Positions 1 to 64,000 of a stretch of 64,000 nt of DNA are shown here, one piece after another. Every line of letters begins with the position of its first letter. Position 1 is the stretch's first letter. The notes under the pieces were generated by a model, which saw only the letters and a list, made by a program, of their open reading frames with translations, was not told where the DNA came from and ran no database searches. A program made the position numbers and the translations under genes. Source of the stretch: Schizochytrium sp. TIO01 (lineage: Eukaryota > Protista > Bigyra: Labyrinthulomycetes); assembly GCA_004764695.1 (NCBI GenBank), contig SMSO01000019.1, positions 1 through 64,000 on the forward strand, in the 5' to 3' direction.

Positions 1-1403
1 TGTCATCATTATTGCTTTCACCTGCCATTACTACAAAGTCAAACACCAATTTCCAAGGTTCTGCTCCTGCACCTCGAATATGGGCGGTGATGTGCCTCTA
101 TCCTGGCACGAGAGTTTCGGATCTGCTGTTTCAATTCTGTCTTTTCCTATCTCACTGGGTGCAATCGGTCCTCGCATTGTACCTATAACCTGTAAAGCAG
201 CCCCTCTAACGAGGTAGGTAGGTTACAAACTCGTGCCAGATTAAGTAGAGTATTAGGTTAAACGTTAGAATCAATAGACTTCTCCCCCTTTTAGCCCATA
301 TAAAATACACTTTCAATTTAGCCCTCCCCCCCTTTGTCCCTAAAACAGTCCATGTTACACCAGCTCGTGCAAGTGCGAGCTAGGTACATGTGTATTCTCA
401 TGATTGTCTTTGAAGAGGGAATGAACAGCTTCGTTACACAACACATCAGCACATTATAGTTACTATAGAGAAACCAACTCTCTGCCTACCTCAATTTCTA
501 CGCTGCAGTTCTCTAGAGAGTTCAATTATAGACAATTTACAACCTCAGTCCTAGTACTGTGGTGATGCGCCATGGTAATACCCAACGCTGCAAACAACTC
601 CATGTCAGTAGGCGAATCTAGTACCTTCTACCTAGGTACTTACTACCTCCACACCTGGGTACACACGGACAATGGTCGTGACCAGTCCCCGTCCGCAGAT
701 TGTCTACTATTTGCTTTCTGGTTCCGTGCTATTAATAAATAAATAGTCTTATTTAATTTATCCCCCCCCCTGATTACCATACCAGTGATGGCATGACGCA
801 CGTGCAGTTTGATCTACCTTAGCGCGTTGAGTAGCAAATATTGCACTCTCGTATATCTTCCCTTTTCGCTAATATCTATTTAAAAAACTGATATCGTAGA
901 CGTAATTTCATATATATATATTACATGTACACTAGTACTGCCAAAACTGTTGGAGGCAGATCGGTCGAAGTTAAAAAGCTGATTTTAACTGATAATATAT
1001 TTTGAATGGACCATCTTTCATTATTTTATAGGTGTGGTATTTTCCAATAAGCCGCTTTGTGAAAGTGTGCAAGATCGTGAACTCAAATCATCCTTGAATT
1101 TAAGAGTTGCTATTAACAACACCTATGCTGCTTCGACGAATACTCTTGCTCTAAAATGTCTAAAGAAACACGACAGCTATCTCAGTGAAGGTCACTGGAG
1201 CACAGTCAACAGGAAATGTGAACAAAATCAATCAACCGCGCTCTTGACACCATGAAAGTGAGTTTGTTAAGCTAAAACATTACATCCTCCCAGAACATTG
1301 ATCATTTAGAGTATACATCACTGGCATTGATTCTCAGTGCTTATTGATGCTGAAATGCACCTATTACATTTCACGTGTTAGAAGCCCTTGCTTTTCATCT
1401 TAT

Positions 1404-1634
1404 TTAAGTAATATACAGCTACTGCCTAACCTCACTTAACATAACCTAATCTAACCAAGCTCCCATGTCCAACACATCCTGTGTATTGGACTCACATCAT
1501 ACAATCATCGCTGCCTGTATCCAGACCCGAAACCCTTATAACTCATATATCATCCTCTTTCTCTTTCTCCTGAGTTCGCCATCCTTGTCAGACTACCTCT
1601 GCACGCTTCACAGCACAAGCTACTCTGCAATACA
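1404..1634 (+). repeat. Dispersed ~200-230 bp repeat (LTR/SINE-like) containing degenerate CCTAA units; second copy inverted at 40772-40964
   Basis: aagtaatatacagctactg...ctaaccaagctc...ctgcctgtat...aactcatatatcatcctct...ccttgtcagactacctct...cacgcttcacagcac...tactctgcaataca matches the reverse complement of 40772-40964. Confidence 0.75.
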
Positions 1635-2399
1635 TCTTGAGGATATTTAATAGAAATTTTTAATTGGAACGCTTATATAAATTAAACGTGGCTGGAGCTC
1701 TCGGCAATCCTTCTTCAACCTATGAGCGCTAAGATGTATTCAATGCCCACCACTAAAATTAGGTGGTCAAAATAAAACATTTCCCCATTCTATGAGTTAA
1801 TGAAATTTATAGAAGGAGTAATCCAGAAGTATACAGAGGGATGGATATCAAGCAGATAAAGAACTCTACTACCGTCCTAGTATCATAGAAAAAAGAGGTG
1901 TGCTCTACTCTATTCAGTAACTTTATTTCTCCCATGATCAAGGTTTCCAATCAGACTTTGCATACCAAAAATCACCAACACGCACCTATTGCATTTACCA
2001 GCAAAATTATTGCAACTACAACCATCGTGTAATAAGTTTAACTTCGACAAATTTACTATTAAAAGAGTACATATCAACTTTACTACGTACATACTAAATT
2101 TCTTATTTTAATTTAGAAATTTGTAGATAGTAAAGACATGAAGCAAGATGTTTTCCGTTTTCTTTTTTGTTCCATATTTTAGCGTATCTTGGAACTAAAT
2201 ACTCATAAATAAGGGCCTGCCTGCTAGTTCTTCGCAGTGACATTGCAGAATAATGGAGTCTCCACTCACTCGTCTAATTACGAAAGATACAGTAAGGTTA
2301 CTGTTTACATAATCACAGTCCGGCAAATAAATCGGACTTGAACAACACCAAGATAAACCTCATAATAGAAGTGACCTATTAATTATGAACTCCATGCTG

Positions 2400-2810
2400 A
2401 GATCTCCAATCGAAGCAACTAGTGGACAAGACATTGCTAGAGTTCTTGGTGTCCCTTTGTAAAATCTCATTAGACATAAGGTTTACAATAGAGCAAGAAT
2501 AGGCAGCCAGACTCACGTGACTGCTGCAGCCAAGAACTAGAAGTGTGAATACACGTTAACTACACCCAAGCTTGGTATATCTTGACTCGGTGGTTAGAGA
2601 GGTTGGATTAACCTAACCCCATCGATTCTCTCTAACCACATTCAAGAATGTCTTAATCTCCCTAACCACTACATGAATCCATCTGTCTTGGAATTCATTC
2701 CCCAGGACAGCAGTTCGCTAACTCGTAAATCAATCTTCTTAAAGCTTTCATCAAGCCTCTTGCCTTCATCTTCACAGTCAACCTGAAGCTAATCAGAATC
2801 ACCTTTCAGC
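2400..2810 (+). repeat. Degenerate dispersed repeat, copy 1 of 3 (others ~3230-3620 + and ~4740-5140 -)
   Basis: Shared colinear blocks gacaagac(a/g)ttg, tacaataga, ccagact, ttaaccta, aatgtctta, cttgga across the three loci. Confidence 0.6.
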
Positions 2811-3229
2811 ACTCCACTTTGTGTCACTTTCTCTGCATCTGCAGATTTACATGGCCGCACGGTTCATCTTTGGGTGGAGAATATATCATCGAATTGCCGC
2901 TCTTCTCCTACAAATCCACACTAGATAAAATGGCCGTTTATCGCCACGGCTAGCTATTGTTTTTAACTGCACACAGAATGATTATAGAGTCCAATACATA
3001 CCATGAAAGAATATTTGCTTGTCACCACCTTGCTGACAGGGAATGGGTTATTCTTCTCGATCTCCAGCACTCGTCAAATCAACTCTTTCCAAGTTCGTTC
3101 CTAGGACTCATGGTGACAAAATTGCCGATCTCATAGAAACTGGTGCTAGACATCCTGTTGGAGCGAACATCAGAAAAATAGAATTAGATGATGCGATACT
3201 TCAATACAACCCCCCCCCCCCCCAGAAAA

Positions 3230-3620
3230 TGCTTCACCAACTGTCCAACATTGAGTTTGCTTATATATACAATTGAAGGAACTTGCTGACAAGACATTGT
3301 TAGAGTTCTACGCATCAATTTGTAAGATAGTGTTTACAATAGAATAAAACAAGACAACCAGACTTGTGCGGTTGAGAAATCAAGAATCAAAATGTGTAGC
3401 ACACTCGCAAGAATGAATTTAGAGTCTGGATTAATGGATAAAGAGACGGGTTAACCTAACCTTGTCGATTGAGTCTGACACAGTTCAAGTATGTCTTAGT
3501 CTCCTGACTACAGCATTAGGAAGACTGCCTTGGACTTGGATTCCAAGGATAGCAGATCTCCAAACCTTTAAACTAGAGATTATCATGCGTTAATCTTCAT
3601 AGTCAACCTCTAGTTGGCCT
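3230..3620 (+). repeat. Degenerate dispersed repeat, copy 2
   Basis: gacaagacattgttagagttc, tttacaataga, ccagact, ttaacctaacc, tgtctta, tcttca(t/c)agtcaacct, colinear with 2400-2810. Confidence 0.55.
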
Positions 3621-4739
3621 GATTTATTCCTCAGCAATATTGTCAAGTTTCCTTTCAATTAAGTTAGATGATAAATTCTGACTAACTCGAGCGGTAGCAA
3701 TATAAATGAACCTACCATTTTATATAATGACTGGATTCTTCAGAAACTTGTTTCTGTATATGGCTACATTAATGAAACTGTTCATATAATATCCTACACA
3801 AACGCTAATCAGGAATTGAGACAAGAATACCATGGGGTTCTAGTAGGCCTTTAAGATATCACACCTTGGAGAGCACCCCCCGCTATTATTTATAAGATAA
3901 ATTATGTTTACTACTGTTCATCCAATTCAGTATAATGAGCCAATTTTGGTATTACAGTTGGATCAGTAGGTTGTTAAACATACCCTTACAAGATATTTTA
4001 TAAAGCACAAGTGTTTACCGTGCAACCAAACGTCTAGCCTCGATCATTTAGTTTGACGCCATTTCTAAGAGTCTACTACAGGGAAATATTGAAGGGTGAC
4101 GTTTTTTTTTCGTAATGCAGCAGTAGATGAAATTGCCAGGATATTTATACTCGAATCAACCTAAACATTTGTCTATATAAGCATAATGAGAACAGGGTGA
4201 AAACTCAAAGTGTAGCTTTTCTGGTTGACCTTTAGATTTTACACTAAACCAAAGGCACTTCGAACACATCATTTGGGTGTTACTCACCTATCTGTATATA
4301 CATTTGATATGAAATTTAAGGATTACGTGCAAGCAGTTTTCAGTCGAAGTGTAAGAAACTCTTAAACATTTGGCGTTTAAAACTATGGTAAAAATCTCAA
4401 ACGCTTCAAGAGTTGCTCCATGTTAATAAACTAGTTCTATGCTCCGAGTGATGCTTGGAACGATGTTGGTCGAATTGACCGATTGTGCTAAATCTATGTG
4501 GTCTGAAATATCATACGATGGTCTATACATGCCATGGTTGTGAAGGGGGTGCAAGAGCAAGGTCTGCGTAGCATCTATAAACTATAAACATGAAAGCGGC
4601 TAGTTTGAGTTGTCAATAATACAAGAGTAAAAGAGCTTACCACGAGACATACACCAATTCTAATTTCTTAAATTTTCTGTTTGTTGATGAAAAGGTGGGC
4701 CAGATTAGAATAAACTAATATCCTTTCCTGTGCCGAAAT

Positions 4740-5140
4740 ATGAATCTGGTCAGCTGGAAATTGACAACGACGATGGAGGCAAGAGTCTTGACGAAGGCTT
4801 TAAGAACGTTGATTTTAAGAGTTAGTGAACTGCTTTACCTAAAAATGAATTCCAAGGAAAGCTGATTCCTGTAATATTTAGGAGGTTAAGACATTCCTGA
4901 ACTGTGTTAGATAGACTTGACGGGGCTAGGTTAATTCATCCCCTTCAACCACCAATTCAAGTTGCACCATACTTTATTCTATGAAATGTATAGACACGCT
5001 TATGGTTGTTGGCTTCTCACCCACGTAAGTCTGGATGTCTAGTTCTGCGCTATTGCAAGCCCTATGTTCATGAAGTCCTTACATACGGATGCATGAGCTC
5101 TATCAACGTCTTGTCTACCAGTTTTTTCGATTGAAGATCT
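4740..5140 (-). repeat. Degenerate dispersed repeat, copy 3 (inverted)
   Basis: Reverse complement reads gacaagacgttgatagag...ccagacttacgtg...ttaacctagcccc...ggaatgtcttaacctcc...cttggaattcatt...gcagttcactaactc...tcttgcctccatc, colinear with 2420-2800. Confidence 0.6.
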
Positions 5141-5270
5141 CAACACCTACTTATTCTAATGCCCCTATATGTATTTGCGAATTAGGTTTTTAATCACAAA
5201 TCAATTTTCAAAACGAAGAAAATCGGATTACTAATTTTGAAGTGAATAGTTCATTGCCACTGTTTACGTA

Positions 5271-8200
5271 TCAAACAACGTTCATCCTCTCATCAGAAGG
5301 CAACGAAGAAGAGGAGTAGGTTTTTGCATGAGCAAAACTGCTTTCTGAAGATGTTGACTCAGCGTCCTCGTTTATACGGCTATTACGACATTTTGAAAGA
5401 AAAACACAACCAAAAGCAGCTATTATAGCAAAGAATACAGTCGCTAGGACAGTTGTGCTTATTTCCCAGGCAGTAGGACCTCGCTTAACACTTTCTGAAA
5501 GGTTCTCAGATTGGGGTGGAGATGATGCAGCAATTGTAGTTTCTACAGATCTGTAGGATATTTCTCCGTTTGAGAAGACAGCAACAGTCTTCTTAATCGT
5601 CACAGGAATGAAATCGCTTGATAAGTCAATACTCCTAACTCTTGCCTCGCCGCCAGTCGTAGAGGTGTTTGTCTCACCACGGTGGTAGTCTTCGTGGTCA
5701 TCATTCTCACGAGGGTCACCGCGGTGGTAGCCTTCACGGCCATCCTCACCATGGTCACCACGGTGGTAGCCTTCGTGGTCATCATTCTCACGAGGGTCAC
5801 CGCGGTGGTAGCCTTCACGACCATCCTCACCATGGTCACCACGGTGGTAGCCTTCGTGGTCATCATTCTCACGAGGGTCACCGCGGTGGTAGCCTTCACG
5901 GCCATCCTCACCATGGTCACCACGGTGGTAGCCTTCGTGGTCATCATTCTCACGAGGGTCACCGCGGTGGTAGCCTTCACGGCCGTCCTCACCATGGTCA
6001 CCACGGTGGTAGCCTTCGTGGTCATCATTCTCACGAGGGTCACCGCGGTGGTAGCCTTCACGGCCATCCTCACCATGGTCACCACGGTGGTAGCCTTCGT
6101 GGTCATCATCCTCACGAGGGTCACCGCGGTGGTAGCCTTCACGACCATCCTCACCATGGTCACCACGGTGGTAGCCTTCGTGGTCATCATTCTCACGAGG
6201 GTCACCGCGGTGGTAGCCTTCACGGCCATCCTCACCATGGTCACCACGGTGGTAGCCTTCGTGGTCATCATTCTCACGAGGGTCACCGCGGTGGTAGCCT
6301 TCACGGCCATCCTCACCATGGTCACCACGGTGGTAGCCTTCGTGGTCATCATCCTCACGAGGGTCACCACGGTGGTAGCCTTCACGACCATCCTCACCAT
6401 GGTGGTAGCCTTCGTGGTCATCATCCTCACGGTCACCACGGTGGTAGCCTTCGCGGTCATCATCCTCACGATCACCACGGTGGTAGCCTTCATGGCCATC
6501 CTCATGAGGGTCGCCACGGTGGTAGCCTTCGCGGTCATCATTATCACGGTCACCACGTTCGTAATCTCCATTTAGGCCGTGATTATGGTAGTCGCTGCGG
6601 TTGTAATTCCCATCAGGGCCGTGATGATGGTAGTTGGTGCGATTGTAATCTCCATCATGGTCGTGGTGATAGTCGCTGTGGTTGTAGTCTCCATCATGGT
6701 TGTGATGATGGTACTCGCTGCGGTTATAGTCTCCATCAGGGCCGTGGTGATAGTCGCTGCGGTTGTAGTCTCCATTATGATCGTGATGATGGTACTCGCT
6801 GCGGTTATAGTCTCCATCAGGGCCGTGGTGATAGTCGCTGCGGTTGTAGTCTCCATTATGGTCGTGATGATGGTACTCGCTGCGGTTATAGTCTCCATCA
6901 GGGCCGTGGTGATAGTCGCTGCGGTTGTAGTCTCCATCATGGTTGTGATGATGGTACTCGCTGCGGTTATAGTCTCCATCAGGGCCGTGGTGATAGTCGC
7001 TGCGGTTGTAGTCTCCATTATGATCGTGATGATGGTACTCGCCGCGGTTATAGTCTCCATCAGGGCCGTGGTGATAGTCGCTGCGGTTGTAGTCTCCATT
7101 ATGGTCGTGATGATGGTACTCGCTGCGGTTATAGTCTCCATCAGGGCCGTGGTGATAGTCGCTGCGGTTGTAATCTCCATCAGGTCCTTGATGCTGGTAG
7201 TCGCGGTGGTGTTCATCACGATTATCAACGCCACCACGGTAGTGCTCGTCACGATCATCATCGCCACCACGGTGGTGTTCATCACGATCATCATCGCCAC
7301 CACGGTGGTGTTCATCACGATCATCATCATCGCCACCACGGTGGTGTTCATCACGATCATCATCATCGCCACCACGGTGGTGTTCATCACGATCATCATC
7401 ATCGCCACCACGGTGGTGCTCGTCACGATCATCATCGCCACCACGGTGGTGTTCATCACGATCATCATCATCGCCACCACGGTGGTGTTCATCACGATCA
7501 TCATCATCGCCACCACGGTGGTGCTCGTCACGATCATCATCGCCACCACGGTGGTGTTCATCACGATCATCATCATCGCCACCACGGTGGTGTTCATCAC
7601 GATCATCATCATCGCCACCACGGTGGTGCTCGTCACGATCATCATCGCCACCACGGTGGTGTTCATCACGATCATCATCATCGCCACCACGGTAGTGTTC
7701 ATCACGATCATCATCATCGCCACCACGGTGGTGTTCATCACGATTATCAACGCCACCACGGTGGTGTTCATCACGATCATCATCATCGCCACCACGGTGG
7801 TGCTCGTCACGATCATCATCGCCACCACGGTGGTGTTCATCACGATCATCATCGCCACCACGGTGGTGTTCATCACGATCATCATCATCACCACGGTGGT
7901 GTTCATCATGATCACCATCGCCACCACGGTGGTGTTCATCACGTTCATCATCATAATGGTTGTTGGCTCCTTGACTTTGCGAATGGTTGTTGTCACCACC
8001 ATGGTGGAATGCATGCAAAATGTCAAAGTTTTCTGCGTCCTTCGTGTTTACGGTAAAACCAAGGTCTCGAAGTGCGTTAACTGAAAGAACAGAAAGAGGA
8101 GAGATTCTACCATTGAGGTGCGAAGTCATGAGTTCTGTTCCCAAACTGTCCTCGTCCCAATGGAGTGCCCCGCTAGAGACATCATTCGAAAGAGGTACAC

Positions 8201-8768
8201 TTGTAGCATCTGCATTATTCGAGACCACCATGTAACCTCGTACACCATACTTCCCATTGTACTTTGACCCAGTAGCAAGGCCTTGAGAGGTCCACATCGT
8301 TCCAAGGCCTAGTATATGACCAATTTCATGTGCCAACAGACGGGTCGTGAAGAAGTCGTTATCAGTGATATAGGGTTTGAAGTCCTCTGCATCGAGAGTA
8401 ATCACTCCAATGCGAGGGAAGAATGTCCCATCTGCCTCGGCATATACACATGGCTCGGCCTGAATTGATTTCGCGGCGGACTTGATTTGCAAAAGAACCC
8501 GAAGATTTGTCACAGACTCCCCTGCTTCAAACGATTTTTCTACTTGGCAAAACTCTTGAATATTAGTCCTGCTTGAAAAGACAAGATCTTCGAGTTCTGT
8601 CAAGATAACTTTATTCCACATTGATGCTGCTTCATCTAGAAAGTGTTGAATAGCTTCGTCATATCCATCGAGCTCATTTTCAACAATTTCGACATTAATG
8701 AAAGAGGCTTGTGCTAAGATCGTAGAGAAAAGCACTACGATCGAACCAAAGTAGAGAGCTAAGCTCAT
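5271..8768 (-). CDS. Leishmanolysin/GP63-like (M8-type metzincin) zinc metalloprotease, type I membrane protein with long His/Asp/Arg/Gly repeat stalk, 1165 aa
   Basis: N-terminal signal peptide (MSLALYFGSIVVLFSTILAQA), HEIGHILGLG zinc motif, downstream HW third ligand (ALHWDE), Met-turn ELMT, C-terminal TM helix (VLATVFFAIIAAFGCVFL) and short Ser-rich tail; single uninterrupted ORF. Confidence 0.85.
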   Translation of the reverse strand: MSLALYFGSIVVLFSTILAQASFINVEIVENELDGYDEAIQHFLDEAASMWNKVILTELEDLVFSSRTNIQEFCQVEKSFEAGESVTNLRVLLQIKSAAKSIQAEPCVYAEADGTFFPRIGVITLDAEDFKPYITDNDFFTTRLLAHEIGHILGLGTMWTSQGLATGSKYNGKYGVRGYMVVSNNADATSVPLSNDVSSGALHWDEDSLGTELMTSHLNGRISPLSVLSVNALRDLGFTVNTKDAENFDILHAFHHGGDNNHSQSQGANNHYDDERDEHHRGGDGDHDEHHRGDDDDRDEHHRGGDDDRDEHHRGGDDDRDEHHRGGDDDDRDEHHRGGVDNRDEHHRGGDDDDRDEHYRGGDDDDRDEHHRGGDDDRDEHHRGGDDDDRDEHHRGGDDDDRDEHHRGGDDDRDEHHRGGDDDDRDEHHRGGDDDDRDEHHRGGDDDRDEHHRGGDDDDRDEHHRGGDDDDRDEHHRGGDDDDRDEHHRGGDDDRDEHHRGGDDDRDEHYRGGVDNRDEHHRDYQHQGPDGDYNRSDYHHGPDGDYNRSEYHHHDHNGDYNRSDYHHGPDGDYNRGEYHHHDHNGDYNRSDYHHGPDGDYNRSEYHHHNHDGDYNRSDYHHGPDGDYNRSEYHHHDHNGDYNRSDYHHGPDGDYNRSEYHHHDHNGDYNRSDYHHGPDGDYNRSEYHHHNHDGDYNHSDYHHDHDGDYNRTNYHHHGPDGNYNRSDYHNHGLNGDYERGDRDNDDREGYHRGDPHEDGHEGYHRGDREDDDREGYHRGDREDDDHEGYHHGEDGREGYHRGDPREDDDHEGYHRGDHGEDGREGYHRGDPRENDDHEGYHRGDHGEDGREGYHRGDPRENDDHEGYHRGDHGEDGREGYHRGDPREDDDHEGYHRGDHGEDGREGYHRGDPRENDDHEGYHRGDHGEDGREGYHRGDPRENDDHEGYHRGDHGEDGREGYHRGDPRENDDHEGYHRGDHGEDGREGYHRGDPRENDDHEGYHRGDHGEDGREGYHRGDPRENDDHEDYHRGETNTSTTGGEARVRSIDLSSDFIPVTIKKTVAVFSNGEISYRSVETTIAASSPPQSENLSESVKRGPTAWEISTTVLATVFFAIIAAFGCVFLSKCRNSRINEDAESTSSESSFAHAKTYSSSSLPSDERMNVV
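5670..7960 (-). repeat. Three coding tandem-repeat blocks inside the protease gene
   Basis: ~7200-7960: 33/36-nt DEHHRGGDDD(D)R units. ~6560-7200: 81-nt dimer SDYHHGPDGDYNR/SEYHHHDHNGDYNR. ~5670-6560: 81-nt dimer EGYHRGDPRENDDH/EGYHRGDHGEDGR. Confidence 0.95.
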
Positions 8769-10999
8769 GACCTTGTTCAGGTTATTACCGAGTCACTTGT
8801 CGCCAATGTTTCGGATTTGCTGAAGGTTGCAAGCTTGAAAATGTCATCAATAATGAATGTTCAAATATGGATGATCAGGTGATATCCTTTTCAGGTGAGC
8901 ACATTTATTTTTCTCAAAATAATGAAAGTGACATGGAAGGGCAAAATTGATGGTTAGACCCATCTGATGAACTTTTCTCGGGCCGCTTGACAACCTTTCA
9001 GCAAATATCACGCACTTAGGTGCATTGGAATCGCGGCATCATCAGGAAGGTATAAAGATCGCCTTCCGTTCTATGTTTGAATTCAACTTCCGAAGCTTCA
9101 CTCTATAGATATCGATTGACCAATTCAGCAAATTCAATTATTGAGCCATATTTTCCGCCGAAAGTATGTTCAGAGAGGTTCCTCAAAGCATGCCAGCCTT
9201 GAATTAACGCTTGAAGTGAAACCTTTTCAAGGGAGTCACAAGTTTTTTAGTCGTTCATATAACATGAATCAGCAAGCCACTCGATACTGATTGCTCTTAT
9301 GCTTCGAAGTAACGAAAATACTATGTTAATTCTGCAGTGCCACTTCACCCAGGTGGTATTATCCTAATATAGCTAGCTGTTCAGTGCTAAGAAAACATAA
9401 TTTCTGAAGCCTACTGTTTCAAACCACTCAGGGACTGTTCTTAATTTATTTTAATTTGGCAAAACTCATATATATATATAATTAAACTTCACCAGAATAT
9501 TTCCTCCAATTTTCCCAGAGACACCTGGTTTTGAAATTTTTATTCGCCCGCTGCTACTTGTTTTCGTTGAAGTTCTTTCGAGAAAAGTGAATAAGTGTAT
9601 TTTATTCCCCATGCTTACTTCATTCAAAAAAAAAAAATCTTTTATTCTTTTATTCATTCGTTTTTCAACTTTCATGCTTTCTTTATATGTGATTTAAAAG
9701 AAAAAAAGAAAAAAATAGAAACGAGCTCTTAAACCACAGATGCTGCACATAGAGGCATATTCCCCTCAGCATGAAGAGTTGCACTCCCACAGTGCGCGCG
9801 CAATGCACGGGTTCACTCTTCAAGCATAAGCATCTTCACGAGACGTAACCCCACATTCGCAAGGTTAGCACGTGCTTGATGCTCAGTAACTTCCAACTGG
9901 ACCTAAAATTTATTTGTGGTCTGGTCACCCCGTACATTTCGTAGGTGCCATGGCCTGTTGACATATGAGTTGACCATATTAACTGTAATGAATTGATAGC
10001 TGCTAGTGCACGACCCAATGCACAATCATGCGCCAGAACCAACAGAATTGAGACAACCGTGTTTATGATAAGCATGAGATGCTAGTAGCGCGGAGGTACA
10101 AGCTCAACAACCGAGGGGACGGGTGACGCGGGTGGTAGATCATCGTCAGGGCTCAGTGCGCCTGCGCGTGCATAATTCGCAGCCGTTGAAATATCCAACT
10201 GAAACCTTGATACCCTAAAGATAACTATTTCAATTGCAAAGCGAACATATGTTCTTTAAGTGAACGCACTCATGCAAAAATTTAGGCTGTATAAAAAAAG
10301 AAAAAAATCTGCTTCAGCACAAACTGAGTGAGACAAGCCTGAAGATCTATGTTGTAAAGAACGAACTCTCTTGTATTACTTAGCAATTATAGGATATTTA
10401 AGTGTAAACTCTGATCAGACTCAGCTAAAGAATGAAATCCTTGATTGAATTCTCTGCAGCATGTTGCATTGGAGAATGTCAGTCATTTCGAGCCATGATG
10501 AAGTCACTACTGGGACGATAGACCATGGTAAAATGTACCTTGTCGGATAAATGAAAAACGAAGCCCCCTCCAAAAAATCCGAAAGGGGACATTGAAAATA
10601 ATAGTATTAGGGGAAATATTCAGCTAGTTGTCTTGGCTAGACCTAACCTTACCTGATCCTTCAGCGTGACATTGACCACTCGATATGCCTATATGTGGAA
10701 CCTCAATAACCTTAATATCATCCTTTTCTCTTTCACATTCCTCGCCATTAATACTCCAGACCGTTATTTCATTCTTTTTATATAAAAAGTAACAACGCAG
10801 AAAGTAGCTTTCCTTCGAGTCTCTCTGGCCTCTGCCATGAAGACAAAAGCTTCCTTGCAGGCTTTCTGTTATGGAGTGCTTTGTGTGCCTTTGTTGAAAT
10901 ACAAGCTGATGCCGAGCAACAGTAAAGTTAGTAAACAGCAAATCTGCTCTTTTTTCGACAAAACAAAACATATAACTTTCTCAACAAGTGATGAATTTC

Positions 11000-13250
11000 T
11001 GTTTTAGATTGACACTACTGAGAAGGAAAACTGACACAGTACTACGTCATGACTTCGCAAAACTCAAAGGAACACCTTCATGACAAGACCATGGTGACGT
11101 GCCAGTCAACATAGTGATGTGTCTATGTCACGGAAGGAAGGGGACGAAGCAAGCCTCAAAATGAATTTGCAAGACAATCCGACAAGGTTAGTAAAGCTAT
11201 AGGTCCTCTACCCTCTTATTTGAGTTGAAGCATGTGCCTTTTGAGCAATCGATTATTTATTCTGTGAATATTACAAATCTTGTGTGCATGATAAAGAAAT
11301 GCCTCATATTTCTTTCCCAAGCACGAAAGTATCCGACATGATTGAGAAATTCCAGACCTGTCTTACATAGGTTAATGTGTATAAGTATTTGCTTTAATCT
11401 AGTTTACATTAAGAAAAAATGAAATTTTACACTGTTTTTTAGTTGTGGTGTTCCTTATTATTGAGTTATGCAGGTCAGAAAAGAACATCCTAAATCGGAA
11501 CTGGTGTACCTGTTGTTTATTGTACAGCTTGCAGTTCTGTGCTGGAAGAAAAAGTCACACTTCTTTACTTCAAGATGTTCCTTTGCATGTCCAATTCACA
11601 CCGATATAGTTTGGCTCTCTCCTTCAGAAGATTCTTCCTTTCACAGATGCAAGATGTTCTACGTTCATGATTCATTGAAGCAGCTGTGTATTCCTGAGAA
11701 ACAACAACGAGCTAATTCCCCAAGCTTGAGACAAGAAAGAAAGTTACTGGGTACTACTATTCCTATTGAGTTAACCACCTAGATAGAATATCTAGTGTTA
11801 CAAAGTTGACTATAACGAGAAGTGCGTATAAAAGCAAATGAAGGAACTAGCCAAGCACGGTTGTGCGCATTCTGTTTGGCTGTGTACTCACATGTGTCTC
11901 AACTGCTTTGAAACTGACTCGAACAGCAACCTTAATGTATGTTTGAAGAAAAACACAATCTTCAGTGGGCGCACAACACTACACCATCACAGAGATCTCG
12001 TGGGAGATGCAAACCGCTTAACACTTTCGTTGACACTCTAAGCACATGTTGATTAAATTTGCGTGTTCCCCTCTTGGAGGCATATTGCAAGTTAGCGTGA
12101 GGCGATCACCAAGAGATAGCGTAGGTAGAGAAATGAAGGAAAAGAAAAGTTAGAATTAATATTCAGGAACTGCTGACAAGGCCCATTGTCAAAGTCTATA
12201 GGCTTTGGTCTTGTCTTCGGCACATTGAGATGATCCGTTCGACACATAACTGTAAAACTTCGATAAGGCATAATTAAGTAGAGTCAATAGTTTCTTTCAA
12301 CAGATGAATCAGAATGTAGTAATTTTAAATTCATCATTGTAGAATATGTCTTTGAACACTGCTAAAGCTTATCATGCGAGATTCTATTAAGTCAAGTAGC
12401 CAGATTAAAATATGCAGTTCATGGGGCGCAGCAAAATTTATATCATCTGTGCTGAGATTACCAATCAAAGAGTTCTGTGGAGAAGAGTCATTGTCACACT
12501 ATTAAAAGTCCTCGTAGTCTAGGACTTGAAAGAATATGACTATCAGATACGAAGGAGTGAGACCAAGGAAATTCATAAGTGAATGTGAAATACACAACCA
12601 AAGACTTGTGTTGAACAAACGAGCTAGCCTAACCCCTTGAGCTCTGAGTTTTAACAGTCTTAGTCTCATACTCAGGGTATGAACTGTCCCACTTGTTCAA
12701 TATCTTTACGCAGCAGCAGCTAATCATTTACTAGGACAGTAAATCCTTGAATGCACAAAACTCTTGAAGTTTTGGTGCTGAGTGTTCATCTCCAAGGTTT
12801 GAAATCGCTAACTGTGTACGCCGAAGCATAAAAAGATGCCTCCATCTTCCTATATAACCTCTGGCTGCTTAGAGATCATTTTTAATAGCCTCCTCCTATA
12901 GCGATTATGCATTTACTTTGTAGCTTCTGTGGTATCCACAATTCTATCATTGTCTCGCAATCTCAGATTGATGGAGTAAACTAATTCCCTTATCACTCTG
13001 TGTGTTCTTGCAATGCTCTCTTCTACAAAATCTTTGAAGAACAACTTAAAGAGGCGATCAGGAAGGCAATGTTTTGCCTTTGGAGGTTCGTTGAGTCAAC
13101 TTTGTTCTGAGAGTTTAAGATGTGGAAATTGAATGTTTTCCTTGAGAAGAGTCCATGCTTCGAATAGTAAATCTGGATGCAGGGCATATCAAGATTAAAG
13201 AATTTCGAGGATTACATAACTGATGGTTTCATTCCAGCTTTCAAAAGTTG
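11000..13250 (-). pseudogene. Possible decayed coding sequence of unknown family (paralog ~47600-49750)
   Basis: Minus-strand translation gives protein-like stretches broken by stops and frameshifts (e.g. PDLLFEAWTLLK, ESIARTHRVIRELVYSINLRLRDNDRIVDTTE, RLLKLRAQGVRLARLFNTSLWLCISHSLMNFLGLTPSYL). No recognisable motif. Confidence 0.3.
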
Positions 13251-14070
13251 TCTGGAGTGCAAAGGCATGCGTTCAGGGTCTAACCTTTACGATTGATTTG
13301 TTGTGTAATATTAAATAGTGACCAAGATAAAGCGAATCTCTTTATTACCCAGGTTGTCATAGGTCCGGAGAAAGGTTGTGTCTGTAAAATTACTCTTGCT
13401 CCTGCCTTTGATGGAGTTCTTTTGCAAATTGGAAAAGCCCAGCACCTCGCAACCGTAATATCATGGTGTTATATGTTTGATAGGACTGTACAATAAGAAG
13501 TTGCGTATTACAGGCCCTCTGATGCTAGGACTGTGCAGAATTTAAATTACAAGGAGGTGGGGGAAATCGTCAGGTTAAGGGTTTCAGTGCTGTTAGAAGA
13601 ACTTCATTTTGGCTTTTGATGAAAACATAAAGAAGTAGTTGCTTTCTAAAATGAGTACTACTGAGGACTGCCAAAGAGATTTAAATAAAAAGAATTTTTG
13701 AGTTTATAATATATAGTTTCTGATATTTTGCGGTGTTGCTGAATGAACTATCGACGGAACGGAGAGAGTAAAACTAAGAAAAATTTTGTACCCCATAATA
13801 AAGTAAATATGTTCCTTGGCCTGGAAAAATAAAGTTAAGAAAGAATATATATCATGAGTCAAATGTTAACAAACCATTACTCTGGTCTAGTTTATGTTAA
13901 ATTTATGTTAAGTTTTAGTACTTCCCCTCACGAAGAACCTTGCATGAATACACATTATAAATTTTGATCCTGTTGGCAGACGTCGGTACTATCTGGAAAA
14001 GAGCAATTAATTTCTTGCCTTCTAGTCAACGGCGCTTAAGCAAAAGCTAATCATTAAAGATTCGATTAGT

Positions 14071-16759
14071 TTATTCCAATTTAAAATTTGCGCCAACAAT
14101 ATCTGGTGTTAGCAAAGGTGATAATAAGTCTTTCAGAACGAGTCGAAGATTTCTATCCTGAGTTCTTGCATTCCAGTACTCACGCAGACGTTCTGCGCGG
14201 AGCAACTGCCACGCCTCACGAACCTGCTCAAATGAATCAGCGAAATGTAGATCTTGCCCAAGTCTTCTTGAACAGGTTCTCACATGAGCATGACAAGCAT
14301 CTGCATCCTGAGAACTATAGCCAAGACACCAAGCGCAGAAGTGATGACCACAAGCACGATTAATACACTCTACAGCACAGCAATCCTCGAAATCGTCCAC
14401 ATAAGCGTTACAATTCGGACAACATGTGCTCAAGATCTTCTCTTGAATATGAAGTAAATGCCGCTGTGCGTCACTGTTTTGTTCATCTGTACGTAAAACT
14501 TGTGCTATGCGCCTTTGAATCTCTTTCTCCGCCCAAACTGCTGCTTCGTTTTCTGCCTTCATCTTCGCAATCAACAAAAGATGATTCAAAGCTGTTGGTG
14601 CAAGACGGGTAATTTCTTGACCTGATATCCTTCCACTACATTCAGGTTTCATGCATGCCATCGTCCCATCAGCATCTACTATTACGTTAGCAAGTGGCCG
14701 TGCCGCCTTTTCTACTGCAAGTTCGATACAGCCTCTGCAAAGGAAGTCCCCCTCCTCGCAGCTCGTGCCCTCGGAAAGAAGATGCTCCTCCATGCATACT
14801 AGACATATCTTGACAGGGATCTGAGGAGCTCCAAAAGCTTCATGTTGGAGTGCTTGACGCGCGGTTGGACGTTGACCAGGGTCTGTTGCTGTAAGAGCAT
14901 CGATAAGTTTCTGCATTGCAGCGGTTCGCTCAGTAGGATACAGCTCCTTTAAGCTTATGCCTACAGAGTACATGTCCATCGCTGTTTCAAACCTATCTAC
15001 AGGCCCATTCTGCAACTCGGGGGCAACGTACCGTGGCGTTGCCTGAAGTGACGTGTAAGTTGCAGTGTAGTCTGCATTCTTGATGCCGTCAAAGTCGCCG
15101 ATCAATGGTGTCCCGTTGCTTGTGAGAAAAATGTTTTCTGGTTTGATGTCACAATGCACAATGCCGTGGGTATGTAAATCCGCCACACCGATAAGCAGGC
15201 CAACAGCAAGTCGATCACGCGCTGCTTTGCCTTCGTTAGGATGACTCTCAATCCACTTGGCAAGGTCACCTTGCTCGTAAAAAGGCATGACGATACAGCC
15301 ACGCGGTACTCCATGTGCCAGATCAACAAAAGCACCATTGATACGTATCACGTGCTGAGACACCACTTTGCCCAGATTGGCAACTTGTCTGTAGAAGGTT
15401 TTGGATTGACTTGAATGTCCAAGCTGAAACTCTTTGAGAACCATAGTTTTACCATCTCCATCAAACACTTTCTGGACTCTCTTGCCAACTCTGGAAGCAA
15501 GGGGCTCGCCGAGAGGCTTGAAGTCCGCGACTGTGACATTCGTCAACCAAAGGTCAGAACATGCTACTTCAAAGACACCCTCTGCACTTACGTGAAGCCT
15601 TTCCAGCCAGGCGCTATCTTGCAGTAACTCTGGATAATGCTTCTGTGCATGTTGCAGAGTTTCAGCAAGCTTATGACGAAAAGCTTTGCTAAGCTCGATA
15701 GGGTTGCCTTCAGAAAGAACGAGCTTTTGTTTCTTGATACGATTTCGAAAATATTCTTGATCTTTCTCATCCAAGTCCTCTGCTTCGAGTACTTCTCTAG
15801 ATCTCTTTAAACTCTCTGTCGCTTTTCTCGAATTGCCAAGTTTTTGGTATAATGCTTCCACATCTGAGACAGAAGGTTCTTTCAAACCCAGTACTGCATA
15901 GTCATATAGTTCGAAGAGCTCTTTTGGTGTGCACTTGCTCGCATCATTCAACGCAGAGCTTTCAGAGTATCCTTCAAATCGAGCAAATGTTGAACTTATC
16001 GCGCAAAGTATTTTGGACAAGTGGGCACGAAGCGTATCTCCTTGTAGCGCTTCAATCTCTTCTTGAAAAGCACGTTCAAGTTCAGACAACTCAGGCTCTA
16101 GCTCCGTGGCCTGCTCAGGTGTCTTCAGTGCAACCAATAATCCATCACCAAGCTCTAGCTCAGTCAGACGCCCGATGACACGTTTTACAGCTTCTTGGCT
16201 TCGTTCGCCAATGTCGTTTGCTCGGGGTTCTCCACTCCTTTTGTACCCTTCCACGAATTTGACAGCCTGAACAGCAAGTTCTTGGCAATATATGAAGTCA
16301 TTTGTGCTTGTCTCTTCATCGACTGGTGCAAGGTTGATCTTTAGATCGTTTACCAAACTTTCGACTCTCAATTTGAATTCTCGCACTGCACTCTCATCAC
16401 TTTCGCAAAAGTTGCCGCGAACCCATGGGTGCACAACCTGCAAAAGTGAATGCAGGTGCCTCCGTTCGGCGTTTCGCTTTTCGATGAGGCTGGGCAAGCC
16501 ATTTGCAGAGCTTGCACGAATCTGGTCTTGTAGCGCGTCAAGACACTGTTTGGAGTTCTTGATGTCAGCGAAAACCTGTCGCAACTTCACTTGGCCAAAG
16601 TAGCCCTGGATCGCCGGTTGAACAAATTCCTCAAGCAAGGCAATCCCAGTCTGCAGCGAGTTTCCTCTGACCCCGCCTTGGTCCGCGCGCAAGTCCGAGA
16701 CTTTCTTGGCAAGCTGCACCACATCAGCGAAACTCACGCTCGCTCCATCCGGCCGTTCT
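14071..16759 (-). CDS. Terminal exon of gene A: helical region, Ser/Thr-type kinase domain, RING1, Rcat/IBR-like domain
   Basis: MVLK, HCDIKPEN, DFDG, YVAPE, DMYSVG, RPTA kinase motifs; CLVC..C...CRGC..CMKPEC RING; CPNC..DCCAVEC....CGHHFCAWC. Confidence 0.9.
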
Positions 16760-19700
16760 CTGAGGCGAACAAGAAGACGTAAGCAAACGAATAAAATAAT
16801 GTTGAAGCAGCAACAAAAGCAGAAGCAAAAGTTAGGATCCCCTATATTTCAATAACACAATTCGAATAATTACACGATCCCAAACAAAGACTGACCGCAC
16901 GAACTTACCCAGATCCAGCCGAACCACGAGGCTCCGTAGGAAGCCCGGCGCCATCAACGCCATCTTGCTCGTTTTGGGGCCCTGCAGAAGGCTCTCTTTC
17001 TGCCACCTCTAGGGAAACACAGGACTCGGTAATGTCCTCTCCAGGAGAACACACCTTCTCGAACAATTCTTTAGGGGTCAAAGAACTCCAATCATAGAAA
17101 CTGCGGCGTTTTGTAAACGAATGAACGAAAGAAAGATAATGAAAGAGCTTGTTAGAAAAGCGATGAACGCATCTAGAGACGCCCTCGCAAGTCCACGGAG
17201 ACATGGAGAGAACAATAGAAGGCAAGGCTCTGTGCAAGCTGAGGACAGCAGCAGAGGGAACGGAACTTACATGATTCGAACAGAAGGACATGCTTTATGC
17301 AGAGACTTTGCGACGGCCTTTGCGCCCTCATCGCCAATGTTGTTGCTATGAAGACTGTGAGTATAAATGAATAAGTTTGTTTTGTTCATTCGTTGTCAGG
17401 AAAGACAGCTCCAGTCAGTTGATCCTGTTTTGTTTTCTTTTTCCTCACAATAAAAAGCAACTGCTGCTGCCTATCAAATTATATAGATTTCCTTTTGCAC
17501 TTCCTTCTTCTCTTTGTAAATAAGAAAAGACTTCTTTGCCTTTCTAAAGTACACAACTACGTAAACTACGCAGGTGGTGTACCAGCAGTGCTTTCGATTT
17601 GATTCCTTTCCCCTACTACAAACAAACACCAAGCACTCAAAAGAAAGAAAGAAAAAGCTTGGTCGTGCCTATTACGATAGCTTTCCCTCGTGGATGACTC
17701 CACAAACGTACTTTAAAGTTTGAAGGTTCTTGCATCCCTCGAGTGCCTTTGCGACGGCCTTTGCGCCCTCATCGCCAATCTTGTTCTTCTGAAGACTGTG
17801 AGTATAAATGAATAAGTTTGTTTTGTTCATTCGTTGTCAGGAAAGACAGGTCCAGTCAGTTGATCCTGTTTTGTTTTCTTTTTCCTCACAAGAAAAGGCA
17901 ATCACCTCTTCTTCTGCTGCTGCTGCTGCCTATCAAATTATATACATTTCCTTCTTCTCTTTGTAAAAAAGAGAAGACTTCTTTGCCTTTCTAAAGTACA
18001 CAACTACGTAAACTACGTAGGTAGTGTACCAGCAGTGCTTTCGTTTTGATTCCTTTTCCCTACTACAAACACCACTAAAAGAAAGAAAGAAAGAAAGAAA
18101 GAAAGAGGTTGGTCCTGCCTATTACGATAGCTTTCCCTCGTGGATGATTCCACAAACGTACTCTAAAGTTTGAAGGTTCTTGCATCCCTCGAGTGCCTTT
18201 GCGACGGCATTTGCGCCCTCCTCGCCAATCCTGTTGTTCTGAAGACTGTGAGTATAAATGAATAAGTTTGTTTTGTTCATTCGTTGTCAGGAAAGACAGG
18301 TCCAGTCAGTTGATCCTGTTTTGTTTTCTTTTTCCTCACAATAAAAAGCAATCACTTCTTCTTCTGCTGCTGCTGCCTATCAAATTATATACATTTTCTT
18401 TTGCACTTCCTTCTTCTCTTTGTAAATAAGAAAAGACTTCTTTGCCTTTCTAAAGTACCCAACTACGTAAACTACTTAGGTAGTGTACCAGCAGTACTAC
18501 AAACACCAAGCACTCAAAAGAAAGAAAGAAAAAGCTTGGTCCTGCCTATTACGATAGCTTTCCCTCGTGGATGATTCCATAAACGTACTCTAAAGTTTGA
18601 AGGTTCTTGCATCCCTCGAGTGCCTTTGCGACGGCCTTTGCGCTCTCCGAGCCAATCTTGTTGCTACGAAGACTGTGAGTATAAATGAATAAGTTTGTTT
18701 TGTTCATTCGTTGTCAGGAAAGACAGCTCCAGTCAGTTGATCCTGTTTTGTTTTCTTTTTCCTCACAAGAAAAGGCAATCACCTCTTCTTCTGCTGCTGC
18801 TGCTGCCTATCAAATTATATACATTTCCTTCTTCTCTTTGTAAAAAAGAGAAGACTTCTTTGCCTTTCTGAAGTACCCAACTACGTAAACTACGTAGGTA
18901 GTGTACCAGCAGTGCTTTCGATTTGATTCCTTTCCCCTACTACAAACACCAAGCACTCAAAAGAAAGAAAGAAAGAGCTTGGTCGTGCCTTTTACGATAG
19001 TTTTTCCTCGTGGATGATTCCACAAACGTACTTTAAAGTTTGAAGGTTCTTGCATCCCTCGAGTGCCTTTGCGACGGCCTTTGCGCCCTCATCGCCAATC
19101 TTGTTCTGCCAAAGACTGTGAGTATAAATGAATAAGTTTGTTTTGTTCATTCGTTGTCAGGAAAGACAGGTCCAGTCAGTTGATCCTCTTTTGTTTTATT
19201 TTTCCTCATAAAAAGCAATCACCTCTTCTTCTTCTGCTGCTGCCTATCAAATTATATAGATTTCCTTCTTCTCTTTGTAAATAAGAAAAGACTTCTTTGC
19301 CTTTCTGAAGTACCCAACTACGTAAACTACGTAGGTAGTGTACCAGCAGTGCTTTCGTTTTGATTCCTTTCCCCTACTACAACCACCAACCGCTAAAAAG
19401 AAAGAAAGAAAAAGCTTGGTCGTGCCTATTACGATAGCTTTCCCTCGTGGATGATTCCACAAACGTACCACAAAGTTTGAAGGTTCTTGCATCCCTCGAG
19501 TGCCTTTGCGACGGCCTTTGCGCCCTCATCGCCAATGTTGTTGCTATGAAGACTGTGAGTATAAATGAATAAGTTTGTTTTGTTCATTCGTTGTCAGGAA
19601 AGACAGCTCCAGTCAGTTGATCTTGTTTTGTTTTATTTTTCCTCACAAGAAAAAGCAATCACCTCTTCTTCTGCTGCTGCTGCCTATCAAATTATATAGA

Positions 19701-21557
19701 TTTCCTTTTGTCCTTTCTTCTTCTCTTTGTAAAAAAGAAAAGACTTCTTTGCCTTTCTAAAGTACACAACTACGTAAACTACGCAGGTGGTGTACCAGCA
19801 GTGCTTTCGATTTGATTCCTTTCCCCTACTACAAACACCAAGCACTCAAAAGAAAGAAAGAAAAAGCTTGGTCGTGCCTATTGCGATAGCTTTCCCTCGT
19901 GGATGATTCCACAAACGTACTTCAGCTGAGTCAGGTTCTTGCATCCCTCGAGTGCCTTTGCGACGGCCTTTGCGCCCTCATCGCCAATCTTGTTGCTACG
20001 AAGACTGTGAGTATAAATGAATAAGTTTGTTTTGTTCATTCGTTGTCAGGAAAGACAGCTCCAGTCAGTTGATCCTGTTTTGTTTTCTTTTTCCTTACAA
20101 TAAAAAGCAATCACCTCTTCTTCGGCTGCTGCCTATCAAATTATATAGATTTCCTTTTGCCCTTCCGTCTTCTCTTGTAAAAAAGAAAAGACTTCTTTGC
20201 CTTTCTAAAGTACACAACTACGTAAATTACGTAGGTAGTGTACCAGCAGTGCTTTCGATTTGATTCCTTTCCCCTACTACAAACAAACACCAAGCACTCA
20301 AAAGAAAGAAAGAAAAAGCTTGGTCGTGCCTATTGCGATAGCTTTCCCTCGTGGATGATTCCACAAACGTACTCTAAAGTTTGAAGGTTCTTGCATCCCT
20401 CGAGTGCCTTTGCGATGGCCTTTGCGCCCTCCGAGCCAATGTTGTTGTTCTCAAGACTGTGAGTATAAATGAATAAGTTTGTTTTGTTCATTCGTTGTCA
20501 GGAAAGACAGGTCCAGTCAGTTGATCCTGTTTTGTTCTCTTTTTCCTTACAAGAAAAGGCAATCACTTCTTCTTCTGCTGCTGCTGCCTATCAAATTATA
20601 TACATTTCCTTTTGCCTTTCCTTCTTCTCTTTGTAAAAAAGAAAAGACTTCTTTGCCTTTCTGAAGTACCCAACTACGTAAGCTACTTAGGTAGTGTACC
20701 AGCAGTGCTTTCGTTTTGATTCCTTTCCCCTACTACAAACAAACACCAAGCACTCAAAAGAAAGAAAGAAAGAGCTTGGTCGTGCCTTTTACGATAGTTT
20801 TCCCTCGTGGATGATTCCACAAACGTACTCTAAAGTTTGAAGGTTCTTGCATCCCTCGAGTGCCTTTGCGATGGCCTTTGCGCCCTCCGAGCCAATGTTG
20901 TTGTTCTCAAGACTGTGAGTATAAATGAATAAGTTTGTTTTGTTCATTCGTTGTCAGGAAAGACAGGTCCAGTCAGTTGATCCTGTTTTGTTTTCTTTTT
21001 CCTCACAATAAAAAGCAACTGCTGCTGCCTATCAAATTATATAGATTTCCTTTTGCACTTCCTTCTTCTCTTTGTAAATAAGAAAAGACTTCTTTGCCTT
21101 TCTGAAGTACCCCACTACGTAAACTATGTAGGTATTGTACCAGCAGTGCTTTCGTTTTGATTCCTTTTCCCTACTACAAACACCACTAAAAGAAAGTAAG
21201 AAAGCAAAAGCTTGCTCCTGCCTATTACGATAGCTTTCCCTCGTGGATGATTCCACAAACGTACTCTAAAGTTTGAAGGTTCTCGCATCCCTCGAGTGCC
21301 TCTGCGACGGCCTTTGCGCCCTCATCGCCAATCTTGTTATAATAAAGACTGTGTTTGTTTGTTTGTTGGTGAACAAGTGAGAGTAAGTATATGCCATTTC
21401 CAACTTCTTCATTAGTGCACAAAACTATTCTTCTTACTACTACAAGACATCGACGACGCGATGCCTCCTTCTTCTGTCTCCTCCTTTCCCCATCGTGCAC
21501 TTACTTTATCTCCGTGGTGGCTTTTGTGATGTCCTCAATACTCTTTGCCGTAGTCAT
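14071..21557 (-). CDS. Gene A: spliced LRR(10)-helical-atypical protein kinase-RING1/Rcat (RBR-like E3) protein, ~1257 aa, 13 exons
   Basis: Exons (minus): 21505-21557 (MTTAKSIEDITKATTEI); 84-nt LRR exons 21265-21348, 20829-20912, 20373-20456, 19921-20004, 19469-19552, 19032-19115, 18589-18672, 18162-18245, 17712-17795; cap exon 17271-17354; linker 16909-17100; terminal 14071-16759. All introns GT-AG and phase 2; joined length 3774 nt with no internal stop. Confidence 0.85.
17271..21360 (-). repeat. Tandem exon-intron array A, 10 LRR exons, period 427-456 bp
   Basis: Near-identical units with acceptor ACTCACAG, donor GTACGT and internal (CAG)n and (CTTT)n microsatellites. Confidence 0.95.
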
Positions 21558-22821
21558 CGTATTGCAGCAGTGAGTGTCACCTTTGATGGATGGATTGATC
21601 AATCGCGTTGATTGTCTTTGCTTTGTCTTTGCCTTTGCTTTGCTTTGCTTTGGCGCTCGAAAGAGAGAGGGAGAGAGAGAGAGAGAGGGTAGTTTGGGTC
21701 TTTGCTCGCGCTGCTGATCAGGAACGGAGACTCCTGCTCTCTCTGTCTTCTTCTCCTTCTTCTTCTTCGCAGCAAGGAAGGAGGAATGGGCGGACTCCTC
21801 GCGATGCCTCGCAGACCAAGCCTCGGCCACGAGCAACGAACGCGTGAAGGGGTGTGGCGCGCGAGAGGTCGCGGGGGCGTGGATACCGTGTGTGCGCGCT
21901 GCCTCGTGTTGCGGGTTTGCGAGGATGGCTGGCTTTGGCGAGAGTAGTAGGTTGCTGGGTATGATAGTTGGTTGTATATGTAGCTAAGCGCTGCTAATGT
22001 TTTCGAAGGTCCGTTGAGTCAATTTTTTCCTGAGAGCGCAAGGTGTGAAAATGGATTCTGCTCTTGAAGAAAGACGAGGAGGCGTTGTGCTTCTACCAAG
22101 TCACACACAATGCAGAACGTGGTAGGAAGGTCCCTATCCATTTGTGATCGTGTATGGGTGCTATTGTTTAGGTTTGATAATATATAGCATTGAGTAGGGT
22201 TTTGTGGAGCAAAAGGAGGTCGAGTTTCGATTGTCATGGCGTTTTGTGTAACGAGTAGTAGGCAAGAAGAGGTCCTTGTATCGGGGTCAATTTGACAGAA
22301 GAGCCGAAAACTTATAGTTTTCTTGTTGTCTTTGGTGAGGTCTTGAAGCGACGAAACCTCGTAACTGTGTCATACAAGAAATTAATAAATTGCTGGTCGG
22401 GAGTAGGTTTTTGTCTATCAGATAGTAATAGGTTTGTGATGCGATCTATGATAGATTATCTTGAGCTCGGGCAAGCTTGGGAAAGAATGGAGAGCAAGTT
22501 GTCGATTTTCGAATTTCTATCAAGTTGTTGGATGTTTGCTTCACGGCATCAATGTGAAAAAAACAGAGAGGTGCTTTCAGCGATCAGAGCTACTGGCGGC
22601 TGCGACCAAAGGTGTACCAGTAAGAAGGGAAGGAAAGTTTCAAAAAGTGGAGAATCTTTGACTGAGAGTAGATGCCTAATTTCCTTTTTTATAGTGCTTT
22701 TAATCCTCTTCGGGCAGGTTTACTTTCATGAAATTAATCTTTGATGTGTATAATAATATTGTGATATCAACCGCGGAGTTGCTTTCTTTTAGTGATAGGG
22801 TTAAAAATAAAAGGAGAAAAA

Positions 22822-22940
22822 AACATTCAACACCGGGGCTTCGCATGCAGTCCCCTATCATACTACTGACCCGGCCCTACGCGACTTTACTTCTCAGTGC
22901 GAATGAGATGAGGTGTTACCCGCGTGGTATGATCGAATGT
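22822..22940 (-). rRNA. 5S: 5S rRNA
   Basis: Reverse complement ACATTCGATCATACC...AGTAGTATGATAGGGGACTGCATGCGAAGCCCCGGTGTTGAATGTT, ~119 nt, 5'/3' helix I complementarity, oligo-T terminator, TATA-like element ~25-35 nt upstream. Confidence 0.92.
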
Positions 22941-34860: not shown

Positions 34861-35159
34861 ATTTCCCTTAGGATAGCTATAACTCGTGTAGAGTTTCATC
34901 AGGTAAAGCGAATGATTAGAGGCATTGGGGACGAAATGTCCTCGACCTATTCTCAAACTTTAAATGGGTGAGAACATGCGGTTGCTTGAGTGAACTGCGT
35001 GATTGAATCTGAGTTATTAGTGGGGCCATCTCTGGTAAGCAGAGCTGGCGATGCGGGATGATCCGAACGCACAGTTAAAGTGCCAGAATGTTCGCTCATG
35101 AGATCCCACAAAAGGTGTTGGTTCATCTAGACAGCAGGACGGTGGCCATGGAAGTCGGA

Positions 35160-35195
<36 letters not shown>

Positions 35196-36084
35196 TGGAT
35201 TAGCCCTGAAAATGGATGGCGCTTCAGCGATCTACTTATACTGTGCCATCTTGAATGTTTATATTATTTCAGGATGAGTAGGAGGGCGTGGGGGTTATGT
35301 GTTGAAGCGTTTGGTGTGAACCTGCGTGGAACGGCCTCTAGTGCAGATCTTGGTGGTAGTAGCAAGTATACAAGAGAGATCCTTGTAGACTGAAGTGGGG
35401 AAAGGTTTCGCGTGAACAGCAATTGGACGCGAGTGAGTCGGTCCTAAGCATGGCCTGAGATGGTGGAATGGATGATTGTTTTGTTTACAGATCAATCCGC
35501 GTGCGAAAGGGAATTGCGTTAATATTCGCAAACCAGAGGTTAGTGTTTAATGCGGTAACGCTAGCGCTGTTTGGAGACGTTGGCGAGCATCCCGGGAAGA
35601 GTTCTCTTTTCTTTTTAATTCTTTCTTTAATTAATCACCCCGGAAGTCCTTTGCGGAGCGAGGGGGCGATTGAAGAAGCAGAGCAGCCCAGTTTTGGGGT
35701 TGTCCGGTGCATGTTCGACGGCCCGTGAAAATCCAAAGGGCGGCATCATTTTGCCTCTGGCCGTACTGATAACCGCAACAGGTCTCCAAGATGAAAAGTC
35801 TCTAGTCAATAGAAGAATATAGATAAGGGAAGTCGGCAAAATAGATTCGTAACTTTGGGATAAGAATTGGCTCTGAGGGTGTGGTTGTTTGGCGGTTGGG
35901 GTGTGTTTGTGTGGGACGGCCTACATGTGTTGAGCAATCGATGCGTGGTCGGGCTGACCTGTCTTTTACATTCTAATCATTAACCAGGCAACGCTTAAAC
36001 ACCGACTCAGAACTGGAGCGATCAAGGGGAATCCGACTGTTTAATTAAAACAAAGCATTGCGATGGTCGGAAACGATGTTGACG

Positions 36085-36117
<33 letters not shown>

Positions 36118-36135
36118 TCGTGAAGTAATTCAAAA

Positions 36136-36200
<65 letters not shown>

Positions 36201-36201
36201 C

Positions 36202-36235
<34 letters not shown>

Positions 36236-36247
36236 ACTGTCCCTATT

Positions 36248-36288
<41 letters not shown>

Positions 36289-36297
36289 GAATCAGCG

Positions 36298-36332
<35 letters not shown>

Positions 36333-36700
36333 TGACATTGTGAAATGTCATGTGAGGTGTAGAATAGGCGGGAGCTACTTGTAGCAACCTTGAAATACCG
36401 CCACTCACATCGACGTTTTACTTATATCGTCACAGTGTGACTTGAATGTTGATAAAGCATTCAAGTTCTGGTACATAAGTTCTTGGAACAATCACCGCGA
36501 TAGAAATTGTCAGGTGGGGAGTTTGGCTGGGGCGGCACATCTGTTAGAAGAGAACACAGGTGTCCTAAGGAGAGCTCCGTGAGAACAGAAATCTCACTTA
36601 GCGCAAAAGGGTAAAAGCTCTCTTGATTTTGATTTTCAGTGTGAATACAAACTGTGAAAGCATGGCCTATCGATCCTTTAGTGTTTTAGAATTTCAAGCT

Positions 36701-36743
<43 letters not shown>

Positions 36744-36766
36744 AGCCAAGCGTTCATAGCGACGTT

Positions 36767-36800
<34 letters not shown>

Positions 36801-36845
36801 CTGCGCTTGCAGAAGGGCGCAATGGTCGGATTGTTCACCCGTTAA

Positions 36846-36901
<56 letters not shown>

Positions 36902-37281
36902 ATGAAGTTGTTGTCGTACCAGTAGTTCAGGTTAGTACGAGAGGAACCTTTGGACCGCATCATTGGTAACGCGGTTGTCTGAAAAGTCAATGCCGCAAAG
37001 CTATCATGCGTTCGTTCAGGGCTGAACGCCTCTAAGTCCGAAACGATGCTGAAGGCGATGATATTACATGCTTGATTAGTTACTACGAGTATCTATACAG
37101 TAATTTTTGTAAACCGATTGAAACCAGTGCTGTCAAAATCAGCGCTTTCTCTCATCACAATTTCAACGAATCAAGCAAGAGATCCTTTGTAGACGACTTA
37201 GCTTGGACGGGGTACTGTAAGCATGAGAGTAGGCCTTGCCCTACGATCTGCTGAGGTTTGGCCTTCGTTCCGTTGATCTGT
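33926..37281 (+). rRNA. 28S: 28S rRNA
   Basis: acctgctgaatttaagcatat, gaggaaaagaaacc, cccgtcttgaaacacgg, sarcin-ricin loop agtacgagaggaac; ends approximate. Confidence 0.97.
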
Positions 37282-38163
37282 TATGCCTAAAACAGGTATA
37301 TTTTTCTTTTCTTTTTTTCATTTTATTTTATTGTTGGTGACTCCCGGGGAGAATGGATTTGTTTGAGATGATTTTAGAAGTTCTTTTTGATATTATACAA
37401 GGGCAGGGAACGAAGGTTAGTAGATTGCTAGAGGAAACAATAGGCTATTTTGAAATGAGAACTTGTGAGGTGAGAAGTGGATTATGGGTGCTGCAGAGAG
37501 TATGCTACGGAAAGGTGGGGCGTTGGAGTTGGATAGTATATTATTGGGAAGGTGATTAGGAGGGATAGAATTTAAATAAAGAAACACAATTGTGACGAAG
37601 TAGAAAGGGAGTTTCATTAGTTCTTGCTATATTCTATACAAATAAGTAAGGAACTGGTGGAGCTCCCTTTTTTATTTGTCAGAGGTTTTGTTTTTAAAAT
37701 AATTTCGTTAAGCGACCCCTGGCAAGATCTAGACGAAGCTTGGAAAAGTAATCTTGGTTAGCATGTTCTTGAATCAAAGGAAACCGTTATCGGAAGTTCG
37801 TTTATGTGTGGTGAGAATCGTAGCAAGATTTTTATACCACGTGAATTAGGAGTGTCAAAACACTGGTATTCTTTCTTAGGAATCTCAGTTTGCCCAACGA
37901 TAGTGCGTGTTACGCTTGGGTTGGGTTCGATCGCCTCAATCGGGTGATCCTATTTAATAATGATAGTTTTATCTGATATTTTCTCAAAACCGTGGTCTAA
38001 GTTAAGCTGGAAACAAACTCCACAAACCAGTCGCAATTTTGTTACTGCGAAATGATAATTAATTGTGCCAAAGGAAATTGGGGTTACTAAACTTCAACTT
38101 ATGTTGTGGAGTTATTGTTTGAGATGTTAATCTTGTATTATTGGGCCGTCAGTAGTCCATTGA

Positions 38164-38243
38164 GCTGTGATGACCGAGCGGTTAAGGTGCCACGTTTAGG
38201 CCGTAGTCCGAAAAAAGCGTGGATTCGAGTCCCACTCACAGTA
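38164..38243 (+). pseudogene. trnL: tRNA-Leu(TAG), probably pseudogenised
   Basis: GCTGTGA/TCACAGT acceptor stem, anticodon loop TT-TAG-GC, TTCGAGT T-loop, but with mismatches in the anticodon stem (CCACG/CGTAG) and T stem (GTGGA/CCCAC) and an unpaired variable arm. Confidence 0.65.
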
Positions 38244-38338
38244 GAAGATTAAGAATAAGCTTTGGAAGCTTCAAAGGCTGTCATTGTTAAACATTTAGTT
38301 AAAATGTGGTTTTACGCAACCTGCTGGTGTAAATTCAA

Positions 38339-38409
38339 GCTTTCGTAGTTCAATGGTAGAACGTCACGTTGTGGCCGTGACGACCGTGGTTCGATTCCGC
38401 GCGAAGGCA
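38339..38409 (+). tRNA. trnH: tRNA-His(GTG)
   Basis: Full cloverleaf: GCTTTCG/CGAAGGC, GTTC/GAAC, TCACG-TTGTGGC-CGTGA, CGTGG-TTCGATT-CCGCG. Confidence 0.92.
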
Positions 38410-39177
38410 CTCACCTCAAGATTAGTGAGGTTAACATTTTTGTTGGTTTCTTTTCATACTGATACGCTTCATATCTTACGGTGTATTTTACTTAAAAGAG
38501 GGTACTTGATATACAAGTTCAATGAATGAAAGTTCAGTTCATTTTTTAATGATTGTTTTTTCATACTGACAACTGATGTATCAATATTTTTAATGAATTT
38601 TTCAAAATGGAAAAGCTATCCTTCAATGCTTGCTAGCTTGCAAACCAAAGGAGAGGAGACTGTAGAGTGTCTTCCCGAATACTGTCTGGCTGATTATGTT
38701 GGGATTTGGAATTCTAGGTATTATACATGTATCCCCGGTTAGATCTACACTGTTGCAAGGCATCGCTGATTATAAGCTAAACGTTCTTTGGCAGTTCTTT
38801 CCTTGGCACTTGTTGAAGGCCTCTTCATTTTTATCATAATAATTCTATGATTTTGATTTCTACAATTTAAATAATCGGTTCTATTTTTCCTCGGACGTTT
38901 GAATTACAGTTATACGTTTGAGTATACACAGTTTCAAAGTAAGGCCTTGATGATTTGCTGTAAAAGTAGTGCTGTGCTGTTTAAAACAATAACCTTTTAA
39001 GAGAACATGGAGAATCGATTAGCTTACAAATAAATTTCACAAAAATATAAACAGGAATTTGGCTACTTCCTGTACGAGTTTCCGTGGCTTTGCTTTAGTA
39101 AGACTGAAACGCAGGTCAAGCATCTGATCCCACAGTTACTTTCCCTAAAACAAAAAGAAATACACTTTGGGTTCCAG

Positions 39178-39251
39178 AATCTCCGGCGGGACTTGAACCC
39201 ACGATCTCCTGATTCGTAGTCAGGCACCTTATCCAACTTGGCCACGGAGAC
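39178..39251 (-). tRNA. trnR: tRNA-Arg(ACG)
   Basis: Reverse complement GTCTCCG TGGCCAAGTTGGATAAGGT G CCTGA-CTACGAA-TCAGG AGATC GTGGG-TTCAAGT-CCCGC CGGAGAT. Confidence 0.9.
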
Positions 39252-40771
39252 AACTTGCTAGGTTGGAAGTGAGACTTGTTGCTGTCAAGAATATGTTTTC
39301 CTCACACTGTACCCTGACCCTTGGGGGAACTTTATTGTACAAAAGTTTAAAGCTGACCGTTACTTTAAGCAAAATCAAATTTACATATTGGCATAAATGA
39401 TTTGCACAAGGATCAAACGCTTGAAGCACATTTTAGCTAACGACCCTTTTGCCCTCTACAAGGCTCGTGGGCGTGAAGAAGCGAGCCACTGCGCAATGAT
39501 TGATTGAGAGTTCTCTTTAAATATAATAAAGTTTTTCACTTGAAGGTTTATTTAATACCCCTTTTCTTGTAAATTGAAACTAATATTATGATAGAATTCT
39601 CATTTTTTATTTATTTTTTAAAGAAAAGAGGTAAACTTAATTTAATAAAATGAAAGTGAAGAAAAAAAACTTCAAACTTAAACGAATGGAATTGATCTTC
39701 ATTTTAAAACCGAAGAGCGGGGTCCGAATAAAGCGATTCGTACATTCATAAATTGGTCATTACAGATGTGTCAAATTGTTGAAGTGGAAAGAGAAAGTCA
39801 CCCAATACGGTGAAGTTGACCTTACCTCAAGTTTACTGCAATGCCAGGTATCCCAAGATATCTGTTACGACAACATGTGGAGAAACGATGGTGATGAAGG
39901 TGTGTAGTAGAAAGGAATTCATGCTGCTTTGAATAATTGAAACATGAAGATACTCATGAGGCTAGAACCTTTGCGATCTAAAATAGACGCGTTTAAATCG
40001 AAATGGCCTCTCAGATTTGTTGGCCGCACTATGCCCAATGGTTACTGTGTATTGTATAATTGGATGCGACGCTTTATGCAGCACCACATCGTCATTATAC
40101 TCTTCGATTTGGAATAACTGTATATTTAGATGATAACGATACTTTAAAAAATAATTTAATTGAAGAAATATATTAAGACAAATTAAATCAAAATTTATAG
40201 TTTCAATTATATTTAAAAACTTATTTCAATAAATTTCTTTATTTTAGTTTAAATTAATTTTTATTTTTATTTAAAGTGGTTTCTAACACTAATCATTCTA
40301 TTAATAGCAAAGTGAATTCGTGAAGCATATCAAGATGCCGTTTCCCATCGAGAGTATTCATTGCAACGCTTTTCAACGTCAAAGACATATGTTCTCCTGC
40401 AACGTATTCTTCGCGGTACCTCTTGGCATGAAGACATCGTATTCGCGTGGATTGCTTGTTCCCATCTTACGGTCATTAACTACACGATCAACAATTACAT
40501 CACAAATTGTATACAAGGTGTTACTAATGCATAATGGATACTTCGTTGTTTTGAGCATAGTAATACGTAATGTACAAGAATAAAAACGTCCACTAGCGTT
40601 TGATCGATTATATTATTGTTTTGCTTCAAGCTTGGAAAGAAATGAACATTCAGATAGTCTAGATTTATTGCTTGAATTAAATGAAGCACCATCTCTCAGT
40701 GGTCCTTTCACATGAATCTTGCAAGAACAAGACAATTTTCATTTCCTTCTCGTAAAGGACTGAAATATATT

Positions 40772-40964
40772 TGTATTGCAGAGTAGCCTGTGCTGTGAAG
40801 CGTGGAGAGGTAGTCTGACAAGGATGACGAACTCAGGAGAAAGAGAGAGAGGATGATATATGAGTTATCGGGGTTTCAGGTCTGTATACAGGCAGGGTAA
40901 ATGTGTGGATAGGAGAGCTTGGTTAGGTTAGGTTAGGTTAGACAGTAGCTGTATATTACTTCAA
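40772..40964 (-). repeat. Second copy of the 1404-1634 repeat, containing a short (TTAGG)n telomere-like tract at ~40919-40941
   Basis: Reverse-complement match to 1404-1634; ttggttaggttaggttaggttag. Confidence 0.75.
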
Positions 40965-41079
40965 TAATTTGTAAACGTCGGAATTTACTGTGTGAGATCT
41001 TCCAGCCTCGGTAACTTCATCACACTTGCCATAATAATTTAACTCCTTGTAGATATTTGAAACATTTCTTTACCACTTA

Positions 41080-43290
41080 ACTAATCTACAAGAGATGTTT
41101 TACTTTTCTCTATCAGCAAGAGTACTGATAAGCATGGAATGGATGCAGTTTTAAAATAGTTCAAGGTACGATCTAAAAACAAACAAAACACCAAAAACTC
41201 ATTGTTTACTATTAAATTAAACTTTTTATATTGAAAAGTTAAATATTTTAAACCTAAAGTAAAAGTTTAACTAAAACAAAACAATTTTATTTTCTGTTTT
41301 AATACATTTTTGTTTTAAATCTTTATAAGTTTAAAAGAGTTTAAACTTTTTATTTTGAAAAGTTAAATATTTTAAACCTAAAGTAAAAGTTTAATTAAAA
41401 CAAAACAATTTTATTTTTATATTCTGTTCTAATACATTTTTGTTTTTAATCTTTAAAAGTTAAAAGGAGTAAAAGTATTTGCAATGGCAAATTTGAAGTG
41501 ACAGAAGTTATTGATGTAGCCTGAATGAAATCTTTGAGAGACTTACCGAGTCTTAACGAGTTTGCTGCTGTACGAAATAGAGCATTTTCAGATAAAGGGT
41601 TGCACAATAGTATAGGCGCAGCTACTTAGACAGGTTACAAGCCGACTTGCTGTGTAGAAGCTCAATCCAAATGAAGCATTGGTGCGTGAACTTTCCGAAA
41701 CCCATATTTTTTTAGCTCGTTAAGCATTTTCAAATTGGTCATAAAGCTGTCCAACGTTGTTTGCTGCAACATGCCTTCTAAGAATCACGTTTGTCTTTAA
41801 ACTTTCATGCTCAGAGCACTCTGCAGTATGGTGATGATGTAGATTTGTTTGACGAGAGGGCTCTGTCGAACAAAGAAATTATCAAAATTGTGTTTCCTTA
41901 GAGAGTAGACCTTTTGCATGACCTCATTTATTAAAACAAACATTATCGGGGTCATTTCGCGAATGTTTTGGGCAGCCGCAACAAAGTCAAGCTTTCGTTT
42001 TGCTGAGTCTTGTTTTAAAAGTTTTAAAAAAGGTTGTTTTTGTTGGAGGCAAACTCAGGTAAAAAACACTAAAATATTGTACGTTCGATGAAGGCAAGTA
42101 ATACAAATTTCCATAAGACTCTGAATCAACAATCATGTACTATATACGAATGCTTCCCAGCGTAATAGCAGAACTTAACAGCATGCCTGTATGGATTAGA
42201 ATATTTATTAAAAACGATATCATGGAGCTTGGTGGAAACGACAGAACACCACAAAATATTTCTAAATAGATTCACGGGCGTTCGAAATACGATATGTTGC
42301 AGCTTTTTCCAAGCAAGTCCTTTGGCAACCAGAAATACTAGTCAAATGTGTGGTAAGTACGCTTCGTGCCTGCACATCAAATTACTTCGATAGCATCGAC
42401 ATAGAAAACCTGATTTGAAGGGAAAACAGTGCAATAAGGAATTGTACAAAGAATCGCGAATTGAGAACTACCACTTATTTTGTGACTAGTCCCTTTCATG
42501 GTTAAGAAAGGTCATCTGTTAATTTGGAGATGCCGCAAAGATGAACGCATAAAAGGATTTTTTATTTCGAAAACGCATTTCGTGAGATCACCCCCTAAAA
42601 TATAACGAATTTGCAACTTAATCTTTGACAGTGATGTGTTTGGGAGAAAGCTATGTGCAAAGACCCAGTGAAGGAATCGCAGGCACTCATTGGTCACAAT
42701 TGATATGCTTCAAAATACATAAAAAATTGCAGTCATCGTACGGATTCAAAAGAAAAGACGAAACTCTCTCTCCAGTTCAGAAAAGAGTAGTAGAAGATGC
42801 TGTGCGGTCAAAACATGCAATATCTTGCTTTGACGGTAGTGCAGGTAAAGTTGTTGCTGGGCGATCATTGTTCTCATTAGTATAATTACAAGTTCTAATT
42901 TATACACTAAGGTGCTGTTACTCCTAGTTAGACAATTCTTCAACCAATCTTCTAGATAGATTAAAGTATAGTCTACATGTTCGTTTCTGTAGTCAAGTTT
43001 GGGAAGAGTAAAGGGAAAAGCATCAGAACTTGAATCAAATCATAGAGGACTGCTCTAGGCGCCCCGGCCGTGAGCAGGTAGAGCATAGTGGGTGGTTCGC
43101 TTGGCCTTAGCAAAGATGCTGGGTTGACTACCTGCGCTTGTAGGTTGCTTCCAGTTCCTTCTGCTTTGCCTCCAAACGAACGAAGCTGTGAGATGAGATC
43201 ACATCAACCTTGGCTCTGCGAGACTTGGACGAGGCTCGAGCTCCTGCCAGCACCGCTGCTTTGGCAAGATGGGTCTCTGTCTCCGCCAGC
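41080..43290 (+). repeat. Diverged ~2.2-2.3 kb direct repeat, copy 1 (decayed coding-like sequence on minus strand)
   Basis: Colinear with 43505-45855 from atctacaagagatgttttacttttctctatcag to gacgaggctcgagctc..tttg(g/a)caag. Includes an internal ~125-bp AT-rich tandem duplication at ~41217-41465. Confidence 0.85.
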
Positions 43291-43368
43291 GAGCACAGAG
43301 TTAAGTGAGAACCTTTGTTTCTAAATTATAGAAGGTGTTTTTTATGCCTCAGAAAGGTCTGTGAAACA

Positions 43369-43373
43369 NNNNN
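43369..43373. other. Assembly gap (5 N)
   Basis: nnnnn in the sequence. Confidence 1.
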
Positions 43374-43504
43374 TCCTGTAAATGAAAACAAAGAAATGTT
43401 AAAATTATAATTTTTAATTAAAATATATTTATTAAAATAAAAGGGAATAAACTGAATTTTAGAAAATGAAAGTAATAAAAAACTTAACATTTCTTTACAG
43501 CCAA

Positions 43505-45855
43505 ACTTATCTACAAGAGATGTTTTACTTTTCTCTATCAGTAGCAGTTCTGACAATTATGGAGTGGATGCGGCTTAAAAGTAGTACAAGGTACGTTTTT
43601 GTCAAAACAACCAAAACACAAAGAACTCATTTTTAAATTTTACTTTTAGATTAAACGTTTTGTTTTGAAAATCAAATCTTTTAAACCTAAAATAAAAGTT
43701 TAACTAAAACAAAACAAAACAATTTTATTTTTACTTTCAATTTTAAAACATTCCTGTTTTTATTTAATTTATTTAAAAAAAAAAAAAAAGTTAAAAGTTG
43801 TGAAAGTATTTGCAATGGCAAATTTTTATATTGACAGAAATTATTGATGTAGCCTGAATGAGATCTTCCATATTTAAAGAGTCTAAACAATTTTGCGGTT
43901 TCACAAAATAGAGCATCTTCAGATCAAGGGTTGCACAATAGTATAGGCGCAGCTGCTTAGACATGTGACAAGCTGACTTGCTGTTTAGAAGTTCAATCCA
44001 AATGAATCATTGATGTGTAAAACTTTCCGAAACCAATATTTTTTAGCTCGTTAAGCATTTCAAATTGGTCATAAAGCTGTTCAACGTTGTTTGCTGCAGC
44101 ATGTCTTTCTAGGAATAACATTTGTCTTTCAAAGATCCATGCGCAGAACACTCGGGTGATGATGTAGATTTGTTCGACGGGTGGGCTCTGTTGTACAATC
44201 AAAATTGTGCTTCCTTAGAGAGTATACTGTTTGTATGACCTCATCTATCAAAAACATCATCGGGGCCATTTCGCGAATGTTTTGGGCAACCACAACAAAG
44301 TCCAGCTTTCGTTTTGCTGAGGCTTGCTAAAAAATAAATAAAATAGGGTTGCTTTTGCTGGAGGCAAGCTCAATTTAATTTTTTCTCAAGTGATGTACGT
44401 CCGATGAAGGCAAGTAATACAAATTTTCACAAGACTCTGAATCAACAATTAAGTACTTTATACAAAGGTTTTCCAGTGTAATAGCAGAATTCAACAGCAT
44501 GCCTTGTATGCATTAGAATATTTATTAAAAACGATATCATGGAGCTTGCTGCAAGCGGCAGAACCTACATAGAAGGAGGATTTTTGGATCTTGGTCCCTC
44601 CTTCCAGTTTTTATGTGGGTAGCTTTGGTTCATGTATATAAAACGGGTTCTATTCCTGTTCTATCCTGGGGCAGAGAAAAAATGCCTCTTATTGCTTCTA
44701 TCTTAGTGTGAGAAGCTAACTATAACAGAGAATAGGTGTTTAAAATGGAGTTAAATTACCGATGACGCTAGAGTTAATTTTCATTTTAGACGCTGTACCT
44801 GCTTTCCAGCTATCCTCCCACCCCTCCTCTGACGCAGGTTCAAAATATTTATAATAGATTCCAGAATGTTCGAAATACAAAATCCTGCAGCAATTTCGAA
44901 GCAAGTCTTCTGGCAACCGGAAATACTGGTCAAATGTGTGCGGTAAGTACGCTTCGCGCCTGCACATCAAATTACCCTTTGCTTTTCGAAAAAATCGAAA
45001 TAGATAACCTGTTTTGAAGGGGAAAACAGTGCAATAAGGAATTGCGCAAAGAATTACGAATGTGCTTATTTTGTAACTAGCCTTTTTCATGGCTAAGAAA
45101 GGTCATTTGTCAATCTGGAGATGCCACAAAGAGGAGCTCGCTCATAAAGGAAAAAAACAAAAACGCATTTTGTGAGATCACACCATAAAATATATAAAGA
45201 AGCAGCTATCGAATGATTTGCAACCTAATCTTTGACAGTGATGTGCTCGGGAGAAGGCACTTATTATTCACTGCATTTAATATGCATAGCTTAAATACTT
45301 CAAAGTTTGCAGTGATCGTACAGCTTCGAAAGAAAAGAAGAGAACCCTCTCCAACTCAGAGAAGAGTAGCAAGATGCTGCGCAATCAAAACATACAAGAT
45401 TTTGCTCTGACGTTAGTGTAGGTAAAGTAGTTGCTTGCAATCATAGTTCTCAACAGTTCTCAACAGTAGAATTGCAAGGACGCTAAGGGTTCTGTAGTCC
45501 TATTATACAAATCATCAACTAATGCTCTAGATAGATTAACTATACTCTGTATTTTTATTCTTTAACGAAGTGTGGGAAGATCAAAAGGAAAGCATCAGAA
45601 CTTGAATCAAACTGCTCTAGGCGCTCCTGCCGTGCGCAGGTAGGCCTTAGTGGGTGGTTCGCTTGGCTTTAGCAAAGATGCTGGGTTGATTACCTGCGCT
45701 TGGAGGCTATGTAGCTTCCGGTTCCCTCTACTTGGCCGCCAAACGAACGATGCTGTGACATCAGATCGCAGCAACTTTGACTCTGCGAGACTTCGACGAG
45801 GCTCGAGCTCGTGCCACCATCGCCGCTTTGACAAGCAAGGCCTCAGGTCCGCCAT
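43505..45855 (+). repeat. Diverged ~2.3 kb direct repeat, copy 2
   Basis: Colinear with 41080-43290; carries an extra ~280 bp at 44561-44841. Confidence 0.85.
44561..44841. mobile_element. Candidate MITE-like insertion
   Basis: Absent from the paralogous site (~42243-42252). Imperfect terminal inverted match GAACCTACATAGAAGGAGG vs GAACCTGCGTCAGAGGAGG (14/19). No clear target-site duplication. Confidence 0.35.
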
Positions 45856-47226
45856 CAAGGGAAATGAATGTTCTCTGCAAAAAGTAATCGATGCTGTTCA
45901 TAAGCTTGGTCAATCTCAGTATGTCACTGTTTTGCTCTTGGTTATGGGTTTGTGAAATTCGCTGCTCATTAGAGTAATAAACAATTATTCACAAATACGA
46001 GCGACTTCATAGGTGGCAAAAAAATCAAATTATCACCATATCGAGTGGTTTTAGACCTGGAGGTTGTGAGGTTTTTACTCTTATGCTCTGCACATTTTGG
46101 CCTGGATAAAAAGCCAATAAGAGACTTTTTGAAAATAAGGATTTTTGATTTTGGTTTCCTTCATGGTGTAATACCTTTCACTACACAAACAATCACCCGC
46201 AGTCACCATTGCAAATGCTTAAAGCAGGCATGAATTACGTAGTGCATTTAATTGGTTCATATGTATACGCTAGTGCTTCATATAGTTATAGAGTGTAATA
46301 ATCTCAGTGTCTTTCGCACTGTGCACGAAAAGCAATCAGCTCTAGTATATTTTGGCATTGTCCTGTAGCAACAATTACAACGGTTGTATTATATTGTTAA
46401 GTTATGGCTTTGCTTTATTGGGCTAGTTAATACGTTCCTTGTAGCAGATATATGCTAAGTACCAATACTAACTTTGGTTCAGGAAAATAAAAAGCAGAAT
46501 ATAGTAAATCACGTTGTGGCTAGAGTTGCTCCTCCAGAATCCCAGATCAATTTAGGGGGCTGTAGATTGAAGCCAGGGCCCCTGGTACCTGCCTTTGTTT
46601 CGAAATGTAGTAATTGATGGATGTCTTCAGGGAAGCTTCTGAAGATTAAATTCCTTAAATTTGCTGAAGGGTATCTTCAACTTACAACTACTGCGCTGTT
46701 ACCTTGAGAGTCCGCCACCAGGGCAAACGAAGAAGATGAAAAATGAATTCTCGGGCCAGCGAATGGCGTTTGAAATGAACAATATACATCTCGCGATTGA
46801 GAGTTGTGGTAAGCAGGAGCCCTTTTAAAAGCAAGTGTGACCTTTTCCTGTGAATCTTCTATTCAATTTACCGATATTTTTATGCGTAGTTTTCATTTGT
46901 TTCTGCAAACGTGCTTTACAGAGAATGCAACTGCTGCCCCTGACTTTCCCTAGTAGATCATTCCATTAATGCAAAGTGATTTTGTTTATTTATCTCTTTG
47001 TGCCTAATTTAGAATGCATTGCAAAAAATAGGATACATCAATTTTGTGATTCCCTATCATTTTTATTATTCAGGAATGTTTGATAGTAAGCCAACGACAT
47101 CAGTACGTATGTCAAAAATGAACAGATTAACCCCGCTTTGTGTGGAGAACTGATATCATTGCTCAATTATTAGTGATTCATATCAAAGTACCAAAAATGA
47201 TTGGTTTGGGGGGAAAAAAGGTAAAA

Positions 47227-47345
47227 AACATTCAACACCGGGGCTTCGCATGCAGTCCCCTATCATACTACTGACCCGGCCCTACGCGACTTTACTTCTC
47301 AGTGCGAATGAGATGAGGTGTTACCCGCGTGGTATGATCGAATGT
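47227..47345 (-). rRNA. 5S: 5S rRNA
   Basis: Same sequence as 22822-22940 with different flanks; oligo-T terminator and upstream TATAAA. Confidence 0.92.
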
Positions 47346-50300
47346 GACTAAGTTAGTCGAACTCTGGCATTTATACTCCAGAGCTCTATTTCATTCTTTT
47401 TATATAAAAAGTAACAACGCAGCAAGTAGCTTTCCTTCGAGTGTCTCTGGCCTCTGCCATGAAGACAAAAGCTTCCTTGCAGGCTTTCTGCTACGAAGTG
47501 TTTTATCTGTCTTTGTTGAAATACAAGCTGATGCTGAGCAACAGTAAAGTAAGTAAACAGCAAGTCTGCTCTTTTTTCGACAAAACAGAAACATGTGCCA
47601 CAGGCTAACTTTATCAACAAGTGATGAAACTCTGCTTTTGATTGACACTATTGAGAAGGAGAAACTGACACATTACTACGTCATGACTTCGTAAGGCTCA
47701 AAGGAAGACCTTCTTGACCAGACCATGGTGAAGCGTCAGTCAACATAGTGATGCGTCTATGTCAGGGAACGAAGGGGACGAAGCAAGCCTGAAAATGAGT
47801 TTGCAAGGCAATCCGACAAGATTAGCAAAAACCTGTAGGTCCTCTACTCTCTTGGTTGACCTTTCGAGCAATCGATTATTTATTCTGTGAATATTACAAA
47901 TCTTGAGTGCATGATTAAGAAATGCCTCATGTTTCTTTCCCAAGCACGAAATTATCTGACATGATTGAAAATTTCCAAAGCTGTCTTGTATAGGCTATTG
48001 GATATAAGTAGTTGCTTTAGTCTAGTTTGCATAGTTTTAAGTAAATACATTTAGAAAAAAAGAAGAATTTCTACACTGTTTTTTGTTGTGGTATTTCAGT
48101 TCTGTGCTAGAAGGAAAGGTGACACTTGTTCACTTAAATGATTTCCTTTGCGTGTCCGAATCTCGCCGATATAGTTTGACTCTCTCCTACTAATCATTCT
48201 TCCTTTCACAGATGCAAGAAACACTCTACGTTCATGATTCATTCAAGCAGCTGTGTATCTCCTGGAAAACCACAACAAGCTAACTCCCCATGCTGGATAC
48301 AAGAAAGAAAGTTACTGGGTGCTACTATTCCTAATGGTTAACCACCTATTTATAATATCTAGTGTTGCAAAGTTGAATGTGATGAGAAGTGCGTATAAAA
48401 ACTTATGAAGGGACTACCCAAGCACGGTTGCGCGCATTCTGTTTGGCTGTGTACTCACATGTGTCTCAGCTGCTTTGAAACTCACTCGAACAACAACCTT
48501 AATATTTGTTTGAAGAACAACACAATCTCAGTGGGCGCACAACACTACACCATCACAGCGATCTCATGGGAGATGCAAACCACTTAACACTTTCATTAAC
48601 ACTATCAGCATATGTAGCTTCAGTACACGTGTTCTCCTCTTAAAGGTGTATTGCAAGTATGCGTGAGGCGATCACCAAGAGATAGCGTAGGAAAAGAAAA
48701 GTTAGAATTAATATTCAGGAACTGCTGGCAAGGCCCATTGTCAAAGTCTATGGGCTTTGGACTTGTGTTCGGCACCTTGAGATGATCCGTCCGACACATA
48801 GCTGTAAAACTTCGATAAGGCATTAGTATGTAAAGCCAATAGTTTCTTTCAACGGATGAATCATAATGTAGTAATGTTCAAATTCATCATTGTAGAATAT
48901 GTCTTGGAACACTGCTAAAGCTTATCGTGTGGGATTCTATTAAGTCAAGTAGCCAGATTAAAATATGCAGTTCGTGGGGCGCAGCAAAATTTAAAAGCTC
49001 TGTGCTGAGATTACCAATCAAAGAGTTTTGTGGAGAAGAGTCATTGTCACACTATTAAAAGTCCTCGTAGTCTAGGACTTATAAGAATATGACTATCAAA
49101 TACGAAGGAGTGAGACCAAGGAAACTCATAAGTGAATATGAAATACACAACCAAAGAATTATGTTGAACAAACGAGCTAGCCTAACCCCTTGAGCTCTGA
49201 GTTTTAACAGTCTTAGTCTCCTACTCAGGGTATGAACTGTTCCACCTGTTAAAGATTTTTACGCAGCAGCAGCGGATCATTTACTAGGACAGTAAATCCT
49301 TGAATGCACAAAACTCTTGAAGTTTTGGTGCTGAATGTTCATCTCCAAGGTTTTCAATCGCGAACTGTGTACGCCGAAGCATAAAAAGATGCCGCCATCT
49401 TCCTATGTAACCTCTGGCTGCTTAGAGCACATCTTTTAATAGCGATTGTGCATTTACTTTGTAGCTTCTGTGGTATCCACAATTCTGTCATTGTCTCGCA
49501 ATCTCAGATTGATGGAGTAAACTAATTCCCTTATCACTCTGTGTGTTCTTGCAATGCTCTCTTCTATAAAAACTTTGAAGAACAACTTAAAGAGCCGACC
49601 AGAAACGCAATGTTTTGCCTTTGGAGGTTCGTTGAGTCAACTTTGTTCTGAGAGCTTAAGATGTGGAAATTTAATGGTTTTCTTGAGAAGAGTCCATGCT
49701 TCGAATAGTAAATCTGGATACATGGCATATCAAGATTAAAGAGTTTCGAGGATTAAATAACTGATGGTTTCCTTCTAGCTTTCAAAAGTTGTCTGGAGTG
49801 CAAAGGCTTGTGTTCAGAGTCTGATCTCTACGATTGACTTATTGTGAAATAGTAAATTGTTACTAAGAAAGAATCAATCTCCCTATTACTCAGGTCGTCA
49901 TAGGTCCGGAGAAAGGGTTACGTCTGTAATACTACTTTTGCTCCTGCCTTTGATGGCGTTCTTATGCAAATTGGAAAAGCCCAGCACCTCGCAACCGAGA
50001 GGAAATCGTCACCTTAAGGGTTTCAGTGCCGTTAGAAGAACTGCATTTTGGCTTTGATGAAAAAATAAATAAAAAGTTGCTTTCCGAAATGGGAACTATT
50101 GAGAACTGCCAAATAGAGATGAATCAAAAAAGTATTTTTGAGTTTGTTTTGCGACGATTTGGCTTAAACCTAGAGCTTCTGATACCTTGCGGTGTTGCTG
50201 AATGAATTATCGAAGGAACGGAGGGAGTAAAACAAAGTAAGAATTAGCATCTAATAATAAAGTAAATATGCTCCTCAAACTGGAAAAATAAAGTTAAGAA

Positions 50301-50529
50301 AGCATATATATCATCAGTGAAATGTTCACGAGTTATTACTTTGTTCTGATTTATGTTTAATTTATGTTAAGTTTTAGTACTTTCCCCCACGAAGAACCTT
50401 GCATGAATACACATTATAAATGTTGATCCTGTTGGCAGACGTCGGTGCTGTCTGGAGGAGAGCAGTTACTTTCTTGCCTTCTAGTCAACAGCGCTTACGA
50501 AAAAGATAATCATTAAAAATTCGATTAGT

Positions 50530-53218
50530 TTATTCCAATCTGAAGTTTGCGCCAACAATATCTGGTGTTAGCAAAGGCGACAATAACTCTTTCAGAACGA
50601 GTCGAAGATTTCTATCCTGAATTTGTGCATTCCAGTACTCACGCAGACGTTCAGCGCGGAGCAACTGCCACGCCTCACGAACCTGCTCAAAAGAATCAGC
50701 AAAAAATGGATCTTCCCCAAGTCTTCTTGAACAGGTTCTCACATGATCATGACAAGCATCTTCATCATGAGAACTGTAGCCAAGACACCAAGCGCAGAAG
50801 TGATGACCACAAGTCTCATTACCACACTCTACAGCACAGCAACCGTCAAAATCGTGTACATATGCCTTACAGTTCGGACAACTCGTGCTCAAGATCTTCT
50901 CTTGAATATGGAGTAAATGAAGCCGTGCGTCGCGATTCTGTTCATCAGCACGTAAAACTTGTGCTATGCGCCTTTGGATCTCCTTCTCCGCCCAAACTGC
51001 TGCTTCATTTTCTGCCTTCATCTTCGCAATCAACAATAGGTGATTCAAAGCAGTTGGTGCAAGACGGGTGATTTCTTGACCTGATATCCTTCCACCACAT
51101 TCAGGTTTCATGCATGCCATCGTTCCATCAGCATCCACTCTTACGTTAGCAAGTGGCCGTGCCGCCGCTTCTACTGAAGATTCGATACAGTCTCTGCAAA
51201 GGAAGTCTCCCTCCTCGCAGCTCGTGCCCTCGGAAAGCAGATGCTCCTCCATACATACTAGACATATCTTGAGAGGGATCTTAGGAGCTCCAAAAGCTTC
51301 ATGTTGGAGGGCTTGGTGAGCGGTTGGACGCTGGCCAGGGTCTGTTGCTGTAAGAGCATCGATAAGTTTCTGCATTGCAGCGGTTCGCTCAGTAGGATAC
51401 AGCTCCTTTAAGCTGATGCCCACAGAGTACATATCCATCGCTGTTTCAAACCTATCTACAGGCCCATTCTGCAGCTCGGGGCAAATGTACCGTGGCGTTG
51501 CCTGGAGTGATGTGTAAGTTGCAGTGTAGTCCGCAACCTTGATGCCGTCAAAGTCGCCGATCAATGGTGTCCCGTTGCTTGTGAGAAAAATGTTTTCTGG
51601 TTTGATGTCACAATGCACAATGCCGTGGGTATGCAAATCCGCCACACCGATAAGCAGGCCCATAGCAAGTCGGTCGCGCGCTGCTTTGCCTTCGTTAGGG
51701 TGACTCTCAATCCACTTGGCAAGGTCACCTTGCTCGTAGAAAGGCATGACAATACAACCACGCGGTTCTCCATTAGAGGTATCCACAAAAGCGCCAGTGA
51801 TACGTATCACGTGCTGAGACACTACGTTTCCCATATTTGCAGCTTGCCTGTAGAATATTTTGTGTTGGCTCGAATGGCCGAGTTGAAATTGTTTCAAAAC
51901 CATAGTTTTACCAGCGTTGTCAAGAACCTTTTGTACTCTCTTGCCACCTCTGGAAGCAAGGGGCTCGCCGACAGGCTTGAAGTCCGCGACTGTGACATTC
52001 GTCAACCAAAGGTCAGAACATGCTACTTCAAAAACACCCTCTGCACTTACATGAAGCCTTTCCAGCCAGGCTCTATCTTGCAGCAACTCTGGATAATGTT
52101 CCTGCGCGTGTTGCAGAGTCTCAGCAAGCTTATGACGAAAAGCTTTGCTAAGGTTGATAGGGTTGCCTTGAGAGAGAATGAGCTCTTGTTTCGTGATTCG
52201 ATTTCTAAAATATGCTCGCTCTTCCTCATCCAAGTCCTCAGCTACTAGTTCCGCTTCGGCACTTTTTAATCTTTCTGTTGCTGTCCTCGCCTTGTCAAGT
52301 TTCTGGTATAATGCCTCAACATCTAAGAAATTTGGTTCTTTCAAACCCAATACTGCATAGTCATACAGACTAGAGAGCTCTTTTGGTGTGTAATTGCTCG
52401 CGTCATTCAACGCAGCACTTTCAGAGTATCCTTCAAATCGAGCAAAGGTTGAACTTATCGCGCAAAGTATTTCGCACAATTGGGTACGAAGTGTATCTCC
52501 TTGTAGAACATCAATCTCTTCCTTGAGAGCACTCTCAAGTTCAGACAACTCGGGTTCTAGCTCCATGGCCTGCTCAGGTGTCCTCAGGGCAACCGATAAT
52601 CCATCACCAAGTCCTAGCTCAGACAATCGAGAGATGACGCGCTTTACAGCTTGTTGGCTTCGTTCACCAATGTTGTTGGGATGACCTTCTCCACTCCTCT
52701 TGTACCCTTCCACGCATTGGACAGCCTGAATAGCGAGTTCGTGGCAGTGTTTGAAGTCATCTGTGCTGGTCTCTTCATCGACTGGTGCAAGGTTGATCTT
52801 TAGATCGTTTACCAAACTTTTGACTCTCACTTTGAATTCTCGCATTGCACTCTCATCACTTTCGCAAAGGTTGGCGCGAACCCATGGGTACACGACCTGC
52901 AAAAGTGAATGCAGGTGTCTCCGTTCGGTGTTCCGCTTTTGGATGAGGCTGGGCAAGCCATTTGTAGAGCTTGCACGAATCTGGTCTTGTAGAGCGTCAA
53001 GACTCTCTTTGGAGGTCTTGATGTCAGCGAAAACCTGTCGCAACTTCACTTGGCCAAAGTAGCCCTGAATCGCCGGTCGAACGAATTCCTCAAGCAGGGC
53101 AATCCCAGTCTGCAGGGAGTTTCCTCTGACCCCACCTCGGTCCGCGCGCAAGTCCGAGACTTTCTTGGCAAGCTGCACCACATCAGCGAAACTCACGCTC
53201 GCTCCATCCGGCCGTTCT
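50530..53218 (-). CDS. Terminal exon of gene B: helical region, kinase, RING1, Rcat/IBR-like domain
   Basis: MVLK, HCDIKPEN, DFDG, YICPE, DMYSVG; CLVC..CRDC..CMKPEC; CPNC..DGCCAVEC....CGHHFCAWC. Same 2689-nt length as in gene A. Confidence 0.9.
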
Positions 53219-56200
53219 CTGAGGCGAACAAGAAGACGTAAGCAAACGAGCAAAATGGTGTTGAACCAGTAATAAAGGCAAAAGCAAAAGTTAGGATACC
53301 CTCTATCTCAACAACACAATTCGTGGAATGAATAATTACACGATCCCAAACAAAGACTGACCGCATGAACTTACCCAGATCCACCCAAAGTAGCAGGCCC
53401 GGCGCCCTCAACGCGATCTTGCTCGTTCTTGGGCTCTGCAGAAGGCTCGCTTTCTGCAGCCTCTATGGAAGCATGGGAATCGAGCTCTGACGAGAAATCT
53501 GCAATGTCCTCTCCAGGAGAACACACCCTGTCGAACAATTCTTTAGGACTTCCAGAAAAATTGTCATAGCTGCATTTGTAAACGAATGAATGAAAGAAAG
53601 ATCATGAAAGAGCTTGTTAGAAAAACGATGAACGCATCTAATGACGGCCTCGGAAGTCCATATGGAGAGATGGAGAGAACCAGCGAAGGCAAGGCTCTGC
53701 GCAAGCTGGGGATAGCAGCAGAGGGAACGGAACTTACCAGATTTGAACAGAAGGACATGCTTTGTGCAGAGACTTTGCGACGGCCTTTGCGCCCTCATCG
53801 CCAATGTTGTTGTTATTAAGACTGTGAGTAGTATAAATGAATAAGTTTGTTTTGTTCACTCGTTGTCAGGAAAGACAGCTCCAGTCAGTTGATCCTGTTT
53901 TGTTTTGTTTTTCCTCGCAATAAAAAGCAATCACCTCTTCTTCTTCTGCTGCTGCTGCCTATCAAATTATATAGATTTCCTTCTTCTCTTTGTAAAAAAG
54001 AAAAGACTTCTTTGCTTTTCTTTGCGTACCCAACTACGTAAACTACTTAGGTAGTGTACCAGCAGTACTACAAACACCAAGCATTAAGAAGAAAGAAAGA
54101 AAAAGCTTGGTCCTGCCTATTACGATAGCTTTCCCTCGTGGATGATTCCACAAACGTACCCAAGTTGAGACAGGTTCTTGCATCCCTCCAGTGCCTTTGC
54201 GACGGCCTTTGCGCCCTCCGAGCCAATGTTGTTCTCAGAAAGACTGTGAGTAGTATAAATGAATAAGTTTGTTTTGTTCATTCGTTGTCAGGAAAGACAG
54301 CTCCAGTCAGTTGATCTTGTTCTGTTTTGTTTTTACTCACAATAAAAAGCAATCAGCTCTTCTTCATCTTCTTCTGCTGCTGCTGCTGCCTATCAAATTA
54401 TATAGATTTCCTTCTTCTCTTTGTAAAATAGAAAAGACTTCTTTGCCTTTCTTTGCGTACCCAACTACGTAAACTACTTAGGTAGTGTACCAGCAGAACT
54501 ACAAACACCAAGCACTCAAAAGAAAGAAAGAAGAAGCTTGGTCCTGACTATTACGATAGCTTTCCCTCGTGGATGATTCAACAAACGTACATCAGATAAG
54601 TCAGGTTCTTGCATCCCTCGAGTACCTTTGCGACGGCCTTTGCGCCCTCCGAGCCAATGTTGTTGTTGTTAAGACTGTGAGTAGTATAAATGAATAAGTT
54701 TGTTTTGTTCATTCGTTGTCAGGAAAGACAGCTCCAGTCAGTTGATCATGTTTTGTTTTGTTTTTCCTCATAATAAAAAGCAATCACCTCTTCTTCTTCT
54801 GCTGCTGCTGCCTATCAAATTATATAGATTTCCTTCTTCTCTTTGTAAAAAAGAAAATACTTCTTTGCCTTTCTTTGCGTACCCAACTACGTAAACTACT
54901 TAGGTAGTGTACCAGCAGTACTACAAACACCAAGCATTAAGAAGAAAGAAAGAAAAAGCTTGGTCCTGCCTATTACGATAGCTTTCCCTCGTGGATGATT
55001 CCACAAACGTACCCAAGTTGAGACAGGTTCTTGCATCCCTCGAGTGCCTTTGCGACGGCCTTTGCGCCCTCATCGCCAATGTTGTTGTTATTAAGACTGT
55101 GAGTAGTATAAATGAATAAGTTTGTTTTGTTCATTCGTTGTCAGGAAAGACAGCTCCAGTCAGTTGATCCTGTTTTGTTTTGTTTTTCCTCACAATAAAA
55201 AGCAATCACCTCTTCTTCTTCTGCTGCTGCTGCCTATCAAATTATATAGATTTCCTTCTTCTCTTTGTAAAAAAGAAAAGACTTCACTGCCTTTCTTTGC
55301 GTACCCAACTACGTAAACTACTTAGGTAGTGTACCAGCAGTACTACAAACACCAAGCACTAAAAAGAAAGAAAGAAAAAGCTTGGTCCTGACTATTACGA
55401 TAGCTTTCCCTCGTGGATGATTCCACAAACGTACTGTACTCGTTCAAGGTTCTTGCATCCCTCGAGTGCCTTTGCGACGGCCTTTGCGCCCTCATCGCCA
55501 ATGTTGTTGTTGTTAAGACTGTGAGTAGTATAAATGAATAAGTTTGTTTTGTTCATTCGTTGTCAGGAAAGACAGCTCCAGTCAGTTGATCCTGTTTTGT
55601 TTTGTTTTTCCTCACAATAAAAAGCAATCAGCTCTTCTTCATCTTCTGCTGCTGCTGCTGCCTATCAAATTATATAGATTTCCTTCTTCATTTTGTAAAA
55701 TAGAAAAGCCTTCTTTGCCTTTCTTTGCGTACCCAACTACGTAAAGTACTTAGGTAGTGTACCAGCAGAACTACAAACACCAAGCACTCAAAAGAAAGAA
55801 AGAAAAAGCTTGGTCCTGCCTATTACGATAGCTTTCCCTCGTGGATAATTCCACAAACGTACATCAGATAAGTCAGGTTCTTGCATCCCTCGAGTGCCTT
55901 TGCGACGGCCTTTGCGCCCTCCGAGCCAATGTTGTTGTTATTAAGACTGTGAGTAGTATAAATGAATAAGTTTGTTTTGTTCATTCGTTGTCAGGAAAGA
56001 CAGCTCCAGTCAGTTGATCCTGTTTTGTTTTGTTTTTCCTCACAATAAAAAGCAATCACCTCTTCTTCTTCTGCTGCTGCTGCCTATCAAATTATATAGA
56101 TTTCCTTCTTCTCTTTGTAAAAAAGAAAAGACTTCTTTGCCTTTCTTTGCGTACCCAACTACGTAAACTACTTAGGTAGTGTACCAGCAGAACTACAAAC

Positions 56201-59200
56201 ACCAAGCACTAAAAAGAAAGAAAGAAGAAGCTTGGTCCTGACTATTACGATAGCTTTCCCTCGTGGATGATTCCACAAACGTACCCAAGTTGAGACAGGT
56301 TCTTGCATCCCTCGAGTGCCTTTGCGACGGCCTTTGCGCCCTCATCGCCAATATTGTTGTTATTAAGACTGTGAGTATAAATGAATAAGTTTGTTTTGTT
56401 CATTCGTTGTTGTCAGGAAAGACAGGTCCAGTCAGTTGATCCTGTTTTGTTTTGTTTTTTCTCACAATAAAAAGCAATCAGCTCTTCTTCATCTTCTTCT
56501 GCTGCTGCTGCTGCCTATCAAATTATATAGATTTCCTTCTTCTCTTTGTAAAATAGAAAAGACTTCTTTGCCTTTCTTTGCGTACCCAACTACGTAAATT
56601 ACTTATGTAGTGTACCAGCAGTACTACAAACACCAAGCACTCAAAAGAAAGAAAGAAAAAGCTTGGTCCTGCCTATTACGATAGCTTTCCCTCGTGGATG
56701 ATTCCACAAACGTACTCTAAAGTTTGAAGGTTCTTGCATCCCTCGAGTGCCTTTGCGACGGCCTTTGCGCCCTCCGAGCCAATGTTGTTCTCAGAAAGAC
56801 TGTGAGTAGTATAAATGAATAAGTTTGTTTTGTTCATTCGTTGTCAGGAAAGACAGCTCCAGTCAGTTGATCTTGTTCTGTTTTGTTTTTACTCACAATA
56901 AAAAGCAATCAGCTCTTCTTCATCTTCTTCTGCTGCTGCTGCTGCCTATCAAATTATATAGATTGCTTTCTTCTCTTTGTAAAAAGGAAAAGACTTCTTT
57001 GCCTTTCTTTGCGTACCCAACTACGTAAACTACTTAGGTAGTATACCAGCAGTACTACAAACACCAAGCACTCAAAAGAAAGAAAGAAAAAGCTTGGTCC
57101 TGACTATTACGATAGCTTTCCCTCGTGGATGATTCCACAAACGTACGTCAATTGTTGAAGGTTCTTGCATCCCTCGAGTGCCTTTGCGACGGCCTTTGCG
57201 CCCTCATCGCCAATGTTGTTGTTGTCAAGACTGTGAGTGGTATAAATGAATAAGTTTGTTTTGTTCATTCGTTGTCAGGAAAGACAGCTCCAGTCAGTTG
57301 ATCCTGTTTTGCTTTGTTTTTCCTCACAATAAAAAGCAATCAGCTCTTCTTCATCTTCTGCTGCTGCTGCTGCCTATCAAATTATATAGATTTCCTTCTC
57401 TTTGTAAAAAAGAAAAGACTCCTTTGCCTTTCTTTGCGTACCCAACTACGTAAACTACTTATGTAGTGTACCAGCAGCACTACAAACACCAAGCACTCAA
57501 AAGAAAGAAAGAAAAAGCTTGGTCCTGACTATTACGATAGCTTTCCCTCGTGGATAACTCCACAAACGTACATCAGATAAGTCAGGTTCTTGCATCCCTC
57601 GAGTGTCTTTGCGACGGCCTTTGCGCCCTCATCGCCAATGTTGTTGCTACGAAGACTGTGAGTTTAAATGAATAAGTTTGTTTTGTTCATTCGTTGTCAG
57701 GAAAGACAGGTCCAGTCAGTTGATCTTGTTCTGTTTTGTTTTTACTCACAATAAAAAGCAATCACCTCTTCTTCTTCTGCTGCTTGTGCCTATCAAATTA
57801 TATAGATTTCCTTCTTCTCTTTGTAAAAAAGAAAAGACTTCTTTGGCTTTCTTTGCGTACCCAACTACATAAACTACTTAGGTAGTGTACCAGCAGCACT
57901 ACAAAACACCAAGCACTCAAAAGAAAGAAAGAAAAAGCTTGGTCCTGCCTATTACGATAGCTTTCCCTCGTGGATAACTCCACAAACGTACATCAGATAA
58001 GTCAGGTTCTTGCATCCCTCGAGTGCCTTTGCGACGGCCTTTGCGCCCACATCGCCAATGTTGTTATACTGAAGACTGTAAGTAGTATAAATGAATAAGT
58101 TTGTTTTGTTCATTTGTCGTTAGGAAAGACAGGTCCAGTCAGTTGATCCTGTTTTGTTTTGTTTTTCCTCATAATAAGAAGCAATCAGCTCTTCGTCTTC
58201 TGCTGCTGCTGCTGCCTATCAAATTAAATAGATTTCCTTCTTCTCTTTGTAAAAAAGAAAAGACTTCTTTGCCTTTCTTTGCGTACCCAACTACGTAAAC
58301 TACTTAGGTAGTGTACCAGCAGAACTACAAACACCAAGCACTCAAAAGAAAGAAAGAAAAAGCTTGGTCCTGCCTATACGATAGCTTTCCCTCGTGGATG
58401 ATTCCACAAACGTACATCAGATAAGTCAGGTTCTTGCATCCCTCGAGTGCCTTTGCGACGGCCTTTGCGCCCTCCGAGCCAATGTTGTTGCGAGAAAGAC
58501 TGTGAGTATGAATGAATAAGTTTGTTTTGTTCATTCGTTGTCAGGAAAGACAGGTCCAGTCAGTTGATCCTGTTTTGTTTTGTTTTTCCTCACAATAAAA
58601 AGCAATCAGCTCTTCTGCTTCTGCTGCTGCTGCTGCTGCCTATCAAATTATATAGATTTCCTTCTTCTCTTTGTAAAAAAGAAAAGACTTCTTTGCCTTT
58701 CTTTGCGTACCCAACTACGTAAACTACTTAGGTAGTGTACCAGCAGTACTACAAACACCAAGCACTAGAAAGAAAGAAAGAAAGAAAAAGCTTGGTCCTG
58801 ACTATTACGATAGCTTTCCCTCGTGGATAACTCCACAAACGTACATCACATAGGTCAGGTTCTTGCATCCCTCGAGTGCCTTTGCGACGGCCTTTGCGCC
58901 CTCATCGCCAATGTTGTTTTGAGAAAGACTGTGAGTATAAATGAATAAGTTTGTTTTGTTCATTCGTTGTCAGGAAAGACAGGTCCAGTCAGTTGATCCT
59001 GTTTTGTTTTGTTTTTCCTCACAATAAAAAGCAATCAGCTCTTCTTCATCTTCTGCTGCTGCTGCTACCTATCAAATTATATAGATTTCCTTCTTCTCTT
59101 TGTAAAAAAGAAAAGACTTCTTTGCCTTTCTTTGCGTACCCAACTACATAAACTACTTAGGTAGTGTACCAGCAGTACTACAAACACCAAGCATTAAGAA

Positions 59201-59625
59201 GAAAGAAAGAAAAAGCTTGGTCCTGCCTATTACGATAGCTTTCCCTCGTGGATGATTCCACAAACGTACGACAAAGTTTGAAGGTTCTTGCATCCCTCGA
59301 GTGCCTTTGCGACGGCCTTTGCGCCCTCCGAGCCAATGTTGTTGCTGTTAAGACTGTGAGTAGTAATGAATAAGTTTGTTTTGTTCATTCGTTGTCAGGA
59401 AAGACAGGTCCAGTCAGTTGATCCTGTTCTGTTATGTTTTCCCTCACAATAAAAAGCAATCAGCTCTTCTTCATCTTCTGCTGCTGCTGCTGCTGCCTTT
59501 CAAATTATATAGATTTCCTTCTTTTCTCTTTGTAAAAAAGAAAAGACTTCTTTGCCTTTCTTTGCGTACCCAACTACGTAAACTACTTAGGTAGTGTACC
59601 AGCAGTACTACAAACACCAAGCACT

Positions 59626-59656
<31 letters not shown>

Positions 59657-59917
59657 AAAAGCTTGGTCCTGACTATTACGATAGCTTTCCCTCGTGGATG
59701 ATTCCACAAACGTACCCAAGTTGAGACAGGTTCTTGCATCCCTCGAGTGCCTTTGCGACGGCCTTTGCGCCCTCATCGCCAATGTTGTTGTTGTTGTCAA
59801 GACTGAGTATAAATGAATAAGTTTGTTTTGTTCATTCGTTGTCAGGAAAGACAGGTCCAGTCAGTTGATCTTGTTCTGTTTTGTTTTTCCTCACAATAAA
59901 AAGCAATCAGCTCTTCT

Positions 59918-59953
<36 letters not shown>

Positions 59954-60512
59954 TATCAAATTATATAGATTTCCTTCTTCTCTTTGTAAAAAAGAAAAGA
60001 CTTCTTTGCCTTTCTTTGCGTACCCAACTACGTAAAGTACTTAGGTAGTGTACCAGCAGAACTACAAACACCAAGCACTAAAAAGAAAGAAAGAAAAAGC
60101 TTGGTCCTGCCTATTACGATAGCTTTCCCTCGTGGATGATTCCACAAACGTACGACAAAGTTTGAAGGTTCTTGCATCCCTCGAGTGCCTTTGCGACGGC
60201 CTTTGCGCCCTCCGAGCCAATGTTGTTGTTGTCAAGACTGTGAGTGGTATAAATGAATAAGTTTGTTTTGTTCATTCGTTGTCAGGAAAGACAGGTCCAG
60301 TCAGTTGATCTTGTTCTGTTTTGTTTTCCCTCACAATAAAAAGCAATCAGCTCTTCTTCATCTTCTTCTGCTGCTGCTGCTGCCTATCAAATTATATAGA
60401 TTTCTTTCTTTTCTCTTTGTAAAAAAGAAAAGACTTCTTTGCCTTTCTTTGCGTACCCAACTACGTAAACTACTTAGGTAGTGTACCAGCAGTACTACAA
60501 ACACCAAGCACT

Positions 60513-60551
<39 letters not shown>

Positions 60552-62223
60552 AAAAGCTTGGTCCTGACTATTACGATAGCTTTCCCTCGTGGATGATTCC
60601 ACAAACGTACGACAAAGTTTGAAGGTTCTTGCATCCCTCGAGTGCCTTTGCGACGGCCTTTGCGCCCTCATCGCCAATGTTGTTCTCAGAAAGACTGTGA
60701 GTAGTATAAATGAATAAGTTTGTTTTGTTCATTCGTTGTCAGGAAAGACAGGTCCAGTCAGTTGATCCTGTTTTGTTTTGTTTTTCCTCACAATAAAAAG
60801 CAATCAGCTCTTCTTCATCTTCTGCTGCTGCTGCTGCTACCTATCAAATTATATAGATTTCCTTCTTCTCTTTGTAAAAAAGAAAAGACTTCTTTGCCTT
60901 TCTTTGCGTACCCAACTACGTAAACTACTTAGGTAGTGTACCAGCAGTACTACAAACACCAAGCACTAGAAAGAAAGAAAGAAAGAAAAAGCTTGGTCCT
61001 GCCTATTACGATAGCTTTCCCTCGTGGATGATTCCACAAACGTACTCTAAAGTTTGAAGGTTCTTGCATCCCTCGAGTGCCTTTGCGACGGCCTTTGCGC
61101 CCTCATCGCCAATGTTGTTGTTGTCAAGACTGTGAGTAGTATAAATGAATAAGTTTGTTTTGTTCATTCGTTGTCAGGAAAGACAGGTCCAGTCAGTTGA
61201 TCTTGTTCTGTTTTGTTTTTCCTCACAATAAAAAGCAATCAGCTCTTCTTCATCTTCTTCTGCTGCTGCTGCTGCCTATCAAATTATATAGATTTCCTTC
61301 TTTTCTCTTTGTAAAAAAGAAAAGACTTCTTTGCCTTTCTTTGCGTACCTAACTACGTAAACTACTTAGGTAGTGTACCAGCAGTACTACAAACACCAAG
61401 CACTAGAAAGAAAGAAAGAAAAAGCTTGGTCCTGACTATTACGATAGCTTTCCCTCGTGGATGATTCCACAAACGTACGACAAAGTTTGAAGGTTCTTGC
61501 ATCCCTCGAGTGCCTTTGCGACGGCCTTTGCGCCCTCATCGCCAATGTTGTTGTTGTCAAGACTGTGAGTGGTATAAATGAATAAGTTTGTTTTGTTCAT
61601 TCGTTGTCAGGAAAGACAGGTCCAGTCAGTTGATCCTGTTTTGTTTTGTTTTTCCTCACAATAAAAAGCAATCAGCTCTTCTTCATCTTCTGCTGCTGCT
61701 GCTGCTGCCTATCAAATTAAATAGATTTCCTTCTTCTCTTTGTAAAAAAGAAAAGACTTCTTTGCCTTTCTTTGCGTACCGAACTACGTAAACTACTTAG
61801 GTAGTGTACCAGCAGTACTACAAACACCAACTACAAAAAAGAAAGAAAGAGAAAGCTTGGTCCTGACTATTACGATAGCTTTCCCTCGTGGATGATTCCA
61901 CAAACGTACTGTACTCGTTCAAGGTTCTTGCATCCCTCGAGTGCCTTTGCGACGGCCTTTGCGCCCTCATCGCCAATGTTGTTGTTGTCAAGACTGTGTT
62001 TGTTTGTTTGTTTGTGAACAAGTGAGAGTAAGTATATGCCATTTCCAACTTCTTCATTAGTGCCACTACTAGTTCAAAACTATTCTTCTTCTACAAAGCT
62101 GACTACTATAACACATTGACGACGCGATGCCTCATTCTTCTGTCTCGTCCCTTCTGCATCGTGCACTTACCGAATCTCTGTCGTATCTTCTCTGATGTCC
62201 TTAATGCTCTTTGCCACAGTCAT
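50530..62223 (-). CDS. Gene B: spliced LRR(20)-helical-atypical protein kinase-RING1/Rcat (RBR-like E3) protein, ~1539 aa, 23 exons; paralog of gene A
   Basis: Exons (minus): 62171-62223 (MTVAKSIKDIREDTTEI); LRR exons with upper bounds 61993, 61562, 61129, 60694, 60237, 59802 (87 nt), 59353, 58928, 58499, 58075, 57655, 57230, 56799, 56368, 55946, 55518, 55096, 54674, 54243; cap 53738-53821; linker 53375-53569; terminal 50530-53218. All GT-AG and phase 2; 4620 nt with no internal stop. Confidence 0.85.
53738..62000 (-). repeat. Tandem exon-intron array B, 20 LRR exons, period 420-457 bp
   Basis: Same unit family as array A with array-specific intron variants. Confidence 0.95.
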
Positions 62224-63480
62224 CGTGTTTTGCAGCAGTGAGTTTCGCCTTTGATGGATGGATTGATCAATCGCGTTGATTTTCTTTGCTTTGTCTTTGT
62301 CTTCGCTTTGCTTTGGCGCTCGTAAGATAGAGGGAGAGAGAGTCGTTTGAGTCTTCGCTTGCGCTGCTGATCAGGAACGGAGACTTCTACTCTCTCTTCT
62401 TCTGCTCTCTCTTCTTCTTCTCCTTCTCCTTCTTCTGAGCTGCAAGGAAGGAGGATCGGGCGGACTCCTCGCGATGCCTCGCAAGTGCCTCAGTAGACCA
62501 AGCCTCGCCCACGAACAGCGAACGCGTGGAGGGGTGTGGCACGCGAGAGGTCGCGGGTGCGTGGATATCGTGCGCGCGCGCTGCCTCGTGTTGCGGCTTT
62601 GCGGCTTTGCGGCTTTGGCGATGGCATGGTATTCCCTTTTATTCCTTTCCTGTGTTAAGGTCCTTTGCCCTTTTGTTTAAGGTGCTTTCACTTCGTTTCT
62701 AATTTATCCTGGGAGCGCAAAAGAGGAGTCTAGTCTTGAAGAAAGACGAGGAGGGCTCGTGCTTCGTCTAGGTCAAAAACAAGGCAGGAGGCGACACGAA
62801 GAAGGACTCCATCCCTTTATGGTCGTGCAGATGAAGAGAGTTAACGCATAGAACTATTCTTCAAGCTTTTTTATTTTTTTATTATTTAAAATAAATATAA
62901 GAAATTAAGTTGGTGTGTAAAGCAAAAGAAGGATGTTGAATTTTGATTGCCATGGCGTATTGTGTAATGAATAGCAGGCAAGAAAAGATCCTTGTATTGA
63001 GGTCTATTTGAGATAAGAGGTGGGAACTTATTGAATCCTTTTGTTGCCTTTGATGAAGTCTTGGAGCGACACAAACTCGCAACTGTGTCATCAAGGAGCG
63101 TGAAAGTAAATAATCTTGATATAGCTAAAGCTTGGGAGAGAATGGAGAACAAGTCGACAATTTTCGGATTTCAAAGATGTGTCGAGTTGTTGGATATTTG
63201 CTTCACGGCTTCAATGTGAAAAAAGCAGAGAGTTGCTTTCAACGATCAGAGCTACTGGCGGCTGCGACCAAAGGTGTGCCAGAAAGAAGGAAAGGAAAGT
63301 TTCAAAAAGAGGAGAATCTTTGACCGAGAGTAGATGCCTGATTGCCTTTCTTGCATTGCTTTTAATCCTCTTCGGGCAGGTTTTATTTCATAAAATTAAT
63401 CTTTGATGTGTCTTATATTGTGATATCAACCGTGGAGTTGCTTTCTTTTAATGGTAGGGTAAAAAATGAACGGAGAAAAA

Positions 63481-63599
63481 AACATTCAACACCGGGGCTT
63501 CGCATGCAGTCCCCTATCATACTACTGACCCGGCCCTACGCGACTTTACTTCTCAGTGCGAATGAGATGAGGTGTTACCCGCGTGGTATGATCGAATGT
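63481..63599 (-). rRNA. 5S: 5S rRNA
   Basis: Same sequence as the other two copies; flanks paralogous to the 22822 copy. Confidence 0.92.
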
Positions 63600-64000
63600 A
63601 CATCAACATGGGTGTATACTGTATATATAGGTAGTATTGAATTGGTTGTTATTTACTTTCTTTACTTCTATGGCTATGTGATTCATAGCATGTAGTGCTA
63701 AGAGGTAGTATTGCTGGAATTTCTGGAGCAACATTTCTGCAGAAGATATTCTAGGAGTAGGCCTCAGGAAATAGTCTTGAAAGAGCGAGAAAGAAAGGAG
63801 GTCAAGCACCGAGGCTTAGTAGGTAAGGTTAAGTTCAAACTAGTAAATATCCTTTTACTTCGAGAGCACTAAAAAGCATCTCCTTCTTAGGGGAAACCAT
63901 AGTAACTCAGCAAGTCAGACCATGGGCGCACCTCTGTCATCGACTTGCAGCTTTACGTCCAGCAGGTTAGAAACCTTCTGCAACGACTGGGGCTGCGCCA

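Follow-up and report, generated by a model that had tools for sequence, protein, structure and literature searches.

Known repeat-shuffling systems and gene B

Whether LRR receptors of protists and algae diversify by ongoing recombination has been a standing question since the Ectocarpus proposal (PMC3341825). In brown-algal ROCO LRR-GTPase genes each phase-2 exon, 72 nt long, encodes a single LRR, and the genes also have a ROC-COR domain; the accessible parts of two papers describe whole-exon shuffling, intra- and intergenic recombination, inverted intronic exons, variable residues on the concave face and a proposed immune role (Zambounis et al., PMC3341825; Teng et al., PMC11378527). According to the same parts, shuffling was not found in LRR-kinase loci (PMC3341825, PMC11378527), and somatic recombinants had not been reported in brown algae, per the accessible portion of the 2024 paper (PMC11378527). 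Tetrahymena LRR genes consist of tandem fixed-length exons of exactly 90 nt, with phase-2 introns and a junction codon, and undergo ectopic recombination or conversion; the youngest genes are subtelomeric, some are kinase fusions and a transmembrane segment is mostly absent. The accessible descriptions link them to REP retrotransposons and to mostly purifying selection, and do not describe sub-exon module assortment. In the NWD genes het-d and het-e of Podospora, WD40 repeats evolve in concert within and between loci and vary at a few hypervariable surface codons, as far as the accessible text goes (Paoletti et al., PMC1805685). Vertebrate RI-type LRR genes (NLRs and ribonuclease inhibitor) combine a 28-residue repeat with an exon border inside the β-strand and frame-preserving modularity, and the diversity reported for them arises by alternative splicing; homogenised introns or module shuffling are not described in the accessible text (Hoss et al., PMC6642158).

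Gene B lies on the minus strand of the window, the whole 64,000-nt stretch of Schizochytrium sp. TIO01 DNA analysed here, and bears a likeness to each of these systems. As in brown algae, it is a stramenopile gene with one LRR per phase-2 exon; unlike the ROCO genes, it joins 84-nt RI-type exons to a kinase and a RING/Rcat-like tail, its breakpoints fall inside exons and no inverted exon was seen. Phase 2 is common to gene B and Tetrahymena, whereas exon length differs (84 versus 90 nt) and no retrotransposon was seen in gene B introns. In contrast to het-d/het-e, its repeats are exon-intron units and it has no NACHT/NB-ARC Pfam match. Its 28-residue repeats with an LxxLxLxxNxI core place it in the RI-type class. 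The mechanism class is already known from brown-algal ROCO genes, Tetrahymena LRR genes and fungal NLR repeats, while the sub-exon scale, the domain layout and the link to LORE-TEARS look new.

A diversity-generating retroelement was considered and rejected, since variable codons change at non-A positions too and it is entire blocks that reappear as alleles. No template copy was seen, and the ORF list was checked for a reverse transcriptase by eye only.

Gene model, splicing and predicted protein

The gene B array (53738..61993, minus strand) comprises 20 LRR exons, from exon 1 (61993-61910) to exon 20 (53821-53738), separated by 19 introns of 336-373 nt with a period of about 431 bp. LRR exon length is 84 nt in 19/20 and 87 nt in unit 6. 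Each 84-nt exon encodes one 28-residue ribonuclease-inhibitor-type repeat and all introns have GT-AG ends and are in phase 2, so gain, loss or swap of a unit keeps the frame. The full model has 23 exons and 1539 aa without an internal stop, in the order LRRs, helical region, kinase and RING/Rcat-like tail. It begins with a first coding exon (62171..62223, minus strand) with a predicted ATG at 62223, 17 codons and a phase-2 donor, whose joints to LRR exons appear in contigs of runs X16 and X20. The LRRs are followed by an acidic/Ser-rich linker exon of 195 nt (53375..53569, minus strand), with splice joints seen in relatives, and by a last exon of 2689 nt (50530..53218, minus strand). The latter contains the helical region, the protein kinase identified by Pfam (about 51397-51936) and two Cys clusters, one RING-like (about 51097-51264) and one Rcat/RING2-like (about 50758-50898), all on the minus strand.

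The joint 53218>53375, with CT..AC ends, was found in contigs of all four presumed-RNA runs (four studies), and relatives' contigs also carry LRR-to-LRR and first-exon-to-LRR joints. None of 15 listed splice joints was found in either of two DNA runs. The RNA status of the runs is a guess resting on the joints; no run is recorded as RNA, and X19 is flagged as probably DNA. The spliced contigs, at 85-88% likeness, derive from relatives or from paralogs, and no read of this gene B allele was among them.

The kinase was matched by Pfam with E 2.5e-28 and carries the motifs VLK, HCDIKPEN and DFD. Three gene B exons were compared with Pfam, and each matched LRR_6 (E 5e-4 to 1e-3), with a score below the whole-protein cutoff because a single exon is a part repeat. 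PDB matches include ribonuclease inhibitor 1dfj (E 0.001), and RI-type LRR matches also include flagellar proteins. The tail has two Cys clusters, versus three in RBR E3 ligases (RING1-IBR-RING2 with a catalytic Cys). The second cluster shows weak alignment to RING2 of parkin and of Ariadne, in which the Cys at the GC position is retained, and the ligase assignment is weak (E values of 0.034 for parkin, 0.27 for Ariadne and 0.58 for Pfam IBR_2). For the last exon Pfam returned only kinase families, without ROC-COR, NACHT or NB-ARC, and the remaining exons are LRR exons or short. The AlphaFold model of the last exon was poor (pLDDT 52), with generic kinases as its only structural matches; MLKL-like matches were set aside as evidence. 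Maximum 19-residue hydropathy of the protein is 1.22, and no transmembrane or signal-like stretch was found by hydropathy. For the last exon, homologue searches recovered three relatives (51-59% identity); they also returned four generic LRR proteins and no longer fused form, the latter being weak evidence; exon-core pattern scans of metagenome and viral contigs gave 0 matches.

Assortment of short modules among gene B units

Three short blocks in gene B carry old, strongly divergent alleles (π about 0.5-0.6). With exon 1 as the example (minus strand), these are the 5′ variable block at codons 2-3 (61984..61989, π 0.51), the GD/GS switch at codon 8, GAT or TCG (61969..61971, π 0.49), and the 12-nt 3′ variable block at codons 24-28 (61910..61921, π 0.58). 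The 47-nt exon core (61922..61968, minus strand) is nearly invariant (π 0.009), and the introns are homogeneous (π 0.036, about 96% identical). The six variable codons (2, 3, 8, 25, 26 and 28), which by established LRR geometry are the x residues of LxxLxLxxN and a single site in the loop, are about 14-16 times as diverse as the adjoining introns. At these codons pN is 0.43-0.68 versus 0.036 for the intron, and pS is also high (0.33-0.9 at several codons). Recurring blocks use identical codons: GS is TCG in 7/7, each 3′ block is one identical 12-mer, and blocks differing by up to 11/12 nt recur with identical synonymous codons.

The earlier note had described the LRRs as a mosaic of independently assorting modules, and all seven combinations that it named are present on the minus strand: SEN-GD-QTL-S in unit 4 (60611..60694), SEN-GS-QTL-D in unit 13 (56716..56799), SEN-GS-SQL-G in unit 19 (54160..54243), DNN-GD-ERV-H in unit 1 (61910..61993), whose upstream intron is unique, NNN-GD-ERV-H in unit 16 (55435..55518), NNN-GD-SQL-G in units 14 and 17 (56285..56368 and 55013..55096) and NNN-GS-TYL-I in units 15 and 18 (55863..55946 and 54591..54674). 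The first half of the array further contains DNN-GD-QTL-S (exon 2, 61479..61562), DNN-GD-QTL-D (exon 3, 61046..61129), DNN-GS-QTL-S (exon 5, 60154..60237), DNNN-GD-SQL-G (exon 6, 59716..59802, 87 nt with one extra Asn codon), NSN-GS-QTL-S (exon 7, 59270..59353), SQN-GD-TYV-I (exon 8, 58845..58928), SRN-GS-TYL-I (exon 9, 58416..58499) and QYN-GD-TYL-I (exon 10, 57992..58075); RSN-GD-TYL-I (exon 11, 57572..57655) and DNN-GD-QQL-T (exon 12, 57147..57230) follow, all on the minus strand. The recurrence ascribed to every listed module holds except for NSN, SQN, SRN, QYN, RSN and QQL-T, which occur once each in gene B, and the description of blocks as multi-base does not extend to DNN versus NNN, which differ by 1-2 nt only. 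RSN, single in gene B, reappears in gene A, and TYV-I (unit 8) and DNNN (unit 6) were absent from the earlier list. Exon 20 (53738..53821, minus strand) is a capping repeat, identical to unit 17 over nt 1-49 and unique over nt 50-84, the latter part being common to the capping exon of gene A. The match of capping-exon first halves to internal units (B20 to B17, A10 to A5) rests on 2 nt and is a hint only.

A single tree is insufficient for the gene B units. The four-gamete test yielded 12 quartets with at least 3 nt differences on both sides among 19 units (10 once unit 6 was excluded); these are not independent, and about 5 extra events would suffice. Such a multi-base quartet arose in 0/36,000 selection-free clonal point-mutation simulations. 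The PHI test gave p = 5e-5 under both unit phasings, and the best tree found took 20 steps versus a floor of 15. The between-block distance correlation was −0.08, versus a minimum of 0.10 across 383 conditioned clonal runs, and free assortment would predict 7.9 quartets (5-95%: 3-13) versus the 12 observed. Incompatibility was 0.21 at separations of 1-5 nt and rose with distance, reaching about 0.7 past 40 nt. The suggestion that exchange occurs inside the exon core and the introns was borne out by incompatible intervals in both (Rm = 12): from the 5′ block to GD/GS, 12 nt apart, from GD/GS to the 3′ block, and 10 further intervals that extend into or sit within the intron. On introns alone PHI gave p = 0.0003-0.013, and their incompatibility fraction was matched by 8/900 clonal runs, all with extreme rate heterogeneity.

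No association between modules was detected within a unit (p 0.56-0.87; weak tests at n = 19-20), and 18/19 units have distinct module triples versus 17.5 expected under free assortment. Modules of a unit assort as if free across even 12 nt, so exchange is on a finer scale than whole exons. Independence holds within the unit and fails along the array, where, with unit order taken from the assembly, copies of the same 5′ block cluster (p = 0.002). A gradient along the array was seen for one of the intron variants (p = 0.0002); similarity against array distance was not significant for whole introns (Mantel p 0.11) and gave p 0.025 for exons. The idea of a finite module set did not survive, as gene A and relatives' spliced contigs bring extra modules and new pairings: the pool is open and common to paralogs. 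Exchange can be called frequent only relative to mutation and homogenisation. No four-gamete quartets were found in gene A (9 units) or gene C (10 units). Whole-unit duplication alone, which gave 0 quartets in 150 runs, was rejected. A neutral Moran model reached at least 12 quartets in 3-7% of runs even at 90-100% sub-unit exchange, so extra forces are assumed.

In the reading we consider probable, gene B is a gene with an intact model whose predicted joints are spliced in relatives; its units likely swap short tracts by homologous recombination in exons and introns, which would recombine six variable surface positions per repeat of a predicted cytoplasmic receptor. Misaligned units would undergo unequal crossover and gene conversion, preferentially with their neighbours and at times with paralogs; such exchange would keep the scaffold homogeneous and dissolve linkage over as little as 12 nt. 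Diversifying selection on the binding face may maintain several alleles per block. As the intron splits the variable strand, intron exchange would re-pair strand halves, and exon-core exchange would re-pair neighbouring repeats. Most tentatively, binding of a ligand, plausibly a viral or other foreign protein, might activate the kinase and the RING/Rcat-type ubiquitin ligase tail.

Repeated point mutation under strong convergent selection, acting on a single duplication tree, is favoured by the DNN/NNN/AAT variants, 1-2 nt apart in an AAC run, and by the slippage in unit 6; the reuse of synonymous codons by blocks up to 11/12 nt apart and the clonal simulations lead us to reject it for multi-base blocks and make it scarcely credible. 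That assembly or polishing merged many paralogous copies into a chimera is very unlikely, even though in each run hundreds to thousands of contigs fall on a single unit (320 and 4665 for the two DNA runs), a 5-N gap is present at 43369 in the window and the 47-nt core is longer than short k-mers. The 5′ block and GD/GS span 21 nt, within any read; the array has no exact repeat of at least 250 nt and 20/20 exons differ from one another; an intact frame and positional gradients would not be expected of a chimera; and further pairings occur in relatives' spliced contigs.

Rather than by ordinary DNA crossover, the modules could have been carried by conversion confined to exons, with spliced RNA or cDNA as donor, or by some other targeted short-tract process, as might be suggested by the loss of linkage over 12 nt, by the presence of the exon 1 5′ block in internal units despite the unique upstream intron, and by an association of GD/GS with an intron site 105 nt off (6/1/3/9, Fisher p = 0.02 uncorrected) across a free intervening 3′ block. 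That p value, however, is one among 150 tests, introns recombine as well, and intron sites 14 and 16 nt beyond the donor carry their derived alleles only on TY-type 3′ blocks, as DNA tracts predict. With the 3′ block of one unit and the 5′ block of the next not co-inherited (p 0.18-0.28), and the DNA runs free of any listed joined form, we hold this process to be quite unlikely. It is also unlikely that the recombination of our preferred reading is a neutral by-product of a recombination-prone rDNA/subtelomeric setting acting on a structural or housekeeping protein whose variable positions are tolerated. Subtelomeric regions often recombine (bioRxiv 2023.06.15.545109), and the flagellar proteins among the RI-type matches and the high pS in variable blocks fit such an origin, but neutral drift cannot make sites more diverse than the introns and leave the exposed core positions unchanged, and the GAT/TCG switch, for which gene B shows no intermediate, is common to gene A and 4/4 relatives' runs.

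Paralogs, rRNA neighbourhood and LORE-TEARS

Exchange among misaligned units, the reading we prefer, would at times also reach the paralog gene A (14071..21557, minus strand), which has the layout of gene B with 10 LRR exons and a 1257 aa model. The two genes have RSN, GD, GS and QTL-D in common. Intron distance is 0.036 within B and 0.065 between A and B, versus 0.16 at four-fold sites of the last exon, and A-B intron columns include 10 shared polymorphic and 4 fixed; intron distances, shared columns and modules together show concerted evolution within and between loci. Gene C (23415..28032, plus strand) has 10 LRR exons of 84 nt in a different 385-bp unit and a 407-aa model without a kinase. 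Gene B lies between two 5S rRNA genes (47227..47345 to its left and 63481..63599 to its right, both minus strand); a further 5S rRNA (22822..22940, minus strand) and an 18S-5.8S-28S rRNA cluster (31742..37281, plus strand) are also present. This 5S/rDNA layout resembles published chromosome ends, but the window has no more than a three-copy TTAGG run at 40923 and the N gap at 43369 to suggest a subtelomeric location.

For Aurantiochytrium limacinum, Collier et al. describe LORE-TEARS as repeats without GenBank similarity that perhaps serve chromosome-end maintenance (bioRxiv 2023.06.15.545109). Between 5S and 18S lies Group 0 (~385 bp x ~9), and between two 5S genes Group 5 (~421 bp, ~5 copies) (bioRxiv 2023.06.15.545109). 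Gene C occupies the same place as Group 0 and matches its period exactly (385 bp x 9.9); gene B, like Group 5, lies between two 5S genes, with 431 versus ~421 bp and 19 versus ~5 copies. LORE-TEARS were published as non-coding spacers, whereas the corresponding arrays here, compared by period and position alone, are LRR exons and introns; by these two measures the LORE-TEARS-like 385-bp and 431-bp arrays are likely LRR genes. No LRR reading of LORE-TEARS was found in the literature searched, a scope outside which the journal version and preprint supplements fell.

Repeats published as non-coding chromosome-end spacers would thus likely be protein-coding, diversifying predicted receptor genes, and gene B shows shuffling beneath the exon level with a frame-safe geometry. 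It is conceivable, if doubtful, that the LORE-TEARS at nearly every Aurantiochytrium chromosome end form a large expressed LRR receptor family that recombines sub-exon surface modules fast enough for new binding specificities to arise in clonal cultures. Such a family would give a unicellular host that harbours persistent mirusviruses a combinatorial immune repertoire of anticipatory kind, and the chromosome ends flanked by rDNA would act as its exchange platform. Since the introns are nearly identical, the module barcodes unique and the organism unicellular and culturable, ongoing recombination can be tested directly.

Architecture of gene B, its paralog A and gene C

The tandem array at 53738–61993 (period ~431 bp) carries the leucine-rich repeats (LRRs) of gene B, an LRR-kinase gene on the minus strand. 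Each unit consists of an 84-nt exon and a 336–373 nt intron with GT-AG ends, and one exon encodes one 28-residue repeat of the ribonuclease-inhibitor (RI) type. Together with a first exon (62171–62223), a linker exon (53375–53569) and a last exon (50530–53218), all on the minus strand, the model comprises 23 exons and 1539 residues, with all introns in phase 2 and no internal stop. A protein kinase (Pfam E 2.5e-28; catalytic motifs found) and a predicted helical region are encoded in the last exon, along with two clusters of Cys residues, of which the second bears a weak resemblance to parkin/Ariadne RING2; no transmembrane or signal-like stretch was detected in the protein. The exon of unit 6 (59716–59802, minus strand) is 87 nt instead of 84 and holds an additional Asn codon within an AAC run, an in-frame slippage that is another source of variation.

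Unit diversity is restricted to three blocks, the 5′ block (π = 0.51), the GD/GS codon (0.49) and the 3′ block (0.58); values for the 47-nt core (0.009) and the introns (0.036) are far lower. The variable codons (2, 3, 8, 25, 26 and 28) are, on established LRR geometry, the outward x positions of LxxLxLxxN plus one loop position. The intron splits the LRR strand, so that each strand joins the 3′ block of one exon to the 5′ block of the next. Exon borders of RI-type repeats that fall within the strand have been described in NLRs (PMC6642158). Gene B is not a member of the brown-algal ROCO family (no ROC-COR; 84-nt exons), the fungal NLRs het-d/e (no NACHT) or the Tetrahymena LRR genes (84-nt exons). 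Neither its domain layout nor sub-exon assortment in such LRR arrays had a precedent in the literature searched.

Gene A (14071–21557, minus strand) is a paralog with 10 LRR exons, and its last exon is equal in length to that of gene B (2689 nt; 89.8% DNA identity). Related stretches at 10624–10980 and 47348–47672 (minus strand) lie at a similar distance downstream of the two genes, so the duplicated block reaches several kb past them. Gene C (23415–28032, plus strand) contains ten 84-nt LRR exons within a 385-bp array and lacks a kinase; its 407-aa model is LRR-only with a 105-residue tail that had no Pfam match. The core and intron family of gene C differ from those of gene B, and its variability lies in the 5′ block and in more aromatic residues.

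Assortment of modules among gene B units

All seven module combinations from which the earlier note read a mosaic (for example, SEN-GD-QTLS and NNN-GS-TYLI) were found in gene B. Among 19 internal units, 12 four-gamete quartets with at least three differing bases on both sides were identified (10 without unit 6), while 0 of 36,000 clonal point-mutation simulations, modeled without selection, yielded any such quartet. The distance correlation between blocks (−0.08) was always higher in 383 clonal runs, the subset conditioned on similar haplotype numbers, and the best tree found was 20 steps long, the floor being 15, so whole blocks would have arisen again about five times. The PHI test proposed along with the four-gamete check gave p = 5e-5 in both unit phasings; because neighboring block bases inflate PHI, it was redone on introns alone (p 0.0003–0.013). 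The raw count of incompatible intron pairs (131 of 300) carries less weight, as 8 of 900 clonal runs reached it. Across the unit, 12 incompatible intervals can be placed without overlap, and the first of them falls inside the 12 nt that separate the 5′ block from GD/GS. A single tree therefore fails to account for the units, and the mosaic is real, beyond chance. Genes A and C showed no quartets of their own.

Independent assortment, as the earlier note had put it, holds within the unit but not along the array. No association was detected between modules of one unit (p 0.56–0.87) or across the intron (p 0.18–0.28), both at low power, and the counts of quartets (12 versus 7.9 expected under free assortment, range 3–13) and distinct triples (18 in 19 units versus 17.5) agree with free assortment, also at low power. 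Along the array, copies of the same 5′ block tend to lie together (p 0.002), and a variant of the intron divides the array into halves (p 0.0002), the outcome predicted by neighbor-biased exchange. A Moran model approached the data only with 90–100% of exchanges sub-unit, and even there 12 quartets arose in just 3–7% of 150 runs per setting. The supposed finite set is not a closed pool, as RSN, GD, GS and QTL-D are common to genes A and B. Between A and B, the introns have diverged less (0.065) than the last exon has at four-fold sites (0.16), which suggests exchange between the loci or constraint on introns. One variant at intron column 43 (within 53822–61909) mostly switches from each unit to the next and goes with GS (6 of 7 GS units, p 0.02 uncorrected), a hint that units were once duplicated in pairs or that conversion acted in short tracts covering the 3′ block.

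Most likely, misaligned units swap tracts, through unequal crossover as well as conversion. The uniform intron phase preserves the reading frame, the homogeneous introns and core provide homology, and old divergent alleles are likely kept by selection acting on the binding face. High synonymous divergence within blocks is more in line with old alleles than with recent point mutation; it also means that dN/dS > 1 cannot be claimed. By architecture and analogy, the product is a predicted receptor. Aurantiochytrium carries persistent mirusviruses (PMC12606086, available portion), a plausible candidate source of ligands; neither that portion nor bioRxiv 10.64898/2026.07.28.741200 mentions LRR or LORE.

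Splice joints in public sequencing runs

Among 24 sequencing runs, none recorded as RNA, six different runs were aligned to the window; four (four studies) were guessed to be RNA and two are DNA. Contigs of all four RNA-guess runs contained the joint 53218 to 53375, with 156 nt removed (CT..AC ends), and in two of the four the summed depth drops to zero within this intron. Linker-to-exon-20, LRR-to-LRR and first-exon-to-LRR joints were also present in RNA-guess contigs; no splice joint came from the two DNA runs among the 15 listed of 26 joints. Junction letters, read by hand, gave pairings including QTL-S|LHS, TYL-N|LW, QTL-H|LYS and QQL-Y, of which QTL-S|LHS combines a 3′ block of gene B with a 5′ block of gene A. 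The GS allele base was seen in 4 of 4 runs of a set that includes DNA runs. As the contigs derive from relatives or paralogs, they show that the family is spliced as modeled and are not evidence for the TIO01 gene B allele. At 61610–61710, RNA-guess contigs with long loose ends (runs X16 and X20) match an intronic GCA/GAA microsatellite and are probably unrelated transcripts sharing a simple repeat.

rDNA neighborhood and LORE-TEARS

The window contains 18S-5.8S-28S genes (31742–37281), the 18S presumably Aurantiochytrium-like, as well as three copies of the 5S gene (22822, 47227 and 63481). Three tRNA genes (38164–39251) directly follow the 28S gene, and three internal TTAGG telomere-type units (40923–40937) lie 3.6 kb past it. 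A 1173-codon open frame (5271–8792, minus strand) has a HEIGH metalloprotease-like motif, which we take to be of leishmanolysin type, long His/Asp/Gly/Arg-rich tandem repeats (periods 36, 69 and 81 bp) and a hydrophobic C-terminal stretch, with no Pfam match at E 0.01.

LORE-TEARS, repeats at chromosome ends of A. limacinum, are described as 366–529 bp units without GenBank similarity (bioRxiv 2023.06.15.545109). In Group 0, about nine 385-bp units occupy the 5S to 18S interval; in Group 5, two 5S genes flank about five units of 421 bp. Gene C (9.9 copies of 385 bp, 5S–18S interval) matches Group 0 as described there, and gene B (431 bp, flanked by two 5S genes) resembles Group 5, the comparison being one of period and place. 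Unlike in the published layout, neither a Group 1 nor a Group 2 array follows the 28S gene in the window, and a five-N scaffold gap (43369–43373) parts the rDNA from gene B. Sequence before the gap (~41060–43280) recurs at 82–91% after it (~43490–45850), so the join at 43369 may link two chromosome-end copies.

No coding reading of LORE-TEARS was found in the literature searched, which covered part of the preprint's main text. The main interest of these genes is the proposed reinterpretation of LORE-TEARS as coding, and the gene B array makes ongoing diversification of a predicted receptor directly measurable in a protist.
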